Source of the DNA: a bacterium
Lineage (GTDB): Bacteria; Patescibacteriota; Patescibacteriia; JACQRZ01
Reading direction: 5' to 3'
Assembly (NCBI GenBank): GCA_030688365.1
Contig: JAUYIE010000004.1
Coordinates: forward strand, 5,931-69,930
DNA length: 64,000 nucleotides
Below the pieces are notes generated by a model, which saw only the letters and a program-made list of their open reading frames with translations, was not told the origin of the DNA and ran no database searches. The translations under genes were made by a program, and so were the position numbers. Positions within the stretch are counted from its first letter, which is position 1; the number at the start of each line of letters is the position of its first letter. Of the stretch, positions 1 to 64,000 are shown piece after piece.

Positions 1-2
1 CC

Positions 3-167
3 CAAGCGCAAGTTTGTGAATATGAGATCACCGAGAGGTTTTATAGTCGAAAGGTGATTGGAGAGCCAAGTCAGAAAGATTGGCAACAACTTGCGGGACG
101 CGAACAGGCAAAGATCCAATCAACAAAGGATTTTATTGAATATCTCAAAGAGATCATTGCGGAGTAA
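3..167 (+). CDS. 3' fragment of a hypothetical protein. The ORF enters from upstream of the window and stops at TAA 165-167.
   Basis: Open frame from position 3 to TAA at 165-167. No recognisable domain. Confidence 0.3.
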   Translation, partial: QAQVCEYEITERFYSRKVIGEPSQKDWQQLAGREQAKIQSTKDFIEYLKEIIAE

Positions 168-196
168 AGATTTTAAAGTATGCAAAGGCACGACTA

Positions 197-226
197 TTGA
201 CACTTTTTATGAGATATGATAGTGTC
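197..226 (+). promoter_or_regulatory. Candidate sigma70-like promoter (TTGACA-17-TAGTGT) upstream of the lipoprotein gene
   Basis: TTGACA at 197-202, a 17-nt spacer, then TAGTGT. A strong AGGAG RBS sits at 255-259 before the ATG at 268. Confidence 0.3.
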
Positions 227-267
227 TGTTTTAGGTTTATATTATTAGTTTTCTAGGAGATTTAGTC

Positions 268-666
268 ATGCTAAAAAAAGTTTTTTTAGTAATTTCAATT
301 ATTGGTATTTCAAGCATTTTGGGTTGTGCTATGACACCTGATCAGGAAAAGGCACTGGCTCGCTGGGATAAATTGCCCATGGCAACACAGGATGCATTGA
401 TGGCAAATGAGCTTGTAGGAGAAAAAGTTTTTTCAAAACATGCGTCCTTGTTTCTCTCAAAGCTTTTGGAAGCAGGGGCTACAAGAGTTGACCAACAAGA
501 GGAGGCAACTCTCATTATTGTTGAGGAAGAAGGCACATTTGGCACAGCAAATGTACTGCAAAATATGTATGGCACTGAGGTCTGCGCAAAGGGAACGGGG
601 GTTTATCGATGTATTGACCAAATCGGTCTACAAAGGAATGTGAAAATTCTGAATCCCTGTAAATAA
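268..666 (+). CDS. Putative lipoprotein with signal peptide and lipobox (ILGC)
   Basis: N-terminal hydrophobic segment followed by LGC. Preceded by an AGGAG RBS. 132 aa ORF. Confidence 0.6.
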   Translation: MLKKVFLVISIIGISSILGCAMTPDQEKALARWDKLPMATQDALMANELVGEKVFSKHASLFLSKLLEAGATRVDQQEEATLIIVEEEGTFGTANVLQNMYGTEVCAKGTGVYRCIDQIGLQRNVKILNPCK

Positions 667-1055
667 CATAAAAAGGATGGATGGAACCACGCCTTTTTTA
701 ATTAGATAAGCCAAGAGAGTAGAGAAGTGCGGCTGATATTGTGCGACGCATAATGATTAAACCACCAACAGATTTTAGAATAATACTTAACCAGATGTAA
801 GAACTATAAAAAACTGTATAGTGTAGAGTATAACCACTAGTGAGGAGGATCAGACTTACGAGATAGCATGAAAACACCGTTTAGGCCCCGTCTTTTAAAA
901 CTAACATTTTATCTACAGATGGTATACCATCAAAATGAATTTGAAAACCCCTCTCCGTGGCGTCGCTTAAGATATATTGAGCGACGCATGATATTGCATT
1001 AATATTCTCATCCTATGCCCCTTAATCACATCAAATAAAAAGAAGTGAGCAATTA

Positions 1056-1376
1056 TCACTTCCATACTTCCCTTTCGCCTCCCAGACAGTCAAGGCATGT
1101 CTTTATGCCTAGTATGCTAGAAAAACCAACCTTTTTAATTTTTTTGCATTTATGACATTTTTTGCGTGGTCTTCTACTGCATGTAATGCACTCATGTCCG
1201 TGCTTTGTACGTCTATATGGTGATCCACTTTGGTGACAAAAATCACATATTCTCCACGTACTTGGATCAAGTGTTCTACATCGACCGCACAGCCACTTCC
1301 CATCCTTTCGCTTATGTACAGACGCTTTTTTCTGTCCGCATGGTCCTTCACATTGCATTTCCTTCTTATATATCAT
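1056..1376 (-). CDS. Small Cys-rich protein with six CxxC pairs (triple zinc-ribbon-like)
   Basis: 106 aa ORF with repeated CxxC motifs (CEGPC, CGRC, CDFC, CITC, CHKC, CLDC). AGGAGG sits 8 nt upstream of the ATG on the minus strand. Confidence 0.45.
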   Translation of the reverse strand: MIYKKEMQCEGPCGQKKASVHKRKDGKWLCGRCRTLDPSTWRICDFCHQSGSPYRRTKHGHECITCSRRPRKKCHKCKKIKKVGFSSILGIKTCLDCLGGEREVWK

Positions 1377-1518
1377 CTCTCTATCCTCCTATTTCTTATA
1401 TCCGGATGCGATTGTACAATTCTCTCCTGCAAAAGTCAATGTGTACCTCTCGCATGCTAAATATAGGCGTCGCAAAATATTTACTTTCATTTCAAAACTT
1501 ATTCGTATTACTCCCCTA

Positions 1519-2742
1519 TTATGGTAAATAATTCAATGGATCAACCGGTATACCATTAAGACGTATCTCAAAATGAAGGTGAGGTCCTGTGGTGTATGGC
1601 CCTGATCCTGTTGTTCGTGGGGTACCGCCGGAATATCCAATGATCGTACCTTTTTTTACGTATGTATCTTGTTTGACGGTCATAGCAGAAACATGACCAT
1701 AAACCGATGCCAATCCTTTATCATGGAGAAGCATAATATATGCATAGGCCTTGCCATTCATGTGTGTACGTGCTACATACCCATCCTCAACAGCACGAAT
1801 AGGTGTACCTTGATATGCGCGAATATCTATTGCGCCATGTTCAAATAAATACCTAAATGGATACTCGGGATCTTTAAAATATGTCGATATTCCACGAGTT
1901 GGATCCACCGGCCACATCATACTTACAGCATTACCCGTAGAAAGTATTTTCAATTTGTCTTGCTTCGTCCGCTCGAGGTTTGAAATATCTGCGTCAATAC
2001 GTGCCTGTTCAGACCGCGCCTCGCTAAGTAACTGATCATACTTTTCAGCCGACAATATTGATTGGACGACAAGTGCTTGCTTTGCCGTACGTTGCTCTTC
2101 TAATTGATCTTTGTCTTTGGATAGCTGATCTCGTAACTCAATCTGTCTCTTTTTATTATTTTCTAAACCCATTTTTTGTACATTCAGCTCACTTCGTAAA
2201 ACCTTTAGACGAGCAATCCCCTTCCCTAGTTCGCCTTGAGATTCTTCCAAATAACGCACCTGATCAAAAAATTCTGACAATGAGTCATTGGTAAGTAGAA
2301 TTTCTACCAAATCCTTTTGATCCTCTACGTATACCTGTCTAATAAACTCGGCTAATTGGCCTTTGAGGACACTTACCTGCTCTTCCCGTTTTCCAATCTC
2401 TAAATCGGTCTGCTGAATTTCCAAATCTAATTGCTCAACTTCCTGTTTTGACGCTTCAAGATCTAATGTCACTTTTTCAATTTCATCCTCCGTTATTGCT
2501 AAAACATTTTCCAGCGTTGAAGCTTCTTGTCGCTTTTTAGTTATGTTTTGTTCATATGTTTGAATGCGCGTACGTAATGTTGAAACGCTAGCTTTCTTGT
2601 CCTTAATTTGATCATTGAGCTCCAGGACAGTGACATCAGTGTCACTTAAAGTGTTATCAGTACTTGAAAATCCCAAATGCGGAACGGCAAATGGTACTAT
2701 GAGTATTAATAAAATTATGACTCCAAAAACGCGTCTATACAT
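1519..2742 (-). CDS. M23/LytM family peptidoglycan endopeptidase with N-terminal coiled coil (EnvC-like)
   Basis: C-terminal M23 signature (HLHFEIRLNG..PVDP). Long heptad-rich coiled coil. N-terminal TM/signal segment. Confidence 0.85.
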   Translation of the reverse strand: MYRRVFGVIILLILIVPFAVPHLGFSSTDNTLSDTDVTVLELNDQIKDKKASVSTLRTRIQTYEQNITKKRQEASTLENVLAITEDEIEKVTLDLEASKQEVEQLDLEIQQTDLEIGKREEQVSVLKGQLAEFIRQVYVEDQKDLVEILLTNDSLSEFFDQVRYLEESQGELGKGIARLKVLRSELNVQKMGLENNKKRQIELRDQLSKDKDQLEEQRTAKQALVVQSILSAEKYDQLLSEARSEQARIDADISNLERTKQDKLKILSTGNAVSMMWPVDPTRGISTYFKDPEYPFRYLFEHGAIDIRAYQGTPIRAVEDGYVARTHMNGKAYAYIMLLHDKGLASVYGHVSAMTVKQDTYVKKGTIIGYSGGTPRTTGSGPYTTGPHLHFEIRLNGIPVDPLNYLP

Positions 2743-2761
2743 GAGTCTGACAAGCTAATGA

Positions 2762-4276
2762 CTAATGAAAATTAATTAAAAAAGAAATTGCATTTGCTAT
2801 TCTTTCAAGTGTTTTTTCTTTACCTAATGCGTCAGCTATCTCAAATGGTCCGGGGCTATTCTGTTGTCCGCTCAATGCTACCCGTAGTGGCCATAAAACA
2901 GCACCATTTTTGAGTCCTTTATTGGTAATTTCAGTTTTAATGGCCATTTCAATAGAAGGTGTCGTAAAATCAGCATCTTTCATCTGTTTTATTATATCAC
3001 GTCCGAGTCCTAGCATTTCGCAAGTCTCTTCTTTGGATTTATCTTTCCATGATAACAAGTGCGGGTCATATTCCAATGTGTCAGTCAGACAAAATGCAAT
3101 ATGCGGCGGAATCTCGGAAAGGACTTTTGCTCTGTCTTGCTCAAGGGCAATATATTTTTCTAGCAAATCCCGCGATATAGTTTCCTTATTTGCATTGATA
3201 ACAAAGCTTGTTGCCTTCATTATATCATCTTTTGGTAATTCAAGATATCCTTGATCAAACAAGTGTGGAAGTACACGACTGGTGAGTTCATTAATTGGAA
3301 GCGCGCGAATGTAGTGACTATTTAACCATTGTAGTTTTTCAATATTAAAAATTGCTCCAGATTTTTGGACTCGTTCAAAACTAAATTGCTCAATAAGCTC
3401 GGGTAATGAAAAGATCTCCTGTTCGGTACCTGGATTCCATCCCAGTAGCGCCAAAAAATTTATCAATGCCTCCGGTAAATACCCTTCTGCACGGTAATCT
3501 AACAGTGAAACTTTATTTTTTCTTTTACTCATTTTTGATCTATCGGGATTGAGAATCAATGGAATATGAGCATATATCGGAGTAGAAAAACCAAGTGCTT
3601 TGATAAATAACACCTGTTTGGGAGTATTTGAGAGATGTTCTTCTCCACGGATTACATGAGTTATCTTCATCTCGTGATCGTCAATGACCACTGCAAGGCC
3701 GTACAGCGGTGTGTGCGTATCTTTTGCAACAACTACATCACCAATCAACGTGCCGTCAAATTCAACGCGACCACGAACAAGATCTTCAAAATGAATTTTT
3801 TCTGGCGGTATACGAAAACGAAGTACCGACGATGCACCACTTTCAATTCGTTTTTTTACCTCATCATCTGTCAAATGTGCACATGTTCCATTATAGATTT
3901 GTGGATTCTTATTTGATACATTCTGTTTTCGTTGAAATTCAAGCTCTTCTTCGGTACAAAAACAGTGGTAAAGTGATCTTTGATCGAGTAATTTCTGAAG
4001 ATACCGCTCATATATATCAGTTCTTTCACTTTGTCTATACGGAGCGTATTGTCCACCACAATCAGGTCCTTCATCCCAATCCATACCAAGCCACTTAAGT
4101 CCTTCCATGATATCATCCTCATATTCCTTTTTTGATCGTTCTTTGTCGGTGTCTTCAATCCTGCACACTACCACGCCGTTATTACGACGAGCAAATAAAA
4201 TATTTACGAGCACCGTACGGACTGTGCCAATATGAAGAAATCCGGTTGGCGATGGCGCAAAGCGTGCTCGTATCAT
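2762..4276 (-). CDS. gltX: Glutamyl-tRNA synthetase
   Basis: N-terminal RFAPSPTGFLHIG (HIGH motif) and KMSKRK (KMSKS motif). 504 aa. Confidence 0.9.
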   Translation of the reverse strand: MIRARFAPSPTGFLHIGTVRTVLVNILFARRNNGVVVCRIEDTDKERSKKEYEDDIMEGLKWLGMDWDEGPDCGGQYAPYRQSERTDIYERYLQKLLDQRSLYHCFCTEEELEFQRKQNVSNKNPQIYNGTCAHLTDDEVKKRIESGASSVLRFRIPPEKIHFEDLVRGRVEFDGTLIGDVVVAKDTHTPLYGLAVVIDDHEMKITHVIRGEEHLSNTPKQVLFIKALGFSTPIYAHIPLILNPDRSKMSKRKNKVSLLDYRAEGYLPEALINFLALLGWNPGTEQEIFSLPELIEQFSFERVQKSGAIFNIEKLQWLNSHYIRALPINELTSRVLPHLFDQGYLELPKDDIMKATSFVINANKETISRDLLEKYIALEQDRAKVLSEIPPHIAFCLTDTLEYDPHLLSWKDKSKEETCEMLGLGRDIIKQMKDADFTTPSIEMAIKTEITNKGLKNGAVLWPLRVALSGQQNSPGPFEIADALGKEKTLERIANAISFLINFH

Positions 4277-4329
4277 ATTTCATATATGTTATTGACCTCC
4301 TAAAAAGGAGGCCAATAACGGCTTATCAG

Positions 4330-5475
4330 TTAAGGGGTTTGTATCGGATATCCACTATTGACATCTTGTAAACCACCGGCAGGCTGAAGATTGAGAGTAT
4401 CTAGCGATGAAGCAGGTTGATTATCTAAAGATGATGGTACTGTAGTATTCGATCCTTGAAGTATACGTTGTAAGTCATCTGCAGACGTGGGACAAATGTC
4501 AGGCGTAAACGTATATACTATCTTTGGAAGGAAGGTAAATAGACCATCTACGTTTAGTGCCGCATTTTGTGCAATAGGAAGCAATATTGATACCACCCCA
4601 CCTTTAAACAGATTTGCAAGGTTGGTTCTCGCTTGACATGTCAGTAGTGATGATATCCAAACAAATATTCCAATGACCAATCCGACTATGGCAAAAAATA
4701 TGAGTGAATGTTTTTCCCCTTTAAAATAATGAAATTCCTGATTACGTGGTAATGCTACCAAATCCTCATAACGAATATAATCAAATATTACGAAAAACGG
4801 AATTACGAGAATCATGTACGCCCCAAATAACAACGCAAACAAGACTCCACCTATTACAGGGACTGCAAGAAAAAGAAGGATAATAAGTGAAATGGCAAAA
4901 ATGATTCCCACAAGACCAACATAGCGTCCCAGAGTTGCAAACCAGACTCCACGGGTTATATAACGACTGTACGCGATTGCTTCAATACCTCGTTTTCCTT
5001 CTCCTACCAAAATATATACGCCAAAATACAGCCATACAACCATTAATATTGGTAAAACAATGGTAATAGAACTTCCATATGTTGCAAGACCACCAAGTAT
5101 ACTTATCCACAATAGCGATAAGTATACTGGTTTTGCTTGCTCAAGTGCTTGTTTGATTGTCAGAATTGATTCGTTTCTATGCTTTACTACATGTAGCATT
5201 GCGGTAAAAATCAATGCATATCCAAAATATGATGCAAATTGAATCAACGTGTTTATAACCTCAATAAAGGATTTTATTGTTTGCGATGAATGTAAAACGA
5301 GAAAATTCAATAACGACGTGAGCCCCAATGCGATCAAAAAAACAATTCCAATACATATACTCAAGGAGACCAGCGGACTCATCAATCGCTTATATGTTAC
5401 CCATGTTCGTCCGAGTAATGATCCCATCCCGGGAAGGTTCACAACCGGGACTGCTCCTGATGGCAGTTGTTCCAT
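4330..5475 (-). CDS. Polytopic membrane protein of unknown function
   Basis: 381 aa with many hydrophobic helices. Its stop is adjacent to the gltX start, suggesting an operon. Confidence 0.6.
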   Translation of the reverse strand: MEQLPSGAVPVVNLPGMGSLLGRTWVTYKRLMSPLVSLSICIGIVFLIALGLTSLLNFLVLHSSQTIKSFIEVINTLIQFASYFGYALIFTAMLHVVKHRNESILTIKQALEQAKPVYLSLLWISILGGLATYGSSITIVLPILMVVWLYFGVYILVGEGKRGIEAIAYSRYITRGVWFATLGRYVGLVGIIFAISLIILLFLAVPVIGGVLFALLFGAYMILVIPFFVIFDYIRYEDLVALPRNQEFHYFKGEKHSLIFFAIVGLVIGIFVWISSLLTCQARTNLANLFKGGVVSILLPIAQNAALNVDGLFTFLPKIVYTFTPDICPTSADDLQRILQGSNTTVPSSLDNQPASSLDTLNLQPAGGLQDVNSGYPIQTP

Positions 5476-5570
5476 AGCTAAAAGTATTTAAAAATAAAAT
5501 ATGACAAGCAATATTTTCGGGCTCAAGTAAATCGTTCTTAGAACATAGAAAATCCAGCTCAGAAACGCTG

Positions 5571-5646
5571 TGGTGCGCCCAGCAGGAATCGAACCTGCAA
5601 CCACTGGCTTAAAAGGCCATTGCTCTGCCGATTGAGCTATGGGCGC
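5571..5646 (-). tRNA. tRNA-Lys (anticodon UUU)
   Basis: The reverse complement folds as a cloverleaf: GCGCCCA acceptor, GCTC/GAGC D-stem, anticodon loop CUUUUAA, TTCGATT T-loop, 3' CCA encoded. Confidence 0.85.
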
Positions 5647-5830
5647 ACGTGATTCCTCATAAATAATATACTAAAGTTGGTAAAATGACAAGTTTTTCAG
5701 TGTCAATTTCGCAGTTATAAGTAAAACGCTACTTATATTTCAACGCATTCAAGGGTAATATTTTTTGATTGAAGGACGGGGTTCATTTCTACTTTTTAAA
5801 ATCGTAAATTTTTACTTCAATATTATTAAT

Positions 5831-5853
5831 CGTATCATATTGATACGATTATG
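5831..5853. promoter_or_regulatory. Perfect 10-bp inverted repeat (AATCGTATCA-TAT-TGATACGATT) upstream of dnaB
   Basis: Palindrome read directly from the sequence, about 75 nt upstream of the dnaB start. A candidate operator. Confidence 0.3.
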
Positions 5854-5925
5854 CCATGATTTGGTCAGCTTGCACCTATCCCCTTCTTGGCTTACAATAC
5901 CTGCGCACTTATCCTCTATCATTTT

Positions 5926-7344
5926 ATGGCCAACGAGCTTATTGACCGCATTCCACCTCATAGTGTCGAAGCCGAGCAATCCTTGCTTGGGGCGCTTTTG
6001 ATTGATAAAGAAGCGATCCACAAGATGGCGGATATGATCACGGATGAGGATTTTTACAAAGATATCCACCGTATTATTTTTAGCGCTATGGTGGATCTGT
6101 ATGCCAAGCATGACCCGATTGACCTTTTGAGTCTTGGTAACCGTCTTGAAGAAAAGAAACAACTCGAAATGATTGGCGGACGAAGTTATCTCATCGGGCT
6201 TGCCAATAACGTCCCAACGGCCAGCAATGTGGTGCATTATGCTGAAATTGTGCAGAAAAAGTCTACCCTCCGCCGTCTGCAGGCGGCTGCGTCATATATC
6301 ATGAAACTATCATTTGAAGAAGAAAATGACGTGGAAGTTACACTGGATGATTCTGAACGAAAGATATTTAGCGTATCTCAACGACTTTTGAAAAAAGCAT
6401 TTACGTCTATCCGCGAGGTATTGAGCGATGCGTTTGAGCGCATTGACGACATGCATAAAGAAAAAGGCAAGCTTCGCGGGCTCACCACCGGATTTTCTGA
6501 TCTTGATAAAAGTCTTGCAGGACTACAAAAATCCGACCTTTTGATCTTGGCGGCTCGTCCAAGTGTGGGAAAAACATCGCTTGCACTTGACCTAGCACGT
6601 AATGCCGCACTCAATGCGAACGCTTCAGTGGGTTTTTTTAGTCTTGAAATGTCTAAAGATCAACTTGTGGATCGTATGATTTGTGCACAAGCCGGAGTAG
6701 ATCTATGGAAAATGCGTACTGGTAAACTTTCTGACCGCCCTGAATCAGATGATTTTAATCGTATAGGGACAGCGATTGATCAACTCTCAAATGCCAAAAT
6801 ATTTATTGATGATACACCTTCCGCCAACATCATGGAAATACGCACAAAGGCACGACGACTAAAAAGTGAACATGGTCTTGATTTGATCATACTTGACTAT
6901 CTACAGCTGATGGAGGGACGTGCTGGAGGCAATGATGGCAGGACACAGGAAGTCTCTGAAATCAGTCGAGGACTCAAGTCTATCGCTCGTGAGCTTGATG
7001 TCCCATTTATCGCCCTTTCACAGCTCAATCGTGCGGTAGAATTATCCAAACCGGCCATTCCCAAAATGGCACACTTACGTGAATCCGGCTCTATCGAGCA
7101 AGACGCAGATGTCGTGTTGTTTATCTATCGTAAGGCGGCAGATCGAAATTACCGACCTGATCAACTGAACGATCAAGATAAGTACACAGCAGAGATTCAC
7201 ATCGCAAAACATCGTAATGGTCCGACCGGTATCGTGAGTCTCTTTTTTGATGAACAACGCGCCTGTTTCCGTAATCTGGATAGACAACATGGACAGGAAG
7301 AAGCCGGTGTCTCCAGTGCGGATTCATTTGATATGTTTTCGTAA
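5926..7344 (+). CDS. dnaB: Replicative DNA helicase DnaB
   Basis: N-terminal PPHSVEAEQSLLGALL motif. Walker A (ARPSVGKTS). RecA-like C-terminal domain. The likely true start is ATG at 5926, inside the 5887 ORF. Confidence 0.9.
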   Translation: MANELIDRIPPHSVEAEQSLLGALLIDKEAIHKMADMITDEDFYKDIHRIIFSAMVDLYAKHDPIDLLSLGNRLEEKKQLEMIGGRSYLIGLANNVPTASNVVHYAEIVQKKSTLRRLQAAASYIMKLSFEEENDVEVTLDDSERKIFSVSQRLLKKAFTSIREVLSDAFERIDDMHKEKGKLRGLTTGFSDLDKSLAGLQKSDLLILAARPSVGKTSLALDLARNAALNANASVGFFSLEMSKDQLVDRMICAQAGVDLWKMRTGKLSDRPESDDFNRIGTAIDQLSNAKIFIDDTPSANIMEIRTKARRLKSEHGLDLIILDYLQLMEGRAGGNDGRTQEVSEISRGLKSIARELDVPFIALSQLNRAVELSKPAIPKMAHLRESGSIEQDADVVLFIYRKAADRNYRPDQLNDQDKYTAEIHIAKHRNGPTGIVSLFFDEQRACFRNLDRQHGQEEAGVSSADSFDMFS

Positions 7345-7356
7345 ACTCATTGTCAT

Positions 7357-7959
7357 ATGGCATATCCTTCGCCACTTCGTTTTCTCATTGAACAATTTGC
7401 GAGATTTCCCGGTATTGGCGAAAAAACCGCTCAGCGATTTGTCTTTTTTTTATTACGTCAACCCCAAGCGGATTTGATACGGTTTGCCCGAGCACTCATG
7501 GAACTGCATGATTCTATTATCGTGTGTAAAGTGTGTTTCAATTACGCTGAAAAAACGCCATGTGAAATATGTGCTGATCCTGCCCGTGACCACGAAACCA
7601 TCTGTGTGGTAGCATTTAGTCATGAAGTGAGCGCATTTGAGCGTACCGGCGAATACAGAGGCGATTACCATGTGTTGGGAGGTAATGTGAACATCCTTGA
7701 CGGCATCACGCCGGACAAACTCCGTATCAAGGAACTGGTGGAACGCATCACTCATTCAGAAAAAAAAGTACGCGAGGTCATTCTCGCGTTTAACCCCGAT
7801 CTTGAAGGTGAATCAACGGGTTTGTATTTATACAAACTTCTCGCGCCGTATGGGATGAAACTCACTCGTCTCGCGCGTGGTTTACCTCGTGGGGCTGATA
7901 TTGAATATGCCGACGAGATCACGCTTGCTGATGCGATAAAGGCACGAAGAGAGGTATAA
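7357..7959 (+). CDS. recR: Recombination protein RecR
   Basis: C4 zinc finger (CKVCFNYAE..CEIC) and Toprim domain. 200 aa. Confidence 0.9.
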   Translation: MAYPSPLRFLIEQFARFPGIGEKTAQRFVFFLLRQPQADLIRFARALMELHDSIIVCKVCFNYAEKTPCEICADPARDHETICVVAFSHEVSAFERTGEYRGDYHVLGGNVNILDGITPDKLRIKELVERITHSEKKVREVILAFNPDLEGESTGLYLYKLLAPYGMKLTRLARGLPRGADIEYADEITLADAIKARREV

Positions 7960-8006
7960 AAGTATTGACCTATTATAGACTAGACAAGCCCCAAACGGGA
8001 CATTTT

Positions 8007-8318
8007 TTATATAGAAGTTATTTGAACTGTAGTAAACGGTTGACGATGGCCATTTTTACGACGATACCGTACTTTGGGCTTATATTTTATAATATCAATC
8101 TTTTTACCCCTCCCCTGCTCCACAATAGTCGCCTTGACTTGTGCATCACCGATAGTAGGTAATCCAAGCACTAAATCATTACCTTCTTCATCTGTCTTAA
8201 GCAACACGGTATCAAAGGTGATTTCGTTTGAAGGTTCGCCTTCAATTTTTTCAATCTTAAGCTTGTCCCCTTCCTTTACAATATATTGTTTTCCCCCTGT
8301 TTGAATGACTGCAAACAT
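8007..8318 (-). CDS. rplU: 50S ribosomal protein L21
   Basis: MFAVIQTGGKQYIVKEGDKL is the L21 N-terminal signature. 103 aa. Confidence 0.9.
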   Translation of the reverse strand: MFAVIQTGGKQYIVKEGDKLKIEKIEGEPSNEITFDTVLLKTDEEGNDLVLGLPTIGDAQVKATIVEQGRGKKIDIIKYKPKVRYRRKNGHRQPFTTVQITSI

Positions 8319-8398
8319 ATGTATTTATAACAAAATTGATGTATTGGATCAGTATAGCAGGATTTGAGACTTTGTAAAGAGTCTATCTACAAAAAGGA

Positions 8399-9436
8399 TC
8401 AAACTGACTGTCTTTCTCTATGAAGAGCAAACCACCCTAACAGTATCATAATCAACACAAGGATACCAAATCCTATCAACTTTTGGGTGCTTTGTAGAAA
8501 AAGAGCACTGATGCCAAAAATACTGGCAAAAGCATAAAGAACCAATACTGCCATTCGTTGAGATAATCCTGCGTCAAGAAGTCGAAAATGGATATGCTTG
8601 CGGTCGGCTTTAAACGGTGAACGTCGCTCTAAAATCATTCTACGGATAATAACCCACACTGCGTCCAATATGGGAATACCTAGGATCAGCATAGTTGTCG
8701 CAAGTTTTGCACCAGAAACAATAGCGAGAATTCCGAGAAAAAATCCTGCAAGTAGACTGCCACCTTCGCCCAAAAAAATTGAAGCAGGATGAAAATTGAA
8801 TACCAAAAAACCAGCGTATGCCCCGGCTACAATAACCGCCAGAAGAGCGGTGGGAAAATTTACAAAAAAGAATAAACTCAACAGTGTGATAATCACTGCA
8901 TTGATAATGGTCATACCAGAGACAAGCCCGTCCAGTCCATCAAGAAATTTGGTCGTATACATTACAACCATCAACCAGGCAAATGTGAGTAGATCTGACC
9001 ATGCACCCAAAAAAAATGTTCCACCAAATGGTATTGATATCTGATCAATACCTATACCTCCTTTAACAATGACACAGGCCGCGATCATAGGAAAAAAGAT
9101 CTGTTGCCATGGTTTAAGGTCAAATACATCATCAAGCATTCCCCCAATCACGAGCAACATACCAGCGCCAGCGATCAAAATAATATCCTGTCCGGCTACA
9201 TGTGTACCGATGATCTGTGGCCATGATAACGGCGCATAAAGTATATATAAGATCACACTTACCCAAACCCCTACATAAATTGCAACTCCGCCCCACAAAG
9301 GAATTGGCCTTTTGTGAATTTTTCTTTCAACAAGAGGTTTGTCTGTAATATCAAAACGTACCGCAATGGCTCGTATGATTACAGTAGCGAGCATACTCAA
9401 TATAAATGCCACTAATGCCACCAAAAAATACATCAT
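8399..9436 (-). CDS. Glycosyltransferase family 4 (MraY/WecA-like polyprenyl-phosphate sugar-phosphate transferase)
   Basis: About 10 TM helices. Conserved DDxxD-like and FLDGLDGL motifs typical of MraY/WecA. Its start overlaps the cysS stop by 4 bp. Confidence 0.8.
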   Translation of the reverse strand: MMYFLVALVAFILSMLATVIIRAIAVRFDITDKPLVERKIHKRPIPLWGGVAIYVGVWVSVILYILYAPLSWPQIIGTHVAGQDIILIAGAGMLLVIGGMLDDVFDLKPWQQIFFPMIAACVIVKGGIGIDQISIPFGGTFFLGAWSDLLTFAWLMVVMYTTKFLDGLDGLVSGMTIINAVIITLLSLFFFVNFPTALLAVIVAGAYAGFLVFNFHPASIFLGEGGSLLAGFFLGILAIVSGAKLATTMLILGIPILDAVWVIIRRMILERRSPFKADRKHIHFRLLDAGLSQRMAVLVLYAFASIFGISALFLQSTQKLIGFGILVLIMILLGWFALHRERQSV

Positions 9437-10881
9437 ACGGGCCGTATCGTTGATCCATTAGCTGTATCCTCCACAACAAAACCACGTGACGTAATTTCAT
9501 CACGGAGACGATCTGATTCAGCCCATTTTTTTGATTTCCTTGCTTTTTCACGTTCATTTGCAAGGATTTGGATATCGGATGGCACCTCAAATGTCTTCAA
9601 ATCTGGACGATTCACGCGTAAACCGAACACTGTATCAAATCGTAATATTTCATCATAAATTGCCAAATAATCTCTTGCCGATAGGTCTTTTTCTGTCTTG
9701 ACACGTTTTAAAAAATCAAAAAAGACTGCCATGGCCTTTGGCATATTCATATCATCAGATACAGCATCGCTAAACTGTTGTGTCACTGATGTCAGTAAGT
9801 CAGATAGGTGTGTACTTATCTTTGAGCGAATAACCGCATCTTGCTTTTTTTCACGAATGGTCTGCACCAGATTGCATAGATTTTTATACCCTGCTTTTGC
9901 CCCGTCCAACGCTTCCCATGTAAAGTTCAATTGCTGACGATAGTGTGCCGACAAATAAAAAAATCTCAATTCAAGTGGGTCATATCCTTTTTTTATAATT
10001 TCTTCTATGGTAATGAAGTTTCCGAGACTTTTGGCCATCTTGATACCATTGACGGTCAAAAACGCATGATGCACCCAAAAATGAGCCAATGGCTTACCTG
10101 TCGCAGCCTCACTCTGGGCAATCTCGTTTGTATGGTGAACTGGTATGTGGTCAATACCACCAGTATGGATATCAAACGTTTCTCCTAAATATTTCATACT
10201 CATTGCTGAACACTCAATGTGCCAGCCAGGAAAACCATCTCCCCACGGACTTGCCCAATACATAGTATGGTTGGAAAAATGCCCGACTCGCTTAAACCAT
10301 AATGCAAAATCATGAGGGTTTTTCTTATATTCTCCCGTTTGCACTTCCGCACGTACAGCTGTTTTTTTATCGTCCAGCTTTTGTCTAAATAGACGACCAT
10401 AGGCCTTAAATGAGTCAATATCAAAATATACCGCCTCTGGTGTATCATACGCAAAACCTTTTTTAATAAGTGTTTGCACAAGTCCGATTTGTTCGGGGAT
10501 ATGATCAGTCGCTTTACAAATTATATGAGGACGCTCTATATTCAGGGCATCCATTGATGTAAAAAAATGATCGGTAAAAAATTCTGCAACATCCCATACC
10601 GTTTTACCAAACTTTATCGCGCCTTTTTCCATTTTATCTTCTCCTTCATCCTCATCAGAAGAAAGATGTCCAACATCAGTGACATTTTGAACATGTTTTA
10701 CATCATACCCTGACCACTCTAAAATTCTACGTAAAATATCATCACCGACGTACTTTCTACCATGGCCAATGTGTGCAAAATCATACACCGTCATACCACA
10801 AGTATACATACCCACTTTCCCTTTTTTCATTGGGACAAATTTCTCTTTTTTATTTGACCCGGTATTGTATATTTTTAGCAT
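9433..10881 (-). CDS. cysS: Cysteinyl-tRNA synthetase
   Basis: HIGH (FAHIGHGR) and KMSKS (KMAKSLGN) motifs. Zn-binding Cys residues. 482 aa. Confidence 0.9.
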
Positions 10882-10882
10882 A

Positions 10883-12772
10883 TTATGGTTGTACTAATCC
10901 TTTTCCATTACCTACTGGATCAAAATCTAGGTTTGTTGTCAAGGGTGGACGCTTGAGTGATACCTTACTTTGATTCACGCTGTCCTGTGCAGATATGCCG
11001 GTATCACTAGTCAATGTCATTAATTTTTGGGCATAAAACGCTGTCGGTGTAATTGACAATGAAAATTGAGCATCCAACACAGGAGTGTTTGATGACACGT
11101 GATCAATGGTCCATGAGACGGTTCGTGTAGCAGTATCGTACGCTATCGTACCCATATCCATACGCTCTTGCCCCACCCATTCAACGTCCGATGGTAACAC
11201 GGTAGTAATACGAACTTGATCGAGATCATGAAATGAATTGGTTATTTCCCAAATCAACACATAGGTTGTCATTTGTCCGATGATCGGAGGGAGTGGACCT
11301 GAACCAATCGGGCTTTGAGAATCACTGAAATATCTCGCCTCAACTTTGATTGCCAGATCGGAATTCACTAATACCTTTACCTTACCTGTCTTAATTTCTA
11401 ATGTTTCACCGGTACTTCCAGCCCCTACATAAGGGGTAACGTGGTATGTGGCATGTGCAAAACCGGTAAATGAAAATTCTGCCGTTGAATCAAGCAAACC
11501 ACTTTTTATCAAATTTTGTATTGCATCACGACTATGCACTGGTACTCTAAATGACAACTGTCCCGTATCACCTGGTTTGATTTGTTTAAGGGCGGATGTT
11601 CGATTACTTGACCACTCCAAAGTTTCATGACTAAAAGTCCCGGTGCCAATATTTTGGATTGCAGACCAATTGATAAATAATCCATCCAACATGGCATCAA
11701 CAGAGACGTCAGTAAGTGTGTATTTTCCTTGATTTTCATAGTTAATCAAGACATTTAACATATCTCCTTGATTGACTGTTGTCGTTCCTTGCGCTTTGTT
11801 GATGCGAAATTGCATTACCAGATCTCCTTGACTCACCTCGGTGGAGAATCTCTCTTCGTTTTCCATTGTGAAATGTCCATCTTGATTAAATCCCCATCTG
11901 ATCATCAAATCAGTTGTTCCATGTTTACTTTCTGAATCAAATTTTCCGTCAATTTTAAGATGCCCTTGCTTGCTTGTGGAATCAATGTTTCCAAGAAGTG
12001 TTGCCGATGACCAGCTATTATCCTCATCTATCTGCGGTGTTGTTTGATCTATCGTAAATCCCACTGGAAGATCAACGATTAACTGTACCGTATCTTTTTT
12101 GTATATATCAGAAAAATCATAGTATGTAATCTCATAGTGAGCATCATCACCGGGGTTTATTTCTGTAGGTCCTTCAATTGACGAATGTAGTAGTGATTTC
12201 TCTATCGTTACTGACATAACATCCTCCTGGATAAATGGCGAATTGAAGTTTGCCGGAGTATAATTGATACTTGCTTTCAGTTCTCGTTGATCTCCTTGAT
12301 TACCTCGCCATTGTCCTTTGATCTGAATGATGCCGCTTTCTCCTGACTTCAAAAGACCTAATTGCCAGCGGTTATCATGCTCTGTATCTGTTGCGGGATC
12401 AGCAGAAATGATTGTAAATTCTTGCGGATATTCGGTGGTAATCATTACATTTGTCATTGGGTTTGCGTCTGTATTTTTGTAAGTAAGCAGATATGTGACC
12501 TCCTCACTAGACGATACAATACGAGGTCCATCTATCTTTATTGTTACCTTTTCCGGTTGAAATGCTTTTGTAGGACTAAATATACTATATCCTGACCATG
12601 CGGCACCCATTAACATAACAAAAAAAAGTATAACACCCACCGTCCACCACCCGCGTTTAGATGACGGTCGACTAATGGTGTTCATATCATCATTTTCCTC
12701 ACCCAACCCCTCATAAATAGATTGAATACCACGAGATTGTTGTACGGCTGTAAATTTTTTTAATTTTGACAT
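10883..12772 (-). CDS. Large secreted or membrane-anchored protein of unknown function (repeated beta-rich domains)
   Basis: 629 aa. N-terminal TM anchor. No recognisable catalytic motif. Confidence 0.55.
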   Translation of the reverse strand: MSKLKKFTAVQQSRGIQSIYEGLGEENDDMNTISRPSSKRGWWTVGVILFFVMLMGAAWSGYSIFSPTKAFQPEKVTIKIDGPRIVSSSEEVTYLLTYKNTDANPMTNVMITTEYPQEFTIISADPATDTEHDNRWQLGLLKSGESGIIQIKGQWRGNQGDQRELKASINYTPANFNSPFIQEDVMSVTIEKSLLHSSIEGPTEINPGDDAHYEITYYDFSDIYKKDTVQLIVDLPVGFTIDQTTPQIDEDNSWSSATLLGNIDSTSKQGHLKIDGKFDSESKHGTTDLMIRWGFNQDGHFTMENEERFSTEVSQGDLVMQFRINKAQGTTTVNQGDMLNVLINYENQGKYTLTDVSVDAMLDGLFINWSAIQNIGTGTFSHETLEWSSNRTSALKQIKPGDTGQLSFRVPVHSRDAIQNLIKSGLLDSTAEFSFTGFAHATYHVTPYVGAGSTGETLEIKTGKVKVLVNSDLAIKVEARYFSDSQSPIGSGPLPPIIGQMTTYVLIWEITNSFHDLDQVRITTVLPSDVEWVGQERMDMGTIAYDTATRTVSWTIDHVSSNTPVLDAQFSLSITPTAFYAQKLMTLTSDTGISAQDSVNQSKVSLKRPPLTTNLDFDPVGNGKGLVQP

Positions 12773-12781
12773 AGGTGTTAT

Positions 12782-15169
12782 CTAGGGTTTAACAAAAGTA
12801 AAAGCAAAAAAGGCATCTGAGTCAAATGGTATGCTTTCCCAATGCCACGTACGATCATCGCTTTGTATAAGTCCATCATTGGGTTGTACCCAAGCCATAC
12901 GGTATTGCAATGGAAGCACAATGTCTACCGAGAAATCCTGCACGACCGAGGCAGATTGACGCTGTAAAAGATGCACATATCCATATGATCCGGATGACAT
13001 GCGCAGGTCATCGACAGTAAATGGCAATCTATAACGAATCTCCACTAACGAAGTCGTACCCGGCTTCGTCTGAATCCAATTACCAAAGACAGTCTTTCCG
13101 AATTCATCATTGGTATACATTCCTGCTATATCGAAGATAACATCACCTTCTATTTTTCTTAAATCGAAATCCTCATGAGATGTAGTCGGCGGGTTTTTAA
13201 ATAAAGTAGGATCAGGTGCTTGGAATCCATCAGCGGACAACAGTCGTGAACCCTGTGGTGTATACAATCGCATGTAATCAACGTTGTTAACCCCGGTAAA
13301 CAAATCTCCCTTTGCACCTGTATGTTGTCGCCAGATACGCATATTGACGTCTATCGTACCGTTTTCATTGAATATAATCAGCTCATTTATTTTTGAATGG
13401 ATAACCGAGTCAGTCTTTCCACCCGCAATATTGGTATCTATGATCATTGCATAATCGCGCGGAGAATTTTTTACATATCCGCCAAATCCCAAATGTTGTA
13501 ATAATGCCTGATCAATTTCATTTGATAGATACACCTGAATGTCGTTGTGTGACAACGCTGATAATAATGTTTGTATCAACGAAGCATACTCGTTTTCCGA
13601 GGATTGTATCAATCGCTCCATCACGATTGGTATCAAATCTGATAACAGTTTTTTTGGCTTATTTTCCGACCTGTCATAATCCAACTCAACCGATTTTTGA
13701 ATCTCAAGTAAAAAGTTATCTTGATTTATTGTTTTTTCATACACGGGCATATCAATGGGTCCCGTGAGCTTCAATATCTCCTTACCCAGATTCGCATTGA
13801 TGGCAATCACGCCATCAACAGTAGACCCACCAGAATGTTCATAAAACCATTCAAGTTTTTTTGCTGAAGTTGGAAAGTCAGGAAACCAGTTGGCATCTTG
13901 AAACTGCCATTGCGGATTGATAAGATGTAATGGATCAGGTGAAATAACATGTTCGGTCAATGAACCCTGCAAGTCATAGGAACCCCCTGGTGGTATCTCT
14001 ATAGAGGTAATATTTCCCCTATCAATATCCACTAAGGCAAAACTGCCAATGAAACCACCTGTTGCACGTATTTCAGTATTATTTTGCAGTACAACAAGGT
14101 ATCGTTTCTTTGTATCAGCACCCAATGCTTTGTGTAGTAATGTCAATGTATCATTCATGTCTCGTGCGGCAGATACCACAGCGGGGAGTTGTTGTTGGGC
14201 CTGTAGCAAAAGGTCGCGCTGATGTGATGACAAAATATCAGCATTGATCCCCGCGATCAACACCGACGCACGTTCAAGGTGTGGTAACGCTACGGTAATT
14301 GATTCATTCACTGTATCACTTAAGGACATCAGTGATCGTGGTGAGAAATCATCCATGTTCAATAACGGATCAAAAGCAGTGGTTAAAAATTGTCCTGATA
14401 AGGATAATTCTTTGCCGGCTTCAAGCAATTTGCGTCCATCTGATGCCTCTTGTCCGATCCCCGGTATATATCCTGCTATATCAAAAATAAATGGAGGTAC
14501 AGAAACAATAGCGTTCTCGGCTTGAATAAACTGCTGGTAACTTTGTGAAAAATATGTGTGAGCGCCTTTTATATCTCTACCAAGTAACGCGTCCTGCGCT
14601 TTGGAAAATGAATCAAGACCACTCATGGCTTGTGACATGCTATCTTGTTTGATTATTTCCATTGCTTGAAGTGTGTGGAGCGCAGGAAATGGAAGAATAA
14701 ATATGATAGCCATGACAGCAAAACCTGCTAAAGTTTTTTTCCAACCATGTGGTGGATGCAAAGGATGAAAGGAAATAAAAAAATACGTAATGATACTTGT
14801 ACATGCTAAAAATGGACGTATAAAAAGAATATGAAAACTAAAAATAATTGCGCGAGCTATAGGTCGAACAGCAAAGGCAATCGTGTGCCAAAAAAATAGA
14901 AGTATACGATACGTCACGCCCGATGCCCACGAGATTGTCAAAACCAAACTTTTTCCCAAAAAAATAAATGCATGATACACACATGTTACCAGCCATGCAC
15001 ACAATAAAACCGCTTCCGCAATAGAAAGCCGACAAAAACGCAACTCATATCTATCCTTAAATCGTTGCCACGACGTTGTTGATGTTTTATGTACTGAAAA
15101 TCCGTGCATATACAAAAATAAGCGGAAAACTCCACTTATTAGAGTAGCATGACGAGAAATATTGAACAA
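12782..15169 (-). CDS. Large membrane protein: N-terminal multi-TM region plus extracytoplasmic domain of unknown function
   Basis: 795 aa. Multiple N-terminal hydrophobic helices followed by a large soluble domain. Confidence 0.55.
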   Translation of the reverse strand: MFNISRHATLISGVFRLFLYMHGFSVHKTSTTSWQRFKDRYELRFCRLSIAEAVLLCAWLVTCVYHAFIFLGKSLVLTISWASGVTYRILLFFWHTIAFAVRPIARAIIFSFHILFIRPFLACTSIITYFFISFHPLHPPHGWKKTLAGFAVMAIIFILPFPALHTLQAMEIIKQDSMSQAMSGLDSFSKAQDALLGRDIKGAHTYFSQSYQQFIQAENAIVSVPPFIFDIAGYIPGIGQEASDGRKLLEAGKELSLSGQFLTTAFDPLLNMDDFSPRSLMSLSDTVNESITVALPHLERASVLIAGINADILSSHQRDLLLQAQQQLPAVVSAARDMNDTLTLLHKALGADTKKRYLVVLQNNTEIRATGGFIGSFALVDIDRGNITSIEIPPGGSYDLQGSLTEHVISPDPLHLINPQWQFQDANWFPDFPTSAKKLEWFYEHSGGSTVDGVIAINANLGKEILKLTGPIDMPVYEKTINQDNFLLEIQKSVELDYDRSENKPKKLLSDLIPIVMERLIQSSENEYASLIQTLLSALSHNDIQVYLSNEIDQALLQHLGFGGYVKNSPRDYAMIIDTNIAGGKTDSVIHSKINELIIFNENGTIDVNMRIWRQHTGAKGDLFTGVNNVDYMRLYTPQGSRLLSADGFQAPDPTLFKNPPTTSHEDFDLRKIEGDVIFDIAGMYTNDEFGKTVFGNWIQTKPGTTSLVEIRYRLPFTVDDLRMSSGSYGYVHLLQRQSASVVQDFSVDIVLPLQYRMAWVQPNDGLIQSDDRTWHWESIPFDSDAFFAFTFVKP

Positions 15170-15186
15170 ATTGCCACCTCTGCACT

Positions 15187-15465
15187 TCAGTACTTCATTT
15201 GCACCACTTTCAGGTGTGAAAACTCACCTTTCACAATATCAATATTTACTTGCGGAACATGAAAAAATTTTCCAAGAAAGCGGATCAATTCTTTATTTGC
15301 CTTGCCTTTATCCGCTGGTTTTGAAATACGAATCTTGAGCGTATTATTTTCTAATACATCATGCAATGCCGTTTCTCTTGCGCCGGGACTGACTGAAATT
15401 GTGCATGTCACTCTTCCTTTTTGGCTCAATTCTGCTTTTAAAAATGTAATGTAGGGATATTCCAT
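15187..15465 (-). CDS. DUF167/YggU family protein
   Basis: 92 aa. ANKELIRFLGK..VNIDIVKGE..K.VV resembles the YggU/UPF0235 C-terminal motif. Confidence 0.65.
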   Translation of the reverse strand: MEYPYITFLKAELSQKGRVTCTISVSPGARETALHDVLENNTLKIRISKPADKGKANKELIRFLGKFFHVPQVNIDIVKGEFSHLKVVQMKY

Positions 15466-15467
15466 GA

Positions 15468-16169
15468 TTATTTTCCAAAACGACGTTGGCGTCGTGAAAA
15501 TTCCACGATCGCTTTATCTAGCTCGTCAGGTGTGAAATCTGGCCAATGCACATCTGCAAAATAAAGCTCACTATATACGTTTTGCCATGTCAAAAAATTT
15601 GATAGACGTTGTTCGCCTGATGTACGAATAATCATGTCAGGATATGGTTGCCCATCTGTGTATAAATAATTTGAAAATTCATCTTCGGTGAGGGTTGTAG
15701 GATCAATCCCTTTTTCGTGAATGGTGCGAATAGCGTTGAGGATTTCCGCCCGCCCGCCATAACTTGCGCAAATATTAAAAGTCAAACCAGTAAAATCTTT
15801 CGTCTGCTCTGTCAAATCCATCATTTGCTTTTGAAGACTTTCTGGAAATGATCCAATTTCACCAATAAAACGTACACGAACGTTTTCAGCAATAAGCTCC
15901 TTTGACTGCTCTGTAATTGATTCTGAAAACAGCCCAATCAAATACGTGACTTCATCCGGTGTTCGTTTCCAATTTTCACTTGAAAAAGCAAAAACTGTCA
16001 GCACTTTGATGCCAATTTTTTGCGCATGCTTCACTATATTTATCAACTGTTGATATCCATGATAGTGCCCTTTAAAACTGGTCAAATCATTTTCTTTCGC
16101 CCAACGACGATTGCCATCCATTATGATTCCTAGATGTTTCACACTATGATCCGGTTCTAATATGTCCAT
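15468..16169 (-). CDS. uppS: Undecaprenyl (isoprenyl) pyrophosphate synthase
   Basis: HLGIIMDGNRRWA cis-prenyltransferase signature. 233 aa. Confidence 0.9.
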   Translation of the reverse strand: MDILEPDHSVKHLGIIMDGNRRWAKENDLTSFKGHYHGYQQLINIVKHAQKIGIKVLTVFAFSSENWKRTPDEVTYLIGLFSESITEQSKELIAENVRVRFIGEIGSFPESLQKQMMDLTEQTKDFTGLTFNICASYGGRAEILNAIRTIHEKGIDPTTLTEDEFSNYLYTDGQPYPDMIIRTSGEQRLSNFLTWQNVYSELYFADVHWPDFTPDELDKAIVEFSRRQRRFGK

Positions 16170-16231
16170 AATAAAAGGAAAAACGATATAAATGGGAGCG
16201 GTAAGGACTAATTATACCTTGTCAGACCGGA

Positions 16232-17308
16232 TTGTCAAAACCAAAAAAATATGAAATAATATGCAAAATCATTACTTTTTTAAATACTGATATGAATATA
16301 AAAGAATTTAGCTCTTTTTTTCATCCGCAATATAAAGAAATATTGGAGCGACACATCAAAGATTGTGCATCACAGACGAATGTTAATGTAATACACGAGA
16401 CTCTTGAGCATACGCAAAAAATCGCCCTGGCAGGCGCAAAGTATATACGGCCGTATCTAGTATATCTAATGTACAACGCCCAAGGAGGATCTGATAAAAA
16501 AGATATTATATCATTTGCAAGTGGAGTGGAGATGTTCCACTTATTCTGTCTTGTACATGATGACATTTTTGATCGCGGACAAATGCGCCGGGGGATTCCA
16601 ACATTGCATACACAATTTGCAGAACCCATAGCCGTACTAATTGGTGACTTACTATTGTCATGGGCACATGACGAATTTTCCAAATATTCCGAAGAGGGAG
16701 TGCTTAACAATATTTTAGCTCAAATGAAAAATGAAGTAGTTATTGGGGAAATAATGGACGTCCTTTTGGCAAAAGCCGATTATGCTACACATGCAGACAT
16801 TATTAAAAAAACAGAACTAAAGACTGCTTATTATACCTTCGTAAGACCAATGCAGGAAGGAGTAGCATTGGCCGGGGGTTCATTTGAAAAATTAAAATGG
16901 TGTGAAGAATTTGGCAATGCTCTTGGTATGGCATTCCAACTTCGCGATGACATGCTTGATGTGGTGGATACCACTGGGTTAAAAAATAAACAAATGGGAG
17001 ACCTACAGGAAGGTCAGCAGACATTGTTTACATATGCAATACAGGAGTTTGGTACTGAAGCACAAAAAATAGAGTTAGCAAAAATGTATGGCACGATACT
17101 TAGTGATGAAGAAATAATTGTGGCGCGACAACTTTTTCGTGATTCAGGTGCAATTGCTTATGTAGCTAAATGCACAAATGAATATTTTGACACCGCGGAA
17201 AAATTATTGGCCGACTGGCCATTTGATATGGAATGGAAAAAATATATAATAGATCTTTTGAGCTCTTTGCGTGAAGGTTTCGACGAAATGTCAGAACCAG
17301 TCACGTAA
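16232..17308 (+). CDS. trans-Polyprenyl diphosphate synthase (GGPP/FPP synthase family)
   Basis: Two DDxxD motifs (LVHDDIFD, FQLRDDMLD). The true start may be the ATG at 16292. Confidence 0.85.
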   Translation: MSKPKKYEIICKIITFLNTDMNIKEFSSFFHPQYKEILERHIKDCASQTNVNVIHETLEHTQKIALAGAKYIRPYLVYLMYNAQGGSDKKDIISFASGVEMFHLFCLVHDDIFDRGQMRRGIPTLHTQFAEPIAVLIGDLLLSWAHDEFSKYSEEGVLNNILAQMKNEVVIGEIMDVLLAKADYATHADIIKKTELKTAYYTFVRPMQEGVALAGGSFEKLKWCEEFGNALGMAFQLRDDMLDVVDTTGLKNKQMGDLQEGQQTLFTYAIQEFGTEAQKIELAKMYGTILSDEEIIVARQLFRDSGAIAYVAKCTNEYFDTAEKLLADWPFDMEWKKYIIDLLSSLREGFDEMSEPVT

Positions 17309-17334
17309 AGTATGTGTTAGCAAGGTTTTATATT

Positions 17335-17718
17335 TTACTCCCCTGCCAGACGTTCATGGATCATTTCTATGATCTCTTCAAGTTTCCAGTCGGATTTTAC
17401 CAAATAGTCAAATGATCCGTTTTCCATCGCTTCTGCTACCTTTTCATTATCGCTTAAGTTGGTCAGTATGATGACGCGAGCATTTTTTCCCCATGCATTT
17501 TCACGGAGTTTTGTGAGCATCGTTATTCCGTCCATTATCGGCATGATGATATCCAGTAAAATCATATCAGGATGTTCAACAAGAGCGGCAGTAAGACCTT
17601 CTTGTCCATTATTTGCTTCCAGGACATTAAAACCTTCTCTCATGAGTCTATCACGAAGCGCGTGGCGCAGTTGTGCTTCGTCCTCCACAATGAGAACTTT
17701 ATGACGTATAGTAGTCAT
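17335..17718 (-). CDS. Single-domain response regulator (CheY-like receiver)
   Basis: KVLIVEDE...DMILLDIIMP.MDG receiver motifs with the phospho-acceptor Asp. 127 aa, no output domain. Confidence 0.85.
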   Translation of the reverse strand: MTTIRHKVLIVEDEAQLRHALRDRLMREGFNVLEANNGQEGLTAALVEHPDMILLDIIMPIMDGITMLTKLRENAWGKNARVIILTNLSDNEKVAEAMENGSFDYLVKSDWKLEEIIEMIHERLAGE

Positions 17719-17808
17719 ATAACGATGATGTTAATACATTATAGGTTATATACTATGGAATATAGATGAGTCCGAATAGTAGTATGGCATAGCTCACGCT
17801 TCTATCTC

Positions 17809-18984
17809 TCATCCCAATCTTTTTGTTCCTTCCTTTTTTTTCATTCCCTTCAAAGGTATGCTGACAAAAAAAGTCGTACCGGGATTTTTATCATCTGGTT
17901 TTCGTCCTTTTACTGGTGATTGAAACCAAATCTTTCCTTTTGATTGCGCGACGATCGCCTTGGCAATATAGAGTCCCAATCCGGTTCCCTCCGCATCCTT
18001 CGCTCGTACGTTGTCGGCACGAAACAGCTTTTCAAATATCCTGTCCTGCTGTTTTTTAGGAATACCGTAGCCAGTGTCCGAGATTGTGAAAAGTATATCC
18101 TTACTTTTTTTATTTGACAACGCCAATGACATACTGACCGTACCCTTTGGGGGTGTATATTTCACGGCGTTTGACAAAAGATTTTGAAATACCATGTGCA
18201 AAAGTTTTGGATCAGTATCCAGTATCGGTAACGTTTTGGAAAATTTCTTTTTTAATACAATCTTTTTTGAAAAAATTTGTACTGCTTGTTCGTCCAGTAC
18301 ATCTTGAATTAATTTAACAAGATTTGTTGGTTGGGGTTCCACCATAAATGAGCCCAATTCCAGTCGAGACACATTGAGCAAAGCGTTGACCAGCGCGACC
18401 ATACGCTGATTGCCGGTATAAATCTCATCCAAGTACTTCTTTTGTTCATTATTTAGTTTGCCTGCATCTCCGGCTAATAACATTTCTGCATACCAGTTGA
18501 TAGTAGAAAGAGGTGTTCTTAGCTGATGAGAGGCCAAGGATACAAACTCTGTCTTTGCTTTATCAATCTCTTTGTCTCTCGTGATATCATGCTCCAAAGC
18601 GACAAAAAACTTGATTTTCTTTTTCTTATCTAATACAGGACTGATACTGATATCAGAAATGTAGATTTTGCCATTTTTCCTCTTATTTTGAATTTCATCT
18701 CTAAAAATCTTTTTTTGACGTTTAATAACATCCCACATGCGATTATAATATGAAGCAGACATCGGAGACTTCCAAAAAGCGCCCGCTTTTTTACCCATAA
18801 TATCTTTGAGTTGATAACCTGTTGTCTTTTCTACTGCCTTATTGCCATATATTACCGTTCCATCGGAATCGGTGATGATTACCAAGTCAGGTGCATTTTC
18901 CATAGCCAAACGAAACACATCCGAACTATAAGAAACATGTTCGGACAAGCGAATCTTCTTGTCACGTTTCAGTGTTTTTTTCAT
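17809..18984 (-). CDS. PAS-domain sensor histidine kinase
   Basis: PAS region. H-box SHQLRTPL. HATPase_c G-boxes (DTGYGIP, GTGLGL). Confidence 0.85.
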   Translation of the reverse strand: MKKTLKRDKKIRLSEHVSYSSDVFRLAMENAPDLVIITDSDGTVIYGNKAVEKTTGYQLKDIMGKKAGAFWKSPMSASYYNRMWDVIKRQKKIFRDEIQNKRKNGKIYISDISISPVLDKKKKIKFFVALEHDITRDKEIDKAKTEFVSLASHQLRTPLSTINWYAEMLLAGDAGKLNNEQKKYLDEIYTGNQRMVALVNALLNVSRLELGSFMVEPQPTNLVKLIQDVLDEQAVQIFSKKIVLKKKFSKTLPILDTDPKLLHMVFQNLLSNAVKYTPPKGTVSMSLALSNKKSKDILFTISDTGYGIPKKQQDRIFEKLFRADNVRAKDAEGTGLGLYIAKAIVAQSKGKIWFQSPVKGRKPDDKNPGTTFFVSIPLKGMKKKEGTKRLG

Positions 18985-18999
18985 CTCTCTGTTGGTAGT

Positions 19000-19446
19000 T
19001 TATCGTGTTACAGTAACAGTCGCGCTTTGCTCAGGAAACTGTGCAACTACGGTAATACGGCCATTAACAGATTTGCTTATTTTATACCCTGCACCGTTTG
19101 CATTGGTTTTTTGTGGTTCTTCCGGCATTGAAGTCAGATATTTTTCATCTGTCGTCAACACACTAAGATCAATTAAACTTGTACACGTACCGCCGGTAGC
19201 ACAGATTTCTGTAGGAGTAGTAGTGATACTTGCCGGTAATGTCCCACTGTTATCAATAGTATACTGGTATACTGCGTTGAGAATAGTATTCACATCCGAT
19301 CTTCGTTGAGCATTGCGCGTGTCACCTAATTGTTTACCGGGGTTGATGGCCAAAATCACGATACCTGCCAAAACAGCGATAGCCGCCACAACAAGCAATA
19401 TTTCTAACAGTGTAAAGCCCTTTTGATTCTTTTTTGGAATAGGCAT
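19000..19446 (-). CDS. Type IV pilin (prepilin with class III signal, G/FTLLE)
   Basis: N-terminal KGFTLLEILLVVAAIAVLAGIVILA prepilin peptidase motif and hydrophobic helix. Confidence 0.8.
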   Translation of the reverse strand: MPIPKKNQKGFTLLEILLVVAAIAVLAGIVILAINPGKQLGDTRNAQRRSDVNTILNAVYQYTIDNSGTLPASITTTPTEICATGGTCTSLIDLSVLTTDEKYLTSMPEEPQKTNANGAGYKISKSVNGRITVVAQFPEQSATVTVTR

Positions 19447-19457
19447 AGAGAAAATAT

Positions 19458-19946
19458 CTATCGAGTTATTTTAATAGTCGCGCCCTGTTCAGCACTAGGG
19501 GCACAAACAGTCACGCGACTGTTGGCAGTCCTCACGATGTAATAACCAGTGCCATCACTTGACGATACACTGGGATCAATCGGCATGCTGGTCAAATATT
19601 TTTCACCGGTCGTCAAAACACTCAAGTCAACTCCGGCAGAGCACGTACCTGTCGCAGTCGCCTTGCAGACTTCATCCTCTGTATCAAGCGCACACGTACT
19701 GATCGGAATAGTGGGTAATGTACCATTATTATCAATACTATATTGATATACGGCATCAAGTATCGTACGAATATCTGATCGGCGCTGTGCATTTCGAGTA
19801 TCTCCAAGCTGTTTGCTAGGGTTTAAAGCTAAAATAACAATGCCTGCCAAGATAGCAATTGCCGCAACCACCAACAAAATTTCCAAAAGTGTAAAGCCTG
19901 CTTCAGTATTTTTTTTTGTTGATTTCTTGTCCAATGGCATCGTCAT
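19458..19946 (-). CDS. Type IV pilin, tandem paralog of the adjacent pilin
   Basis: The N-terminal 60 aa are nearly identical to the 19000-19446 product. The C-terminal half is divergent, including the Cys pair. Confidence 0.8.
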   Translation of the reverse strand: MTMPLDKKSTKKNTEAGFTLLEILLVVAAIAILAGIVILALNPSKQLGDTRNAQRRSDIRTILDAVYQYSIDNNGTLPTIPISTCALDTEDEVCKATATGTCSAGVDLSVLTTGEKYLTSMPIDPSVSSSDGTGYYIVRTANSRVTVCAPSAEQGATIKITR

Positions 19947-20104
19947 ATGCGTGGTAGCGTAATTACCAAATTAAATATCCTGCTACTTCTTTGGGCCAAA
20001 ATAACATAATTAAAAATATAGCAAGCAGGATGCAATCAATAATGAATAGGTATTTTGCGCGTTTTGTTATCAACATATGAGAAAGTATACCATACGTAAA
20101 ATAT

Positions 20105-20518
20105 TCAGGGAACTTCTTGCCATGATGTAATGGTAATTGAAGGATTTACCGCAGTTATAATAATTGTTGATTTACGGACAATCGTACCGACCGTCCCGCT
20201 AGTCGTAACCGTACGATTGCCTCCTCCTTGACTGGTCACGGTATATATGCATGATCCGTGTCCCAGAGCCAGATTACCACTGCCGGTATATGCTGTACTA
20301 TCAGCGATTTGCTGTAGCGCTTCTTCAGCACACGCATTGTTCAGCGCTTTTGCCTGATCTGATTGTTCTAAGGCAAAACTAGTGCGTGATGATCCCAGAC
20401 CAAGCAATAAAAGTGAAACCGCGATTGCCACACCTACGGCACCTACTACTAAAACACTTATCAGAGTGATAAATCCATTTTTGTTATTATACCATGACTG
20501 TGGTGGCCATATAAGCAT
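20105..20518 (-). CDS. Minor pilin / pseudopilin-like protein
   Basis: KNGFITLISVLVVGAVGVAIA prepilin-like N-terminus. Start inferred at the internal Met. Confidence 0.55.
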   Translation of the reverse strand: MLIWPPQSWYNNKNGFITLISVLVVGAVGVAIAVSLLLLGLGSSRTSFALEQSDQAKALNNACAEEALQQIADSTAYTGSGNLALGHGSCIYTVTSQGGGNRTVTTSGTVGTIVRKSTIIITAVNPSITITSWQEVP

Positions 20519-20531
20519 ATCGTGGATAGTA

Positions 20532-21065
20532 TTATGGTTGGCGAAGTGTCGCCGAACCGATAAATATCTTAGAATATGAATATTCATTGCGTCCCTCCGG
20601 ATTGACGTGATCCAACGTAAACTGTATGCGCACTGTTCCGGGTGTACCAGTGTGTGAAAGATTTTGTACAGTAAAATTTGACGCTGTTACGCGTGTATTT
20701 GTAAGCGGTACGAATGCATTCGCGCCTTCCTTGATACGGAGAACACCGCTTGAAAGATCAAGTACTGTCGGATTATTCCCTGCCGTATAGGTATGTACCG
20801 ATAGCGACGATGCGCTCGTACCTATTGTTGGGCTATCAACATCTGATGCATTGTGTAATACTTGTGTGATCTCTTGCATGACAACCACACCTTGTTGCTC
20901 AACGTCGGCTATTGTCTGATTTTTTATGCGTGCATGAAGCAATACCGACAAAAGACCGGAAATTGCCAGCAATATGATTGAAGCGATACTCACATAGAGA
21001 AGCAACTCCACAAGAGTGAAACCGGATTGTGTTTGATTTGTGGCAATACGCCAAATCCTAGGCAT
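20532..21065 (-). CDS. Minor pilin / pseudopilin-like protein
   Basis: QSGFTLVELLLYVSIASIILLAISGL prepilin-like N-terminus. Start inferred at Met47 of the ORF. Confidence 0.55.
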   Translation of the reverse strand: MPRIWRIATNQTQSGFTLVELLLYVSIASIILLAISGLLSVLLHARIKNQTIADVEQQGVVVMQEITQVLHNASDVDSPTIGTSASSLSVHTYTAGNNPTVLDLSSGVLRIKEGANAFVPLTNTRVTASNFTVQNLSHTGTPGTVRIQFTLDHVNPEGRNEYSYSKIFIGSATLRQP

Positions 21066-21069
21066 ACTA

Positions 21070-21705
21070 TTATGGTGTGGCACAACACGTATCCTGGCTG
21101 GAATCACCGGGATGGCTACTTGCGCAGATTGCGTCTCCTCCGGAAAGGTGAATCTCTGAATGATTGGTACATTGTGCTGTATTTTGTCTACATGTCGCAC
21201 CACTGTATCCTTGTCCTAACGCATAATCACTACAGCTCGCAGGAGGAGATCCCCCACCGCTTAGCCAATTGGTGAGACGGGTGGTAAGTACGACACTTCC
21301 GGTGCGTTGATCATTTTGTGGCCAGGTGACCGCACTCACGACTGCTTTTCTGTCTGCATCAACCGTAGAAATCGTGATTTGTCTTGTAAAAATACCAGAA
21401 ACATCTTCTGTACCTGACATAATCCACTGATTACTGGTAACACTCAAACCATAGGTACCATCAGTGAGACTATTAAACGTGGAATCACGAATATTGCGCA
21501 CTGCCTCAAGTCCTTCTTCCGCCAACATCGTAGCTCTCGCTCTACTTCCTGCAAGCGCGGTAGCTTCTTGTCCGTACAGATACGCCCCCACAAGAGCGGT
21601 AACCAGTAATACAAACACAGCACTGGCGAGGATAACTTCCACGAGTGAAAAACCCCTAGTAGTTGACCATCCCTTTTGAATTAATTGTGATTGTTCGTAC
21701 TTCAT
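21070..21705 (-). CDS. Minor pilin / pseudopilin-like protein with Cys-rich C-terminus
   Basis: TRGFSLVEVILASAVFVLL prepilin-like N-terminus. The start is uncertain; the ORF extends to 21933. Confidence 0.5.
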   Translation of the reverse strand: MKYEQSQLIQKGWSTTRGFSLVEVILASAVFVLLVTALVGAYLYGQEATALAGSRARATMLAEEGLEAVRNIRDSTFNSLTDGTYGLSVTSNQWIMSGTEDVSGIFTRQITISTVDADRKAVVSAVTWPQNDQRTGSVVLTTRLTNWLSGGGSPPASCSDYALGQGYSGATCRQNTAQCTNHSEIHLSGGDAICASSHPGDSSQDTCCATP

Positions 21706-22090
21706 TTGAATTGGAAGTAAGTGTCGCGGTTCCCGTTGTACTGGGAACGCCGGTAAATTTTGTAAAAACAACTCCGGAAAGTCCGCTCGGTGTGACATTT
21801 GGCGATAAATCAAATACCTCATCATAGGAAGTATCCCTACTAGCATAACTCGCGCCTTTGAATATTGTGATACTCCCCGACTGAATATCCACACCCCAAC
21901 TCGTATCACCATCAACTGACTGCGACAAAACATGTGCTCTTCGCATACCCTGTACTATCTCTGTTGTCGCGATATCAAGGTCATTGCGTACTTGAAACGT
22001 CTGATAAATCGGTACCGATGCCCCCGCTATGATTCCGATAGCAGTGATTGAAAGCATGACCTCAACAAGTGTAAATCCTCTATTGCGCAT
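21656..22090 (-). CDS. Pseudopilin (GspG/PilE-like)
   Basis: MRNRGFTLVEVMLSITAIGIIAGASVP is a canonical class III prepilin N-terminus. Confidence 0.7.
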   Translation of the reverse strand: MRNRGFTLVEVMLSITAIGIIAGASVPIYQTFQVRNDLDIATTEIVQGMRRAHVLSQSVDGDTSWGVDIQSGSITIFKGASYASRDTSYDEVFDLSPNVTPSGLSGVVFTKFTGVPSTTGTATLTSNSNEVRTITINSKGMVNY

Positions 22091-22092
22091 AG

Positions 22093-23226
22093 TTATTGTG
22101 TCTTAAAACCACCAATAAGACTATAAATCGGCAAAATTACCGCTAATGCGACTGCCACGACTCCCAACCATACGATGACGAGCAAAATAGGTTCAAGAAT
22201 AACACTCAGATTTTTTGTAGACGTTTCCGCTTTTGCATCGTAGGACGCGCCAATCCTTAACAATACTTCTGACAATGTTCCTGATTGTTCACCTGCCACG
22301 ATCAATTCTTGTATGGGAGATGGTACCAAACGCGCAATTTTTTTAAATGTTGTAAAACTCTTTCGTAAGGAATTACCGTCTCCTATGCTGTCTCTCATGT
22401 GGATATATAATGCGCGATACTGCGATATCTCTGTAGCGTGAGCAAGGGAATCAAACGCATGCGTGACAGGCAAGCCGGATGCAAGCAGTGTACCCAAAAG
22501 ATAACCAAGCCGGGATAATTCCACTTCCTTGAGCAGACCGCTGACCCCCGGTAAAGCAAACAATATCGCCTGCCCAATAAATTTTGTCCTAGAAAATGAA
22601 AAAATAAAAAAGAATAGTGCGCCGATACCCACAACCACCGCAGGCACAACATATTGACCATACGCACCCAAAAATATTCCTACGCCAATTAAGATTTTTG
22701 TCACCAAGGGTAATTCTATTTTTAATTGAGAAAATACCAACGCAAGCTTAGGCAAAATAAACCATGCAACACCAATACCGATAATCACAGTCAACGACAG
22801 TACAAACATCGGATACATCATGGCTGAATGGATTTTTGAACGAAAGGAACGATCTTTTTCTTGCTCATCAGATACTATTTTTAGATTCTCTGACAATTTT
22901 CCGGACTCTTCACCTAGTCGGATCAATGAAATGGCATGACCGGGAAATAACTTACTTTTGGAAAGTGCCTTCCACAATGGCGAACCTGATTCAATATCAA
23001 GACGCATGTTTGCAGTGATATTTTTCATGCGACTAGAACGCATGTCTTTGCCAATCGCATCTAGCGCAGTCAAAATAGACATCCCGCCGGCAATGAGCAT
23101 GCTCAAATTTTCAACAAAAAAATCTCGTTCTTTAGCAAGACCAAATGTAAAAAAAGTCTTATGAGTCCTCGTCGGTGAGCCCTTCTCATCCCTGTTATTT
23201 TTTGTCGGCGTTTTTTTTGCGGGCAT
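22093..23226 (-). CDS. pilC: Type IV pilus inner-membrane platform protein PilC (GspF family)
   Basis: Two GspF-like repeats, each with TM helices. Start inferred at the Met 5 nt from the pilB stop. Confidence 0.85.
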   Translation of the reverse strand: MPAKKTPTKNNRDEKGSPTRTHKTFFTFGLAKERDFFVENLSMLIAGGMSILTALDAIGKDMRSSRMKNITANMRLDIESGSPLWKALSKSKLFPGHAISLIRLGEESGKLSENLKIVSDEQEKDRSFRSKIHSAMMYPMFVLSLTVIIGIGVAWFILPKLALVFSQLKIELPLVTKILIGVGIFLGAYGQYVVPAVVVGIGALFFFIFSFSRTKFIGQAILFALPGVSGLLKEVELSRLGYLLGTLLASGLPVTHAFDSLAHATEISQYRALYIHMRDSIGDGNSLRKSFTTFKKIARLVPSPIQELIVAGEQSGTLSEVLLRIGASYDAKAETSTKNLSVILEPILLVIVWLGVVAVALAVILPIYSLIGGFKTQ

Positions 23227-23230
23227 AGTT

Positions 23231-24883
23231 CTATGGTTGTGGCGGTGCGGCGACACGAAGTAATTCTTCAAGTGTCGTCACTCCTGTTTTTACTTTTTCA
23301 ATACCGTCCTCAAATAGTGATTTTGATCCTTCTTTACGTGCCAACGCCCAGATTTCCTGTGTCGAGGGTGTCTTCAAAATAAGATTTTGCATGGCGGGTG
23401 TGATATTGATAAATTCAAAAATAGCAGTTCTACCTTTGTAGCCGGTTTGGCCACATTCATTGCATTTTTTTCCTTCATAAAAGGTCATTGATTTTTTTCC
23501 GAAATAGTTTACAGCGATTTTCATCTGTGTAGATTTGAAATCACTGACAGATTTGGTGACAGTGTAACGACAAAATTCACATACCTTGCGCACAAGTCGT
23601 TGCGCGACTATCACCTCCATAGTAGAAGCAAGTAAAAAGGGTTCAATACCCATATCCAAGAGCCGAGGTATCGCCGTCGCCGCATCATTGGCATGAAAGG
23701 TGGAATACAACAAATGCCCAGTCAGCGCGGCGTTTACCGCTATTTCCGCCGTTTCACTATCGCGAATCTCCCCTACTAAAATAATATCAGGATCTTGGCG
23801 TACAATGGAACGCAAACCCTTGGCAAACGTGAGATTTGTTTGTGGATTGATCTGGATTTGATTGATACCACTCATCTTGTATTCTACCGGGTCTTCAATC
23901 GTGGTGATATTGAGATCCGGGCTGTTTGCCAATTTCAAAAGTGCATACAGGGTGGTTGTTTTTCCCGATCCTGTCGGCCCGACAACTAAGATCATACCAA
24001 ATGGTTTATCCACTGCACTTGAAAGTACCTGCTGATGCGCGGGAGAAAATCCCAGTTGATTTAATGAAAGACCTTGCACGTATGCCGCCAGCAAACGTAA
24101 CACAACCTTTTCTCCTTCTATGGTCGGTATGATTGATGTTCGCAGGTCTGCTACAACAGAGTCTTTGGTATATCGCAATGAACCATCTTGTGCCGCATAA
24201 TGTTCGTCAATACGCATACCACTTTGTACTTTGATCCGGTTCAAAATATTTTCATAAAATTCTTTGGGGATACGTCCCGCTTCATGCAACACGCCATCAA
24301 CACGAAATCGCACCAACACTTCCTCTGGTTGCGGTTCAAAGTGAATATCAGATGCATGATACATGAGCGCATCATCAAAAATAGCCTCCAAAAGTTCGGG
24401 TGCTACGCGATCATCATCTTCAATGATTTTGGAAAAACGAGTTTCAAGTGGTTTTTGATAATACAAAAAACAGGTATTAATATCGTCACTCAAGGCATAC
24501 GCGATGCTCGCAATTTTGTTTGGAAATAACTGTTTGACAGCGACTAAAATGTCTTTTTGTGTTGGGTCATCGGTGGCGATGACCATGGATTTTTTGTCTT
24601 CTTTAAAAATCACGGCACGAAATTTTTTTGCCAATTCTTCCGGCAATTTTTGTATCTGTTCAGAAGATGGCGGTATTGAATTTAAATCCGCGTATGGCAC
24701 TGATAACGACTCTGCGACCGCTTGTCCCAACAAGTCATTGGTGATCGCGCTGGATTGCAACAAATACTCCACCAACGAAACGTGGTGAGTTTTTATATAT
24801 AATTCCGCGTTCAGGATGTCTTTATCAGTAACGTAGTGTTCTTTGAGAAGGATTTGTTTTATGGTCTTGTCGTCAAACTTCAT
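23231..24883 (-). CDS. pilB: Type IV pilus assembly ATPase PilB (GspE family)
   Basis: Walker A (GPTGSGKTT). Asp and His boxes. CxxC...CxxC tetracysteine motif. N-terminal GSPII_E_N-like domain. Confidence 0.9.
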   Translation of the reverse strand: MKFDDKTIKQILLKEHYVTDKDILNAELYIKTHHVSLVEYLLQSSAITNDLLGQAVAESLSVPYADLNSIPPSSEQIQKLPEELAKKFRAVIFKEDKKSMVIATDDPTQKDILVAVKQLFPNKIASIAYALSDDINTCFLYYQKPLETRFSKIIEDDDRVAPELLEAIFDDALMYHASDIHFEPQPEEVLVRFRVDGVLHEAGRIPKEFYENILNRIKVQSGMRIDEHYAAQDGSLRYTKDSVVADLRTSIIPTIEGEKVVLRLLAAYVQGLSLNQLGFSPAHQQVLSSAVDKPFGMILVVGPTGSGKTTTLYALLKLANSPDLNITTIEDPVEYKMSGINQIQINPQTNLTFAKGLRSIVRQDPDIILVGEIRDSETAEIAVNAALTGHLLYSTFHANDAATAIPRLLDMGIEPFLLASTMEVIVAQRLVRKVCEFCRYTVTKSVSDFKSTQMKIAVNYFGKKSMTFYEGKKCNECGQTGYKGRTAIFEFINITPAMQNLILKTPSTQEIWALARKEGSKSLFEDGIEKVKTGVTTLEELLRVAAPPQP

Positions 24884-24911
24884 AGTGAACGTTTATGGGG
24901 TAAACGTGTGT

Positions 24912-25280
24912 TTATGTAAAAAATTTTTGTACATGTTCCACGATGGACGCAATCGGTGTATTAGATTTGATAAAAAAATCTTTAGCGCCCAAATCTCTAG
25001 CGCGTGTTTCATCATCTGGTTGGCTAAGATTGCTTGAGACAATGACCGGTATATCTATCTTTTTGTCTTTCAATGCCTGCAGTACGCTAAAACCGTCCAT
25101 TTTGGGCATGACCAAATCTAGAATAATAAGTCCGAACTCTTCCTTTTCAAGCAGAGCCATACCTGCTTCACCGTCAAACACTGCTATCGCATCAAAACCG
25201 GCGTGCGTTAATTTGAGTTCAAGCGCGCGCGCCATCGGTTTTTCATCCTCCATGATGAGTATCTTTTTTGCCTTTTCCAT
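24912..25280 (-). CDS. Single-domain response regulator (receiver only)
   Basis: KKILIMEDE...LIILDLVMPKMDG receiver motifs. 122 aa. Confidence 0.8.
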   Translation of the reverse strand: MEKAKKILIMEDEKPMARALELKLTHAGFDAIAVFDGEAGMALLEKEEFGLIILDLVMPKMDGFSVLQALKDKKIDIPVIVSSNLSQPDDETRARDLGAKDFFIKSNTPIASIVEHVQKFFT

Positions 25281-25447
25281 AGACGTAGACGTATAAAAAA
25301 ATATCCAGAGCTGATTTTGAACATACAGCTATATAAAGTATACCAGTATAGTGTACTCAGGGCAATTTCCTATGGGGACAAAATTGACAAAAATATAAGG
25401 ACATGGGATAACAGTAATATCTTTGACATTTTAATTGGAGGAAAAAA

Positions 25448-25912
25448 ATGAAAGTTTACGATAATAATGAAAAAATCGTAAAATTTTTAGAGTCACACCT
25501 GAAGACAATCATTGGAACGAAGTTTGATGGATTGAATAATATAGACTTCACAATGATAAATATTGAATTCAATACCCTAAAATATAAAAATTCCATTGCT
25601 AAGGTGATGGAAATATTATCTAGTCATAATCTTCCTATCTCATTGAAGGATGAAGAGAAAGAAAAAGAAAAAAAACACTTCATAATTCTCTATGGTATTC
25701 GTGATGAAAGTTCATATGTGCTTTATGGTGATTTCCAGTCCGCACGATCACAACAGCGAATACACTACGTGAACTTAATGAACATGAATGCAGTAGAATA
25801 CGTCATTTCTTCATACAACAATGGAAGTACTTTAACATCTAGTCCGATGTTAATAGCAATCACAAGACATCGAAAATTCGTAGCAGAATTGCTCAATCTT
25901 ATGGAGCAATAA
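25448..25912 (+). CDS. Hypothetical protein (AT-rich, no recognisable domain)
   Basis: GGAGG RBS 7 nt upstream of the ATG. 154 aa. Confidence 0.5.
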   Translation: MKVYDNNEKIVKFLESHLKTIIGTKFDGLNNIDFTMINIEFNTLKYKNSIAKVMEILSSHNLPISLKDEEKEKEKKHFIILYGIRDESSYVLYGDFQSARSQQRIHYVNLMNMNAVEYVISSYNNGSTLTSSPMLIAITRHRKFVAELLNLMEQ

Positions 25913-26036
25913 GAATATATCAACAACAGCTAATCCTTGCATAAATATCATGCAAGGAATTCTTTTTTTATAACGTGCCCAATAGTATGTAGCAATCGTC
26001 GCGTTTCATCAGTAATACCATCATACTACACCGAGT

Positions 26037-27701
26037 CTAGCCAAACGTCCATGCAAATAATGATATATTGGGCTCTAAGAAAATAATTTCAACCTCGTGT
26101 TCGTCATACATATCGCCAAAGTCAGTGAGTTCATACAACCGTTCGCCATCAATAGTCAATATACCGTTTTTAACATCTTTTCCGCTGTACAAATCATCCT
26201 TCGCTTTTCCATCAATGAGTACCTGCGCTTCTCCTTTTCCTCCGATGACGAGATTTGCCCGCGACGCCTTGAAACGCATTTTTATTACAGCATTTGCTGA
26301 CTGACTGGTAATTTTTTCTGCCTCTTCAGACCAATCACCCCCCAGAGTCCATTGATTGAGCCCAAGAACGCTCGCGTTAGGAACAAAATTGTCCCTTCGC
26401 GCAGTACCAACATAGGTCTCTGGTGACCCAATCCCAGCAAAATCCACTGACTTTGCATTGATAATGCCATTTTTGACTGTTGTTGAGAGCAATGAAACAA
26501 TAGCATCTTCTGTTTCATCATACTTCCCCTCACCAAAATGTGTATAGCGTACAAAACCATCTTGATCTATCAGATACTTTGCAGGCCAATAGTGATTGTT
26601 ATACGCGCGCCAGAGTGAAAAATCATTATCTTGTACCACGGGGTACGTCAAACCAAAATCAAGTACGGCCCTTTGAACATTTTCAAATTTTTTCTCAAAT
26701 TGAAACTCTGGTGCATGTACGCCAATAATGACCAGTCCATCGTCGTGATACCGTTCGTGCCACGTCTGCATATACGGTAACGTGCGGATGCAATTAATGC
26801 ATGAGTATGTCCAAAAATCAATGAGTACGACTTTGCCTTTCAAGTCATTCATTGAGTTGATTGAGTCACTATTGATCCAGTGTGTCAGGCCGGCAAATTC
26901 CGGTGCATCAAAAAGATACGGCAGTTGGCTACCATCAGCACCTGGATTTCTAAATTTTTTTGCCTGCGGTTCACCCAATGTCTTATTTATCAAGCCCTCT
27001 TCAAAGCCAGAAACACCAAATCCTGCGTCCAAAATTGCAGTTTCAATTTTTTTCTCAAAACCAGTCATTACAGCCAGACCAACGAGAATCAAAAGTATTC
27101 CCATGGATCTTTTGAACCACCCTGTGGGATTTGTAGCCCATTCCAAGTGACTGATAAGTCTTTGACCAAAGTAACCGACGATACCCAGCGTAAGTATGAT
27201 TCCAAGTGCATACACGAGGAGATAGACGACACCCACGCCAAAATTTACCGGCAATACGGTAGCGAGGATAACAAAATAAGTCGGTGAACAGCTTGAAAAA
27301 ACAGGACCTAAAGCAGCACCGATTAAAATTGCACTTCCCACAGACTCGCCGATGCCAGCTTTTGCCAATCCACCTTGTGCACCTTGATTGAAACGTATCG
27401 CAAGAGCAATCCTTTCCCATAATTCGGGCCAGAGCAAAAAGATACCAAATATAAGAACTATTCCACCGGATATACTCGTCCAAAACATTTGAGGTATACC
27501 AATAAGCAATGAGGATGCTTTAAGTAGTAGCGTAAATACTACGATGCTCAAAGCAAGTGATGTTGTCACGATCAGCGGTTTCCACCAATTTTTTGAACCA
27601 GCGGTAGTCCCTATGATAACCGGAAGGAGTGGTAATACGCATGGCGCCAAAATCGTCAACATGCCGGCGATAAATGATGTACCTAATAAAAGACCATTCA
27701 T
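26037..27701 (-). CDS. Fusion protein: CcdA/DsbD-like transmembrane thiol-disulfide transporter plus TlpA/ResA-like thioredoxin domain
   Basis: N-terminal polytopic region with paired Cys (LAPCVLPLLP). C-terminal thioredoxin fold with WTYSCINC (CxxC). Confidence 0.8.
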   Translation of the reverse strand: MNGLLLGTSFIAGMLTILAPCVLPLLPVIIGTTAGSKNWWKPLIVTTSLALSIVVFTLLLKASSLLIGIPQMFWTSISGGIVLIFGIFLLWPELWERIALAIRFNQGAQGGLAKAGIGESVGSAILIGAALGPVFSSCSPTYFVILATVLPVNFGVGVVYLLVYALGIILTLGIVGYFGQRLISHLEWATNPTGWFKRSMGILLILVGLAVMTGFEKKIETAILDAGFGVSGFEEGLINKTLGEPQAKKFRNPGADGSQLPYLFDAPEFAGLTHWINSDSINSMNDLKGKVVLIDFWTYSCINCIRTLPYMQTWHERYHDDGLVIIGVHAPEFQFEKKFENVQRAVLDFGLTYPVVQDNDFSLWRAYNNHYWPAKYLIDQDGFVRYTHFGEGKYDETEDAIVSLLSTTVKNGIINAKSVDFAGIGSPETYVGTARRDNFVPNASVLGLNQWTLGGDWSEEAEKITSQSANAVIKMRFKASRANLVIGGKGEAQVLIDGKAKDDLYSGKDVKNGILTIDGERLYELTDFGDMYDEHEVEIIFLEPNISLFAWTFG

Positions 27702-28016
27702 GGCTGTGGGGTGAAATGAATGAGAGTAAGAGATTTCCTACCGTGCCATACAAAAACCCGTATAACGCGGGCTTTATGAATTTACTTGGTTTCTTTGTGG
27801 TTCTGGTGAACCTTGCAGGTTTTGCAAAACTTTTTAAGCTCAAGACGATTTTTGAGTTTCTTTTTGTTCTTATAGGTATAATACCCTATTTGGGAACAAT
27901 TACCGCACTCCATTTTTATAAGATTATCCTGTGATCCCATATTGTATAGTTAAATAAGTCTGTCTACCATAGCACATAATAAAAAATTGTTCAAGTCTCA
28001 CAAGACCTGATAGATA

Positions 28017-28088
28017 AGCCACTTCTGGGATTCGAACCCAGGACCTTCACTTTACAAAAGTGTTGCTCTACCACTGAGCTAAAGTGGC
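28017..28088 (-). tRNA. tRNA-Thr (anticodon UGU)
   Basis: Reverse-complement cloverleaf: GCCACTT acceptor, anticodon loop UUUGUAA, TTCGAAT T-loop. CCA not encoded. Confidence 0.8.
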
Positions 28089-28134
28089 ACATGTGCCCCT
28101 ACGAGGCGGTCAAGTACGTCCACAAGAACGATAA

Positions 28135-28220
28135 TGGTGGGCGGTGAAGGATTCGAACCTTCGAAGGCGGAGCCAGCAGATTTACAGTCTGCCCCGGTTG
28201 ACCACTTCGGTAACCGCCCG
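28135..28220 (-). tRNA. tRNA-Tyr (anticodon GUA) with long variable arm
   Basis: Anticodon stem GCAGA/TCTGC. Loop CUGUAAA. Long extra arm. CCA encoded. Confidence 0.85.
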
Positions 28221-28337
28221 TACTGTAATAAAACAATGGCCTATCGGCACATTATTTCAGCTTAAGTGTACGTAAAAATTTAAAATATGTCAAAACGACC
28301 CCTTGCGAGGCCGTTTTTTCAAGTGATGAAAATCTTT

Positions 28338-29105
28338 TTATTGAATCAATGGATCCAATGTTGCTTTGATCTGTTCAAACGGTACAGCACCAGGGATAGG
28401 AATCTTTTGTCCGCTGATCAAGATAACCCCATACGGTGTTCCTTCCGCGCCAGCGGCAATCCCCTCCTGACTTTGCGCATTCACTTTATCAGCATATTTT
28501 CCCGAGTCATAGCAGTCCTGAAACTTCTTTTGATCAAGTCCAATCTCTTTTGCAATTTCCGGTAGTTTTGCTGGATCTAATCCATCATTTGATGGTGTGA
28601 TCTCAAACAAACGATCTACAAACTTCCAATACCCATCATTTCCCCCTAACTCTGCTGCGCACTCCGTTGCTTCAGCTTCTTTAGAAGCTTTACTGTGAAG
28701 CTGTTCAAGAGGAAAATTACGATATACTAGATTAATCTTTCCTGGATAGTTATCAACGACCTGTTTTGCGGTAGGATGGAACTTTTTACAAAATGGACAT
28801 TCCAAATCCGTAAATACAACCATGGTCGCTTCTGCTTTCAGATCTCCATATATATGATCATCAGGCTGAAGACCTCTTATAGAGATAGAGGCACTCGGCT
28901 GACTTGGATTATCAGCAAGTTGAGACGGCGCTGTTCCAGAAGGCGATGGTGATGTCACATTTGCTTGTGCACCATCCTTATCTTTTGCAAGAAAAAGTCC
29001 AAGAAGTATAAAAAAACCGACAGTACAAATTACTAAAAACCCCGTTGCCAACCCCATCAAAAAACTAGATTTTGGAGAAAGCTTGTTTGTTGGCTGATCG
29101 TCCAT
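28338..29105 (-). CDS. DsbA-like thiol:disulfide oxidoreductase, membrane-anchored
   Basis: N-terminal TM helix. CPFC active-site motif in a thioredoxin fold. Confidence 0.8.
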   Translation of the reverse strand: MDDQPTNKLSPKSSFLMGLATGFLVICTVGFFILLGLFLAKDKDGAQANVTSPSPSGTAPSQLADNPSQPSASISIRGLQPDDHIYGDLKAEATMVVFTDLECPFCKKFHPTAKQVVDNYPGKINLVYRNFPLEQLHSKASKEAEATECAAELGGNDGYWKFVDRLFEITPSNDGLDPAKLPEIAKEIGLDQKKFQDCYDSGKYADKVNAQSQEGIAAGAEGTPYGVILISGQKIPIPGAVPFEQIKATLDPLIQ

Positions 29106-29171
29106 AGTCGCATGAGTAAATATTTATAAACAAAGTATACTACTATTTTGAAAAAATGGGAATAACTCATA

Positions 29172-29244
29172 AGCCGACGTCGGGGCTCGAACCCGAGACC
29201 TTCTCCTTACCATGGAGATGCTCTACCAACTGAGCTACGTCGGC
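29172..29244 (-). tRNA. tRNA-Thr (anticodon GGU)
   Basis: Reverse-complement cloverleaf: GCCGACG acceptor, anticodon loop AUGGUAA, TTCGAGC T-loop. Confidence 0.8.
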
Positions 29245-29290
29245 GCAAATACCTGAATACGGTACCGTACATCACGGATCTTGGCAAATG

Positions 29291-30151
29291 TTAGTATCCT
29301 ATCCCTCTGATCCTCTCTGCAAGTTCGTCCAGTTTCTTATTGTCCGGATTTGCACGACGAAGTTGATCTAATGCTCGCTCTGCACGTAATCGTTGCTTTT
29401 GAATAATATGCATCTCTACGAGTGCGTCCAAAAGCTTTGGATTATTTTTATCAAGATCAACTGCCTCCAATATTTCAGACAAAGATGCTTCTTGATTATC
29501 TACATTCAGATGCACTTGGGAAAGATCATATAGATGTTTTGCAAGTTGAGCCGGTAGCGCACCTTGCTCATCAGGAGGCATGCTACCAAGCATATCCCGT
29601 TCGCGATTGCACAAATATTCCAAGACTTCACGTGCTTGCTCCCATTCTTTTTTTAACATATATACCTCACCCAGCCCGTCATAGGCATCCATGTTATTAC
29701 TATCCAATGCGATAGCATCAATATATCGCTTCTCTGCTTCGTCAAAATGTTCTTGACTGATACATTCTTCTGCTTGTTCCATCAACGTACCGCTCACTTC
29801 TTGTTTGCGGAGAGATTCCTCCGATGAAGCGCTTGCTCCTCCAATAACTGCTGCTCGTCTCTGTTTGTCACGCATTTCAACTACCTTCTTTTGCAGTGAC
29901 CCCATGCGCTGGCCAAGATTTTTTCTCAAAGCAGAAAATGGCAATGCCGCAACAGATGTCATTTTACGTGCAGTATAAAACTTACGCTTAATGCGTTCCG
30001 AAATAATCTTATTTTTGACGTTTCGCGCTCGCTCTTCCGGCAACGCAGCAAGATCAATGGACGCTAAAATGGAAAGTCGTGGTTTAACAATCAAAAAAAT
30101 TACAACTACACAGGCAACAGACACCACTATTGATATGATAATTCCAATCAT
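29291..30151 (-). CDS. TPR-repeat protein with N-terminal membrane anchor
   Basis: Repeated TPR-like helical pairs (AYDGLGEVY..., ALDSNNMDAY...). N-terminal TM. Confidence 0.7.
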   Translation of the reverse strand: MIGIIISIVVSVACVVVIFLIVKPRLSILASIDLAALPEERARNVKNKIISERIKRKFYTARKMTSVAALPFSALRKNLGQRMGSLQKKVVEMRDKQRRAAVIGGASASSEESLRKQEVSGTLMEQAEECISQEHFDEAEKRYIDAIALDSNNMDAYDGLGEVYMLKKEWEQAREVLEYLCNRERDMLGSMPPDEQGALPAQLAKHLYDLSQVHLNVDNQEASLSEILEAVDLDKNNPKLLDALVEMHIIQKQRLRAERALDQLRRANPDNKKLDELAERIRGIGY

Positions 30152-30939
30152 ATTGAGGTATTAAGTGAGTGCACAATAGCGCAGAATCGTTTTGCGTGCA
30201 AACTAGCGCTTCCTACCAAAACACCACTCACATCACCCTGGGTAATATAAGAAGATGCGTTATGTTCATCTACGCTCCCTCCATACACGAGAGGTATGGC
30301 ATTCACAGCATTGATGCTGTGTGTATGTAAAATATCTTTAATCATTCCGATTGCTTCTTTGCAGTCAGAAGGATCGCAGTTTTTTCTAGCGCCATGCTGA
30401 TTTGTGCTAATTGCCCAAACCGGTTCGTATGCGATCACAATTTGAAAATTTTTATTGAAAGGCATGGCTTTCATCAGTGCAGAAAGTTGTACCTCTAAGA
30501 TTTCCCGAGTTTTACCATTTTTTCGTTCCATCAATGTCTCTCCCACACACACAATAGGAACAAGTCCTAATTTTTTTTGTGTCTTTAACAATACCGCATA
30601 TTTTTTAGCCACCATCTCATTTGTTTCCGCAAAAATTATTCGACGTTCCGAATGCCCAATGAGAACATATTTACACCCAAGGTGTGCCAGAGCAACGGGC
30701 GAAACTTCACCTGTAGCAGCGCCTACCTCTTCCCAGTAACAATCTTGACCCGCTAAAACAATCGGATGATCTATCTCATAGCCGATTTCATACAGCGACA
30801 CAAAAGTTGGAGTCAAAACAATCTCAACGTTATCTGCTGGGGATTGTTGCATTATACCTTGAATAGTTCGTGCAAGCACAGTTTCTGCCTCCGGAGTAAG
30901 GTTTGCTTTCCAATTAGCGATACAAAGGAGAGGTGGCAT
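30148..30939 (-). CDS. tpiA: Triosephosphate isomerase
   Basis: IANWKAN N-terminus. AYEPVWAIST catalytic loop. GGSV phosphate-binding motif. Confidence 0.9.
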   Translation of the reverse strand: MPPLLCIANWKANLTPEAETVLARTIQGIMQQSPADNVEIVLTPTFVSLYEIGYEIDHPIVLAGQDCYWEEVGAATGEVSPVALAHLGCKYVLIGHSERRIIFAETNEMVAKKYAVLLKTQKKLGLVPIVCVGETLMERKNGKTREILEVQLSALMKAMPFNKNFQIVIAYEPVWAISTNQHGARKNCDPSDCKEAIGMIKDILHTHSINAVNAIPLVYGGSVDEHNASSYITQGDVSGVLVGSASLHAKRFCAIVHSLNTSI

Positions 30940-30951
30940 AAATAATTGAAA

Positions 30952-31506
30952 TTAGATGTCTAATGTCGTCAACTTTTCACCTGCATCACGGTTAGAGCTG
31001 ATCAGCATCTCATGTAGCCGATTATAATCCGGAAGCTTGTCTAGTGAGGGTGCGCCCAAATGGCGTAAAAATTCCATACTAATGGCGTATGTCTGTTCAT
31101 CACTCGTTTGATCTCCTTGCTGGATGAGTCCCGCAATAAGCAAGTTACGCAAAGACACTGCACAATTGACACCACGAATTTCTTCAATCTCTGGTTTTGT
31201 AACCGGTCCCCGATATGCTATCACTGCTAATGTCTCCAGTGCCGGCCGAGATAATTCACCAAGTGGTTCCTCTTTCTGTAAACGGGTGATGATGGGCGCT
31301 ACTTCTGGATTCGTTCCTAATGTGTATGTCTCTCCATTTTCAATGAGTATAAGTCCACCACGTTCCGAAGCAAGCTCATCATTCAAAGCACGTAACGCAT
31401 CAGTCACATCCTTTGAGCTTGCACCTGAAAGAGAACACAATCGCGCTAAGGTGCAAGGCGTTGAAGAAGCAAAAAGAATGTTTTCTACAATGCGTGTAAG
31501 TTTCAT
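30952..31506 (-). CDS. scpB: Segregation and condensation protein B (ScpB)
   Basis: Tandem winged-helix ScpB motif (LETLAVIAYRGPVTKPEIEEIRGV). Confidence 0.85.
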   Translation of the reverse strand: MKLTRIVENILFASSTPCTLARLCSLSGASSKDVTDALRALNDELASERGGLILIENGETYTLGTNPEVAPIITRLQKEEPLGELSRPALETLAVIAYRGPVTKPEIEEIRGVNCAVSLRNLLIAGLIQQGDQTSDEQTYAISMEFLRHLGAPSLDKLPDYNRLHEMLISSNRDAGEKLTTLDI

Positions 31507-31584
31507 ATAGATTCTTCAATAATAGCAACAATTGTCGTGACAAGCAAGAAAAAACACACCTGCTCGGTGTGCTTTTTCCTATGT

Positions 31585-32781
31585 TTACATCATCTTCTTT
31601 CTTATAAATGCTGGAATCTCAAGCTCATCATCTTCTTCTGTTACATCTCGTGCGGCTGGTAGATTGTCCTCATCTTCCTCTTCTGTATATTCCTCCAAAG
31701 GCACCGAAGTACGAATGGTTCGTGGTATTGGGGTATGATAAATTGATGCGGGACGAGGTATATGATTTGGAACTTTGCGATCATTCACAACTGATGGCTC
31801 AGCAGCTTTTGATGTCAACTTGTCTTTATCTTTATTTGGAAATCCTGTAGCGATGACTGTAATACGAAGTTCTTCATTCATAGCTTCATCAATAACTGCT
31901 CCAAAAATGACTCTCGCATCAGCAGCAGCCGAACTCGTGATAATTTTTGCCGCCTCATTGACTTCAAGCATTCCAAGTTCAGGACCTCCTGTTACGGTAA
32001 ACAAGATACCTTCAGCACCGTCAATAGATAATTCTAACAATGGACTTGAAATAGCTGCCTTAGCCGCTTCTACAGCTCGGTTGTCGCCTGTTCCATTACC
32101 AATACCCATCAGTGCGGACCCTGTATTTCTCATAATGGCTTTTACATCAGCAAAGTCAACGTTAACTAAACCAGGGACGGTAATGAGTTCGGAAATACCA
32201 CGTACACCTTGTTGCAAGATTTCGTCGGCCATAACAAATGCTTCCTGAAGAGTAGTTTTCTTATCAACAATCTGCAAAATTTTATCATTAGGTATAGTAA
32301 TAATAGAGTCTACTTTTGCTGCCAAATCCTTCCAACCATCTTCTGCTAATCTTTTTCGTTCTGCTCCTTCAAATGAAAAAGGTTTTGTAACTACTGCAAT
32401 AGTCAATGCACCGATATCGCGCGCCAATTCCGCTACAATAGGTGCAGCACCTGTTCCTGTACCACCCCCTAGCCCACATGTAATAAAAACCATATCTGCC
32501 CCTGCAAGTGCATCTCTAATTTCATTTTGACTTTCTTCTGCTGCTTTGCGTCCTACTTCTGGATTCATGCCCGCGCCAAGGCCTTTTGTAATGCTTTTAC
32601 CAATATGCAATTTTACAGACGCTTGAGAAACATGAAGTGCTTGTATATCAGTATTAGCAACAAGAAATTCAACCCCGCGTATTTTTGTTGTGATCATCCT
32701 GTTGACAGCTGAACCACCACTGCCGCCGACGCCGATCACTTTAATTTTTGCAAAGGTCTCAATTTCTGGTCGTATTTCCAT
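31585..32781 (-). CDS. ftsZ: Cell division GTPase FtsZ
   Basis: Tubulin signature GGGTGTG. T7 loop. Acidic C-terminal tail. Confidence 0.95.
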
Positions 32782-32854
32782 ACAGTCATTCTAAAAAAAT
32801 TATGGTGTGAGTAGTAATTTGATTCAACACCACAATCTTATCACCAGAAATGCT

Positions 32855-34108
32855 CTATGGCAAGAGAGCCTTGAACCATTTTTTTACTCGCCCTCGTAAT
32901 TCTGAAGCAGATGACGCATTTATAGGTGAAAATGCGGTTCTTTTTTCTTGACGTTCCAAAAGATGCCATCCCCAAAAACATAACCCAATGGCTGTTGTAT
33001 AACGGGGATCACGAAGTGATTCACCTCCAATGATGGTTGATTTCAACTGTGCCTGTGATGCTGAAAGTTTTAGACACCGTTTTGCACAGTCAACGATACC
33101 AGGTAATTTTGCACCACCACCACTCAAGACCACTCCCGCAGGAAGCAATCCACTTCTCCCAACTCGCTTTAATTCTGTTTCTACTCTATCAAATATTTCT
33201 TCAACTCGTGCTTCTAATATCTCGGTAATATATTTATGAGCAATGTATCCTTTTTCAGTGGGATCAATTAACGAAAGATCAATTTCATCTTTTTTTTGAA
33301 TTTGTCGAGAAAGCAATGTCCCATATTCAATCTTTATTTTTTCCGCTGCTTCTAGGGAGACTCGTAGACCTATAGCAATATCTGATGTGATATGATCAGA
33401 TCCTAGAGGTAAAACAAATGCGTGAAATATTTCTCCTTCCTCATAAATCGCGACGCTTGTCGTAGAACCCCCTATATCTACTAGTGCAACACCTAGTTCT
33501 TTCTGACGGCTTGTCAGTGTTGCTTCAGCGGTAGCAATAAGAGCAAAGACTAAATCATCAATCTCAATGCCGGCACGGTAAATACATTTTGTAAAATTTT
33601 TAATCTGCGATGACAGTCCCTGAACAATACGTGTATCAACTTCCAAGCGCACCCCTGACATACCTATGGGATCCTTGATCCCCTGTTGACCGTCAATGAC
33701 ACACGATCGTGGAATGACATGAAGTATCTCATAGTTGGGTGGGGTAGCGATGGCTTTAGCTGCCTCAATCGCGCGTTCAAAATCTTGTGGCGTAATTTCC
33801 CCGTTCATTTTCCCAACAGCGACAACACCTCGACTCGCTCGTGTTTGAATGTGGGTACCAGAAATACCGACCCACGCGGATTGTATCGGTAGCCCGATTG
33901 CCCGTTCAGCCTTTTCTAAACATCTACTTATCGATCCAGCGGCATCTTCCATGCTTGAGACTGCGTCCCTAGAAAATCCTTCGGTAGGATGTTCGAAAGT
34001 ATGAAGAATCTCTACTCCCGCTTGTTCGTCACCTTCTGACGCTTGTGCCACTGCTACGCGAACAGCTGTAGATCCTATATCGAGGCCTGTAATAAATGTT
34101 TCATTCAT
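32855..34108 (-). CDS. ftsA: Cell division protein FtsA (actin-like ATPase)
   Basis: GLDIGSTAVRVAV phosphate-1 motif. Actin-fold motifs. Adjacent to ftsZ. Start placed at MNETF. Confidence 0.9.
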   Translation of the reverse strand: MNETFITGLDIGSTAVRVAVAQASEGDEQAGVEILHTFEHPTEGFSRDAVSSMEDAAGSISRCLEKAERAIGLPIQSAWVGISGTHIQTRASRGVVAVGKMNGEITPQDFERAIEAAKAIATPPNYEILHVIPRSCVIDGQQGIKDPIGMSGVRLEVDTRIVQGLSSQIKNFTKCIYRAGIEIDDLVFALIATAEATLTSRQKELGVALVDIGGSTTSVAIYEEGEIFHAFVLPLGSDHITSDIAIGLRVSLEAAEKIKIEYGTLLSRQIQKKDEIDLSLIDPTEKGYIAHKYITEILEARVEEIFDRVETELKRVGRSGLLPAGVVLSGGGAKLPGIVDCAKRCLKLSASQAQLKSTIIGGESLRDPRYTTAIGLCFWGWHLLERQEKRTAFSPINASSASELRGRVKKWFKALLP

Positions 34109-34148
34109 AATATGGGGTTGTTGCCTGATAACCTTAATAGAAAATAGA

Positions 34149-34526
34149 CTATATGACAATAGTGAACAAATTAATTAACTTGGGGATATAAAGAAATATG
34201 GTCACCAATAATGATGTAATGACTAAAATTAGCATCATTGCAGCAATAATATCCTTTATTGAACGGACATATTCTGACACCCTGGGCTTGATTATATCAA
34301 GCAGTCGTTCCAATGCACTATTTGCACATTCCATTGCTAAAATGCAACCTATTAACAACGAGACTATTGATAGTTCTATAACAGTAAATGATAGTAAAAC
34401 ACCACATATAATGGCCAAAATAGCTGCAACTATTTCAACACGAAAATTTTGCTCTTCACGCCAGACAATAAACAAACCATGACGAGCAAATCGTGCGCTA
34501 TTTTTAAGTGTTGTAAATGAAATCAT
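34149..34526 (-). CDS. Diacylglycerol/undecaprenol kinase (DgkA) family membrane protein
   Basis: 125 aa. Three TM helices. AMECANSALERL resembles the DgkA catalytic motif. Confidence 0.6.
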   Translation of the reverse strand: MISFTTLKNSARFARHGLFIVWREEQNFRVEIVAAILAIICGVLLSFTVIELSIVSLLIGCILAMECANSALERLLDIIKPRVSEYVRSIKDIIAAMMLILVITSLLVTIFLYIPKLINLFTIVI

Positions 34527-34532
34527 AGTTTA

Positions 34533-34967
34533 TTACATTGATGTGAATGCTTTAGTCTCCAATGCACGCATTATTCGTCTGTCCTGCAATTTTTTATGAT
34601 CATAACCATAGATATGAAAAATACCATGTATAACCAAGCGTGCTACTTCATCAGTTAATGAACTACCATATCTATGCGCTTGACGGGCTGCATACGGGAT
34701 GGAAATAAAAATTTCTCCTTCTCCTGTTTTATTATCATGACCATAATAAAATGATAACACATCAGTGGTTCGTCGTAATTTACGATATCTCGTATTATAC
34801 TCTTTCACTTTTGCATCATCCGTGAGAACAACGGTAATAGAAATATGTGGCGCTTTCTGCGCATTCAACGCTTTATTACAAGCGCGTAGACAATGTTGAT
34901 ACCACGCTTTTTTTTGCGGAAGAGTCGGATATGTTGTCCACTCATCCTCAATACATAAATGCAACAT
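34533..34967 (-). CDS. ybeY: rRNA maturation endoribonuclease YbeY
   Basis: HGIFHIYGYDH metal-binding motif. Confidence 0.85.
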   Translation of the reverse strand: MLHLCIEDEWTTYPTLPQKKAWYQHCLRACNKALNAQKAPHISITVVLTDDAKVKEYNTRYRKLRRTTDVLSFYYGHDNKTGEGEIFISIPYAARQAHRYGSSLTDEVARLVIHGIFHIYGYDHKKLQDRRIMRALETKAFTSM

Positions 34968-34972
34968 CGTCG

Positions 34973-35968
34973 CTAAAAAGACAAATCAGTAATCACAAAA
35001 CCTCGAATCATCATCTGAAATACTGTACCGAAACTCATTATATTCTTTGATCCCAGATCATACTTTACAACATATACATATGGCGTTACGACGTTTCCTT
35101 GGTCATCCTTAGAAGTAATATAAACATTTAATCCATCTGAAGACATAACACCTGTCCATGTATCATATGACATGGTTTGTAATGATGAAGTGTCAACATT
35201 TGGTTGATATACAGTACTAAACCAATCCAATGCAGACAATTTTTCCAAATTATCTTGAGCGGTTATACTGACAAACTCTCCAGTAGCGGAACTAAAAATT
35301 ACTTCGCGACGTGCGTTGTCCACAGAATCAACAACCCAACCTGATGGATATAAAAGCTTATATGAATACCCGGGATTAGTATAAGTCGCGGTTCCTGTTC
35401 CTGTTTCAAGCTTTGCAGGGGCTATACGAAGCGGATCATATAGAAAAGTGACTTCTTCACCATCAAGATGTCCATCCTGATCAGTATCGGGTTGTAATGG
35501 ATCCGACTGAAATAACGCTTCTTCAGTATCTGTTAAATCGTCTCCGTCAGTATCAACACTTCCCACATAATTCAGTATAGGAGGAGTAGGCGGAGATGGA
35601 ATAATTACGTCTGTTAATACATCAGGAGACTCCTCAAGCGAGCCCGTGTCATCTGGCTCAAGAATCACATCTTCTTCATTGGGTGCACTTTGTACTATCG
35701 GCTCTTCTGTTTGTACGGCAATCTCTTTTGAAACTGTTGCTTCACTTGCCGGTCTAAATTCAAACCACCAAATAGCAACTCCGGTGCCACACACAAATAC
35801 TACAGTGGCTATAATCCCAACAATGAGCCCTGCGGGGCTATGTTCACCTGACGCCACCGAAGAAGTTCGGTGAGAAGGCATTGTATATACCGTACCATCA
35901 AGAGGATCGTCCATAGTGGGCACCTTCTTTGCTTCTTCAACAATGGGCTCTTCTATAAAATCAAACAT
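34973..35968 (-). CDS. Membrane-anchored surface protein with Ca-binding DxDxDG (thrombospondin type-3-like) repeats
   Basis: DTDGDDLTDTEE and DTDQDGHLDGEE motifs. N-terminal TM. Confidence 0.6.
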   Translation of the reverse strand: MFDFIEEPIVEEAKKVPTMDDPLDGTVYTMPSHRTSSVASGEHSPAGLIVGIIATVVFVCGTGVAIWWFEFRPASEATVSKEIAVQTEEPIVQSAPNEEDVILEPDDTGSLEESPDVLTDVIIPSPPTPPILNYVGSVDTDGDDLTDTEEALFQSDPLQPDTDQDGHLDGEEVTFLYDPLRIAPAKLETGTGTATYTNPGYSYKLLYPSGWVVDSVDNARREVIFSSATGEFVSITAQDNLEKLSALDWFSTVYQPNVDTSSLQTMSYDTWTGVMSSDGLNVYITSKDDQGNVVTPYVYVVKYDLGSKNIMSFGTVFQMMIRGFVITDLSF

Positions 35969-35984
35969 ATATAATCATGAAGTC

Positions 35985-36725
35985 TCAATTAGTCGGTAAC
36001 ACCAATAAACGACCAGTGCCCTTAGGGTCATAACCATTTTGAACTTCTGATCCATCAAGATATCCGTCACCGTCTGTATCAGCATTTAATGGATCAGTAT
36101 GGTAAATCTCTAATTCCTGACGATCTGATAGCATATCGTTATCAGTATCGGGAAGATAAGGATTTGTGCCGTTAAGTGCTTCCTGTTCATCAGTAACCCC
36201 GTCTTCATCTTGATCCACGGTTGCTGGATCAATTACTGCCGGTTGAGTGGTTTCGTCCGTTGCTGAATTGTCTTGTGAATCATAGGGCATTGCTTGTTCA
36301 TCTGTCGGGTTTGTTGATGAATCGTAAACGGGTTGCACTGGTTGATTTACAGGTGTTTGTTCACTTGACGGTTGTGATACTTCATTGGGAGTAGAAGAAT
36401 TACCCGTCATACTCATAACTAACCAGATTACCAGTACAATAGCGACAATTACAAGCACCCCAGCCACGATCATAATCACAATTTTTTTATTCATACCGCC
36501 TTGTGTAAGCGGAGCTGAATATGGATTGTACGTCTTACCGCTTGCCGGAGTCGATTCTGTCACATTTGGTGATGATTTTAGTGGTTCAGTATCACTAAAA
36601 ATATCCTGCACCGGTTCTGATGGCATAGGAGGTTGTGCAGAAGGTGTCGGTGGTGTGGACATCTGCGCAGGATCGCCCATATGCTTTGGTTGAGGTGTAA
36701 AAATGTCATCAGGCATACAATTCAA
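35985..36725 (-). CDS. Pro-rich membrane-anchored protein with Ca-binding DxDxDG repeats (paralog of the preceding gene)
   Basis: DQDEDGVTDEQE, DTDNDMLSD and DTDGDGYLDGSE repeats. Central TM helix. Confidence 0.6.
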   Translation of the reverse strand: MNCMPDDIFTPQPKHMGDPAQMSTPPTPSAQPPMPSEPVQDIFSDTEPLKSSPNVTESTPASGKTYNPYSAPLTQGGMNKKIVIMIVAGVLVIVAIVLVIWLVMSMTGNSSTPNEVSQPSSEQTPVNQPVQPVYDSSTNPTDEQAMPYDSQDNSATDETTQPAVIDPATVDQDEDGVTDEQEALNGTNPYLPDTDNDMLSDRQELEIYHTDPLNADTDGDGYLDGSEVQNGYDPKGTGRLLVLPTN

Positions 36726-36744
36726 AATAGAAGTTAAAAGTCTA

Positions 36745-39700
36745 TTAGGGTTTGGTAGTACAATATGGGTTTATTGTACTGAAATGCTGTGGATCTTCAA
36801 GATTCATACATATTTCGTATCCAGTACCATCTGAAGTCTTATACGTATAGATATGAGAATCTTTCTGCGCCTTAGCAGCATCTGTTCGTAGAGCACTTTC
36901 AACATCGTTCCCATATCCAAAGTCACCATTTTGTGCGTTCCAACATGTCTTTTGATCAAATCCGGAGGGACACAATGGAAATGCCTTGCCTTCTACTTTT
37001 GCCAGTGGGTCAGCGGGAAGGGCTACACGTAATGCGTTACCTAAGGTACTTTGCCAGGACGGCCATGCTGATGTTGATTGTCCTTTTATAAAACTTCCGG
37101 AAGCAAGGGCAGGATACGGTATCGCATTATTTTTAGCATATTTACTCAACAAATACTGCATATCAGCCATATCTGAGAGACGATGTAAATCTCTTCTCAT
37201 TATATCAGGATTGGTATCATGTGCAACACTCATCACCAATTTCATATTTTGCAAAAGACTCGCAAAGATTTGTTGTGTACTACTTTTCGCGCCTACGTTA
37301 TAGGAAAATGAAAGAATATAAAACACGTTATCCGTTCCTTGTATGAAAATGTATACACCCGTACTGTCACGAACAGCCTGATAACCATCAACGAGCGTTG
37401 AAGAAGGGCTTTCTTTCCCTGATTGATGTACGCGATACCATTGATATGCTGAAAGCATATCATTATTTTTCGCAATACGAACTGCAATGACATCACTATT
37501 TTTGGTATCTACAATATTTAAATCCCCTTTTGTAGAATCAGCAAACGGAAAAATAAATTCTTGCTGAAATATTCCTCGATCAGTACTATTGGGATCTACC
37601 TGTATCGGCGGCTTTAGTAAACCAGGGAGTAAATTTGTTGATGTATTTCCTCGGCAATAGTATGACTTAAAATTATATGCGGCAAGACCAGAAACATCTG
37701 TACTGTCAAATTCCCATAGTTCTGAACATAAGTAACTTTTAATTGGAAAATGCTCGGTCTTCACTGGTCCTTTTGTTTGGCACTCTAGCTCCTTTTGAGT
37801 ATCCGTGATTTTGTCCGGAGGATCACATGTTGGATCACGTTGGGTCAACGTTACACTCATACTTGCATTACCACTCGTAGGCATTGCAGTCACCTCAAGA
37901 ATTGATTGATTAGTTGCACCACTAAACTGAATAATACTGTCACCTGTTAATTTCCACTCATATGATTGGACTACTATTTCAGAATCATCATAGGACATAC
38001 CAACTGCCTGATACACATGCTGATTTCCTGGTTTAAAAGGATTTTGATCTCCAATACCACAATCATTACCGGCACAACTGATAAAATCAACATCATTAGC
38101 GGGTAATGAGTCACCATTAATGTAAATTAAAACGTGATCCAAAGGTGCAATCTCATCTCCAACATCAACCGGAATCAAAGAACCGTCGCCCCCATTGTCA
38201 GGAGGTGTGCTGTTGTCAGGAGGTGTGTCGTTGTCAGGAGGTGTGTCGTTGCATGTATATTCAGTAGATGTGACTTCAATAGTATCTAATGTACTATTTT
38301 TATTTGTATCAAGTCCTGTTTCAATTTTTCTTCCTGCATATGGACAATTACTTCCTTTCGGTTCATATGTATCTCTCACAAGACTAAAAATCTGATTATC
38401 ACCAGACCCTGAATTGCACGCGTATTCAGTAGAGCTCACTTCGCTGGAATCCAACGTACCATTTCTATTTGTATCAAGACCAGTATCAGTCCTGCGTCCT
38501 CCATTTTGACAATGGGATCCTGGTGGTTCATCACTGGCAGTAATGAGACGATTTATAGGTAACGGAGACGAACCACCATTATCATTGTCTCCAGACTGAT
38601 TGGTTGGAGGAGGAGTATTGCACGCATATTTTGTAGAAGTGACCTCGTTAGGATCCAAGATACCATCTCTATCAGTATCCAGTCCTGACACTGTCTTCCT
38701 TCCTGCATACGGACAATTACTACCACTTGGTTCGTATGTATTTCTCACCAAATTATAGAGTGTATTGTTCCCGGAACCCGCATTACACGCATACGAGGTA
38801 GCAGTTACTTCTCTAGAATCCAGCACACCATTTCTATTTGTATCCAGACCGGCATCAGTCCTGCGTCCTCCATTTTGACAATGAGATCCTCTTGGCTCGC
38901 TGGTCACTCTTACAAGATTATTGAGGGGAAGTGTGGACGATCCTTGATTGGATGTTGGAGAAACGCCGTTAGGGGTAATTCCTCCCGTAATTTCAATATT
39001 ATATTTTTTATTGCACTGCAACTGTGTCTTTGGAATAAAACGAACTTCTGTGCGGGCATCATCACCGATTCCAACAGTGTTAAATTCAAAATGTCCATTT
39101 GCATTTGGTACTATTCTCATCCTGCTGCGCGCGCTTTCCTCATTGATTACCTGATTAAATGTCACCTTAATAATGCTATTGCAATAAGCGTTAGGAGATT
39201 TTGGTTGGACGTCAATCACTGCCACCTTCTTGGGTGTAGTGGCACATTTTGCATTTACACAATTATTGGATGAACATTGTTGTGGACTATAACACTTTCC
39301 TCCGATCGGCAATCCTCCTTGAACACATTTAGACTCAAAACAGTTATTTGAGATACATTCGTTATTCGCACTACAACTTTCTCCAATTACCTTCAATACT
39401 GATTTACATGTACCTGAACTACACCATAACCCTTCCTTGCATTGAGTGTCCCATGTACAAGCAGCTGTTTCTCCAAGGTCCCCACGCACGCATTTATTCT
39501 CTTCACCACATACACCAGAACTACATTCTTCATTTTTTGAGCAAGATTCATTTAATTGCTTCAATTCACCTGTAAAAAAACTCCAGCGGTATGTACAAGA
39601 AATCACTGTGTTCACGCATGTACCAGTGGTTCTAAATGAACCATCACTACAACAAGTCCGCGACTGATCGCCTGCTGCTACATTACACCTGCCCACCTCA

Positions 39701-40413
39701 AACGGAACCGGATTACTCAAATTGTTATTTCCATCTACAACACGAATATTTCCTGATGTAGTCAGCAAGACAGGTGTTACTGCTTCTATGTATTTATCAG
39801 ACCAACCACCGGGTTGAATCGTGGCATCACCTTTGTCAACTACGAGACGACCTGTTGTCTTGGAAAAATTTTCTCCGTAAACCTTCACTGCAATACCTGC
39901 AGGGCCGTTATCGGGTGAAACTGCGCAAATGCCCGGTGTGGGTGGTGCAGATGTAACAGTAAAAGTATTTGAGTATGATGCGACTTGGCTATCCGCCCGA
40001 TATACCTTGATCGTATATTGCCCGGTTTCAAGACCTTGCGGTACCTTTGCGATCAGATAAGAGTTATGCCATGTTTGACCTTCACAACCACTCACGTTTG
40101 GTTTGTCTGACGGTACCTCAAGCCCGCGACGTACAAAAACCACTTTACCGGGTGTGGATCCAAAATATTGTCCTTGAAGCGTCATATACTGTCCTTTTCC
40201 ACCAGACTCTGGCCAAATCTTTGAAATTCTAGGAGCCCCAATACTAACAGAATCCTCTGCAAAAAGCGCATATGGTGATCGCATCAATAAAAAACCTACT
40301 AGTGCAACTGCAATAACACTGCCAAGTATACCACCTATCGTCATCGTATGAATTGAAAAACGAAATTTGTTCATAAAAATTATTGCAAAGGACCCACGCA
40401 GGATGCAAAACAA
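36745..40413 (-). CDS. Giant Cys-rich surface protein / putative adhesin with IPT/TIG-like domains and internal repeats
   Basis: 1222 aa. N-terminal anchor. Four repeats of GLDTNRNGxLDSxEVT..YACN. PPDN tandem repeats. Many paired Cys. Confidence 0.75.
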   Translation of the reverse strand: MFCILRGSFAIIFMNKFRFSIHTMTIGGILGSVIAVALVGFLLMRSPYALFAEDSVSIGAPRISKIWPESGGKGQYMTLQGQYFGSTPGKVVFVRRGLEVPSDKPNVSGCEGQTWHNSYLIAKVPQGLETGQYTIKVYRADSQVASYSNTFTVTSAPPTPGICAVSPDNGPAGIAVKVYGENFSKTTGRLVVDKGDATIQPGGWSDKYIEAVTPVLLTTSGNIRVVDGNNNLSNPVPFEVGRCNVAAGDQSRTCCSDGSFRTTGTCVNTVISCTYRWSFFTGELKQLNESCSKNEECSSGVCGEENKCVRGDLGETAACTWDTQCKEGLWCSSGTCKSVLKVIGESCSANNECISNNCFESKCVQGGLPIGGKCYSPQQCSSNNCVNAKCATTPKKVAVIDVQPKSPNAYCNSIIKVTFNQVINEESARSRMRIVPNANGHFEFNTVGIGDDARTEVRFIPKTQLQCNKKYNIEITGGITPNGVSPTSNQGSSTLPLNNLVRVTSEPRGSHCQNGGRRTDAGLDTNRNGVLDSREVTATSYACNAGSGNNTLYNLVRNTYEPSGSNCPYAGRKTVSGLDTDRDGILDPNEVTSTKYACNTPPPTNQSGDNDNGGSSPLPINRLITASDEPPGSHCQNGGRRTDTGLDTNRNGTLDSSEVSSTEYACNSGSGDNQIFSLVRDTYEPKGSNCPYAGRKIETGLDTNKNSTLDTIEVTSTEYTCNDTPPDNDTPPDNSTPPDNGGDGSLIPVDVGDEIAPLDHVLIYINGDSLPANDVDFISCAGNDCGIGDQNPFKPGNQHVYQAVGMSYDDSEIVVQSYEWKLTGDSIIQFSGATNQSILEVTAMPTSGNASMSVTLTQRDPTCDPPDKITDTQKELECQTKGPVKTEHFPIKSYLCSELWEFDSTDVSGLAAYNFKSYYCRGNTSTNLLPGLLKPPIQVDPNSTDRGIFQQEFIFPFADSTKGDLNIVDTKNSDVIAVRIAKNNDMLSAYQWYRVHQSGKESPSSTLVDGYQAVRDSTGVYIFIQGTDNVFYILSFSYNVGAKSSTQQIFASLLQNMKLVMSVAHDTNPDIMRRDLHRLSDMADMQYLLSKYAKNNAIPYPALASGSFIKGQSTSAWPSWQSTLGNALRVALPADPLAKVEGKAFPLCPSGFDQKTCWNAQNGDFGYGNDVESALRTDAAKAQKDSHIYTYKTSDGTGYEICMNLEDPQHFSTINPYCTTKP
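38197..38250. repeat. Tandem 18-bp repeat x3 (gtcaggaggtgtg[c/t]cgtt) inside the giant surface protein gene, encoding PPDN(D/S)T
   Basis: Three consecutive near-identical 18-mers read directly from the sequence. Confidence 0.7.
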
Positions 40414-41945
40414 TTTTGATATATATCGCGCGCTTGATTATTTACTTCTGGAGAATAAGTAGTATCCTCTTTTAAGATATCATGCAAAATCTTTGAAACT
40501 GTTTGTTTTTTTTCTAAATCTAAATCACTGTCAACTGAATATTGCAATCCTCGATCAAGTATGATCGATGACTTGTTCAATGTACTCAAATCCATAATCT
40601 TTGAAAAATGAATTTCTATCGGTGCAACACGATCAACGCGACTTCCATTTCTGCCTGGTATAACAGAAACAATTGTCGGCATAGTCGTATCTATATTGTT
40701 ATTTGTAGAGAACGACCATATATAATCATCCTCATTTGTACCCTGTGCGATACCATCCTTCTTGGTACCTCCCTCTCCCCCACCATCTAACGAATTTCCC
40801 TGGGTATCCACTATTCCGTCAGGTGGCGTTGCAGCAAGATTTGGAGCACTACCATCGCGTGGATTTTTGATGGTCGCGGTTTTGATTCGTACGCTAATAT
40901 GGTCGCTGACCGGTAAGCAAAATATTCGTTCATTACATTGATTTGATCCACATACACTATCGGACGTAAACATCAATGTCTTATAATTATTATATATCCC
41001 AACACTTCCCAAAATGGGCTTTTGAGATTTGACATCAGTCAGCTGGATAAAACTACTTTTAAGTGCTGTCGGGTCAAGCGCCTTGGAAAACGTCATTTGG
41101 ACCAAAGAATTACGAGAGGAAGAGTCCTTTCCTGATACAGGAAATACCGATACAACGTATGGTGGGTCGGTATCAATAGTGTTTCCAACGTAAAATACCC
41201 ATGAATATGTACCTGTACCACCCAGCATGGAAGTGTGCTGACTGTTTTGAACCGATGACAAAATAGTTAATTTATACTTTGTTGATGGTTCGTCCGATGA
41301 ACCTAAAAGCTCATCGGGACTGATCTTCAAGGTTTTTTTATCCTCACCAACCGTCACATGCGCTACGGTCAATTCACCTTGTGGTGCATCATCCGCTTGT
41401 AATTGTTGAATGGTGATGGCATCTTTTTTTAAAACTCCCTGACCATCACCTACGCTTGTTCCATTCACTTCTTCAATAAATGTAACCAAAATAGATACGT
41501 TTCTCGCAACATTTCGTTGGTCGCGCAACGGATAATGTTGTGCAATTTTGGATGAAGGTCCAAGAGAATCGCCAAAACCCCCTTCAATTTGAAAACTCTC
41601 CGGTGATTTTACTATTGAGGATTGTTTGGGGCTTCTTGACATAAAAAATGTAATCAAAGCAAACAAAAGTAGGCAGATTACAAGCGCTATGCCTGATATA
41701 AATACTAGTCTCTTTGAACGCTCAAATTCAAACACATCATCGCGCACACGTCGCATCTGAATAAACCCATATATTACCACACCCAAGGATACAATACTCC
41801 CGACAAGCCAAACAATCTGTAAAATTCGCAATACAGTAGACCCAGATCCAAGAGCAGATGATTCGGCGGCGTATACACCAAACGGGAGCACGGCAATTGC
41901 CAATACCCCCAAAAGGAATACAAATAATCTCTTTGCGACACGCAT
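40380..41945 (-). CDS. Membrane-anchored surface protein with Ig-like beta domains
   Basis: 521 aa. Two N-terminal TM helices. Extracellular beta-rich domains. Confidence 0.55.
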   Translation of the reverse strand: MRVAKRLFVFLLGVLAIAVLPFGVYAAESSALGSGSTVLRILQIVWLVGSIVSLGVVIYGFIQMRRVRDDVFEFERSKRLVFISGIALVICLLLFALITFFMSRSPKQSSIVKSPESFQIEGGFGDSLGPSSKIAQHYPLRDQRNVARNVSILVTFIEEVNGTSVGDGQGVLKKDAITIQQLQADDAPQGELTVAHVTVGEDKKTLKISPDELLGSSDEPSTKYKLTILSSVQNSQHTSMLGGTGTYSWVFYVGNTIDTDPPYVVSVFPVSGKDSSSRNSLVQMTFSKALDPTALKSSFIQLTDVKSQKPILGSVGIYNNYKTLMFTSDSVCGSNQCNERIFCLPVSDHISVRIKTATIKNPRDGSAPNLAATPPDGIVDTQGNSLDGGGEGGTKKDGIAQGTNEDDYIWSFSTNNNIDTTMPTIVSVIPGRNGSRVDRVAPIEIHFSKIMDLSTLNKSSIILDRGLQYSVDSDLDLEKKQTVSKILHDILKEDTTYSPEVNNQARDIYQNCFASCVGPLQ

Positions 41946-41956
41946 GGGTTCGTAAT

Positions 41957-42406
41957 CTATTGTATGAGTTCGTCTATAATAGGAATTACGTCGTTACCTT
42001 GAGCACGAGCCCCAATTTCTTTCATAACAGCACCCATCAGTGGACCCTTCGTTACAGGACGACCTTGTTCCTTTATTTCATTATACACCTTTTGTGCGAT
42101 AACACGAATCTCATCGGACGAAAGCGATGCAGGAAGATAAGACTGTACGATTGTGATTTCCTCTTTCGTGCTCGTAGCAAGATCAGTGCGCGATGCGGCT
42201 ATGAAATCAGACAATGAATCATTTAATTTTTTATATTCTTTACGAATAACGTTTAGAACATCGTCATCTGACAATTCACCACTAGAATCAATTGCAGCAT
42301 TTTTAATTGCTGCTCGAAGTTGTCGCAATACAACAAGCTCATGTGCCCTCTTTTCTTTCATTGCCACAATCATATCTTCGTGAATACGCGTTTCAAGAGG
42401 AGACAT
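41957..42406 (-). CDS. GatB/YqeY domain protein
   Basis: The N-terminal helical region matches the YqeY family (LRQLRAAIKNAAID...). Confidence 0.75.
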   Translation of the reverse strand: MSPLETRIHEDMIVAMKEKRAHELVVLRQLRAAIKNAAIDSSGELSDDDVLNVIRKEYKKLNDSLSDFIAASRTDLATSTKEEITIVQSYLPASLSSDEIRVIAQKVYNEIKEQGRPVTKGPLMGAVMKEIGARAQGNDVIPIIDELIQ

Positions 42407-42419
42407 AAAAATGAAGCTA

Positions 42420-42674
42420 TTAATTCAATTTAAGAATTGCTTTTGCGCCAGGAAACTGATCTTTGACTTTGCCGGTACGTGTAAGATAGTCTAGCTTATC
42501 TTGGATTTTTTTGCGTCGTAATGCAGTTTCTTTCAACGCGCGTTTATTTTTTCCACGTTGAAAAAAGCGGATTTTACGCGCCTGTAACACGCGACCACTT
42601 AGTTTGACATCACTAGTGAATCTTCGATAAAAACTTTCAAATGATTCCTTTGGTTTGCGTTTGACTTCAGACAT
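42420..42674 (-). CDS. rpsU: 30S ribosomal protein S21
   Basis: 84 aa basic protein. FYRRFTSDVKLSGRVLQARKIRFFQRGKNKR resembles the S21 core. Confidence 0.75.
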   Translation of the reverse strand: MSEVKRKPKESFESFYRRFTSDVKLSGRVLQARKIRFFQRGKNKRALKETALRRKKIQDKLDYLTRTGKVKDQFPGAKAILKLN

Positions 42675-42699
42675 GTAAATTCACCTCACTTTCATTTGG

Positions 42700-44097
42700 C
42701 TACAAATTAGATTGCGGGTCTTCTGACACAGACTCCATTTTCTTCTTTAATATAGGGACAATTTTTTTTATGTCAACTACTTCTTGTTCTCCACCCTCCA
42801 TATTTCTGATAATAATCGTACCATCCAGAAGCTCTTTTTGCCCTAAAATCAAAGTAAAACGAACATTTAGCTTATTTGCAAGCTCAAGTTGTGCCTTTAA
42901 ACTGTCCTTTGCAAATCCTTCAGCAACGGCAAATTCTTCACTGACTAAATTTTCATACAAGACCATAGACTGACGTTTTGCTTGTTCACCTAGTTGAGCA
43001 AAAAAGATATCAACAGGAGCACGAACAGGCAATACAGACTCATCACCATCATGTATCATTTGTTTCAATCGATTGACGATACGTTCTATTCCCAAACCAA
43101 ATCCGCATCCAGGTGTAGGTCTTCCCCCCAGAACCTCAATGAGATTGTCATACCTCCCTCCACCTCCCAATGCCAATCCAGGGACTTCTTCTTCCTCTTG
43201 TAGAAGATAAAATTCAAAAACAGTACGCGTATAATAATCAAACCCTCGTACAAGATAGGAATTCAAGGAATATGGAATCTCAAGGACATCCAAAAATTCC
43301 AATACCTTTTCAAAGTGCGTTTTACATTCATCACACAAATAATCTACTATTTGCGGTGCACCATTTTTTATAGGTTGACATTGTTCTACTTTACAATCAA
43401 GAAGACGTAATGGGTTCTTTGTTAAGCGTCGTTTGCAATCTTCACAAACATGAGAACGTTTTGACTTATAATATTCAGTAAGTTCTTCCTTATATACTCC
43501 TCTACAAACCAAACATCCAATACTGTTGATTTGCAACATCACAGGAATAGACAATGTCTTATATAATTTATATGCGATTAAAATAAGTTGCGCGTCCACT
43601 GCCGGATTTGATTCACCAATAACTTCACAATCAAATTGATTGTGCTGTCGATAACGATCTGCTTGTGGCTTTTCGTGACGAAATAATGAACCGATAGAGT
43701 ACATTTTAATAGGTTGTGGCATATTCCACATTCCATGTTCAATGTATGCGCGCGCGACGCCGGCAGTAAACTCTGGACGCATTGTTACGCTGTCACCTCC
43801 TAGATCAGTAAACGTATACATTTCCTTCTCAACAATGTCAGTAAGTTTACCAACACTGTGTGTATACAATGATGTTGGTTCCAGAATCGGTGTATCGATG
43901 CGTTCAAAACCATATTGTGTCGCAATCATACGTGCGGTATCTCGAATATGCTCCCACATTGCTTGATCAATCGGTAATACATCTTTCATTCCTTTTATCA
44001 ATTGCGGAGTTTTGGACATGGTCTGCAACTGTATCGTTGGTGATACAGGTACAATGCTGGGCTCATCATCTGCATCATTTTTCTTTTTTTTAGGCAT
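42700..44097 (-). CDS. hisS: Histidyl-tRNA synthetase
   Basis: Class II motif 2 (FRHEKPQADRYRQHNQFDCEVIG). HisRS anticodon-binding C-terminus. Confidence 0.9.
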   Translation of the reverse strand: MPKKKKNDADDEPSIVPVSPTIQLQTMSKTPQLIKGMKDVLPIDQAMWEHIRDTARMIATQYGFERIDTPILEPTSLYTHSVGKLTDIVEKEMYTFTDLGGDSVTMRPEFTAGVARAYIEHGMWNMPQPIKMYSIGSLFRHEKPQADRYRQHNQFDCEVIGESNPAVDAQLILIAYKLYKTLSIPVMLQINSIGCLVCRGVYKEELTEYYKSKRSHVCEDCKRRLTKNPLRLLDCKVEQCQPIKNGAPQIVDYLCDECKTHFEKVLEFLDVLEIPYSLNSYLVRGFDYYTRTVFEFYLLQEEEEVPGLALGGGGRYDNLIEVLGGRPTPGCGFGLGIERIVNRLKQMIHDGDESVLPVRAPVDIFFAQLGEQAKRQSMVLYENLVSEEFAVAEGFAKDSLKAQLELANKLNVRFTLILGQKELLDGTIIIRNMEGGEQEVVDIKKIVPILKKKMESVSEDPQSNL

Positions 44098-44116
44098 ATA
44101 TTTTTAAAAGTAAATG

Positions 44117-44773
44117 TTATTTGTAAGAGAGAATCGCGCTTGAGAGTCCGGACGTAACGATGTTGGTATTATATTGTGGTTTGAGAAAAAAATGAAACTT
44201 ATCTATAGGCAGGCCTCGCAATACTACCCTGCCAACGATCGCCGATGGTTTGATAGGGCCAAATCGCCGAGAGTCATAACTTACTGGACGATTATCACCA
44301 AGGACAAAGTACTCGTCATTTTGTAATGTTGTACGTACGCCTGGAGATACGCCGTGCAGTGGGGTATACTCACTCTCATCCAACAAAATTCCGTCGGGAT
44401 GTTCTATATTAAAAATTGTAACTGCATCATCGGTTACATCTACTGTTTCTCCCGGTAATCCGACAACACGCTTGATAAAATATTTTCTATCACCTTCATT
44501 ATGTGCAAAAACGACTACATCTCCGCGTGCAGGTTTTCTAAAATGATAGGATATTTCATCAACCAATAAATAATCATTACCGTCAAATGTTGGGTACATG
44601 GACAATCCCTTTACATAAAAAGGTTGAACCACAAAAAGTCGAATTGGCAAAATGATTGCCGAGGCAATGATGACAATCTTAATCAATTCGCCTACATATT
44701 CAGCAACATGTCCCCACGACGTAGTTGATGTTTTTTTTAATGATGTAAAATCCATGAAACAATCACTATACAA
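44117..44773 (-). CDS. lepB: Signal peptidase I
   Basis: Box B/C/D/E motifs (GLSMYPT, IKRVVGLPGE, GDNRPVSYDSR). Confidence 0.85.
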   Translation of the reverse strand: MYSDCFMDFTSLKKTSTTSWGHVAEYVGELIKIVIIASAIILPIRLFVVQPFYVKGLSMYPTFDGNDYLLVDEISYHFRKPARGDVVVFAHNEGDRKYFIKRVVGLPGETVDVTDDAVTIFNIEHPDGILLDESEYTPLHGVSPGVRTTLQNDEYFVLGDNRPVSYDSRRFGPIKPSAIVGRVVLRGLPIDKFHFFLKPQYNTNIVTSGLSSAILSYK

Positions 44774-44830
44774 ATAGAACTATATAATATCGCGCTATCA
44801 TACAAATATAAAGTATACTCTCGTAGTCTA

Positions 44831-44906
44831 TGGTGGGCCCGAGAGGAATTGAACCTCTGACCTTTCGGATGTGAACCGAACGCTCTAACCCCTGAGCTAC
44901 GAGCCC
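44831..44906 (-). tRNA. tRNA-Val (anticodon CAC)
   Basis: Reverse-complement cloverleaf: GGGCTCG acceptor, anticodon stem TTCGG/CCGAA, loop UUCACAU. CCA encoded. Confidence 0.85.
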
Positions 44907-44982
44907 AAACCGGATTGCATCCACCTCTGTAGTGATACACCTATAATATCACGCAATATGTCGTATTGCAAGGTATACGCTT

Positions 44983-46440
44983 TTGGCCTATACTGTCTTA
45001 AGTATGAAACAGGTTCACATCAATCTTTTAGACGCATCAGTAGCGTCCTCGTATACTGCGCCAGCCATTGCACTTCAACCTCATAAAACGCGCCGTTCGC
45101 TGACGACAAAACTTCTAATTATCATGTTTGGTATCAGTTTGTTTACAAGTGGTGCCTCTGTTTTTTCGTACCAAACTTCTCAAAACAGCGAATCAGGCGT
45201 TGGTGCATTTGGCACATTACACCTTTTTGGCACATTGCTGAATTTTTCAGAACATGCGGATAAACTACTTGACGGAGAAAGAGATGGACGCATCAACATT
45301 TTATTATTGGGAATTGGTGGAGAAGGCCATGATGGCGCAAATCTCACCGATACGATCATGATTGCCAGTATTGATCCTCAAACAAGTCAAGTGGCACTAG
45401 TATCTCTTCCCCGTGATTTGTTGGTCAGTATTCCCGGATATGGGTGGAATAAAATCAATAATGCACATGCGTACGGCGAGGCACAACGGCCCGGATATGG
45501 TCCTGAATTGGCGGCACAAGTAGTTAGTTCCACATTGCATATACCTATCAATTACTATGTCCGCGTTGATTTCAGTGGATTTGAAAGAGCTGTTGACTTA
45601 GTGGGGGGTGTTGATGTCGTAGTAGATCAACCGTTCACTGATTATACATACCCAACACTAGACAAAAAATATCAAACGGTACACTTTGATGCTGGACCAC
45701 AGTTATTGAATGGTATTCATGCACTGCAGTTCGTACGTTCACGCCATAGTATGATGAATAATGAAGGTTCAGATTTTGCCCGTAGCAAACGTCAACAAAA
45801 AGTAATCATGGCTCTCAAAGACCGAATACTTTCAAAAGCTTTTTTGCTTAATCCACAAAATATAAACGAGTTACTTTCAACATTGGACCAAAACGTCATA
45901 ACTAATATGCAAACATGGGAGATATTAAAGTTAGCAAAATATGCGCCTTCAATTAAGTACGATAATCTCATAACACTTGTTTTTGACGACGGAGTGCCGG
46001 GATATCTTCACTCTGCCATCACTGATGAAGGTGCATATATTCTTCGGCCAAATGATGGGACATTTAATGCTATGAGTCTCGCAGTACAAAACATTTTTGA
46101 TACTCTTACTACTGCTCAAGACAAGACAAAACTCTCGCCTACTCTTATTGTGAAAAATGGCACTCACATCACTGGCCTGGCATCAAAAGTATCTGATGAG
46201 CTCAAATTAGCCGGCTTTGACGTCGCATATGTGGGAAACTCTATTGATCAAACACAGACAAAAAATATTATCTATGATTTTACATACGGAAAAAAAGATG
46301 AGGCGCTTACGCGATTAAAGAAAAAACTAAATGCAAACGTGATTGTTGGTACGTCGCCAGAAACAGATGCAAATAGTGCAAATGTAGATTTTCTTATCGT
46401 CCTTGGCTCTATGATCTCCAGCAGTCAATCTAGTAACTAA
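44983..46440 (+). CDS. LytR-CpsA-Psr (LCP) family cell-envelope phosphotransferase
   Basis: N-terminal TM. LCP core (GANLTDTIMIASIDP...SLPRDL). Confidence 0.85.
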   Translation: MAYTVLSMKQVHINLLDASVASSYTAPAIALQPHKTRRSLTTKLLIIMFGISLFTSGASVFSYQTSQNSESGVGAFGTLHLFGTLLNFSEHADKLLDGERDGRINILLLGIGGEGHDGANLTDTIMIASIDPQTSQVALVSLPRDLLVSIPGYGWNKINNAHAYGEAQRPGYGPELAAQVVSSTLHIPINYYVRVDFSGFERAVDLVGGVDVVVDQPFTDYTYPTLDKKYQTVHFDAGPQLLNGIHALQFVRSRHSMMNNEGSDFARSKRQQKVIMALKDRILSKAFLLNPQNINELLSTLDQNVITNMQTWEILKLAKYAPSIKYDNLITLVFDDGVPGYLHSAITDEGAYILRPNDGTFNAMSLAVQNIFDTLTTAQDKTKLSPTLIVKNGTHITGLASKVSDELKLAGFDVAYVGNSIDQTQTKNIIYDFTYGKKDEALTRLKKKLNANVIVGTSPETDANSANVDFLIVLGSMISSSQSSN

Positions 46441-47789
46441 GGCAATACTTGCAGAGTAAAAATACCATTATTTCCATCTTGAGTTCCTGCAATCAGGAGT
46501 GTTTTTTTATCCGACAACATACGAAGCGCTTCAACATGGTCAAATGTTGCGATGATATATCGATTGGAGGATGGATTATCACTGTTTTCAAGGGCAATGA
46601 TATCGTGTCCACGGCTTACAAAAAAAATATACGGTATAGTTGGTTCAATTGTCACATCGCTGATGCCGTCGCTCTCTCTGGTGATAAGATTTTTTGAAAC
46701 TGCATTTTTACTTATATAATATCTATTCATTTCAATATCATTATTTCCTACATAAGTATTCTCATCATATACCGTGACGTGAGTCATCTTCTCAAGATCT
46801 ACAATATGAGGTACTGCGTCGTGAGTATCATATATAAATGATGACCCATCAGATCCTTTAATAAGTAAATCACTGGCTGATACATCGCCAAATATCGCTT
46901 GTTTGACAGGAAGATGCGCACGACTCTGTGCAGGTGAGTTGCTTTGTCCCGTTGCAATCATATCCACTGAAACTCCGTTGGTATCGCGTGAGAGAAAATA
47001 TAGATTTGATCCGGAGACAACACAATCAAATACTTCTCTATCATGGACAACAATTTTTTGAGAAATATCCGGATGCACAATAATCCCCTTACCTCCACAA
47101 CTGTATAAAATACCGTGATTATCGAATGCCAAATGATCAGCAAGAGCGATATCAATGCGTACACTGGGTGCCAAAGGATTATTTACATCATATCGATACC
47201 AGGCCACATCATTTTGTACAAATATAAATGCACCGTCCGGAGAAATTTTTATATTGGCTATTTTTTTCTGTGTTAAATCTAGCGTAGTCAACGTGTCAGT
47301 TTTGATGTTCAAAAGTGACAATCCTTGAGATGTTGAGACAACAAAAGATGATTTATTCAATGGAATCATAGTATCAACTGCGGACACATCAGTAATACGA
47401 GAAGGGGAGCTTTGTTTTAATAATACTATGTCGTTAAAAAATGCGGTCTTACCAACTTGTACCTCAATATCACGTCTAAAATCAAAATAAGAGTCTTTAG
47501 ATAGGATGACATGATAAACACCAGGTAATACATAGGTAATACGCTGTGGTGTTTTAAATGGTTTACGAGGTAAAACACTTCGTTGCCAAAAAGAACCAGT
47601 TGTTGCAGTACCCAATGAGATACTCGCCCCTGAAGGATCTGATGATGCATAGATCACACCTGTTTTTTCAAACCATCCAGAGTCTATGTTGAAACGATAC
47701 CCATTTGCGTACAACAAAAGTCCTATTGCACTAATAGCAAATGATAAAGCAAAGATAGAAAAAATGATTCGACGAATCCACAACCGCAT
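46437..47789 (-). CDS. Membrane-anchored hypothetical protein (beta-propeller-like)
   Basis: 450 aa. N-terminal TM. No recognisable catalytic motif. Confidence 0.5.
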   Translation of the reverse strand: MRLWIRRIIFSIFALSFAISAIGLLLYANGYRFNIDSGWFEKTGVIYASSDPSGASISLGTATTGSFWQRSVLPRKPFKTPQRITYVLPGVYHVILSKDSYFDFRRDIEVQVGKTAFFNDIVLLKQSSPSRITDVSAVDTMIPLNKSSFVVSTSQGLSLLNIKTDTLTTLDLTQKKIANIKISPDGAFIFVQNDVAWYRYDVNNPLAPSVRIDIALADHLAFDNHGILYSCGGKGIIVHPDISQKIVVHDREVFDCVVSGSNLYFLSRDTNGVSVDMIATGQSNSPAQSRAHLPVKQAIFGDVSASDLLIKGSDGSSFIYDTHDAVPHIVDLEKMTHVTVYDENTYVGNNDIEMNRYYISKNAVSKNLITRESDGISDVTIEPTIPYIFFVSRGHDIIALENSDNPSSNRYIIATFDHVEALRMLSDKKTLLIAGTQDGNNGIFTLQVLP

Positions 47790-47800
47790 AGATAATTGTA

Positions 47801-49288
47801 TTATACCTCTCTTAGTTGTGCGCGTATATGGCTACGTGCACAGGTCGTTTTAACAAACGCCAACCAATCTACGTTTGGTTTTTTTCTATTTTTATCAGTA
47901 AGGATTTCCACCACATCACCACTTTGAAGCGTGCTATCTAATGATGCCATAGTGTCATTTATCTTTGCCCCGACACAATGCATACCAACATCCGTGTGAA
48001 TACGATATGCAAAATCAACTGGTGTAGATTGTTCAGGTAGATTGATAACGTCTCCTTGGGGAGTAAATACAAAAATACGATCTCCAAATGCATCAAGTTT
48101 TAATGAAGACAGATATTCACTATCATTATCTACATTTTGAGGTAAGGAAATAATCTCCTCAATCCATTCCGTATCCTTTGTTGGAGTAGTCGCTCGTTTG
48201 CCAGACTCGTCATAGTGCCAATGAGCGGCAATACCAAATTTTGCTTCCTGATCCATCTCTCTCGTCCGTATTTGGAATTCTACTATTTCTCCGCCTTCAC
48301 AAAAAATGGTCGTATGCAACCCACGATAGTTATTTGCCTTTGGCTGTGTTATGTAATCTTTGATGCGTCCCGGAAGTGGTTTCCAGTGTTGATGAATGAT
48401 ACCAAGCACCGCGTAGCAATCAGCAATAGTATCCACGATAATCCGCAATGCGACTAAATCATATAATCCAGAAACTTGCGTGCTATTTTTTGTCTGTAAC
48501 TTTTTGTAAATACTGAAAAGATTTTTGACCCGACTGACGATTTGAAAATTTTTAATTCCATTTACATCTAGATCTTCACTCGCTATTTCCTCTATATGGC
48601 GCAAGTATTCTTCCTTTTTATCAAGTATTGGCTCTACTTGTGCGCGCAATGTATCATAACCCTGCGGGTCAACGTATTTAAAAGCTAAGTCCTCTAATTG
48701 TGTTTTAATTCTTCCCATACCAAGCCGGTTTGCGATGGGAACATAGATTTCCAGTACCTCTTGGGCGATACGATCTCTCTTTTCTACCGGAAGTGCATCC
48801 AGTGTCTTGAGATTATCCAACCGATCAGCAAATTTAATCACAATAATACGAATATCTTTTGCCATCGCGATAAACATTTTGCGTAGATTTTCCGCATATT
48901 TTTCAACACCTCTATATTTCATGAGTCCCAATTTTGAGACACCTTCCACCAACACTGCGACATCCTTACCAAACTGCTTTGATAACTCATCAATCGTAAT
49001 GGATGTCTCATCAGTAATCTCATGCAAAAGACCCGCAATAATCGTCGGCGTATCCATTTGCATTGTCGCTAAAGTGTACGAGGTTGCCAAACAGTGTTGA
49101 ATAAAATCCTCTCCGTTTAAACGCTGGTGTCCTCTATGTGCATCATCGGCAAATTCGTAGGCAAGCATAAGTAAGTCTTCATCAACATGAGGATTATATT
49201 CTTTTATTTTTGCAATGAGATCTGAAAACTGCATAAGTATAGTATACCGTGTTTGGTGTATGATAGAGAAAAATTGAATGAAAGTCAA
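47801..49288 (-). CDS. rel: Bifunctional (p)ppGpp synthetase/hydrolase (RelA/SpoT family)
   Basis: HD hydrolase domain (HLLHEITDE). RelA/SpoT synthetase domain. TGS domain. Confidence 0.85.
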   Translation of the reverse strand: MTFIQFFSIIHQTRYTILMQFSDLIAKIKEYNPHVDEDLLMLAYEFADDAHRGHQRLNGEDFIQHCLATSYTLATMQMDTPTIIAGLLHEITDETSITIDELSKQFGKDVAVLVEGVSKLGLMKYRGVEKYAENLRKMFIAMAKDIRIIVIKFADRLDNLKTLDALPVEKRDRIAQEVLEIYVPIANRLGMGRIKTQLEDLAFKYVDPQGYDTLRAQVEPILDKKEEYLRHIEEIASEDLDVNGIKNFQIVSRVKNLFSIYKKLQTKNSTQVSGLYDLVALRIIVDTIADCYAVLGIIHQHWKPLPGRIKDYITQPKANNYRGLHTTIFCEGGEIVEFQIRTREMDQEAKFGIAAHWHYDESGKRATTPTKDTEWIEEIISLPQNVDNDSEYLSSLKLDAFGDRIFVFTPQGDVINLPEQSTPVDFAYRIHTDVGMHCVGAKINDTMASLDSTLQSGDVVEILTDKNRKKPNVDWLAFVKTTCARSHIRAQLREV

Positions 49289-49369
49289 TGATCTTCATGT
49301 TCATTGTCCTATTGACCATATACATGAAAACCAGTATTATACAACCACTATAACTCTTAAATTTTTTAT

Positions 49370-49966
49370 ATGGATGACGAAATGGAAATCTTTGATCCAT
49401 CAGGACCAATGATTGGCATGAATGTGCCTGATCTGACACTCAATGCCTACCAAGACGGCAAGTTTATGCCGATCAAATTGACAGATTATAAGGGAAAGTG
49501 GCTTGTATTGTTTTTTTACCCTGCCAACTTTACGTTTGTCTGTCCAACTGAACTGGAAGAAATGGCGGATCATTATGAAGAAATCAAAGCGCTGGGCGCA
49601 GAAGTCTTAAGCGTAAGCACTGACACCGAGTTTAGCCACATGGCGTGGCATGATTCTTCACCGGCGATTGGCAAAGTAAATTTTCCAATGGTAGCCGATC
49701 CCACCGGTATGTTGTGTCAAGAATTGGGCACCTATATCTATGACGAAGGACTTTCTTTACGTGGCACATTTATTTTTGATCCGGAAGGCACACTCAAATC
49801 ATTTGAAATGAATGACAACAGTATCGGGCGCAGTGCTACCGAACTCATCCGTAAACTCAAAGCGGCAATCTTTGTGAAAGAGCACCCCGGGCAAGTATGT
49901 CCTGCCAGTTGGACACCGGGCGCAAAAACATTGACCCCCGGACCTGATTTAGTGGGGAAGATTTAG
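49370..49966 (+). CDS. Peroxiredoxin (AhpC/Prx1, typical 2-Cys)
   Basis: FTFVCPTE peroxidatic Cys motif. C-terminal resolving Cys (VCP). Confidence 0.9.
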   Translation: MDDEMEIFDPSGPMIGMNVPDLTLNAYQDGKFMPIKLTDYKGKWLVLFFYPANFTFVCPTELEEMADHYEEIKALGAEVLSVSTDTEFSHMAWHDSSPAIGKVNFPMVADPTGMLCQELGTYIYDEGLSLRGTFIFDPEGTLKSFEMNDNSIGRSATELIRKLKAAIFVKEHPGQVCPASWTPGAKTLTPGPDLVGKI

Positions 49967-50680
49967 TTCCCTATGACGAGGAATGATCTTAAAGACAAGT
50001 ACCATCGCAAGGAGTATCGCAAACCCGCACATGATGGACGCGATCCCGATATGCGCTTGCGTGACTAACACGTATACCACTGCGGTCGGCACCAAAAATG
50101 ACGCATACCCCGCAATCATCCATTGCATCAAGATACTGTCCCCTGTTTTATGTTTTAAACCAATAAATAATTCAACGATCCCCCAGAACAAGATGCCGAG
50201 ATAATACAGACCATACGTCCGATTCACAATACCGTCAGAATGAAACGCGACAAACTTTCCCGCACAGGTGACCGCATTGAGCGCGTCAGGAAGAATAAAA
50301 AACGCAATGGAAAATGCGGTAGCGAGCGCATAGGCAATCCATACGCTCATACGACCGCGAGAGTTTGTCTCCATGCGCACCAGATGCAACCCCAACGGCG
50401 GTAACATCGTGATCGCCACATGCCCGACGCGAAGCCACCACCATATGTCACCCCCCGTGCACATCATGTATTCTGACAGCTGAAAGATGCCAAGACAGAG
50501 AAGCACTGCCCCGACTCCGTATACAAAACGATCCCGCCTGTATCGTGCGAGGATATATACCGCAAAAGCAGTCTCAATAACAAACGTCGCCAGACTGACT
50601 GGCGGCGTGAAGCAATTGAGCTTGATGGAATTATCGGATTTCATGTGTATATATGATACTCCACACCGATACTTTTGCAA
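49949..50680 (-). CDS. Polytopic membrane protein of unknown function
   Basis: 243 aa with about 7 hydrophobic helices. Confidence 0.5.
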   Translation of the reverse strand: MQKYRCGVSYIHMKSDNSIKLNCFTPPVSLATFVIETAFAVYILARYRRDRFVYGVGAVLLCLGIFQLSEYMMCTGGDIWWWLRVGHVAITMLPPLGLHLVRMETNSRGRMSVWIAYALATAFSIAFFILPDALNAVTCAGKFVAFHSDGIVNRTYGLYYLGILFWGIVELFIGLKHKTGDSILMQWMIAGYASFLVPTAVVYVLVTQAHIGIASIMCGFAILLAMVLVFKIIPRHRELNLPH

Positions 50681-50738
50681 CTCCGTCCAAGAAAGACTAT
50701 ACTATTCTCACACGAGCTAATTTTCTAAAGACTCATAT

Positions 50739-51317
50739 ATGTACGAACCGAAAAACTACGATCATCTGATCGGCACACAAGGGTTTAGCGATGTTATGCT
50801 CAAAAACCATTTTACGTTGTATCAAGGGTATGTGACCAACTTTAATAAATTGAATGACACGCTCGTCGCCATAGAAAAGGAAGGGCAATTTGGTACACCC
50901 ATATTCGCCGAGCTCAATCGACGATTCAGCTGGGAATTTAACGGTATGCGATTACATGAGCTCTATTTCGATAACATGAAAAAAGACGGAGAACCAATGA
51001 CCGATGGTGAACTGAAGAAAAACATCATTGCAGAGTGGGAGAGTATGGAAGCCTGGGAAAAAGATTTCAAAGCCATGGGCGCGATGCGTGGTATCGGCTG
51101 GGTGATTCTGTATCATGACAAGGAAGCAAAACGGCTGTTTAATGTCTGGGTAAACGAACACGATGTCGGCCACTTCGCTGGCTGTACTCCCCTTTTGATC
51201 ATGGACGTCTTTGAACACGCGTTTATGATTGATTACGGCCTTAAACGCGCGGATTATATTGCAAGCTTTTGGAACGCGATTGATTGGAGTATCGTGGAAA
51301 AGAGGTTTGAGGAGTAA
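50739..51317 (+). CDS. Fe/Mn superoxide dismutase-like protein
   Basis: C-terminal DVFEHAFMIDY resembles the DVWEHAYY motif. The N-terminal domain is divergent. Confidence 0.75.
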   Translation: MYEPKNYDHLIGTQGFSDVMLKNHFTLYQGYVTNFNKLNDTLVAIEKEGQFGTPIFAELNRRFSWEFNGMRLHELYFDNMKKDGEPMTDGELKKNIIAEWESMEAWEKDFKAMGAMRGIGWVILYHDKEAKRLFNVWVNEHDVGHFAGCTPLLIMDVFEHAFMIDYGLKRADYIASFWNAIDWSIVEKRFEE

Positions 51318-51378
51318 AGATATCTGGAATAGAAAAAAGAGACTCTAATTTTACGAGTCTCTTTTTTTATATAACTTT

Positions 51379-51618
51379 TTACTCAATATAAAAATGACTT
51401 TTTAGCTGTTCTTCTCTGATCCATTTCACGCCTGTTTTATATATCGCGAGTTGTGTACCCCTATCAAGAGAGCTGTGATTGGGAACAACAAGTGTTTCGG
51501 TGTGCCCACGTGTTCTACGCAGTTTGATATGACTTCCTTTTTAAGAAATGACGACAAAACCAAAAGAAACAAAAATAGCAACAAGCTCTTTTCCTGACAT
51601 GACCCTCATTTTAGGCAT
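51379..51618 (-). pseudogene. hicA: hicA toxin gene disrupted by an in-frame TAA (minus strand, codon at + 51541-51543)
   Basis: Minus-strand translation gives MPKMRVMSGKELVAIFVSFGFVVIS-stop-KGSHIKLRRTRGHTETLVVPNHSSLDRGTQLAIYKTGV. This is a HicA fold with the GSH..LRR..G...VVP.H motif. The TAA sits exactly where HicA proteins have Q/K before KGSH. Confidence 0.65.
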
Positions 51619-51892
51619 ATTGAGGCTGGATCTCAAAATTAACCAACACTCCAGGGCGCTGGTCAATGCCATATGCCTCCCTGTCTACTACATCTTCAAA
51701 GAAGAGCTCAATTGCCTCTTCAAGATTGTGAATCACCTCATCAACAGTTTTTCCTTGTGTAAAAACAGGTATATCAATGCACTCGCCCACATAGGCATCT
51801 TCGCCTTTATATATTTTCGCTTGGATGATTTTTTTCATAAAGACTCTGTATTTATCCATGAATACCATAGCAGATGTCTGGTTAATTTGCAA
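51611..51892 (-). CDS. hicB: HicB-family antitoxin (UPF0150)
   Basis: KIYKGEDAYVGECIDIPVFTQGKTVDEVIHNLEEAIELFFE matches the HicB N-terminal fold. Immediately upstream of the hicA remnant. Confidence 0.7.
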   Translation of the reverse strand: MQINQTSAMVFMDKYRVFMKKIIQAKIYKGEDAYVGECIDIPVFTQGKTVDEVIHNLEEAIELFFEDVVDREAYGIDQRPGVLVNFEIQPQYA

Positions 51893-51903
51893 CTTCCTCT
51901 TTC

Positions 51904-52080
51904 TTAAGACTTGTCTGCTAGCCTATCTTTAATGAAACCATTTTTCTTCATAAAATTGACGACCGGTTTTGCACATATTTCACACAATTCCTTTCCATTA
52001 CTAAACCATCCTATGCGGACATATATCACGGCACCGTCGGAAATCTCTTTATGACAAATATCACACTGATGTGTCGTCAT
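51904..52080 (-). CDS. Small zinc-ribbon protein (CxxC...CxxC)
   Basis: MTTHQCDICHKE...CEICAKP, 58 aa from the ATG at 52080. Lies between the hicB and vapC modules. Confidence 0.45.
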   Translation of the reverse strand: MTTHQCDICHKEISDGAVIYVRIGWFSNGKELCEICAKPVVNFMKKNGFIKDRLADKS

Positions 52081-52087
52081 AGACAAG

Positions 52088-52140
52088 CATGTTAATGTTT
52101 AGAATCCAAACGTAGCACACGAAAAAATTGAAGGCAAATG
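52088..52140. repeat. Copy 1 of an approximately 53-bp direct repeat (catgttaatgtttagaa...acgtagcacacgaaaaaa.tga.ggcaaatg), about 85 percent identical to the copy at 52925-52978
   Basis: Direct comparison of the two segments. Together they bracket vapBC. Confidence 0.7.
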
Positions 52141-52197
52141 GAGTTCCGCTGTAGGGAAAAAGGTATGAAAAAAGAGGCTTTTTTATGAGCCTCTTTT

Positions 52198-52617
52198 TTA
52201 TACATCCTTTGGTTCGACACGTCTTACCTTTAACTTTTCAAACTCCTTGTCGTAAGATACCACCACGCCATTCTTGATTTCAAGTACCTGCGCGGCTATC
52301 AAAGTGTCAATGAATTTAACTGAATTCCCTTGATACAATTCGAGAGCTTGGAAAAAATCTCCCCCGTCTTTTATGCTCAAATACGACATTGCCACGATAC
52401 CTCCCAATAATTCAACAACATCTTCTTTTTTGAGTTTGTAGAAACTCAAACATGTCCACACAAACTCTGCCAATACGAGTTTGGAGGTGGTTGCTCGAAG
52501 TGTCCCTTCCTGTATGCGCTCGAATAGTCTTTCACAGTCTTTCGCCATCGCTACGTCATCTTTGACGACAAACCGAAGAAAGATATTGGTGTCAAGGAAG
52601 TATCTATTTCCTTGCAT
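52198..52617 (-). CDS. vapC: PIN-domain toxin VapC
   Basis: FLDTNIF N-terminus and conserved acidic residues of the PIN fold. Overlaps the vapB stop. Confidence 0.85.
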   Translation of the reverse strand: MQGNRYFLDTNIFLRFVVKDDVAMAKDCERLFERIQEGTLRATTSKLVLAEFVWTCLSFYKLKKEDVVELLGGIVAMSYLSIKDGGDFFQALELYQGNSVKFIDTLIAAQVLEIKNGVVVSYDKEFEKLKVRRVEPKDV

Positions 52618-52843
52618 ATTTTTTCTCCATACTTGCCCGTGCTTTGAGCGGATTGGTGCGTTTTTTAGGAGTAATGCGACGACCGGACGAAACGAAGTTA
52701 TTCAAGGGAATGAGACGCGCTGCCTTGTTCCCTTTTTCAATCTGCACAGCTACGCGACTATTTTTTCCTAAACGAAGCATATCCCTGATTTCTTTAGGGA
52801 TCGTAATCTGCCCTTTTTGTGTAACGGTGGTATGGTAAGGCAT
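52604..52843 (-). CDS. vapB: AbrB/SpoVT-type antitoxin VapB
   Basis: QKGQITIPKEIRDMLRL swapped-hairpin motif. 14-nt overlap with vapC. Confidence 0.8.
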   Translation of the reverse strand: MPYHTTVTQKGQITIPKEIRDMLRLGKNSRVAVQIEKGNKAARLIPLNNFVSSGRRITPKKRTNPLKARASMEKKYARK

Positions 52844-52879
52844 ATGGGTAAAGTAATACTTACTGTGTATTCCTTACTT

Positions 52880-52908
52880 ATTATGAAACATCCACTTTTG
52901 CATGTCAA
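52880..52908 (-). promoter_or_regulatory. Near-consensus sigma70-like promoter for vapBC (TTGACA-17-CATAAT on the minus strand)
   Basis: Minus strand reads ttgacatgcaaaagtggatgtttcataat, about 40 nt upstream of the vapB start. Confidence 0.4.
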
Positions 52909-52924
52909 GCGGATCAATGAGAAA

Positions 52925-52978
52925 CATGTTAATGTTTAGAACATTAACGTAGCACACGAAAAAAACTGAGGCAAATGT
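52925..52978. repeat. Copy 2 of the approximately 53-bp direct repeat; contains a perfect palindrome GTTAATGTT-TAG-AACATTAAC
   Basis: 9-bp inverted arms with a 3-nt spacer, located just upstream of the vapBC promoter and just downstream of the RT1 stop. The palindrome is degenerate in copy 1. Confidence 0.7.
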
Positions 52979-52979
52979 G

Positions 52980-53984
52980 TTACCCTGTCTCATCCAGTAG
53001 CCAATGATCGTTGAGTATACTTGTCCTTATTTTGTGGGTATTCCCATGTGATAACAGTCCGAGATATGACTGAAGCGTCGCTTCGTTAGAATCATGAGAC
53101 AACTTTTTGAACATTCGCCGTCTTGTTGTCGCCCGCAGTACATGATGATCGGCAAAGTGCACCCAGCCCAAATAATCTACCCCTGACGCAATGGTACGAA
53201 TGCTGACTTTATTGGGATGCAATGAAAGCTTGAGCTTGTCTGATAAAAAATCCTGTATCGGATCAATAGTGCGCTCGAGTATACTTCTATCCTGTGACAA
53301 CAGAACAAAATCATCGGCATATCGGATATAATGTGGCACTCGCATATCGTGCTTGATGTATTGGTCAAATAAATTCATGTATATATTGGCAAACAGTTGC
53401 GATGTAAGATTCCCCAATGGAAGTCCTTTATCACTAGACGATTTAAAACTCCCGATTATTCTTGAAAGCAACCACAATATCTTTCTGTCAGGGATATAAT
53501 CCTCCAATATACAATATAAAACGGCATGATCTATGCTCGCAAAGAATTTTCGTATATCACATTTGAGAACGTAACATGTACGAGTATTGTTCCTGCTTAC
53601 CTTGCACGAGTAAGATGTAAATCGATCCATTGCGCTGTGAGTACCTTTGCCCACACGAGCTGAAAATGAATCAGCGATAAACTTTGTTTCAAAAAAAGGA
53701 TATAATATACGGTGAAGAGCGTGATGTACCACCCGATCGCGCACCTGCGCCTTGTGGATTTCCCGTGATTTTGGATCATTGATATAAAAACGTGTATACG
53801 CGCCATGCATGTACTCACCTGACAATAGCTCCTCATGCAACGCATTGATGTTTTCAAACAGATGATCTCGAAACGCGCGGACATCCCACTTGTTCCGTTT
53901 CCCACATTCAAACTCGAGCCACGCTTCAATCAAATTGTCGTGCGAAATAATATCTTCAAATGTATGTCCCAACAATATTTTCAT
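52980..53984 (-). CDS. Diversity-generating retroelement reverse transcriptase (DGR RT1)
   Basis: RT domains 1-7, with the DGR-specific LPLGNLTSQ (GxxxSQ) replacing the group II intron QGxxxSP, plus YIRYADDFV. 334 aa. A cognate TR/VR pair lies nearby. Confidence 0.9.
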   Translation of the reverse strand: MKILLGHTFEDIISHDNLIEAWLEFECGKRNKWDVRAFRDHLFENINALHEELLSGEYMHGAYTRFYINDPKSREIHKAQVRDRVVHHALHRILYPFFETKFIADSFSARVGKGTHSAMDRFTSYSCKVSRNNTRTCYVLKCDIRKFFASIDHAVLYCILEDYIPDRKILWLLSRIIGSFKSSSDKGLPLGNLTSQLFANIYMNLFDQYIKHDMRVPHYIRYADDFVLLSQDRSILERTIDPIQDFLSDKLKLSLHPNKVSIRTIASGVDYLGWVHFADHHVLRATTRRRMFKKLSHDSNEATLQSYLGLLSHGNTHKIRTSILNDHWLLDETG

Positions 53985-54002
53985 AAAAATCCATTAAGGA
54001 AT

Positions 54003-54010
54003 CCCCCCCC
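54003..54010. repeat. Poly-C homopolymer (8 nt) in the divergent RT1-avd1 intergenic region
   Basis: cccccccc read directly. The equivalent tract in DGR2 is 10 nt. Confidence 0.9.
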
Positions 54011-54031
54011 AAGGCGTCACAAATTCCTATT

Positions 54032-54388
54032 TTGCAAAAAGCCGTAGAAACATACAAACTATGGCATTTGTTCTTACAGCAGATGCCTCGTCTTACTCGA
54101 TTTAGTCTTGGTACAAAAATCGACATATTGTTTACCGACACGTTACAGCTCATGCTCTCTGCGAAATACGCACCACGAGAACAAAAGCTGGAATACATAC
54201 GAACATTGTGCACCAACATAGATGCCATCAAATTCTTTTTGCAAATCGCGTTTGAGCTCAAGGCATTAAGCGCTAAAAAATATTCCAGTGTGTCCATACC
54301 TCTGGAAGAGATCGGAAAAATGGTCGGCGGGTGGAAAAAACAGCTGGAAAAAGAAAATCCTGCCACAAAAACTTCATGGCAGGAATGA
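54032..54388 (+). CDS. avd: Avd-like accessory variability determinant (four-helix-bundle protein, TIGR02436-like), predicted TTG start
   Basis: About 118 aa helical protein with C-terminal IPLEEIGKMVGGWKKQL, matching the Avd/23S-IVS four-helix-bundle family. Paralog at 62879-63295. Adjacent to RT and TR. Confidence 0.8.
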   Translation: MQKAVETYKLWHLFLQQMPRLTRFSLGTKIDILFTDTLQLMLSAKYAPREQKLEYIRTLCTNIDAIKFFLQIAFELKALSAKKYSSVSIPLEEIGKMVGGWKKQLEKENPATKTSWQE

Positions 54389-54399
54389 TACGAGAGAGT

Positions 54400-54523
54400 T
54401 GCTCGAACGCAAGGAAACGATAGTTGTCATTCCAATCACCAGCCAGCTTGTTGAGGTTGAGCTTACGCTTGTCGTTGTTCCTGTTCAACACAGGAGCACA
54501 CAGATCACCGTTCTCATTGCGAA
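54400..54523 (-). repeat. DGR1 template repeat (TR1), 124 bp
   Basis: Aligns base-for-base (offset +499) with 54899-55022. All 20 mismatches are T in TR on the plus strand (A on the minus strand) versus C/G/A in VR. Confidence 0.85.
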
Positions 54524-54785
54524 AATGCACGGAATATCATCTTTGACACCACCCTTTGACTCGCCATCTGGCACATTCTCGGGGTTGAATCGTATTCGGG
54601 GCATTTCAGCCCGCCAATATTCCGCACCAAGTCTCTTCGTAATCGCGAAGCAATCGGGCACACGCTGTATGGTAACAAAAAACGCCATACATTCCGGCTT
54701 CCCAAAAAGCTCCAGAGTTCGACCGCCATGAAGTCGTAACGACATGGATACTTCTCTACTTTCCAAAACTCAGTATATCACGCTG

Positions 54786-54821
54786 AATAAAAAATCCCTT
54801 AATAGTTTGTTCTATCAAGGG
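54786..54821 (-). terminator. Rho-independent terminator downstream of the DGR1 target gene
   Basis: Minus strand: CCCUUGAUAG-aacaaa-CUAUUAAGGG stem (one G-U pair) followed by AUUUUUUAUU. Confidence 0.5.
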
Positions 54822-54876
54822 AAGATAAGGGTCTAAAAATTCAAATTCTATTTCTAAACACTGAGGGACCCAGAGT

Positions 54877-55518
54877 CTAAGTGCCTTCCGAAGAAACCTG
54901 CTCGAACGCAAGGAAACGATAGTTGCCACTCCAATCACCAGCCAGCCCGTGGAGGCCGAGCAACCGCCAGTCGTTGAGCCCGTCCAACACAGGAGCACAC
55001 AGAACACCGCGCCCATCGCGAATTTCAATACCCATCAAACAAACGATTGGATATTTTAATTGTTCATCGGGGTTGTTTATGGCGTACTGTAATATTCTGG
55101 CAGGAGTAGCCTTGATCAAACCTTTTTCTTCGATCTTTTTTTCTGCATCTTCAGTCGAAATTTTTCCCAGATCAAGGATACGGACTTTTAACATTTCTAC
55201 ACCGACAGCTGGATCTATCGGAAACGTTTTTTCATTGATGTGACTGTTTACATAATAAAAATTTACGATTTTGATTTGATCGGAAAAACTCTTGTTGTTA
55301 TCAACTATTATGAGTCCAGAATTATCAACTTTCTTCGAAATTTCATTCAATGAACCGACAATAATTTGAGCAACCTTTTTCCTGCGGTCTGTGTCTTTCA
55401 AATACGCGTCTATGTGGTCATCTGTACCACCTTCATCCAGAATATCATTAAAGATAATTTTCACTACCTCAAAGATCTTTCCGAACAGTTTCAGATAACC
55501 ACTTGTTTTTTTAGCCAT
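54877..55518 (-). CDS. DGR1 variable (target) protein, 213 aa, no signal peptide; VR encodes the C-terminal roughly 41 aa
   Basis: Full ORF. The C-terminus IRDGRGVLCAPVLDGLNDWRLLGLHGLAGDWSGNYRFLAFEQ corresponds to the TR-encoded NENGDLCAPVLNRNNDKRKLNLNKLAGDWNDNYRFLAFEQ. Confidence 0.85.
   Translation of the reverse strand: MAKKTSGYLKLFGKIFEVVKIIFNDILDEGGTDDHIDAYLKDTDRRKKVAQIIVGSLNEISKKVDNSGLIIVDNNKSFSDQIKIVNFYYVNSHINEKTFPIDPAVGVEMLKVRILDLGKISTEDAEKKIEEKGLIKATPARILQYAINNPDEQLKYPIVCLMGIEIRDGRGVLCAPVLDGLNDWRLLGLHGLAGDWSGNYRFLAFEQVSSEGT
54899..55022 (-). repeat. DGR1 variable repeat (VR1)
   Basis: See TR1. The 3' end (low coordinate) has a 26-nt invariant block (putative IMH) ending 22 nt before the stop codon. 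Confidence 0.85.
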
Positions 55519-55724
55519 TTTAATGTACTCCTATTTTCGCCTACTCCTTGCTTTTCCCCTATTTTAGGGTTAGACCTAGAGCTTGCACTTATATATAACA
55601 ATACTAAGATACTTGCATATTTTACCGATTTTGTCAAGATTATGACCACCAAAAGCTTATATTTCGAAAGTGAACGAGTATTATTGAGTATGAGAAAGAG
55701 CTGACAGATATACTGAAGGGCTGT

Positions 55725-55842
55725 TTGATTTCTCTTTTAAAAATTTTATGAGCGAGTCAAGTGTTGGGAAGAAAAGTTGAAACGAGCGAATAGAAGTGAG
55801 GAGGGAGACTTACCTACTCGTTACCACCACCGTCGCCGAACG
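55725..55842. mobile_element. MITE-like element, copy 1: 118 bp with perfect 19-bp terminal inverted repeats (TTGATTTCTCTTTTAAAAA)
   Basis: Left TIR 55725-55743, right TIR 55824-55842 (exact reverse complement). The core is about 80 percent identical to the reverse complement of the core at 61784-61883. Confidence 0.7.
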
Positions 55843-55891
55843 CTTTTTAAAAGAGAAATCAAATACCCCGCTCAAGCAGGACAAACACTCC

Positions 55892-56650
55892 CTATCTCCC
55901 CTTCACCTCAATCCCCACCGGACAATGATCTGATCCCATGATATGTGGTAAGATCGCCACGCTTTTTATAGACGGTAAAAATGATTCTGATACGCAAAAA
56001 TAATCTATCCGCCAGCCAATATTTCTCTGACGTGCCCCTGCCATATAACTCCACCATGTGTACTTATCAGGACTCTCATCAAAGGCGCGGTAACTATCTA
56101 CAAACCCAGCAGAGACAATATTATCAAATCCACCCCGTTCTTCATCAGTAAATCCCGCATTACGACGATTGCTTGCTGGGTTAGCCAAGTCTATCTCTTT
56201 ATGAGCAACATTGAGATCTCCCCCAAAGATCACCGGCTTTTTTGCTTCCAGATATTTGAGATACGCCAAAAAATCTCGATCCCATTGCATACGATATGAT
56301 AGGCGTACGAGATCGCGACGTGAGTTGGGGGTGTACACCGTCACAAGATAGTATTGTGGAAATTCAAGAGTGATGACTCTCCCTTCTTGATCATGACCCG
56401 CGATACCGATACCATGCGCCACGCCGATTGGTTTTTTTCTACTAAAAATGGCAGTCCCCGAGTACCCTTTTTTCTCCGCTGAATTCCAATAATGATGGGG
56501 GTATTCTTTCAAAATCTCATCCACCTGCGATTGGTGCGCTTTTGTTTCTTGGATACACAAAACATCGGGTGCTTCCGCATCCACAAAATCCAAAAAACCT
56601 TTTCCGAGAATAGCTCGGATGCCATTTACATTCCACGAAATAATTTTCAT
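55892..56650 (-). CDS. xth: Exodeoxyribonuclease III (AP endonuclease)
   Basis: [14 protein letters not shown]-terminus and EEP-fold catalytic motifs (IQETK, GDLNV, DH). Confidence 0.9.
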
Positions 56651-56656
56651 AATAGT

Positions 56657-58831
56657 TTATTCTTCCTGTTTCTCGGGAGTGGGTTCGCCATCAGCACCTG
56701 TAGGTTTTTCCCATGACGCGTAGGTGCACTCCGGATATTTATCGCATCCATAAAACATCTTACCGCGTTTTGTTTTCTTTTCTACAACCTGACCTTTACC
56801 ACAATCGGGACATACGATACCCAGTTTTTTCAAACTCAATGAGCGGATGCTTTTGCATTCAGGATATTTACTGCATCCCAAAAACTTCCCAAACCGTCCT
56901 GTCTTGATGACCATCGGCGCTCCGCACTTATCACACGGTTCCGCTTCTTCAATCGCTTTCTTATCTTCCTCTTGTTCTTCTTTGGATTCAATCGGCTTGG
57001 TATTTTTACATTCCGGATAGCCGGTGCAAGCAAAAAATCTTCCAAAGCGACCAATCTTACTCACCATCGGCTTACCGCATTTATCACATACTTCATCGCT
57101 CACCTCTTCCGTGAGTTCCTTTTTTGAGAGCTCTTTATCTTTTTCTCCGAGTAATTTTTTGAACGGGGTATAAAACTCGCGAATGACCGGTACCCAATCC
57201 TTTTTACCATTTGCGACTTCATCGAGATCATCTTCCATGCGAGCGGTAAACTCGTAATCCACGATCTGTGGAAAATGCTCCATCAAAATATCATTCACCA
57301 GCGTTGCCATTTCTGTCGGCTTAAGGCGTCCTTCTTCTTTGATGACATATTTGCGCTCCACGATCGTGCTGATCGTCGGTGCATAGGTGGATGGACGACC
57401 AACACCATGTTCTTCAAGTACTTTGACCAGCCCTGCTTCACTGTATCGTGCAGGTGGTTTGGTAAAATGCTGCTCTGGATCAAATTTTAAAAGATCAAGG
57501 GCGTCATCTTTCTTCACAGCTGGAAGCAGTACTTCTTCTCTATCGGTCTGATACACGCGGGTAAATCCATCAAATTTTTCAATCTGACCGGTAGCACGAA
57601 AAACATACCCGGTAGACTTCTTACTTTTGAGAGTATCAATATCAATCGTCGTCGCTTCATATAGCGCATCCGGCATCTGACTCGCCACACTGCGTCGCCA
57701 TATCAGGTCATAAAGCTTGAATTGAGCGTCAGTGAGGTGTGCTTTCACTGATTCAGGTGTTCGCGACACGAGAGTCGGTCTTATGGCCTCATGTGCCTCT
57801 TGAGCGAGCTTGGATTTTGTCGCATATTTCTTTTCTCCTTTAGCATACTGTGTACCGTATTCAGATTTGATCACTTCTTGTGCTTCAGACAAAAACTTCT
57901 CGGAAAGGTTTACCGAGTCAGTACGCATATAGGTGATATATCCACCATCTTCTTCCGAACCTGCTTCAATACCTTCATAGAGTTGTTGAGCAAACATCAT
58001 GGTCTGCTTTGGTGAAAATCGTAAGCGACGGTTTGCGTCTTGTTGCAACGTAGAGGTAGTAAACGGCGTTGGCGGTTTGCGTGACGTATCTTTCATCGTG
58101 ACTTCTTTGACTGTGTAGTCCGCGCTTTCCAATTTTTTTAAAATATCTTGTGCATCTTTTTCATTTGAAATCTCAAACTTATCAAGCGTCTTTCCATCAT
58201 AGGCGTGCAAACTCGCATGAAATGAAACCGTGGTCTTGTCAGCAACATCAATCTCAATAGTCCAATATTCTTGCGGTACAAACGCTTCTATTTCCTTTTC
58301 ACGTTCCACAACCAACCGCACGGCGACGGATTGCACGCGTCCGGCGGATAGACCTTTGGCTACCTTCCTCCACAAAAATGGCGAGAGTTCATATCCCACC
58401 AGACGATCAAGCACACGACGCGCTTGTTGCGCATCTACCAAATCAAGATTTATCTGGCCTGCGTGTTCCAAGGCATCCATGACTGCCGTCTTTGTAATTT
58501 CATGAAATGCAATACGCTTGATCTTATCTTTTGGTACTTTCAAAATCTCTTGCAAATGCCATGAAATAGCTTCCCCTTCACGGTCTTGATCAGTTGCGAA
58601 ATAGACATCATCAGACGCTTTGGCAAGTTTCTTCAACTCGGTCGCGCGTTTTTGATTTGCTTTGGGGATAACATAATGCGGGGCGAAATCATGTTCAATA
58701 TCTACCCCCATCTCGCTTTTTGGAAGATCGCGAATATGACCAAAAGAAGACTCCACGCGGTAGTCTTTGCCTAAAAATTTGCTGATTGTTTTTGCTTTCG
58801 TTGGAGACTCAACGATGACCAAATGTTTCAT
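56657..58831 (-). CDS. topA: DNA topoisomerase I
   Basis: Toprim N-terminus (LVIVESPTKAK). Catalytic Tyr region. Three C-terminal C4 zinc ribbons. Confidence 0.95.
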   Translation of the reverse strand: MKHLVIVESPTKAKTISKFLGKDYRVESSFGHIRDLPKSEMGVDIEHDFAPHYVIPKANQKRATELKKLAKASDDVYFATDQDREGEAISWHLQEILKVPKDKIKRIAFHEITKTAVMDALEHAGQINLDLVDAQQARRVLDRLVGYELSPFLWRKVAKGLSAGRVQSVAVRLVVEREKEIEAFVPQEYWTIEIDVADKTTVSFHASLHAYDGKTLDKFEISNEKDAQDILKKLESADYTVKEVTMKDTSRKPPTPFTTSTLQQDANRRLRFSPKQTMMFAQQLYEGIEAGSEEDGGYITYMRTDSVNLSEKFLSEAQEVIKSEYGTQYAKGEKKYATKSKLAQEAHEAIRPTLVSRTPESVKAHLTDAQFKLYDLIWRRSVASQMPDALYEATTIDIDTLKSKKSTGYVFRATGQIEKFDGFTRVYQTDREEVLLPAVKKDDALDLLKFDPEQHFTKPPARYSEAGLVKVLEEHGVGRPSTYAPTISTIVERKYVIKEEGRLKPTEMATLVNDILMEHFPQIVDYEFTARMEDDLDEVANGKKDWVPVIREFYTPFKKLLGEKDKELSKKELTEEVSDEVCDKCGKPMVSKIGRFGRFFACTGYPECKNTKPIESKEEQEEDKKAIEEAEPCDKCGAPMVIKTGRFGKFLGCSKYPECKSIRSLSLKKLGIVCPDCGKGQVVEKKTKRGKMFYGCDKYPECTYASWEKPTGADGEPTPEKQEE

Positions 58832-58843
58832 AGCTCTTTGTTA

Positions 58844-59746
58844 TTATATCTTTACATAATACATACTTCCGACGTTTCGCACTACCCCTCGCATTTCCAG
58901 CATCAGCAGTGCGCTACTGACTATGTGGCTTTCACGCTTACATATTTGGATGAGAGTGTCAATATGGACGGGATCACTGCTCATGACCGCCAGTATACTT
59001 GCCTCAACCTCATTTTCCGGGTTACTCTCGGGTCTGGCGTATTCTTTGGGCAATGATAAAAACTCAAACGTGTCAAAAATATCTTGTAGACACGTGACAA
59101 GCTTAGCACCTTTTTTGATCAACATATGAGGACCTTCGGAAAGCGGATCAGTGAGCGGGCCGGGTAAGGCAAACACTTCCCTATTTTGTTCCAACGCACA
59201 CTGCGCGGTGATTAGCGACCCTGATCGTGCCAGTCCTTGAGCAACCAAAACACCAAGAGACATACCGGCGATGATACGATTACGAAGTGGGAAAGAATAC
59301 TTGGCAGGATGCATACCGGGTGGTGATTCTGATACCACCACTCCGCCGTTTTCTATAATACGATGCGCCAAACCCAGATGATCAGCCGGATACATACTCT
59401 CGTCATCAACACCACCACCCACTACAGCGATAGTCGTACCACCGACTTCTAGCGTGCTTTCATGCGCTAACGCGTCCACGCCATAGGCAAGTCCACTCAC
59501 CACAACAAGACCGCTTCGTGCCATATCATGCACCAACGGCGGTAAAATATTTTTACCATAGACACTCATCTTGCGACTACCTACCACGCCAATACCGTGC
59601 CACGGTTGTTTTGGCCATGTCCCACGATACCACAGCTTCTCCGGCGCGCCATGTATTTCTTTCAAAAGTGGCGGATAATCAGGATCGTCAATACTGCATA
59701 CCTTGATGCCTTGTTTTTGTTCTTGCACCTGCGAGTCAACGAGCAT
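58844..59746 (-). CDS. dprA: DNA processing protein A (DprA/Smf)
   Basis: Rossmann-like DprA core (VVVSGLAYGVDALAHESTL...IAVVGGGVD). C-terminal winged helix. Confidence 0.85.
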   Translation of the reverse strand: MLVDSQVQEQKQGIKVCSIDDPDYPPLLKEIHGAPEKLWYRGTWPKQPWHGIGVVGSRKMSVYGKNILPPLVHDMARSGLVVVSGLAYGVDALAHESTLEVGGTTIAVVGGGVDDESMYPADHLGLAHRIIENGGVVVSESPPGMHPAKYSFPLRNRIIAGMSLGVLVAQGLARSGSLITAQCALEQNREVFALPGPLTDPLSEGPHMLIKKGAKLVTCLQDIFDTFEFLSLPKEYARPESNPENEVEASILAVMSSDPVHIDTLIQICKRESHIVSSALLMLEMRGVVRNVGSMYYVKI

Positions 59747-59763
59747 GGAACCATGATAAAAAA

Positions 59764-60327
59764 TTACAAACTCAATTCAAGTCCTTTTTTGATAGTTTCA
59801 AAAACTTCTGGAAGCGCTTTTTTTTCTGTCGCAGAAAACTTACCCAAAACAAACTTTTCTCCTGATATTGTCACTGGTCTTTCAGATGCGACACCAATAC
59901 GCATACGACTAAATTCTTTCGTACCGAGCAAATCAATTATATTTTGCACACCATTGTGTCCTGCCGATGAACGGTTGTGACTTATTTTTATTTTTCCAAA
60001 TGGGATATCTAGTTCATCATGGCTAATCCAAATGTCTTTTGTGATATCGATCGTGCGATGATAGGAAAGATATTTTTTTACCGATGTGCCGGAAAGATTC
60101 ATGAACGTCAATGGCTTGAGAAATGTTATTGACTCATGCTTACCATCATCCCTTGTATATTTTGTTTCGTATGCGATATAAGTCTTGTCTTTTGAGATGC
60201 TTGGTTTTTCGATACGGCCTTCTTCCAGCCATTTTTCCATCAAATAATCTACAGCAAGAAAGCCCGCGTTGTGGCGGGTCGTTTCATACTCTGTGCCAGG
60301 ATTTCCTAAACCTACGATAAGTTTCAT
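59764..60327 (-). CDS. pth: Peptidyl-tRNA hydrolase
   Basis: MKLIVGLGNPG..YE.TRHNAGF signature. Confidence 0.9.
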   Translation of the reverse strand: MKLIVGLGNPGTEYETTRHNAGFLAVDYLMEKWLEEGRIEKPSISKDKTYIAYETKYTRDDGKHESITFLKPLTFMNLSGTSVKKYLSYHRTIDITKDIWISHDELDIPFGKIKISHNRSSAGHNGVQNIIDLLGTKEFSRMRIGVASERPVTISGEKFVLGKFSATEKKALPEVFETIKKGLELSL

Positions 60328-61694
60328 GCCGATTTCTTTTTACTTTTTTCTTCGGTGACGACCATGACGGGCGTCCCTTGGAAACTATACAACTCGCGAA
60401 GACGATTTTCCAAATACCGAAGATACTCATATCTAATACTAGCACGGCTGTTGACAGAAAGTATAAACGTCGGCGGACAGCCCAGTCGCTGTTTGATGCC
60501 AAAAATGCGCGGTCGTTTGCGTCCCATCGGCCAGATCGGCGGTTGACGTGTCATTGCTGTTTTGAGAAACGCAGTGAGTTCTTCTTGTGGAATTTCTTTC
60601 TCGCGCTCTTTCTGCACTTCAATTATTATATCAAGAATTTTCTTAACGCGCTGTTTTGTGAGGGCGGACACAAAGATATCCGGCGCCCATTTTATAAACT
60701 CAAAAAACTTATGAAAATATTTTTTGTACGCATCACTACTTTTGACTGTCTTTTCTTCCACCAAATCCCATTTGTTTACTACCAACACGATACCCGCACC
60801 GGAAGAGACAGCAATATCAGCAAGACGGCTTTCCTGTTTTGACGCGGTAGTCATGGCATCCAGTACCAAAAGTGCTACATCTGCTTTTTCAATATTTTTG
60901 ATACTGCGTTTAACTCCTTCGTATTCTATACCATGCTGAACTTTGCTTTGCTTACGGATACCGACGGTGTCGATAAGGATGATTGGCTGATCTTCGTACA
61001 CAATAATAGTGTCATGCGGTTCACGAGTGGTATGGGCGATAGGACTGGCAATGACGCGTTCTTCATCAAGAATCGCATTGAGCAAGGATGACTTACCGAC
61101 GTTTGTACGACCAACGATAGCAACTTTGATCGGTGCTTTTGTCGGTGCGGGTGTAGCGACGCGTTTGAGTAATGGATGTACTTCGTCCAAAAGGTCGCCA
61201 ACTCCTCGTCCGCTTGCGGCTGAAACACTATATCCGGAACCGATACCCAGTTTGTTCCAATTTTGTGAAGATAAAGCAATGTGTTCTTTTTGTTTGTCTA
61301 TTTTATTGATTACCAAATACACAGGCGTCTTGGTTGCTTTTTGGATGACTTTGAGATACGCACGGTCATCAGGATGGATGTCTTCTTTGCCATCTACGAT
61401 AAACAAAATAACATCTGCTTTTTTTAGCATGGCAAGCGCGTGGGCATAAGTTTTTTCCTCAATCTCATCAGTAGGCTTTGGCACAAAACCACCGGAGTCT
61501 GCCACCTGAAAGGTAAAATCACGCCAGTTGCCGATCCCATAGTTCACGTCACGCGTAGTTCCCGCGTCAGACGAAATAACGGCCTTTTTCTCTTCTATCA
61601 AACGATTAAACAGTGTTGATTTGCCAACATTAACCCGTCCTACAAGAGCAACAAGCGGGTATGGATTCTCTTTTTGTATGGTGCGGACTGGCAT
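60324..61694 (-). CDS. der: Ribosome-biogenesis GTPase Der (EngA)
   Basis: Two tandem G domains (GRVNVGKSTLFN; GRTNVGKSSLLN) and a KH-like C-terminus. Confidence 0.9.
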   Translation of the reverse strand: MPVRTIQKENPYPLVALVGRVNVGKSTLFNRLIEEKKAVISSDAGTTRDVNYGIGNWRDFTFQVADSGGFVPKPTDEIEEKTYAHALAMLKKADVILFIVDGKEDIHPDDRAYLKVIQKATKTPVYLVINKIDKQKEHIALSSQNWNKLGIGSGYSVSAASGRGVGDLLDEVHPLLKRVATPAPTKAPIKVAIVGRTNVGKSSLLNAILDEERVIASPIAHTTREPHDTIIVYEDQPIILIDTVGIRKQSKVQHGIEYEGVKRSIKNIEKADVALLVLDAMTTASKQESRLADIAVSSGAGIVLVVNKWDLVEEKTVKSSDAYKKYFHKFFEFIKWAPDIFVSALTKQRVKKILDIIIEVQKEREKEIPQEELTAFLKTAMTRQPPIWPMGRKRPRIFGIKQRLGCPPTFILSVNSRASIRYEYLRYLENRLRELYSFQGTPVMVVTEEKSKKKSA

Positions 61695-61764
61695 ATACGA
61701 GCATTAAAGCATGAAATTGGGAGAAAAGCGAGAGGAAAGAGGTGGTGTATCTCGAGCAGGGTAT

Positions 61765-61902
61765 TTGGTTCTTCTTTTAAAAAGCGTTCGGCAACGGTAC
61801 TGGTAATGAGTGTGTTAATCTCCCTCCTCACTTCTATTCGCTCATCTCAATATTTTCATCGTACATTTGACTCGCTCATAAAATTTTTAAAAGAAGAACC
61901 AA
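61765..61902. mobile_element. MITE-like element, copy 2: 138 bp with perfect 19-bp TIRs (TTGGTTCTTCTTTTAAAAA), inverted relative to copy 1 and overlapping the RT2 3' end
   Basis: Left TIR 61765-61783, right TIR 61884-61902. The last 15 codons of the RT2 ORF (FGSSFKNFMSESNVR) are encoded by element sequence. Confidence 0.7.
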
Positions 61903-62899
61903 ATACCTGCCATCTTACGTCACTCAAACCCCGTCTTATCTTCGCAGTGTTCCCGTGACTCAATAATCCCATATATGACTGCATTTGAGCAGGATCATTC
62001 TTTCCTGCTTTGATATGACGGAACATCCTCTTTTTTGTCGCTGTCCTCAACACTCGATGATCAGGAAAATGTACCCAACCGAGGAAATCAACACCCGATG
62101 AAAATGTTTTGAGAAAAAGCTTGTTGGGATGAAGCTGAAGATGTAGCCGTGAAGATAGAAACTCCTGAATCATCGGGACGAGTGTCTCTAACCATTCTAT
62201 GTCAGATGACAATACCACAAAATCATCAGCGTAACGTATGTAATACCGAGTGTGGGCGGTATGTTTCATAAACTGATCCAATTCATTCATATACACGTTG
62301 GCAAACACCTGTGATGTAAGATTGCCCAGTGGTAAACCGACACCGCGATGAGTCGTATGGAAACTACCGATGATGCGATACAAAAGATCAACAATCCGAG
62401 AATCGGGTATTGATAATTTCAATATATCAATAAGTACCTCATGCGATATAGACGCAAAAAACTTGCATATATCGCACTTGAGTGCCCATGCGGTACGAGT
62501 ATGATTCCTTGAAACGACATATTCCATAGAACGGAATCGATCAAGCGCTTTATGCGTTCCCTTTCCATCTCTGCATGAATACGAATCATGAATAAACCGC
62601 GTATCAACATACGGATACAATATACGATAAATTGCGCGATGGAGTACTCTGTCACGCACCGACGCCTTATGTATCTCCCGTGGTTTTGGATCATTGATGC
62701 GAAACGCCTGGTATGCACCGTGTCTGTATCTATTGGTCGCAAGGTCATGATGCAGTATAATAAGATTACTCATGAGATTCTGCTCAAATTCAATAACATC
62801 ACTGCGACAGGATTTTCCTATACGAAATTCTCGCCATGCCTCAAGGAGATTCTCAAGAGAAATAATATCTTCATACGTATGAATGAATTTTCCGGACAT
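61856..62899 (-). CDS. Diversity-generating retroelement reverse transcriptase (DGR RT2), paralog of RT1 with an element-derived C-terminal tail
   Basis: LPLGNLTSQVFANVYM and YIRYADDFV motifs. About 60 percent identity to RT1 across the full length. Confidence 0.9.
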   Translation of the reverse strand: MSGKFIHTYEDIISLENLLEAWREFRIGKSCRSDVIEFEQNLMSNLIILHHDLATNRYRHGAYQAFRINDPKPREIHKASVRDRVLHRAIYRILYPYVDTRFIHDSYSCRDGKGTHKALDRFRSMEYVVSRNHTRTAWALKCDICKFFASISHEVLIDILKLSIPDSRIVDLLYRIIGSFHTTHRGVGLPLGNLTSQVFANVYMNELDQFMKHTAHTRYYIRYADDFVVLSSDIEWLETLVPMIQEFLSSRLHLQLHPNKLFLKTFSSGVDFLGWVHFPDHRVLRTATKKRMFRHIKAGKNDPAQMQSYMGLLSHGNTAKIRRGLSDVRWQVFGSSFKNFMSESNVR

Positions 62900-63295
62900 A
62901 TCACTAATGTTACCCCCCCCCCGAGGCTTTTACCAGTCCTGCAAAAGATAAAGTCAGTATATATCCTCTGGCATGGATATTATCAGGTACTGCCAAAAAC
63001 TCATCGTTACAGTATTGGGCTTCGCATTGATACTTTATTCGTAGAGCTCATTGAAGCCACCTCCATAGCAGGATTCCTCTCTCGTGAAGAAAAACAACCA
63101 CTCGTGCGCATCGCTATCAGAAAAAATGACACCATAAAAATCTTTCTCATGGTGCTCTGGGAAACAGGATCACTAGAAACAAAACGATATGTCACACTTT
63201 CACTACCCCTAGAAGAAATCGGCAGAATGTTGGGCGGATGGAACGGACAACTACAAAAACAAAACTCTCCCGTCATTGCGAGGGGAGAGAAATGA
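62879..63295 (+). CDS. avd: Avd-like accessory protein (paralog of avd1), start uncertain (ATG 62879 overlapping the RT2 start on the other strand, or CTG 62939)
   Basis: C-terminal LPLEEIGRMLGGWNGQLQKQN aligns with avd1 IPLEEIGKMVGGWKKQLEKEN. N-terminal (L)QKIKSVYILWH aligns with avd1 (L)QKAVETYKLWH. Confidence 0.7.
   Translation: MNEFSGHITNVTPPPRLLPVLQKIKSVYILWHGYYQVLPKTHRYSIGLRIDTLFVELIEATSIAGFLSREEKQPLVRIAIRKNDTIKIFLMVLWETGSLETKRYVTLSLPLEEIGRMLGGWNGQLQKQNSPVIARGEK
62913..62922. repeat. Poly-C homopolymer (10 nt) between the RT2 start and the avd2 core
   Basis: cccccccccc read directly. Lies inside the avd2 ORF if translation starts at ATG 62879, and upstream of it if translation starts at CTG 62939. 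Confidence 0.9.
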
Positions 63296-63301
63296 AGAGA
63301 G

Positions 63302-63436
63302 TTGCGACGGGCAAACAACAAGCGATTGTCGGGATTGAGCATGTTGTCGGGATGAATGTAGTTCGTGTTGAGCCAGAACTCACCATCGTTGAAATTCACG
63401 TTGAACACGTTGGGATCGCCATCGGAGTCCGTAATG
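63302..63436 (-). repeat. DGR2 template repeat (TR2), about 135 bp, starting 7 nt after the avd2 stop
   Basis: Aligns at offset +498 with 63800-63934. 15 of 16 mismatches before the ragged 5' end are T in TR (plus strand) versus N in VR. Confidence 0.8.
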
Positions 63437-63515
63437 TATACCATGCCATCTGTGCCACTGCCTTATGATTACTCACAAAGCTGTATCGAATCTGCGATCA
63501 ATAATCGCCCAGCAT

Positions 63516-63543
63516 AATATACCAAGTATCTTCGTTTTTTGAA
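63516..63543 (-). promoter_or_regulatory. Candidate promoter for TR2 RNA (minus strand TTCAAA-16-TATATT), about 70 nt upstream of the TR2 5' end
   Basis: Read from the sequence. Weak match to the consensus. Confidence 0.25.
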
Positions 63544-63727
63544 TAATCTCAATCACCACACTACCCCCAATCGTAATCAAGGATATTCTGGATGAAGGGA
63601 TACTGGCTTCGGCCGCGGGAAACCATAATCTCCCGCACGATTCACCTAGCGCCACAATCAGTATACCCTTAATTTTCCAAAAAAATATTCCTCGCCATAA
63701 TTATGGTTTGGAATATTATTCAATATT

Positions 63728-63742
63728 AGGTCTAAGAGCTCG
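63728..63742. other. GC-rich hairpin (GCTCGC-ttc-GCGAGC) about 60 nt downstream of the VR2 3' end
   Basis: Perfect 6-bp inverted repeat. A second hairpin (GCGGGA-n10-TCCCGC) lies at 63621-63642. Confidence 0.35.
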
Positions 63743-63795
63743 CTTCGCGAGCAAGTAACAAAGTGCAGAAGAGTTAATCCTCCAAAAACTAAGAG

Positions 63796-64000
63796 CTACT
63801 TGCGACGGGCAAACAACACGCGAGCGTCGGGATCGAGCATGCGGTCGGGATGAATGTAGTCCGCGTAGAGCCAGAACTCACCACCGTCGAAATGCACGTT
63901 GAACACGTCGGGAGCGCCAGCGGAGTCCGTAATGGTATCCATGGCGAGAATAGCCCAGTTTCTGTCGTCTTTTTCTGCTTTTTTCAAAACGACTTCTATT
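63796..64000 (-). CDS. DGR2 variable (target) protein, C-terminal part only; the ORF is open to the window edge and VR2 encodes the last roughly 45 aa
   Basis: C-terminus ITDSAGAPDVFNVHFDGGEFWLYADYIHPDRMLDPDARVLFARRK matches the TR2-encoded ITDSDGDPNVFNVNFNDGEFWLNTNYIHPDNMLNPDNRLLFARRN. Stop TAG at 63796-63798. Confidence 0.7.
   Translation of the reverse strand, partial: IEVVLKKAEKDDRNWAILAMDTITDSAGAPDVFNVHFDGGEFWLYADYIHPDRMLDPDARVLFARRK
63800..63934 (-). repeat. DGR2 variable repeat (VR2)
   Basis: See TR2. Asn (AAC/AAT) codons in TR correspond to D/H/Y/A/R codons in VR. Confidence 0.8.

Follow-up and report, generated by a model that had tools for sequence, protein, structure and literature searches.

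The window, meaning the whole 64,000-nucleotide stretch of DNA analyzed here, comes from a CPR bacterium near Uhrbacteria and is ordinary chromosomal core carrying dnaB, recR, ftsZ/ftsA, aminoacyl-tRNA synthetases, and type IV pilus genes. A palindromic non-coding repeat of approximately 150 to 165 nucleotides is present in this Patescibacteria (CPR) genome in two copies of opposite orientation. Along the minus strand, the order of features is DGR2, copy 2 of the repeat, der, pth, dprA, topA, xth, copy 1 of the repeat, and DGR1. Both DGRs are genuine because the mismatches between TR and VR fall overwhelmingly at TR adenines. The avd genes lie opposite in strand to the target and RT in both DGRs, as they do in the related CPR loci L017 and L042. 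All coordinates are listed in Table 1.

Table 1. Positions of the repeat copies, the neighboring genes and DGRs in the window, and repeats found at other CPR DGR loci.
Feature	Position	Strand	Remarks
Copy 1 (E1), whole unit	55711..55877	+	delimited by homology with copy 2; covariance-model score 194.6 bits
E1 left arm	55718..55743	+	perfect portion 55724-55743 (TTTGATTTCTCTTTTAAAAA)
E1 core	55744..55843	+	100 nt, non-coding
E1 right arm	55844..55869	+	perfect portion 55844-55863
Copy 2 (E2), whole unit	61751..61916	-	inverted relative to copy 1; covariance-model score 192 bits
E2 arm	61760..61783	+	24/24 complementary to 61884-61907
E2 arm	61884..61907	+	starts one codon after W330 of RT2
Housekeeping block between copies	55892..61694	-	der, pth, dprA, topA, xth
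der	60324-61694	-	
pth	59764-60327	-	
dprA	58844-59746	-	
topA	56657-58831	-	
xth	55892-56650	-	
DGR1	52980..55518	-	adjoins copy 1
DGR1 target gene	54877-55518	-	contains VR 54892-55022
DGR1 TR	54393-54523		
DGR1 avd	about 54083-54388	+	
DGR1 RT (RT1)	52980-53984	-	
DGR2	61856..64000	-	adjoins copy 2; target gene extends past the window end
DGR2 RT (RT2)	61856-62899	-	
DGR2 avd	within 62588-63295	+	
DGR2 TR	63302-63445		
DGR2 VR	63800-63943		
F2 hairpin elements	L017 3965-4225; L013 330-588; L042 7127-7410		261-284 nt, perfect 19-21 nt arms
Long inverted repeats bracketing a DGR segment	L042 3070-3316 / 7548-7793; L017 3688-3873 / 10704-10889; L013 50-238 / 7067-7255		
Direct repeats flanking DGR cassettes	L044 4341-4484 / 8715-8857; L058 2132-2359 / 7045-7272; L073 4200-4274 / 7061-7135; L059 several		

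The inverted repeat of copy 1 is perfect over 20 nucleotides and 92% matched over 26 nucleotides. An earlier sequence-only reading had noted the 19-mer TTGATTTCTCTTTTAAAAA at 55725-55743, which is present on the plus strand and does have an exact reverse complement. That reading placed the right arm at 55824-55842, 20 nucleotides too far to the left. The actual site is 55844-55862, so that the enclosed core is 100 base pairs instead of 80, and an element end at 55842 cuts off the right arm. The arms of copy 2 are perfectly complementary over their full length, with a spacer of 100 nucleotides as in copy 1.

The two copies are mutually inverted and 80-84% identical (84% over 151 nucleotides; 82% over 153 nucleotides ungapped), which confirms the kinship with 61765-61902 that had been noticed. 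Homology continues past the arms for about 7 nucleotides on one side and about 8 nucleotides (GCTCRAG) on the other, so that each unit measures about 165 nucleotides. Beyond this the flanks are unrelated, and the boundaries of homology are sharp at two non-homologous sites. The GCTCAAG end of copy 1 is directed toward xth and the GCTCGAG end of copy 2 (61751) toward der. The GCTCRAG end therefore points to the housekeeping block, and the opposite end to the DGR, in both copies. ORFs within the units reach only 7-10 codons and are unconserved between the copies. As had been claimed, copy 1 is non-coding; it is flanked by the xth stop (55892) and the DGR1 target start (55518).

Copy 1 starts 14 nucleotides past the xth stop and ends 192 nucleotides ahead of the DGR1 target start. 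Copy 2 ends about 56 nucleotides before the der start, and the 3’ part of the RT2 ORF overlaps its opposite end. Residue W330 is the last of RT2 that is conserved with RT1, and copy 2 begins one codon later. Because copy 2 abuts the conserved end of RT2, the RT2 ORF ends inside the element. It enters copy 2 for 17 codons, with a tail that finishes in RWQVFGSSFKNFMSESNVR and a stop at 61856. RT1 ends six residues after the tryptophan equivalent to W330. The native C-terminal tail and stop codon of RT2 have evidently been lost and replaced by copy 2 sequence.

Perfect inverted repeats of at least 16 nucleotides (likewise at least 19 nucleotides) within 400 nucleotides occur exactly twice in the window, and these are copies 1 and 2. 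One hundred composition-preserving shuffles contained no such inverted repeat (mean 0, maximum 0). The word TTGATTTCTCTTTTAAAAA, allowing up to three mismatches, has five matches in the window against 0.11 expected. An assembly artefact or a chance inverted repeat is effectively refuted. Short-read Logan contigs of the same sample do break inside copy 2, as an artefact might lead one to expect, but the independent assembly L001 spans copy 1 entirely and is identical to the window. The halves of copy 2 on separate Logan contigs also share arm variants specific to copy 2 that are perfectly complementary, and the shuffles give nothing comparable. The element itself accounts for the short-read assembly breaks at copy 2. 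These lie at the start of L001 (window 61847) and the end of L011 (window 61821), which overlap by about 27 nucleotides in the copy 2 core. A second Logan break, at the start of L011 (about window 64523), is 54 nucleotides upstream of the DGR2 target start and shows no similarity to the element.

Orthologous sites were located in several relatives. L009 (GCA_964357385.1; TopA 86% identical) aligns through topA and xth, and its homology ends at the xth stop; the xth-to-sod interval there holds unrelated sequence in place of copy 1 and DGR1. L099 (Der 76%, Xth 88%) has a complete der-pth-dprA-topA-xth block without the element and without a DGR, with 45 nucleotides upstream and 1 nucleotide downstream available. 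L100 has the housekeeping block and 179 nucleotides upstream of der, again without the element. A der leader of about 45-50 nucleotides is common to the window, L099, and L100, and copy 2 lies just outside of it. The DGR2 ortholog in L012/L010 is 75.6% identical at the nucleotide level across TR, avd, and RT. In this ortholog the RT is followed directly by HigB/HigA, and the element is found on neither side. Sorted by site, the element is absent downstream of xth (L009, L099), upstream of der (L099, L100), and downstream of RT (L012/L010).

Judged from these alignments, both copies sit exactly at synteny breakpoints and do not belong to the conserved surroundings of xth, der, or the DGR. The sequence-only reading had named as the alternative a regulatory structure conserved in relatives at the same locus. 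This is ruled out by the orthologous junctions of two related species, which are without the element. The copies mark two points where DGR islands joined the conserved housekeeping operon. Third-codon identity between the window genome and the L009/L012 species is 50-53%. The copies are 80-84% identical to each other, so either the duplication postdates that split by far or constraint acts on the unit. The unit was evidently copied at least once within this genome after divergence from the nearest sequenced relatives.

The arms of copy 1 and copy 2 differ at three positions (A>G, T>C, C>T), each of which is matched by a change in the partner arm. Compensation at all three positions has a chance probability of about 2e-5. 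Since all three differences are compensated, each copy keeps a perfect stem, of 20-24 base pairs, despite them. The core contains an internal 6-base-pair helix (copy 1: 55781-55786 / 55817-55822) with one compensated change, AACGAG/CTCGTT versus GATGAG/CTCATT. This brings the double-sided changes to four between the only two sequences compared, three in the closing stem and one in the internal helix. On this comparison the arms evidently co-evolve, with each copy keeping its perfect stem. The compensated arms point to intrastrand hairpin pairing as the property that is maintained, rather than a fixed sequence bound by a transposase.

Differences between the copies cluster strongly: runs of 28, 25, and 20 nucleotides without any change are separated by two variable stretches (permutation P ~0.00015), and the 25-nucleotide core block GAGCGAATAGAAGTGAGGAGGGAGA (55784-55808) is the same in both copies. 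This clustering suggests either gene conversion or a functional constraint on blocks of the interior, a pattern not required of a selfish repeat in decay. Folding of the units was much better than that of shuffled sequences, with z values of −4.1 and −4.5 as RNA and of −3.5 and −6.0 as single-stranded DNA. Both G.U-type pairs fall on one strand, the plus strand in copy 1 and the minus strand in copy 2, and on the opposite strand they are A.C mismatches. Their placement is a weak hint as to which strand acts. The predicted interior folds differ between the two strands, and two sequences cannot fix the interior fold.

The same observations could be drawn on for a structured RNA that is present as two paralogs, whether as a small non-coding RNA gene or as an element acting in cis. 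The stem and internal helix would be under selection and the unpaired blocks functional. The four compensated pairs, the three invariant blocks of 20-28 nucleotides, the confinement of the G.U-type pairs to one strand, and the z values for RNA folding are all consistent with such an RNA. Set against it are the absence of the element at the same loci in the nearest relatives and from 0.8 Mb of CPR loci, the opposite orientation of the copies relative to neighbors that run in one direction, and an interior fold that differs by strand and is not determinable from two sequences. At the gathering score, Rfam 15 matches in the window are five tRNAs only, and over 55600-56000 no meaningful Rfam match appears even at E <= 10. 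No promoter, terminator, or small ORF inside the unit is common to both copies. Template switching in quasi-palindromes can also produce compensated arms without selection. An RNA of this kind is possible but on the whole unlikely.

A scan for intrinsic terminators, defined by a compact GC-rich stem, a small loop, and a T-run, reports none for the unit in either copy. A terminator-like hairpin is present on the minus strand at 55864-55883, right after the xth stop. It is formed in part by the outer end of copy 1, with the T-rich arm as its tail, and has no equivalent in copy 2.

The copy number of two, which comes from the 64-kb window plus the public collections, is a lower bound for the genome. 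No third copy was found in the window by BLAST, and an unfiltered covariance-model search finds only copies 1 and 2. A marginal covariance-model match at 2084-2223 (E = 0.04) is ordinary coding sequence. The best-conserved core block, GAATAGAAGTGAGGAGGGAG, has no exact match in the GTDB species genomes or in IMG/VR. Its seven matches in JGI metagenomes share only the purine-rich 20-mer, have unrelated flanks, and were attributed to chance. The second block, TTTTATGAGCGAGTCAA, has seven IMG/VR matches that are likewise all due to chance; in two cases a phage ORF begins with this word. Phage and plasmid collections (blastn 'distant') gave nothing meaningful. The covariance model R1 was run against 82 loci (807 kb), made up of the 80 DGR loci with the closest RT plus the synteny loci, with a best E value of 0.62, and BLAST also found no copy in them. 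Across the searched collections, nothing resembles the element in sequence.

Some features of a MITE are present. The unit is small (below about 600 base pairs) and non-coding, has terminal inverted repeats, and varies in presence and absence among relatives. No transposase, integrase, or recombinase was found by Pfam scans among the approximately 60 genes of the 64-kb window. The window likewise holds no autonomous element or cognate transposase with matching terminal inverted repeats, for which the sequence-only reading had proposed a search, and no other sequence with matching terminal repeats. Neither copy is flanked by a target-site duplication, as no direct repeat of at least 2 nucleotides occurs at matching flank positions under several choices of boundary. 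A duplication of 2-3 base pairs could have decayed at 16-20% divergence. The description of copy 1 as a repeated, probably mobile, MITE-like element is upheld for a discrete unit bounded by terminal inverted repeats, present at two sites and absent in relatives. It is not borne out for a target-site duplication or a transposase. That description was to count as refuted if only two copies existed with no target-site duplication, and as far as the data reach this is the case.

Integron attC sites are imperfect palindromes with RYYYAAC / GTTRRRY core sites that lie next to cassettes and an IntI integrase. The ends of the present element are GGGCTGTTTGAT and ATCAAATACCCC, the sequence GTTTGAT does not fit GTTRRRY, and no tyrosine recombinase is encoded in the window.

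The lack of a target-site duplication and a transposase is also what a passive by-product of rearrangement would leave. The repeat would then be an inverted duplication from the joining or inversion of a DGR island, with no present function or mobility, and the only consequence of its copies today would be that the 5.9-kb block can invert by homologous recombination between them. Exactly two inverted copies at two synteny breakpoints bracketing a conserved block fit this account. It leaves unexplained the near-perfect palindrome in each copy, the compensation of arms within a copy, and the sharp boundaries of the unit. The orientation of xth relative to sod is moreover the same in L009 as in the window, so no inversion is visible on that side. 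We regard such a scar as rather improbable.

Repeats at other CPR DGR loci bear on the position of the two copies. A scan of 84 CPR loci identified 16 perfect inverted repeats of at least 16 nucleotides with loops of 30-300 nucleotides, in 12 loci. One group, termed F2, has arms that begin with GCCTCGGGC, conserved ends of about 49 nucleotides, and divergent interiors. A 1-nucleotide insertion in F2 is mirrored in both arms. In L017/L013 the F2 element lies upstream of the DGR target at a distance of 284 nucleotides, and in L042 it follows the RT stop by 131 nucleotides. Relative to the direction of the DGR these two versions are in opposite orientation, the same geometry as that of copies 1 and 2. 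F2 resembles the window element in its perfect terminal inverted repeats of 19-21 nucleotides, concerted arm change, position at a DGR border, and opposite orientations. It differs in having no sequence similarity, a larger size, a GC-rich composition, and unconserved interiors in place of invariant blocks. A further set of inverted repeats, 'F3' (L077, L066, L026), lies inside ORFs and was dropped as an analogue.

The DGR segments of L042, L017, and L013 are bracketed by long inverted repeats of 186-247 nucleotides that are 95-100% identical. Their first 50 or so nucleotides, which are homologous in L042 and L017, look like the 3’ terminus of a gene. The orientation of the DGR relative to that gene is opposite in the two loci, which suggests an invertible or rearranged segment. 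Direct repeats of 75-228 nucleotides and 78-94% identity flank the DGR cassettes of L044, L058, L073, and L059. In L058 and L073, the downstream copy starts 70-92 nucleotides past the RT end.

These arrangements allow the repeat to be read as an element that borders DGR islands or serves in their recombination. The cassettes would move or invert as units, DGR1 ending at copy 1 on its target side and DGR2 at copy 2 on its RT side; the partner copies would have been lost (DGR1) or would lie beyond the window (DGR2). Both copies lie exactly where lineage-specific DGR islands meet conserved genes, and the copy upstream of the target is inverted relative to the copy downstream of the RT with respect to DGR direction. 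The unrelated F2 family has this geometry, and the inverted and direct repeats around other DGRs are in keeping with it. Several results argue the other way. The DGR2 ortholog lacks the element on either side, and a search of 80 related DGR loci with the covariance model gave no match. Nowhere downstream of RT1 does the window contain a partner copy, the far edges of the DGR1 island show no att-like partial matches to the element ends, and the copies here bracket housekeeping genes and not a DGR. Hairpins lie directly at a border in only 3 independent loci of 54-84, and all scanned loci were DGR-centered. The known DGR hairpin, a short GC-rich repeat just 3’ of VR/IMH (PMC5758913), is unlike the element, which is at least 700 nucleotides from VR1 and VR2, is AT-rich, and has a 100-nucleotide loop. 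A border function of this kind is unlikely.

Were it true, one would expect a third copy, oriented as copy 1 is, upstream of the DGR2 target just past the window, and hairpins should be enriched at DGR borders across CPR genomes. L011, which stops 54 nucleotides upstream of the start codon of that target, contains no sequence similar to a third copy. A broader form, in which DGR cassettes of this clade are carried in or rearranged by hairpin-bounded units whose arms co-vary as folded single-stranded DNA ends, appears quite improbable. It is kept open because of the F2 geometry and the 186-247-nucleotide inverted repeats of L042 and L017/L013. Transfer of DGRs has been inferred in the literature from phylogeny and GC content, with no mechanism given (PMC5758913). 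If hairpins do mark DGR borders in CPR genomes, they would offer a concrete handle on the movement of DGRs between and within genomes.

The explanation preferred here, to which we assign roughly an even chance, is that the element is a lineage-specific, low-copy, non-autonomous hairpin repeat of the MITE-like or small-palindromic kind that was acquired after the split from known relatives. It is described as a hairpin repeat of MITE-like general kind and not as a demonstrated transposon, and its mobility is unproven. The insertion-like appearance of the junction at the RT2 3’ end supports this explanation. The unrelated CPR hairpin family F2, with its conserved ends, divergent interiors, and mirrored insertion, offers an analogy. 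Against the preferred explanation stand the number of copies, two only, within 6 kb of each other, and the position of both next to DGRs, which for an element inserting at random would be mere coincidence.

The two copies landed at gene ends or between genes, one just beyond the conserved part of RT2 and the other just past the xth stop. Because the arms co-evolve, we infer that a strand of the unit pairs with itself, in single-stranded DNA or RNA, and that the unit acts or propagates in this hairpin form rather than through two independent protein-binding ends. Mobilization in trans by an enzyme encoded elsewhere, or spread by recombination, may have produced the copies. The neighbors are all on the minus strand with short gaps, and therefore both copies are probably transcribed inside long mRNAs. 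In these transcripts a stem of 22-26 base pairs would form whichever way a copy is oriented, and the resulting hairpin might be a site of RNA processing or insulate the housekeeping operon from the DGRs.

Correia/NEMIS of Neisseria, RUP of Streptococcus pneumoniae, and ERIC of enterobacteria are small palindromic or MITE repeats with tens to hundreds of copies, and are the described elements nearest in kind. The present element is like them in being about 100-170 base pairs long and non-coding, with terminal inverted repeats of 20-26 base pairs, a location at gene ends or between genes, and a long hairpin if transcribed. It is also present in one genome and absent in related ones, as they are. 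It is unlike them in having no TA or other target-site duplication, two known copies, and no cognate IS or transposase found, and in its compensated arm substitutions and unusually conserved interior blocks. The element matters mainly for annotation, as a small lineage-restricted palindromic repeat. To our knowledge, there are hardly any descriptions of small hairpin repeats from Patescibacteria, and the reduced genomes of these bacteria are generally regarded as poor in mobile elements. A family with co-evolving arms would inform the mode of propagation, by way of a folded single strand and not of two independent protein-binding ends.

The hairpin/cruciform of the DGRs of Bordetella phage BPP-1 and Legionella (PMC5758913, PMC3240598) is likewise a DGR-associated inverted repeat with a proposed folded DNA form. 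That structure is short and GC-rich, with a small loop immediately 3’ of the VR. The present element, AT-rich and with its long loop, is instead upstream of a target start or downstream of an RT, far from the VRs.

Other repeats occur around the DGR1 island and at the corresponding site in L009. A 64-nucleotide direct repeat, 81% identical and containing an 8-base-pair hairpin, is found at 52077-52140 and 52914-52977 and brackets a toxin-antitoxin cassette. The cassette lies immediately past the RT1 stop codon and consists of a MazE/AbrB-type antitoxin (52604-52843, minus strand) and a PIN toxin (52198-52617, minus strand). Insertion of the cassette looks to have duplicated sequence downstream of RT1. 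Downstream of xth in L009, positions 3330-4490 contain three copies of a repeat that starts with the promoter-like TCTTGACA followed by TAGCCT/TAGTCT. One of these copies is inverted, which produces a 123-nucleotide inverted repeat at 100% identity (3767-3889 / 4325-4447). The same region has three copies of a 39-nucleotide motif beginning with ATCRTCAARGATGACCAAAAGGAG, with no Rfam match. These L009 repeats occupy the xth-to-sod hotspot that carries copy 1 and DGR1 in the window.

Follow-up and report, generated by a model that had tools for sequence, protein, structure and literature searches.

The DNA analysed here, a stretch of 64,000 nt referred to below as the window, carries two copies of a short element, designated E, one of which overlaps the 3' end of RT2, a DGR reverse transcriptase gene. 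With moderate confidence, E is interpreted as a lineage-specific dispersed repeat with palindromic ends, of the MITE, ERIC or Correia kind, which lengthened the RT2 open reading frame by 15 codons without consequence. The unit comprises a terminal inverted repeat of 22-26 bp, a core of 100 nt and a short tail on one side only, for a length of ~155 nt. E is a real but fairly ordinary feature.

Both copies were delimited from their inverted repeats and from their alignment to each other. E2, the copy at RT2, occupies positions 61751..61907 with its forward strand on the minus strand, and consists of arm L (61907-61884), the 100-nt core (61883-61784), arm R (61783-61760) and a short tail to 61751. 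E1 lies at 55718..55876 with its forward strand on the plus strand, its arms at 55718-55743 and 55844-55869, its core at 55744-55843 and its tail running to 55876. A second, inverted copy with terminal inverted repeats had been proposed from the 19-mer TTGGTTCTTCTTTTAAAAA, which is found exactly at 61765-61783 on the plus strand and at 61884-61902 on the minus strand; this repeat is indeed perfect and extends to 24 bp (61760-61783 and 61884-61907), longer than the 19 bp first noted. A version of the 19-mer with 3 mismatches, TTGATTTCTCTTTTAAAAA, is found at 55725-55743 and 55844-55862, within an E1 inverted repeat of 26 nt at 92% identity (55718-55743 and 55844-55869). When up to 3 mismatches were allowed, the 19-mer had 4 matches in the window, as compared to 0.04 expected from shuffled sequence. 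The spacing between the arms is exactly 100 nt in E1 and in E2, and these two rank at the top of the 4 inverted repeats of this size class found in the window.

E1 and E2 are reverse complements of each other over 153 nt at 82% identity (84% in a MAFFT alignment), close to the figure of about 80% originally given for the core. The similarity stops at one arm but continues for ~9-11 nt past the other arm (CCCYGCTCRAG); because it extends beyond one arm only, E represents an asymmetric unit of ~155 nt. A covariance model built from E1 and E2 only, and used to scan the window with filters off, scored E1 at 195.6 bits and E2 at 198.6 bits, versus 12.9 bits for the next best match in the window. 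The two copies found in the window are situated in unrelated contexts and in opposite orientations. No reading frame stays open across both E1 and E2, and most of the differences in the best frame are non-synonymous; a small protein was rejected on these grounds, and E is non-coding. A 281-nt direct repeat with 75% identity (38249-38529 and 38618-38898, spacing of 369 nt) was also observed in the window.

RT2 (61856..62899, minus strand) encodes a protein of 347 aa, the closest solved relative of which is the Bordetella phage reverse transcriptase bRT (8ub7). The RT2 ORF ends in DVRWQVFGSSFKNFMSESNVR followed by the stop; its C-terminus reads HGNTAKIRRGLSDVRWQV and then FGSSFKNFMSESNVR, the latter encoded by E2. 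As originally predicted, the final 15 codons, together with the stop, derive from the element (61856-61903), and the element-derived 3' end as a whole (61856..61905, minus strand) consists of 2 nt of a Val codon, the 15 codons for FGSSFKNFMSESNVR and a TGA stop. Read-through of this TGA under code 25 was considered and rejected, since TGA is a genuine stop in this genome and is used as such elsewhere in the window, for example in the ATGA overlap of der and pth. The paralogous DGR reverse transcriptase RT1 (52980..53984, minus strand, 334 aa) has a native C-terminus, HGNTHKIRTSILNDHWLLDETG, which ends in NDHWLLDETG before the stop.

The original prediction further held that E2 replaces the native C-terminal tail of RT2, and here the comparison with homologs led to a different conclusion. 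Among the 120 best homologs of RT2, the tail FGSSFKNFMSESNVR was found only in an identical protein (P0001). P0002, the nearest ortholog (locus L007, 74% identity), ends in GHGNTRKIRQQITDKMF, its stop is followed by a HigB gene and no element was found near the reverse transcriptase gene in this locus. RT2 retains 14 native residues after the HGNT motif and P0002 has 12, while the tail following HGN[TA] in 99 homologs has a median of 17 residues, ranges from 5 to 75 and shows no conserved sequence. Moreover, the alignment of RT2 to the solved Bordetella phage DGR reverse transcriptase (8ub7), an alignment of the kind that had been proposed for assessing the importance of the tail, ends at RT2 residue 303, before the tail. 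As 14 native residues precede the element-derived ones, the tail is unconserved and the structural alignment ends earlier, E2 appends 15 residues to RT2 and does not replace a functional tail. Given the natural variability of the C-terminal tail, this extension is probably harmless and probably has no effect on reverse transcriptase function.

Support for the E2 junctions, another of the checks that had been proposed, was obtained from the Logan assembly of run SRR13727534, which possibly shares its reads with the source MAG and is thus not fully independent of it. One contig (L006) spans positions 64000 down to 61821, from RT2 into E2, and another (L012) spans 61847 down to 53749, from E2 into der; both are 100% identical to the window, and both E2 junctions are therefore reproduced. 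The two contigs overlap by only 27 nt (61821-61847), inside E2 and within an invariant purine-rich block, so that this assembly breaks in E2 but passes through E1 unbroken. The break suggests that the sample may contain an additional copy closer to E2. The copy-2-specific variants (G, CT / AG, C) are present in both arms of E2, and the 27-nt overlap also bears copy-2-specific bases (AGATG); the two halves of E2 therefore belong together.

E1 is located between xth and the target gene of the first DGR, and E2 between RT2 and der, with all four genes on the minus strand. The stop of xth (exonuclease III, 55892..56650) is 15 nt from the tail of E1, which lies ~200 nt upstream of the start of the DGR1 target gene (54877..55518) containing VR1. 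Directly downstream of E2 is der, encoding a GTPase (60324..61694), with a leader of ~41 nt that reaches to about 61735 and is conserved in a relative (L022). A pyrimidine-rich stretch that follows E2 was considered as a part of E and was rejected, being the native, conserved leader of der. Each copy is placed at a border between a DGR-bearing variable island and a conserved block composed of der, pth, dprA, topA and xth, and at both borders the tail of E points toward the core block and the tail-less arm toward the DGR. Taken together, the placement of both copies beside a DGR cassette, each with the same end toward it, looks non-random.

Patescibacteria relatives with ~86% identity to the TopA of the host (MDP2656116.1) have the der-pth-dprA-topA-xth block in common. 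Homology to three of these (L017, L021 and L022) ends exactly at the xth stop, and homology to L022 ends ~41 nt upstream of the der start. E was not found downstream of xth in any of the three, nor upstream of der in L022. The DGR islands and E are jointly missing from the relatives, and a precise empty site could not be defined because the neighbouring genes differ too. Where DGRs flank the core block here, the relatives carry a racemase gene and RhuM, a 619-aa ORF or a gene for a 325-aa secreted protein. In L017, four copies of an unrelated repeat of ~165 nt were observed at positions 3325-6988, starting right after the xth stop; they include an inverted pair of 123 nt at 100% identity (3767-3889 and 4325-4447), each of the four copies starts with a TTGACA-like motif, and they surround a 594/619-aa ORF without a Pfam match.

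The two DGRs in the window are complete (52980-55518 and 61856-64000), are 8.9 kb apart and have the same orientation. In both, avd is divergent from the reverse transcriptase gene, with the start of avd2 (62879) overlapping the start of RT2 (62899), and the divergent junction contains a C homopolymer (8 C at 54003-54010 and 10 C at 62913-62922). The changes from TR to VR are almost exclusively at adenines in both DGRs and the reverse transcriptases and Avd proteins match the expected families; judged from their sequences, both DGRs look functional. Palindromes or hairpins are located ~55-115 nt downstream of the stops of both VR-bearing target genes (63681-63720 and about 54797-54822), and could be terminators or DGR target-recognition hairpins. 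E2 had also been suggested to lie where a 3' UTR structure of the TR-RT transcript would be expected, a notion that the other DGR reverse transcriptase loci do not bear out, as these have a spacer of 34-82 nt after the stop with no comparable hairpin. On the far side of DGR1 no E was found, and positions 52850-52980 hold a different repeat. Two 64-nt direct repeats with 81% identity, each with a palindrome, are found at 52077-52140 and 52914-52977, and a PIN/VapC toxin-antitoxin module (52198-52850) adjoining the RT1 stop is located between them.

Both copies of E showed folding z-scores of -4.1 to -6.7 relative to shuffled sequence, on both strands. In the terminal stem, E1 and E2 differ at 3 positions and all three differences are compensated on the opposite arm (A-U to G-C, U-A to C-G and C-G to U-A); a fourth compensated pair is found in an internal helix, A[C/U]GAG...CUC[G/A]U, and no pair is broken by any of the differences between the copies. 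The 28 mismatches between E1 and E2 are clustered and leave invariant runs of 28, 25 and 20 nt (permutation p about 6e-4). The clustered mismatches and the compensated changes together indicate that the inverted-repeat symmetry and parts of the core are being maintained. The compensated changes, which come from two sequences only, would fit selection on an RNA structure and co-evolution of the ends of a transposon subfamily alike. Two G-U wobbles (alignment A2, columns 2/143 and 60/101) are tolerated only on the forward strand, which weakly favours that strand. The forward strand of E is sense to its neighbours at E2, and antisense to both neighbour genes at E1.

These observations could be taken to mean that E is a strand-specific structured non-coding RNA, either an sRNA gene or a cis-regulatory RNA, acting from the plus strand for copy 1 and from the minus strand for copy 2, with the conserved internal blocks as its functional parts, the long stem as its closing helix and the overlap with RT2 as incidental. 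The strongly negative folding z-scores, the four compensated pairs with none broken, the tolerance of both wobbles on the forward strand only and the three invariant blocks separated by variable loops would all be accounted for; nevertheless, we regard this explanation as unlikely. No match to Rfam 15 was found for E1 or E2, either at the gathering threshold or at E-values up to 10, and on this basis a hammerhead or other ribozyme, 6S RNA and SRP RNA were ruled out. Neither copy has a promoter-like site before, or a terminator after, its forward strand, and a promoter or terminator of its own was thus rejected for E. In addition, the antisense placement of E1, the existence of two paralogs at 84% identity with no homolog found elsewhere, which is atypical for an RNA gene, and the occurrence of compensated terminal-repeat changes in transposon subfamilies, set beside covariation that is thin when drawn from two sequences, all weigh against an RNA gene.

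A closer tie to the DGRs is a less probable explanation still. E could be a part of the DGR cassettes, either as a terminal repeat marking their limits and perhaps mobilising them (tail-E'...RT-avd-TR-target...E-tail) or as a cis element needed for DGR function. Each of the two copies in the 64 kb lies directly beside a DGR, at the RT2 stop for E2 and ~200 nt upstream of target1 for E1, with the tail-less arm facing the cassette and the tail facing the core block in both cases, and relatives lack the DGR islands and E together. The two positions are, however, not equivalent, being on the target side in DGR1 and on the reverse transcriptase side in DGR2, and DGR1 has no E at its other end. A position conserved with respect to TR, VR or RT, as expected of a DGR accessory cis element, was thus not found, and neither E nor a comparable border hairpin was found in four other DGR loci with related reverse transcriptases (L007, L018, L019 and L020). 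The targets and upstream regions of DGR1 and DGR2 are unrelated, and the known RNA elements of DGRs, namely the Sp region and a hairpin downstream of VR, occupy other positions. The more specific proposal that E is a terminal structured repeat which marks the limits of DGR cassettes and contributes to moving them into core operons, or to insulating them from these, is rated a little lower again, as improbable. Least probable of all is that E2 reflects an assembly mis-join at a repeat, with RT2 and der not truly adjacent, or that the two copies are inert leftovers of a segmental duplication with neither mobility nor function. The contig break inside E2 with its 27-nt overlap is the pattern commonly seen when an assembly graph branches at a repeat, and would fit a mis-join; however, the arms of E2 and the overlap carry the copy-2-specific bases described above. 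The flanks of E1 and E2 are unrelated, and the copies are therefore not a segmental duplication, while the compensated changes argue against neutral decay.

Searches for further copies covered several collections. In IMG/VR, a 24-mer from block B had 0 matches, and a gapped terminal-repeat pattern together with blocks A and C yielded chance matches only. The 19-mer had 5 chance matches among GTDB genomes, each of only 19-22 nt, and a 20-mer from block A had 3 matches in JGI metagenomes, none of them related. The best JGI match (L010, 31/32 nt) was rejected as a copy of E, as it has no second arm and its contig, which contains a BRR2-like ORF, is eukaryotic. No match to E was found among phages and plasmids by blastn, a 49-aa through-frame peptide had no match among 1.84 billion protein representatives, and no insertion sequence with E-like ends (GGTATTTGGTTCTTCTTTTAAAAA) was found in the window or in the scanned collections.

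The interpretation of E as a dispersed repeat with palindromic ends draws on features of known element classes. The MITE-like character put forward in the original prediction holds with regard to the terminal inverted repeats, the short unit (<300 bp) and the absence of a common ORF. No target-site duplication was seen with the 24-26 bp arms of E1 and E2; the arms are flanked by TA...TA at E2 and by TG...TA at E1, and these bases also pair within the stem. With an ambiguous target-site duplication, no parent insertion sequence found and two copies in the 64-kb window, full membership in the MITE class is not established, and a decaying MITE would not be expected to have the one-sided tail or the invariant internal blocks. 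As in ERIC-like elements, E lies between co-directional genes in either orientation, has 3+1 compensated pairs and is predicted to be transcribed. Other structured elements were considered as well. An integron attC site, defined by RYYYAAC...GTTRRRY core sites, extrahelical bases and a nearby integrase, was rejected; the ends of E, GGTATTTGGTTC and GAACCAAATACC, have GTT first and AAC last, which is the wrong order, and the stem is perfect without bulges and has no adjacent integrase. A retron msr/msd was likewise rejected, as E is on the wrong side of the reverse transcriptase gene and RT2 is of the DGR type.

Under the dispersed-repeat interpretation, E would be, or would formerly have been, non-autonomously mobile, and copy 2 would have come to lie against the 3' end of RT2, such that the RT2 frame runs through the outer arm to a stop inside E2 and gains 15 residues. 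Since both copies are located between co-directional genes, the perfect stem of 22-24 bp would form in read-through transcripts of RT2-der and of xth-target1 whichever way the element is oriented. The most likely activity of E would then be that of a double-stranded RNA hairpin acting as a determinant of transcript processing or stability, for example as an RNase III substrate between a DGR and a core operon; this RNA-level role is inferred from the predicted stem and the arrangement of the genes.

What these data describe is a small palindromic repeat that remodels the 3' end of a DGR reverse transcriptase gene of a CPR bacterium, where the encoded part of the protein is tolerant of variation. 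In its present form the finding is of little importance, beyond the caveats for annotation that the C-terminus of RT2 is element-derived and that the repeat may fragment assemblies. If E were systematically tied to the borders of DGR cassettes, it would be of more interest and would bear on the chromosomal spread of DGRs among CPR genomes; were the improbable delimiting role true, these CPR DGRs would be discrete mobile cassettes bounded by hairpin-forming inverted repeats of 155 nt.

Among known systems, the cis-RNA elements of DGRs comprise the Sp region, located between TR and RT, as well as a hairpin or cruciform downstream of VR. E resembles these in being a structured nucleic acid near DGR components, but differs in that it is placed 3' of the reverse transcriptase gene in one cassette and 5' of the target in the other, lies next to neither TR nor VR, and is missing at other DGR loci. 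The Correia elements of Neisseria (NEMIS/CREE), like further bacterial MITEs such as RUP and Nezha, are non-coding, measure 100-160 bp and have terminal inverted repeats of ~26 bp; they are found beside or overlapping gene ends, where they can extend ORFs, and once transcribed, their stems are cleaved by RNase III. Correia elements in particular number in the hundreds, contain an IHF site and show a TA target duplication. E shares with this group its small size, terminal inverted repeats, lack of coding capacity and extension of an ORF, and departs from Correia elements in its ambiguous TA duplication, its one-sided tail and a parent insertion sequence that was not found. ERIC (IRU) and the related YPAL sequences are non-coding imperfect palindromes of about 127-170 bp that occupy transcribed intergenic regions, in one orientation or the other, and fold into a long stem within the mRNA; to our knowledge, neither a transposase nor a clear target-site duplication has been identified for them. 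E differs from these in having no sequence similarity to them, in its CPR/Patescibacteria host, in the number of copies (2 seen for E, tens to hundreds for ERIC) and in its architecture, with a perfect outer stem of 22-24 bp around a largely unpaired 100-nt core, whereas ERIC is palindromic over nearly its full length. Like ERIC/IRU and YPAL, E is a small, non-coding, palindromic intergenic element that is found in either orientation.

Follow-up and report, generated by a model that had tools for sequence, protein, structure and literature searches.

Most DGRs of Patescibacteria (CPR) share one arrangement, the TR-(avd)-RT order of architecture B3, to which 90% of them belong (Wu et al. 2018, PMC5758913). 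A CPR-restricted lineage, DGR clade 2, has targets without recognisable domains (Roux et al. 2021, PMC8144416), and the B3 CPR DGRs of Wu et al. correspond to this clade.

The window analysed here, a stretch of 64,000 nucleotides, contains two DGR cassettes, DGR1 and DGR2, which lie 8.9 kb apart. Positions 61856-64000 hold a complete and real second DGR (DGR2), which confirmed the proposal of the sequence-only reading that this was a paralogue laid out like DGR1: gene order and strands agree between the two, and the TR-VR spacing is ~498/499 nt in both. In DGR2, as in the definition of B3, the TR precedes an avd in reverse orientation, and the RT comes next on the strand of the TR. The same layout was common to all 75 informative related loci (75/75), with adenine-biased TR/VR pairs in nearly all. 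Given the published B3 architecture and the agreement among the related loci, DGR2 belongs to an already known DGR type. We consider it, with a probability of roughly 0.9, to be a bona fide chromosomal DGR of the Patescibacteria (CPR) type, arranged as target/VR - TR - (avd on the opposite strand) - RT; because this layout is already published as the norm for CPR DGRs, the element itself is ordinary. Its features are as follows.

61856-62899, minus strand: RT2, a DGR-type reverse transcriptase of 347 aa (ORF; RVT_1, E = 2e-23)
62879-63295, plus strand, divergent from RT2: avd2, accessory variability determinant, with its TGA stop at 63293-63295 (matches to bAvd and DivGenRetAVD)
62913-62922, lying between the start of avd2 and that of RT2: C10 tract, read as G10 on the RT strand, at a clade-wide simple-sequence repeat site
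63265-63289 and 63253-63264, minus strand (TR sense): stem-loop and U-tract 3' of TR2 (covariation, 25 aligned loci)
63302-63445 (core 63302-63436), minus strand: TR2, template repeat, a direct repeat with VR2
63437-63665, including the -10-like box, minus strand: putative structured RNA 5' domain of ~215 nt, running into the TR2 5' end (49-sequence alignment, covariation)
63636-63615, minus strand: P1, helix of the 5' domain
63596-63552, minus strand: P2, helix of the 5' domain
63521-63511 with 63447-63437, minus strand: P3, long-range helix of the 5' domain
63507-63495, minus strand: P4, helix of the 5' domain
63481-63460, minus strand: P5, helix of the 5' domain
63665 to 63660, minus strand: -10-like box TATACT, positionally conserved
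63679-63795, minus strand: post-target region with degenerate CTTNG repeats, a GC hairpin and a weak terminator (by inspection)
63796-64000 (full gene 63796-64470 in extended coordinates), minus strand: 3' part of the target gene, stop at 63796-63798
63800-63943, minus strand: VR2, variable repeat, a direct repeat with TR2, encoding target residues ~179-224

The RT2 translation contains LGNLTSQ and YADD, in agreement with the GNLTSQ and YADD reported earlier, and thus carries the [I/L/V]GxxxSQ and YxDD motifs of DGR-lineage RTs. RT2 was 58-74% identical to RTs adjoining adenine-biased TR/VR pairs in other genomes. Its relatives in genome contigs numbered 401, the best at 74% identity, and at least 7959 proteins matched it at E <= 1e-60. 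The final ~15 codons of RT2 derive from an inserted 153-nt repeat element. An exact look-up of the 347-aa protein gave no match, that of a 305-aa RT2 gene call matched only Logan contig L081, and a metagenome scan with a 25-nt core of the 153-nt repeat gave none.

The accessory gene avd2, recognised earlier by its LEEIGRMLGGW motif, is present as a plus-strand ORF ending at 63295. It matched bAvd with E = 8e-9 (36.4 bits, under the curated cut-off of 40) and NCBIfam DivGenRetAVD with E = 4e-13 (49.5 bits, under the curated cut-off of 80). It is 40% identical to avd1, which itself passes Pfam, and its product is 63-69% identical to the Avd encoded at the same position in related loci of other genomes, so that the Avd expected of a DGR is in place. 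The start of avd2 is uncertain: the usual TTG start is lacking, most relatives having TTG where DGR2 has CTG (62939), and the gene depends on an upstream ATG (62879) that reads in frame through the C10 tract. Read from the sequence, ATG 62879 is in frame with avd2 when the tract is C10, and ATG 62907 would be in frame with C11 or C8. The Logan gene call for avd2 has 138 aa.

TR2 and VR2 form a 144-nt direct repeat that is 87% identical, with a spacing of 498 nt. TR2 was said to be ~135 bp long and to sit right after the avd2 stop; it begins 6 nt past the stop, and the full repeat extends to 144 nt. The core (63302-63436 / 63800-63934) has the 15 mismatches counted earlier, but only 14 of them, not all 15, fall at TR adenines. 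These 14 minus-strand A-to-N changes from TR2 to VR2 comprise 8 to G, 5 to C and 1 to T; the sole non-adenine core mismatch is a T-to-G change at TR 63321 / VR 63819, 20 nt from the 3' end. The adenine bias held on re-tabulation (14/34 A positions changed vs 1/101 non-A positions, p = 4.6e-9, Fisher test). The list of nine amino-acid differences, however, was incomplete: there are 13, and D184A, D186A, D196G and L218V had been omitted. Read in the VR frame, all 34 TR2 adenines lie at codon position 1 or 2, nine codons are AAY, and ~23 TR2 codons contain adenine by our reading of the sequence. An adenine-tolerant scan of the window plus a 523-nt extension found exactly one VR per TR.

In the IMH region, TR2 and VR2 agree over their last 19 nt, and no IMH/IMH* difference was found between them beyond the single T/G 20 nt from the end. 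According to Wu et al. (PMC5758913), an IMH need not differ from its IMH*, and only 34% of DGRs have a downstream inverted repeat. An RNAduplex search across loci for a conserved TR:spacer priming duplex gave inconsistent positions and identified none.

VR2 was described as the C-terminus of a minus-strand ORF still open at 64000, and it does form the 3' end of that ORF. Logan contig L081 is identical to window positions 61821-64000 and reaches 64523, and this extension recovered the full target as a real gene, with a Shine-Dalgarno sequence (AAGGAG) 7 nt before the ATG. The product, P0063, has 224 aa and is annotated by NCBI as 'hypothetical protein Q8P11_00995'; it has 659 homologues. In P0063, a helical region at the N-terminus is joined by a disordered linker to a C-terminal domain that bears VR2 and is predicted to adopt a C-type-lectin fold. 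VR2 thus lies at the 3' end of a coding target with a predicted C-type-lectin fold, with the TR adenines at codon positions 1-2, as in a DGR target. No hydrophobic segment was found in P0063, and neither a signal peptide nor a membrane anchor was apparent. Searches of Pfam, NCBIfam and PDB sequences gave no significant match for either target family, and a metagenome scan with a 24-mer of the target gave no match.

The targets of DGR1 and DGR2 had been called unrelated. They are indeed different genes (pairwise BLASTP E = 0.039), but profile-profile comparison of the two families (97% probability, E = 5e-11, 183 columns) shows that they are remote homologues of one protein family. For the DGR1 target, a word-indexed search returned no homologue besides itself, and single-sequence AlphaFold2 gave an unusable model (pLDDT 36). 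The two RTs share 58% identity, and of 80 RTs from other genomes, 78 resemble RT2 more closely than RT1 does; the cassettes thus did not arise by a recent tandem duplication. A pair of retroelement cassettes was present in other genomes of the set as well.

The VR-TR 'spacer' appears to encode a structured RNA of ~215 nt with its own -10 box, a reading with strong covariation support. In 55 of 58 loci the TR is preceded by a -10-like hexamer, at a median distance of 227 nt. In the 49-sequence alignment, 41 of the 46 pairs of the 5' domain showed compensatory changes; 95.5% of cells were paired vs 73.7% after shuffling, with 520 double-change cells vs 128. The covariation score was 0.716, compared with at most 0.20 in slid controls, and 0/500 reached the observed values on all five measures. 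Rfam returned no family, either for the whole window at the gathering threshold or for 61600-64000 at E <= 1. On the other side of TR2, a stem-loop lies 13 nt after the repeat, overlapping, on the opposite strand, the 3' end of avd2. Among 25 aligned loci, 6 of its 8 pairs showed compensatory changes, and 87.5% of cells were paired vs 71.7% in shuffles, a value reached by 0/500 shuffles. TR2 is therefore flanked by structured RNA of the kind found in DGRs, a covarying 5' domain and a covarying 3' stem-loop. Stem-loops lie just downstream of the TR in 207 of 278 DGRs (bioRxiv 10.1101/2023.10.23.563531), a position that matches the one in DGR2. By this analogy, the stem-loop is likely the counterpart of the Avd-binding stem-loop of DGR RNA, and together with its U-tract it may possibly serve as a terminator as well.

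The region 3' of the target gene contains a GC hairpin of 6 bp (63738-63752), 44 nt past the stop, and a weak terminator made up of a palindrome (63695-63706) and a T7 run (63685 to 63679). CTTNG was ~11-fold enriched 0-70 nt after the VR in 59 loci; the enrichment was strand-specific and absent after the TR. DGR2 has three irregularly spaced CTTNG copies, against a mean of 3.6 in its relatives.

Could the 144-nt repeat be an ordinary duplication or gene-conversion tract beside an unrelated RT, from a group II intron, a retron or a defence system, with no DGR involved? The best NCBIfam match of RT2 was indeed a group II intron RT/maturase model (135.9 bits), followed by weaker retron and Drt matches. 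However, all of these are far under their cut-offs (300, 235 and 200 bits, respectively), and Rfam detected neither a group II intron nor any other RNA family. In addition, the substitutions are adenine-specific (p = 5e-9) and avoid codon position 3, an Avd is present, and ~60 other genomes have adenine-biased TR/VR pairs associated with RTs of this clade. We regard this explanation as effectively refuted, with hardly any probability left to it.

A more serious alternative is that DGR2 is a decaying relic, now inactive, whose TR/VR differences record past activity. The absence of a canonical avd2 start at the homologous position, the sub-threshold HMM scores, the replacement of the RT2 C-terminus by a repeat element and the degenerate CTTNG array (three copies vs a mean of 3.6) are all consistent with decay. 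VR2 is also identical in the window and in L081, although these are the only two assemblies of the locus and may share the same reads. However, the RT2 and avd2 frames are intact over all homologous residues, which, together with identities to other genomes of 63-69% for Avd2 and 60-74% for RT2, argues for purifying selection. Furthermore, TR2 retains 34 adenines, each at codon position 1 or 2, VR2 reads through in frame with no stop codon, and of the 46 pair positions in the conserved 5' domain structure, 45 have a standard pair in DGR2. A relic therefore seems improbable to us. Natural diversification of the VR was seen in a related DGR of the same architecture, whose RT protein (P0145) is 63% identical to RT2: among four assemblies with identical P0145, the VR alleles differ at 19 TR-adenine columns and one other.

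For a bona fide DGR, homology with the Bordetella phage DGR suggests the following mechanism. A dedicated minus-strand RNA would be transcribed from the -10 box at 63665-63660 and would consist of the ~215-nt structured 5' domain, TR2 and the stem-loop with its U-tract. RT2 and Avd2 would bind this RNA, reverse-transcribe TR2 and misincorporate opposite adenines. The cDNA would then replace VR2, so that as many as ~23 codons of the target's C-terminal C-type-lectin-fold domain would be recoded. Where the transcript begins and ends, what the RNA elements do, whether this copy is active today and what the target does biologically are likewise inferred.

Only two runs of G or C of at least 7 nt occur in the 64-kb window, the C10 tract and a run at the same place in DGR1 (54003-54010). 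At this avd/RT junction, a repeat of G8-G14 was found in 63 of 76 related loci and another repeat type in 6 of 76 (~69/76 in total), with (GATT)7 and (GT)n occupying the site in some lineages. In nine assemblies with identical P0145 and identical flanks, the tract lengths were G8, 9, 9, 9, 9, 9, 10, 11 and 11, a spread in which homopolymer assembly error is possible; in the other three of the four exact-RT groups (P0228, P0181 and P0199) the length was invariant. The DGR2 tract has length 10 in both assemblies (the window and L081). Since tract length differs between assemblies with identical RT, the tract may be a phase-variation switch. A role as the RT Shine-Dalgarno was rejected, because the spacing to the ATG varies from 7 to 19 nt and several loci have a separate GGAGG or AAGGA. 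A G-quadruplex is insufficient as the common property of the site, given (GATT)7 and (GT)n in some lineages. As for a part in a promoter, TANNNT follows the tract in 27 of 65 loci, and no -35-like box was evident. In simple-sequence contingency loci, known for example from Neisseria and Haemophilus, promoters or 5' coding regions carry tracts of poly-G/C or of tetranucleotide repeats. The C10 site resembles them in that divergent genes have between them a homopolymer or a short tandem repeat whose regulatory or 5'-coding position is fixed, that one repeat type can stand in for another between lineages, and that the length differs between otherwise identical alleles. The literature searched held no report of a phase-variable DGR.

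We propose, tentatively and with more doubt than confidence, that the tract is a slipped-strand on/off switch of Avd and/or RT expression, and hence of hypermutation, that the RNA with the ~215-nt domain is an undescribed one with its own promoter, and that the CTTNG array after the VR marks the recipient site. If the repeat tunes expression, the targeted mutator would itself be switched on and off stochastically; should the RNA domain prove necessary, it would offer a defined substrate for reconstituting a CPR DGR. To our knowledge, no DGR from uncultivated bacteria has been reconstituted. CPR DGRs laid out in this way are already known in their thousands, so that DGR2 adds little as a DGR; its value is that of a clean, fully resolved case in which two divergent cassettes lie next to each other. 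More interesting than the element itself are two of its parts, the conserved RNA and the poly-C/G tract. It was comparison over ~60 relatives that revealed the 5' RNA domain, the VR-specific CTTNG array and the near-universal simple-sequence repeat at the avd/RT junction, none of which is mentioned in the DGR literature searched, a coverage that did not extend to Paul et al. 2017 (CPR DGRs).

Compared with the Bordetella phage prototype BPP-1 (mtd-avd-TR-brt), DGR2 shares the combination of an RT with an Avd, adenine mutagenesis between TR and VR, and a C-type-lectin-fold target (predicted for DGR2) with a C-terminal VR. The Avd-binding stem-loop of BPP-1 (Sp 3-33) lies just 3' of the TR, where DGR2 has its stem-loop; BPP-1 needs RNA flanks on both sides of the TR, and both flanks are conserved in DGR2. 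Unlike in BPP-1, avd2 is on the opposite strand, downstream of the TR, so that RNA 3' of the TR is antisense to avd. The upstream flank in BPP-1 is the avd 3' end, whereas in DGR2 it would be a dedicated non-coding structured domain of ~215 nt, and a comparison of the DGR2 region with Rfam RT motifs gave no match. DGR2 also lacks the 14-bp GC-rich IMH of BPP-1, and its VR is followed by a CTTNG repeat array instead of a single GC hairpin directly after the IMH. The BPP-1 target is a phage tail fibre, that of DGR2 a chromosomal protein without a hydrophobic segment. The cellular DGR targets TvpA of Treponema denticola and LdtA of Legionella carry signal sequences, being lipoproteins or secreted proteins; P0063, in contrast, has no hydrophobic segment and no Pfam or NCBIfam domain.

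The closest likeness is to the B3 CPR DGRs, which share with DGR2 the gene order and strands, with avd reversed between TR and RT, a TR ending a few nt from the avd stop, the host lineage, and a small target with a C-terminal VR and no recognisable domain or membrane anchor. Nothing essential differs in DGR2; its peculiarities are the presence of two cassettes, the CTG in place of a TTG avd start, and the 153-nt repeat in the RT C-terminus.

The second diversity-generating retroelement (DGR2) fills the final 2.1 kb of the window, where the minus-strand order from high to low coordinates is the target ORF with its variable repeat (VR2), a non-coding interval, the template repeat (TR2), the accessory variability determinant gene (avd2), and the reverse transcriptase gene (RT2). 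The first cassette, DGR1, lies 8.9 kb upstream and has an identical arrangement. The two RTs share 58% identity and the Avd proteins 40%, which bears out the sequence-only reading of DGR2 as a second, paralogous DGR with the same layout. RT2 matched RVT_1 (E = 2e-23) and contains the motifs LGNLTSQ and YADD, and avd2 matched bAvd (E = 8e-9) and NCBIfam DivGenRetAVD (E = 4e-13), both slightly under the curated cut-offs.

Parts of the two cassettes (window coordinates)
DGR2, enters the window at 64000, stop at 63796-63798, minus: 3' part of the target ORF
DGR2, 63800-63943, minus: VR2, a 144-nt repeat copy at the 3' end of the target ORF
DGR2, ~350 nt between VR2 and TR2: non-coding DNA
DGR2, 63302-63445, minus: TR2, second copy of the 144-nt repeat
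DGR2, ending at 63295, plus, converging on TR2: avd2, a small gene
DGR2, 62899 to 61856, minus: RT2, a 347-aa ORF
DGR1, 54877-55518: target1
DGR1, 54892-55022: VR1
DGR1, 54393-54523: TR1
DGR1, 54032-54388: avd1
DGR1, 52980-53984: RT1

Read along the coding (minus) strand, the 135-nt core of TR2 and VR2 contained 15 mismatches, comprising 14 A-to-N changes (eight to G, five to C, and one to T) and one T-to-G change located 20 nt from the 3' end (Fisher p = 4.6e-9 for adenine bias; 34 adenines among 135 positions). In the VR frame, all 34 TR2 adenines fall at the first or second codon position, and AAC or AAT accounts for nine TR2 codons. This pattern is DGR-like. The adenine bias and the protein changes described from sequence alone held in substance, but the counts needed correction, from 15 adenine positions to 14 plus the T-to-G change, and from nine amino-acid changes to 13 residues differing between the TR- and VR-encoded peptides. 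The T/G difference has all the A-to-N changes on its 5' side and therefore could fall within an uncopied part of TR, the IMH/IMH* region (the VR 3'-end element and its TR counterpart). A scan tolerating any change at adenines found one VR per TR and no cross-targeting between DGR1 and DGR2.

Searching with a profile of the C-termini of homologous targets at related loci returned 659 proteins. One of them, P0063 (224 aa), is 100% identical to the target fragment in the window; NCBI lists it as hypothetical protein Q8P11_00995, and it lies on a contig of 70,564 nt. From run SRR13727534, Logan contig L081 matches window 61821-64000 identically and extends to 64523, placing the full target gene at 63796-64470 (extended coordinates), with AAGGAG 7 nt before the ATG. 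The target, previously seen to run past the window edge, was thus recovered in full. An AlphaFold2 model of P0063 from a 92-sequence alignment (pLDDT 81) showed a pair of helices at the N-terminus, then disorder across a linker (residues 49-64), then a mixed alpha/beta domain spanning residues 74 to 224, with VR2 at residues ~179-224. P0063 belongs to no family in Pfam or NCBIfam and no hydrophobic segment was found in it, in agreement with the description of candidate-phyla-radiation (CPR) DGR targets as having no transmembrane or other recognisable domain (Roux et al. 2021, PMC8144416).

The two targets had been called unrelated in sequence. This stands for pairwise comparison (BLASTP E = 0.039), and a profile against a single sequence was likewise not significant, but it fails between profiles: the target2-family profile matched a five-sequence target1-family profile with 97% probability (E = 5e-11, 183 columns) across nearly the entire proteins. 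The genes that DGR1 and DGR2 diversify are thus distinct but remotely paralogous. RT2 is nearer to 78 of 80 foreign RTs than it is to RT1, which rules out a recent duplication as the origin of the pair. Second cassettes were also found elsewhere. At L002/L006 and L073, a more distant RT (34-42% identical) lies within a few kb, at L073 with avd on the same strand; L064 has two identical copies of a target1-like gene (86-709 and 3348-3971) upstream of one RT. These cases indicate that paired retroelement cassettes recur in these genomes. One metagenome-assembled genome contributes two loci to the related-locus set.

Among one-genome-per-species contigs, 401 RT2 relatives were confirmed (best identity 74%), and the best 80 of them were labelled almost exclusively as Patescibacteria or its candidate phyla; in a large protein collection, at least 7959 proteins matched RT2 at E <= 1e-60. 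All 75 loci with enough upstream sequence have avd upstream of RT on the opposite strand, and about 60 of them contain an adenine-biased TR/VR pair. The TR end precedes the avd stop by ~6 nt (median), with the VR 400-550 nt further upstream. One RT, P0145 (63% identity to RT2, in a cassette of the same layout), occurs as an identical protein in nine assemblies from different samples, four of which reach the VR (L094-L097). Their VR alleles have 20 polymorphic columns, 19 at a TR A and one at a TR T, between identical flanks. Patescibacteria DGRs of this B3 type therefore diversify their targets in nature, the direct evidence coming from the P0145 group and not from DGR2 itself.

The VR-TR interval showed a fixed order of elements across 58 loci. 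The CTTNG repeat array comes first, then the target terminator, which is a variable GC hairpin with a T-run; next is a -10-like box (consensus T.TGaTAtAaT), and conserved sequence follows, continuing into the TR 5' end. In 55 of the 58 loci the box is present, at a median distance of 227 nt ahead of TR, with an upstream TG in 32 of these.

Non-coding features of the cassettes (window coordinates)
63725-63795: CTTNG region of DGR2
63437-63665, minus: conserved ~215-nt structured RNA domain with the -10-like box
about 54524-54770: DGR1 equivalent of this domain
63265-63289, TR strand (minus): DGR2 stem-loop after TR
63253-63264, TR strand (minus): DGR2 U-tract after the stem-loop
62913-62922: C10 run of DGR2, between the divergent avd2 and RT2 starts
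54003-54010: C8 run of DGR1, between the divergent avd1 and RT1 starts

RNAalifold predicted 46 pairs from 49 sequences, with compensatory changes in 41. Pairing occurred in 95.5% of cells (73.7% in shuffles), double-change cells numbered 520 (128 in shuffles), and the covariation score was 0.716 against at most 0.20 with partners slid; on each of five measures, none of 500 shuffles reached the observed value. DGR2 forms standard pairs at 45 of the 46 positions, the remaining one being U·U, and long-range pairing between 63521-63511 and 63447-63437 forms a helix that closes the domain at the TR2 5' boundary. The fixed order and covarying structure rule out a mere spacer, and the domain is probably the 5' part of this clade's DGR RNA. 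It has no match or family in Rfam 15. Handa et al. (bioRxiv 10.1101/2023.10.23.563531) examined only 40 nt upstream of TR, and Wu et al. (PMC5758913) mention no such element.

CTTNG averaged 3.6 copies per locus in the 0-70 nt after VR at 59 related loci, compared with 0.32 for controls taken upstream and 0.42 for the stretch after TR, with a preferred spacing of 7-8 nt and enrichment on this strand only. The array sets VR apart from TR, which makes it a candidate for marking the recipient site; both arrays here are degenerate, with three copies in DGR2 and one in DGR1.

Directly 3' of TR, every locus has a stem-loop on the TR strand followed by a U-rich run (consensus CGCAACTCTCTTCATTTCTCTCC-loop-GGGAGAGTTTTGTTTT). 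Six of eight pairs show compensatory changes, and 87.5% of cells were paired versus 71.7% in shuffles, no shuffle reaching the observed values. Its position matches the Avd-binding stem-loop (Sp 3-33) of the Bordetella DGR RNA, and for 207 of 278 DGRs, CPR ones among them, Handa et al. predicted a comparable stem-loop just 3' of TR. Together with the U-tract, the stem-loop could double as a terminator of the TR transcript, and a simple terminator scan detects the DGR1 copy. Both the stem-loop and the 5' domain are conserved, and their roles in the DGR RNA are putative.

The C10 and C8 runs are the only G/C runs of at least 7 in the 64-kb window (41% G+C). On the RT strand, G8-G14 precedes the RT ATG by 7-20 nt in 63 of 76 related loci, and six others have (GT)n, (GGTT)n, (ATTG)n or (TGGCGGC)n at this site. 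Runs of at least 8 numbered 65 in the 78-nt avd/RT junctions and nine in the other 1.1 Mb of these loci. RTs 86-90% identical have (GGTT)3, (GGTT)11, and (GATT)7 at the site, and the nine P0145 assemblies, with identical RT and flanks, have lengths of 8, 9, 9, 9, 9, 9, 10, 11, and 11; these latter differences may reflect homopolymer assembly error, and the tract was invariant in three other exact-RT groups (G6, G11, G9). For most avd genes the start codon, TTG, lies downstream of the tract; DGR2 and its nearest relative, L001, have CTG at that place. In DGR2, ATG 62879 is in the avd2 frame through C10, and ATG 62907 would be in frame with C11 or C8. The tract may be a contingency-type (phase-variation) switch of the DGR, or its role may be purely structural. 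A literature search found no paper linking DGRs with simple-sequence tracts.

Two inverted copies of a 153-nt element (55724-55876 and 61751-61903, 82% complementary) bracket the xth-topA-dprA-pth-der block between the cassettes, the second supplying the final ~15 RT2 codons. In each copy the ends form a 24-26-bp stem (a terminal inverted repeat) that contains compensatory differences. The element had no Rfam match and was absent from the related loci and a metagenome scan; it looks like a MITE or structured RNA. A 64-nt direct repeat (52077-52140 and 52914-52977, 81% identical) has copy 1 upstream of a small minus-strand gene and copy 2 directly downstream of the RT1 stop. Two more diverged direct repeats, at 38249-38898 (281 nt, 75% identity) and 19235-19914 (201 nt, 73%), lie inside or between minus-strand ORFs without relation to the DGRs and probably reflect gene duplication, internal or tandem.

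The finding of DGR2 is therefore correct and now complete, and its interest stems from the clade-wide non-coding features and not from the element itself, which is a standard Patescibacteria DGR. Its layout appears in Wu et al. as architecture B3, 'TR-(avd)-RT', and corresponds to the clade 2 that Roux et al. describe as restricted to CPR, making DGR2 an ordinary member of a described class.

Follow-up and report, generated by a model that had tools for sequence, protein, structure and literature searches.

A poly-C repeat between the divergent RT and avd genes of Patescibacteria DGRs as a probable contingency locus for phase-varying Avd

The window, that is the whole 64-kb stretch of DNA that was analysed (GC content 41%), harbours two DGR cassettes in which the reverse transcriptase gene (RT) and avd are divergently oriented, and each cassette carries a poly-C tract at the same place between the two genes. 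This arrangement raises the question of whether such a tract is a part of the avd coding sequence or merely of its 5' leader, and what a change in its length would bring about. The two tracts, C8 and C10, are the only C runs of seven or more nucleotides in the 64 kb, and there are no G runs of this length. Dinucleotide-preserving shuffles yielded 0.32 ± 0.72 matches to C8 per window (both strands), and the occurrence of the poly-C pair at equivalent DGR sites is far beyond chance. The first-pass annotation had already placed C10 at 62913-62922, which was confirmed on the plus strand, and had pointed to the likeness of the sequences flanking the two tracts (AGGC..CC..TGCAAAA). This likeness is real and largely reflects the conserved Avd codons L-L-P-V-L-Q-K. 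The Avd1 and Avd2 proteins share 41% amino acid sequence identity. The components of the two cassettes are as follows.

DGR2:
61856-62899, minus strand: RT2, DGR reverse transcriptase, 347 aa (Pfam RVT_1, E = 2e-23; 58% identical to RT1)
62879-63295, plus strand: avd2 ORF, 138 aa plus stop (Pfam bAvd, just under the cut-off; an identical 138-aa protein is annotated in NCBI)
62913-62922, plus strand: C10 simple-sequence repeat (G10 on the RT strand)
63290-63447, minus strand (the RT strand): TR2, template repeat, its 3' end abutting the avd2 stop codon
63786-63945, minus strand: VR2, 3' end of target gene 2, delimited by the TR/VR alignment

DGR1:
52980-53984, minus strand: RT1, 334 aa (Pfam RVT_1)
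53964-54047, plus strand: ATG-led ORF, its ATG antisense to the RT1 His7 codon
54003-54010, plus strand: C8 simple-sequence repeat, at the position equivalent to C10 of DGR2
54032-54388, plus strand: avd1 body (Pfam bAvd, E = 9e-13)
54393-54523, minus strand: TR1, aligned with VR1
54892-55022, minus strand: VR1, 3' end of target gene 1 (54877-55518, minus strand)

Both cassettes show the features of DGRs, namely a DGR-type RT beside TR and VR, A-to-N differences between the two repeats and a VR at the 3' end of the target gene. TR1 and VR1 differ by 21 A-to-N substitutions and three others, and VR1 lies within the last ∼45 codons of the target ORF 54877-55518. The TR2/VR2 alignment contains 17 A-to-N differences, the other differences being located mostly at the alignment ends; the ORF of target gene 2, incomplete at the window edge, ends at 63796, and VR2 ends at its stop codon. 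With the Pfam family bAvd (PF22296), avd1 scored 49.0 bits and avd2 36.2 bits (E = 9e-9), the latter just under the 40-bit cut-off, while all of the best 120 listed homologs, including the identical protein (P0001), have precomputed matches to PF22296. The AF2 model of Avd2 (pLDDT 84) predicts a four-helix bundle with disordered residues 1-16, and a Foldseek comparison with the Avd chains of 4DWL and 8UB7 gave TM-scores by target length of 0.82-0.88 at a probability of 1.00. In the Bordetella phage BPP-1, Avd is a pentamer that binds RT, and both Avd and RT are required for cDNA synthesis. The same role of Avd in the present clade is assumed from homology and from its adjacency to RT in all 149 related loci described below.

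A comparison set of 149 related Patescibacteria loci with upstream flank, originating from independent assemblies and studies, was assembled. The divergent RT/avd pair is present in 149 of the 149 loci, and a simple-sequence repeat occupies the RT-avd junction in 144 of them. In 132 loci this repeat is a poly-C/G run of 6-16 nucleotides, most commonly 9-10 (in 130 loci it is the repeat with the highest score; the other two are L098, which has G9 beside (TTG)n, and L149, which has C9G9). Apart from L149, the C's of the homopolymer always lie on the avd strand. Such a bias may stem from shared ancestry, or from a function of the G run, which on the RT strand adjoins a -10-like box. The remaining repeats read (CTGG)n, (ATTG)n, (TTGG)n, (TGATTGC)n, (GT)n, (TGGCGGC)n and short (GAG)n on the RT strand, or (CCAG)n, (CAAT)n, (GCAATCA)n, (AC)n and similar on the avd strand; in L096, (CAAT)n follows directly after ATG GTG. 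The unit lengths are thus 1, 2, 4 and 7 nt, with the exception of L045, in which a 10-nt (GAG)n adjoins a C5 run, and in eight loci the repeats reach 37-78 nt. Throughout 737 kb of sequence, 122 of the 131 G/C runs of at least eight nucleotides are located at the RT-avd junction, and six more at junctions cut off by the end of a contig. Breaks at the tract are seen in several contigs.

The length of the repeat differs even between nearly identical loci. L138 and L140, both from the Hainich groundwater series, have no flank mismatches in 600 nt and a net tract difference of one base, which leaves one of them in frame and the other out of frame, and L122 and L127, with one mismatch in 600 nt, carry C9 and C8-A-CC, respectively. 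Of the six pairs whose 600-nt flanks are at least 99% identical, two show a difference in the tract. The copy numbers of (CTGG)n, (GT)n and (TGATTGC)n vary between relatives as well, (CTGG)n measuring 41 nt in L064, 37 nt in L082 and 45 nt in L106, and (GT)n 11 nt in L053 and 33 nt in L063. Judged by these comparisons, the junction repeat is hypermutable and changes much faster than its flanks, and the fact that other unstable repeats can take the place of the homopolymer suggests that mutability at the DNA level is selected for. For the window itself, a search with the exact Avd2 protein led to an independent Logan assembly with an identical contig from SRR13727534, also carrying C10. No database record was found for the exact RT1, RT2 or TTG-started Avd1 proteins, which were looked up for tract-length variants, and exact flanks with a variable gap gave no match among metagenome contigs, so that the exact-protein and exact-flank look-ups together supplied one further assembly only, identical in sequence. 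It could be argued that the tract arose by chance, is a neutral hotspot of mutation or results from an error of assembly or sequencing, given that homopolymers are error-prone in sequencing and that contig ends fall at this site. However, the number of C8 matches expected per window (see above), the repeat at the same site in so many independent loci, the identical C10 in the Logan assembly and the signals of selection on both flanks leave this explanation with a negligible probability, and it is effectively refuted by the comparative data.

The first-pass annotation had considered two starts for avd2: ATG 62879, which would make the tract coding (TPPP) and any slip of ±1 a frameshift, and CTG 62939, which would leave the tract in the leader. 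Translation from ATG 62879 reaches avd2 in frame across the tract at C10 (MNEFSGHITNVTPPPRLLPVLQK) and would give the N-terminal peptide MNEFSGHITNVTPPPR..., in which the prolines of T-P-P-P-R, residues 12-16 of the 138-aa Avd2, are encoded by C10. According to the AF2 model the proline run belongs to the disordered tail preceding helix 1, hence length changes of 3 nt would probably be tolerated. This ATG (62879-62881) and the RT2 His7 codon are reverse complements of each other, and the ORF which the ATG opens runs antisense across the RT2 start codon (62899-62897), in agreement with the overlap of the two starts noted earlier. The statement that ATG 62879 is the only in-frame ATG holds at C10, but not at other lengths, since two further plus-strand ATGs in a second frame, at 62883-62885 and 62907-62909 (ATG TTA C(n)), also lead into the tract and, at C8 or C11, would yield full-length Avd; homologs starting with M-L-PPP(P)-R-LLP do exist. 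In DGR1, the ORF starting at ATG 53964 reads across C8 and stops after 27 aa, one base off the avd1 frame, and its fusion to avd1 needs C6, C9 or C12. The premise that C8 simply belongs to a 5' leader is not supported, and DGR1 looks like an OFF state of the same arrangement. The first canonical in-frame start of avd1 is TTG 54032, to which CTG 62939 is indeed homologous, and the avd1 frame is open from 53999 across C8. Some initiation of avd1 may take place at this TTG.

A considerable body of comparative evidence favours the coding tract. The conserved His7 codon of RT is CAT in 116 loci and CAC in one, whereas the other His codons of the same RTs are distributed 989 to 770 (56% CAT). Since CAT at His7 is what creates the antisense ATG, this ATG is, by the measure of synonymous sites, under selection. 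In all of 113 loci the frame which it opens is free of stops up to the repeat, compared to 13 and 18 in the control frames. Within the RT 5'UTR part alone, the antisense-ATG frame has no stops in 379 codons, while the other frames have 25 in 363 and 65 in 309, and shuffles of this part produced a stop in a mean of 26 of the 93 loci (minimum 11). Likewise, the stretch from the repeat to the Avd core contains stops in none of the 143 loci in the avd frame, but in 36 and 19 in the other frames, and codon periodicity together with synonymous variation extends upstream to at least codon -12. All of the repeat units lack stops in the avd orientation, whereas TGA appears in the RT orientation in (TGATTGC)n and (ATTG)n. 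Among the best 120 homologs, 102 start with M...PP(P)(P)...LLPVLQK. The start at ATG 62879 is thus supported by the selection on the ATG, the open ORF and the avd-frame signals, and the NCBI annotation of the 138-aa product agrees with it; the start at CTG 62939, with the tract as leader, is not supported, as the comparative data favour a coding tract. The combination which the first-pass annotation had named as a refutation, an invariant tract length and a downstream start, preceded by a good RBS, that is kept in all homologs, was not observed in either part: tract length ranges from 6 to 16, and 60 of the 144 loci (42%) lack any ATG, GTG or TTG from the repeat to the Avd core.

Nevertheless, a non-coding tract, with avd starting at a TTG or CTG of L-L-P-V-L-Q-K and the tract forming a shared leader or promoter region that tunes transcription, for example as a spacer of the RT promoter, has some observations in its favour. 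The two Leu codons that follow the tract show an enrichment of TTG. At codon -9, which precedes 54032, TTG makes up 36% of the codons, versus 17% of the Leu codons in the avd body, and the enrichment is also seen at position 0, the site of TTG 54032. This enrichment indicates that about half of the loci may possess a repeat-independent start. The presence of a downstream TTG, however, does not track the phase of the tract (52%, 56% and 63%), and in 66 loci the codon for the Leu at -9 is TTA or CTN. Moreover, the non-coding reading leaves unexplained the CAT bias of His7, the open antisense frame and the stop-free frame of the UTR. Two putative signals for transcription were located in DGR2.

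62866-62871, plus strand: TATCTT, putative avd2 -10 box, 7 nt upstream of ATG 62879
62907-62912, minus strand: TAACAT, putative RT -10 box, which on the RT strand immediately follows G10 and precedes the RT2 ATG by 7 nt

The avd-side box follows a family consensus TGATATCNT-N7-ATG, to which a synonymous-site bias at the RT codons D11 (GAT) and I12 (ATC) corresponds, and TATCTT-N7 is also found at 53951-53956, upstream of ATG 53964. This suggests that the avd2 mRNA is leaderless or near-leaderless, and by the same reasoning the avd and RT mRNAs would both be leaderless, starting after promoters that consist of a -10 box only. An SD-like motif precedes 7 of the 46 large ORFs in the window, therefore no SD would be needed for the avd start either. 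The G run was also considered as an SD of RT and rejected, its spacing being usually 13 nt and SD motifs being rare. On the RT strand, TAnnnT starting at -13 of the RT ATG was found in 32 of 103 loci, often directly after the G run, DGR2 included. This motif, the run lengths of 8-11, which fit a promoter spacer of 16-19 nt, and the unrelated gene of L001, preceded by a textbook TTGCCA-N8-G10-TATAAT-N6-ATG, speak for a promoter-spacer role. On the other hand, no canonical -35 partner was found for the putative RT -10 box, a two-hexamer scan detected no canonical -35/-10 pair spanning the tract in either window DGR, and repeats of 37-78 nt, e.g. (CTGG)n, (TGATTGC)n and (ATTG)n, cannot act as promoter spacers. 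A promoter with its -35 box in the avd L-L-P-V codons was likewise rejected as the main explanation: tract length and the distance to the avd codons are uncorrelated, with no compensation (rho = -0.05). Taken together, a non-coding tract seems unlikely, and a promoter-spacer effect on RT is possible as a secondary role on top of a frameshift switch.

If the tract is coding, its phase becomes the central issue. The His7 ATG stands in the three phases relative to avd in 29, 43 and 41 of 113 loci, which is a random distribution; for any upstream ATG the counts are 58, 63 and 67, and 58 of the 144 loci are in frame. The enrichment of in-frame states which would be expected for constitutive coding was not observed, either for any ATG or for the His7 ATG, and this randomness leads to the interpretation of the tract as a switch. 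All 82 of the 82 loci without an in-frame upstream ATG nonetheless keep an avd body of 100-129 codons, and an in-frame ATG is present in five of the five repeat-less loci. By these counts the avd tract seems to act as a switch and not as a site of decay.

The same observations, random phase with an intact avd in the out-of-frame loci, would also be obtained if the tract were coding and the frame were restored by RNA polymerase slippage or by +1 ribosomal slippage at the CCC-C proline codons in a fixed fraction of the products. Some Avd would then be produced at any genomic tract length, and differences in length would be nearly neutral. Long homopolymers are slippage sites of RNA polymerase, CCC-C is prone to +1 frameshifting by tRNA-Pro, and the VR of DGR1 is diversified in the OFF phase. 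However, bacterial RNA polymerase slippage is generally weaker on G/C than on A/T runs, and tetra-, hepta- and dinucleotide repeats, whose units to our knowledge are not substrates of transcriptional or ribosomal slippage, occupy the same site in 11 loci, of which L020, L053 and L106 are out of frame with avd intact. Such replacement by other unstable repeats suggests selection for mutability of the DNA, and slippage of either kind is considered improbable. A further explanation is that the G run acts as RNA in a transcript comprising TR, antisense avd and RT, by RT-Avd binding, by structure or in the translation of RT, the avd-side ORF being incidental. In line with this, RT shares its strand with TR, avd lying between the two in antisense orientation, G is on the RT/TR strand everywhere but in L149, and the commonest arrangement places the G run 13 nt before the RT ATG. 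Yet unrelated repeats, including the G-poor (TGATTGC)n and (ATTG)n, substitute for the run, its length is not conserved, no credible Rfam family was detected across either junction, and both the selected antisense ATG and the open frame would be left without explanation. An RNA role of this kind is therefore very improbable.

The best reading, which is held to be probable though not certain, is that the tract represents a contingency locus giving rise to phase-varying Avd. C10 would be a hypermutable simple-sequence repeat in the 5' coding region of avd. Translation would start at ATG 62879, so that the divergent genes have 21 nt of their 5' ends in common, and would cross the repeat, which encodes Pro-Pro-Pro in a disordered tail, into the four-helix core beginning at L-L-P-V-L-Q-K. 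Slipped-strand mispairing during replication would create a new repeat length and thereby a new reading frame. In DGR2, C10 would be ON via ATG 62879, C8 and C11 ON via 62883 or 62907, and C9 and C12 OFF, while DGR1 would be ON at C6, C9 and C12 only, its present C8 being OFF. As Avd is required along with RT for cDNA in the Bordetella phage, such a switch would gate VR mutagenesis stochastically and reversibly across the population; that loss of Avd would stop the present DGRs is presumed by analogy, and we infer switching within populations from differences between assemblies. Several observations count against this reading. The majority assembled state is usually OFF, and a non-functional upstream ORF would give the same picture. 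VR1 is diversified despite the OFF phase of DGR1, and the TTG enrichment next to the tract may provide about half of the loci with a start that does not depend on the repeat. A more speculative proposal, put forward tentatively, is that one repeat is common to two overlapping, divergent and apparently leaderless genes, setting the frame of avd and at the same time sitting upstream of the RT -10 box, so that each length would specify a joint state of Avd and RT and the mutator would be on in a subpopulation only. The joint-state logic may extend to other genes preceded by poly-G in these genomes.

Translational phase variation by simple-sequence repeats is well documented, e.g. for the poly-G tracts in hmbR and hpuA of Neisseria meningitidis (PMC3786947), the poly-G/C phase-variable genes of Campylobacter (PMC8355987) and the (CAAT)n repeats in the lic genes of Haemophilus influenzae (PMC2651432). 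As in those systems, the junction repeat lies a few codons past the start, its units are not multiples of three (except (GAG)n of L045), its copy number differs among close relatives, both ON and OFF states are found while the downstream gene stays intact, and upstream ATGs are present in more than one frame; L096 even uses (CAAT)n, like H. influenzae lic. The differences are that the controlled gene is a retroelement accessory rather than a surface or restriction-modification gene, that the hosts are uncultivated Patescibacteria, and that the start codon is embedded antisense within the partner gene. The second type of comparison is with repeats in promoter spacers or between divergent promoters. 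These include the poly-G/C tracts of porA, opc and fetA in N. meningitidis and (TA)n between hifA and hifB in H. influenzae. A C-stretch is also present in the Bordetella fim promoters (PMC1891110). Similarly to the promoter-spacer systems, the Patescibacteria loci have a G/C run of ∼9-13 between divergent genes, often abutting an RT -10-like box; unlike them, they have avd-side coding signals and repeats of 37-78 nt, with no -35 partner and no length compensation.

With regard to DGRs, architecture B3 (PMC5758913, Wu 2018) corresponds to DGR clade 2 (PMC8144416, Roux et al. 2021). The present cassettes resemble B3 DGRs in the order and strands of target/VR, TR, inverted avd and RT, in the A-to-N differences and in the Patescibacteria hosts. 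The main texts of PMC5758913 and PMC8144416 mention no junction homopolymer, repeat, slippage, phase variation or antisense-embedded avd start. The Avd proteins resemble that of BPP-1 (Avd/bRT, 4DWL; RNP structures 8UB7 and others) in the bAvd match, above the cut-off for avd1 and just under it for avd2, and in the superposing predicted four-helix bundle, but the identity is ∼15%, avd is inverted relative to TR and RT, and the predicted 16-residue disordered N-terminal tail with its repeat-encoded proline run distinguishes them from BPP-1 Avd. Contingency loci in T2/T4 phage genes are described in the abstract of a recent preprint (bioRxiv 10.1101/2025.10.21.683753), which shares with the present proposal the frameshift-prone hypermutable repeats and bet-hedging by a mobile or accessory system, whereas the genes there are those of T2/T4 and the abstract makes no link to retroelements. 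A literature search combining DGR, Avd or Patescibacteria with phase variation, homopolymer, simple-sequence repeat or frameshift returned nothing relevant.

Little has been described of how DGR activity is regulated, and mutagenesis that acts on a functional gene without restraint should be costly. If the proposed switch is true, a very large DGR clade (B3, dominant in the Candidate Phyla Radiation) would possess a built-in stochastic on/off switch in an essential accessory gene, a principle of regulation that would be the first put forward for such elements. The switch would account for the apparent inactivity of many of these DGRs in a given sample, and would mean that avd is systematically mis-annotated in the clade, being truncated or missed at out-of-phase tracts. 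It would also provide evidence of contingency loci in Patescibacteria, for which no report was found in the literature searched. Bias at synonymous sites, in turn, offers a way to detect a start codon embedded antisense in another gene. The proposal would be testable on existing metagenomic reads by comparing the heterogeneity of tract length with the diversity of VR. Searches for relatives gave at least 584 matches among species-representative genomes and at least 549 among metagenomes.

The only two C runs of at least 7 nt in the whole 64 kb window are C8 and C10, the latter located exactly where the first-pass annotation had placed it, and a scan of the 64 kb revealed no G runs of at least 7 nt. 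The G+C content of the window is 41%, and shuffles of its sequence gave 0.32 ± 0.72 expected matches to C8. Each of the two runs sits between a minus-strand reverse transcriptase (RT) and a plus-strand Avd homolog of one of the two diversity-generating retroelements (DGR1 and DGR2):

52980-53984, minus strand, RT1 (RVT_1)
54003-54010, C8 tract of DGR1
61856-62899, minus strand, RT2 (RVT_1)
62913-62922, plus strand, C10 tract of DGR2

Both Avd homologs (avd1 and avd2) match the bAvd family. The RTs of the two cassettes share 58% and the Avds 41% identity, which indicates that DGR1 and DGR2 are old paralogs. In both cassettes the template repeat (TR) lies on the RT strand, a minus-strand target gene carries the variable repeat (VR) at its 3' end, and TR and VR are distinguished by 21 (DGR1) and 17 (DGR2) A-to-N differences. 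The architecture is TR-(avd)-RT, or "B3", which was found in 90% of CPR DGRs (Wu et al. 2018, PMC5758913). TR2 directly adjoins avd2, its 3' end being at 63290 (minus strand) and the avd2 stop codon at 63293-63295, hence a TR transcript running on to the RT would be complementary to the avd mRNA over its full length. What is the priming spacer in the DGR of the Bordetella phage would correspond in DGR2 to antisense avd.

Related loci were collected by a pattern scan with RT1 and RT2 (80 loci of at least 584 matches in species-representative genomes, almost all of them from Patescibacteria and with RTs 56-63% identical) and by a second scan (80 metagenome loci of at least 549 matches). A divergent avd was present in all 149 loci having upstream sequence, and 144 of these carry a simple-sequence repeat at the RT/avd junction. 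In 132 of the 144 the junction contains a G run (RT strand) of 6-16 nt, and among the 130 loci in which this run is the top-scoring repeat, G9 occurs in 39 and G10 in 43. The other two of the 132 and the remaining junction repeats, on the RT strand, are as follows:

G9 beside (TTG)n, one locus (L098, outside the 130)
C9G9, one locus (L149, outside the 130)
(CTGG)n, 3 loci
(GT)n, 3 loci
(TGATTGC)n, 2 loci
(TGGCGGC)n, (TTGG)n, (ATTG)n and short (GAG)n, 1 locus each

The occurrence of such unlike repeats at one site argues for selection for repetitiveness itself. The 737 kb of fetched sequence contain 131 G/C runs of at least 8 nt, 122 of which lie at the RT/avd junction, with 6 further runs at junctions where the contig ends. 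On the avd strand the homopolymer consists of C, with the one exception of L149, where C9 is directly followed by G9, a palindromic double homopolymer encoding PPPGGG. In two metagenome contigs the poly-G that precedes RT lies at the very start or no more than 14 nt from it (L119, position 1; L111, position 14), and in four others (L039, L109, L113 and L136) it lies near position 65, ∼65 nt inside the contig, a pattern consistent with assembly breaks at a heterogeneous or hard-to-sequence tract.

The first-pass annotation had left open whether avd2 starts at ATG 62879, in which case the tract is coding, or at a downstream CTG. The comparative data favour the former. The codon of a conserved N-terminal histidine of the RT (His7, RT2 numbering) is CAT in 116 loci and CAC in one, while the remaining His codons of the same RTs are divided between CAT and CAC as 989:770. 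Read on the opposite strand, this CAT is an ATG, found at 62879 in DGR2 and at 53964 in DGR1. Its frame reaches the repeat without a stop in all 113 loci examined (13 and 18 for the control frames over the same stretch). Since RT coding cannot be the cause within the RT 5' untranslated part, the test was restricted to that part, where the ATG frame has no stops in 379 codons, compared with 25 in 363 and 65 in 309 in the other frames; shuffled UTRs contain a stop in a mean of 26 of 93 loci (minimum 11).

On the avd side, the Leu of a conserved L-Q-K served as the anchor for codon coordinates; the end of the repeat usually precedes it by 16-18 nt. Codon periodicity, with conserved second and free third positions, extends upstream to at least codon -12; all four Pro codons are in use at -6, and Leu at -9 is encoded by TTG (52), TTA (28) or CTN (38). 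Between the repeat and the core, stops occur in none of 143 loci in the avd frame and in 36 and 19 loci in the other frames; upstream of codon -9 alone the counts are 0 in 527 codons versus 9 in 421 and 6 in 475. Taken together, the upstream and downstream frame tests show that selection maintains an ATG-led ORF into the repeat and the avd frame out of it. A conserved downstream start with a good RBS together with an invariant tract length, the combination proposed to speak against a coding tract, is not what the loci display: no ATG, GTG or TTG is present between repeat and core in 60 of 144, and run lengths vary as described. TTG is, nevertheless, enriched at two Leu codons downstream of the repeat, so that avd may in some loci have a start that does not depend on the repeat.

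The NCBI annotation includes a product (P0001) identical to the 138-aa Avd2, and of the 120 best-scoring homologs of Avd in the protein collection, 102 have the N-terminus M...PP(P)(P)...LLPVLQK, in a long (M-x5-H-x4-5-PPP) or a short (M-x-PPPP) form. In the AF2 model of Avd2 the prolines fall in a disordered 16-residue tail ahead of helix 1. Its helical bundle matches both Avd of BPP-1 (4DWL) and the chains of Avd in 8UB7, a DGR RNP.

The phase of the His7 ATG relative to avd is uniform, with 29 in-frame loci and 43 and 41 loci in the two other phases; counted over all ATGs reading into the repeat, the three phases occur 58, 63 and 67 times. The predicted product is 120-154 aa long in the in-frame loci and 17-59 aa in the out-of-frame ones; where an in-frame ATG upstream is lacking (82 loci), the avd body of 100-129 codons is intact throughout. 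An in-frame ATG is present in all five repeat-less loci, against 58 of the 144 repeat-bearing ones (one-sided Fisher p ∼0.012, calculated here), and two of the five (L009 and L112) use the His7 ATG, with the usual N-terminus M-N-x-x-x-x-(x)-H. A phase randomised by fast mutation in a gene that is kept is what characterises a contingency locus. That Avd is required is assumed by analogy with the Bordetella phage DGR. Out-of-phase alleles could also give rise to Avd if RNA polymerase or the ribosome slipped on the homopolymer, but the non-homopolymer repeats argue that change at the DNA level is the general mechanism.

In simulations of tract length, DGR2 produces full-length Avd from ATG 62879 at C10, from ATG 62883 or 62907 at C8 or C11, and none at C9 or C12. 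For DGR1, a full-length product is obtained at C6, C9 and C12 alone. With C8, the length seen in the window, the reading frame that opens at ATG 53964 runs into the tract and stops after 27 aa, at 54047, which does not support the proposal that the DGR1 tract belongs to a 5' leader. By these lengths DGR2 is ON and DGR1 is one base from ON; TTG 54032 is a possible low-level start for DGR1.

Tract instability was assessed in locus pairs with nearly identical 600-nt flanks. L138 and L140, both from one aquifer well, have no flank mismatches and differ by a net one base in tract length, one being in frame and the other out, while L122 and L127 (one flank mismatch) carry C9 and C8-A-CC, respectively. 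The (CTGG)n repeat measures 41, 37 and 45 nt in L064, L082 and L106, which have common flanks, (GT)n measures 11 nt in L053 and 33 nt in L063, and the heptamer repeat is 78 nt in L056 and 57 nt in L131, a difference of three units that keeps the frame. We infer length heterogeneity within a population. Phase variation through simple-sequence repeats (SSRs) and the B3 architecture are each already known. In full-text literature searches no paper connected homopolymers, SSRs or phase variation to DGRs, Avd or Patescibacteria, and the main texts of two large DGR surveys (PMC5758913, PMC8144416) do not mention a repeat or phase variation where avd and RT meet. The arrangement proposed here is that of a DGR clade with a built-in hypermutable avd switch, the avd start codon lying antisense in the RT gene.

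The avd strand has a family consensus T-G-A-T-A-T-C-N-T, followed by 7 nt and the ATG, which may represent an extended -10 (TGn-TAnnnT). Within this consensus, two bases coincide with synonymous third positions in the RT, and both show a strong bias. At Asp11, 68 of 113 loci have GAT, and the codon ends in T in 101 and in C in 1 (Asp elsewhere in the RTs is 60% GAT and 40% GAC). Ile12 is ATC rather than ATT by 83:19 (31% ATC among the other Ile codons of the RTs). The RT strand has a TAnnnT whose first base lies 13 nt ahead of the RT start codon in 32 of 103 loci, and in many of these it immediately follows the G run. The putative boxes in the window are:

62866-62871, avd strand, -10 box of avd in DGR2 (TATCTT)
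53951-53956, avd strand, -10 box of avd in DGR1 (TATCTT)
62912-62907, RT strand, -10 box of RT in DGR2 (TAACAT)

An SD-like motif precedes only 7 of the 46 window ORFs of at least 150 aa, and TATAAT-like boxes lie 6-11 nt before the ATG of several window ORFs (e.g. topA at 58831 and the ORF from 47789), which suggests that most genes of this organism are translated without an SD or from leaderless mRNAs. Given these boxes and the rarity of SD motifs, the avd and RT mRNAs may both lack a leader and have a 21-nt overlap at their 5' ends. A switch acting purely as a promoter spacer is unsupported because no canonical -35/-10 pair spanning the tract was found in a scan of both window DGRs, nor any compensation of distance by tract length; an added effect of the tract on RT transcription is possible.

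In a related CPR contig (L001, 3390-3430), a G10 lies inside a promoter of textbook form, TTGCCA-N8-G10-TATAAT-N6-ATG, with a signal-peptide-like ORF behind it, just downstream of RT. This G10 has the look of a homopolymer in a promoter spacer, and the gene is apparently leaderless. A second G10 of this contig (5225-5300) follows a hairpin, CCCCTCGCG-TTTT-CGCGAGGGG, and precedes the TGATAT-N6-ATG of a second Avd-like ORF (MAQYQHLPIYSATFRLLK...). In these genomes, poly-G beside -10-like boxes may be a more general feature.

Other elements accompany the DGRs of the window. A ∼146-nt element is present in two copies, 85% identical (55725-55870, plus strand; 61760-61905, minus strand), one just outside DGR1 target gene 1 and the other just 3' of RT2. 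It ends in 24-nt perfect terminal inverted repeats, GGTATTTGGTTCTTCTTTTAAAAA ... TTTTTAAAAGAAGAACCAAATACC, has no match in Rfam and looks like a MITE or a long-hairpin RNA. Just outside RT1, two small overlapping minus-strand ORFs (52198-52843), of 139 aa (52198-52617) and 79 aa (52604-52843), look by eye like a PIN-type toxin and AbrB/SpoVT-type antitoxin pair.
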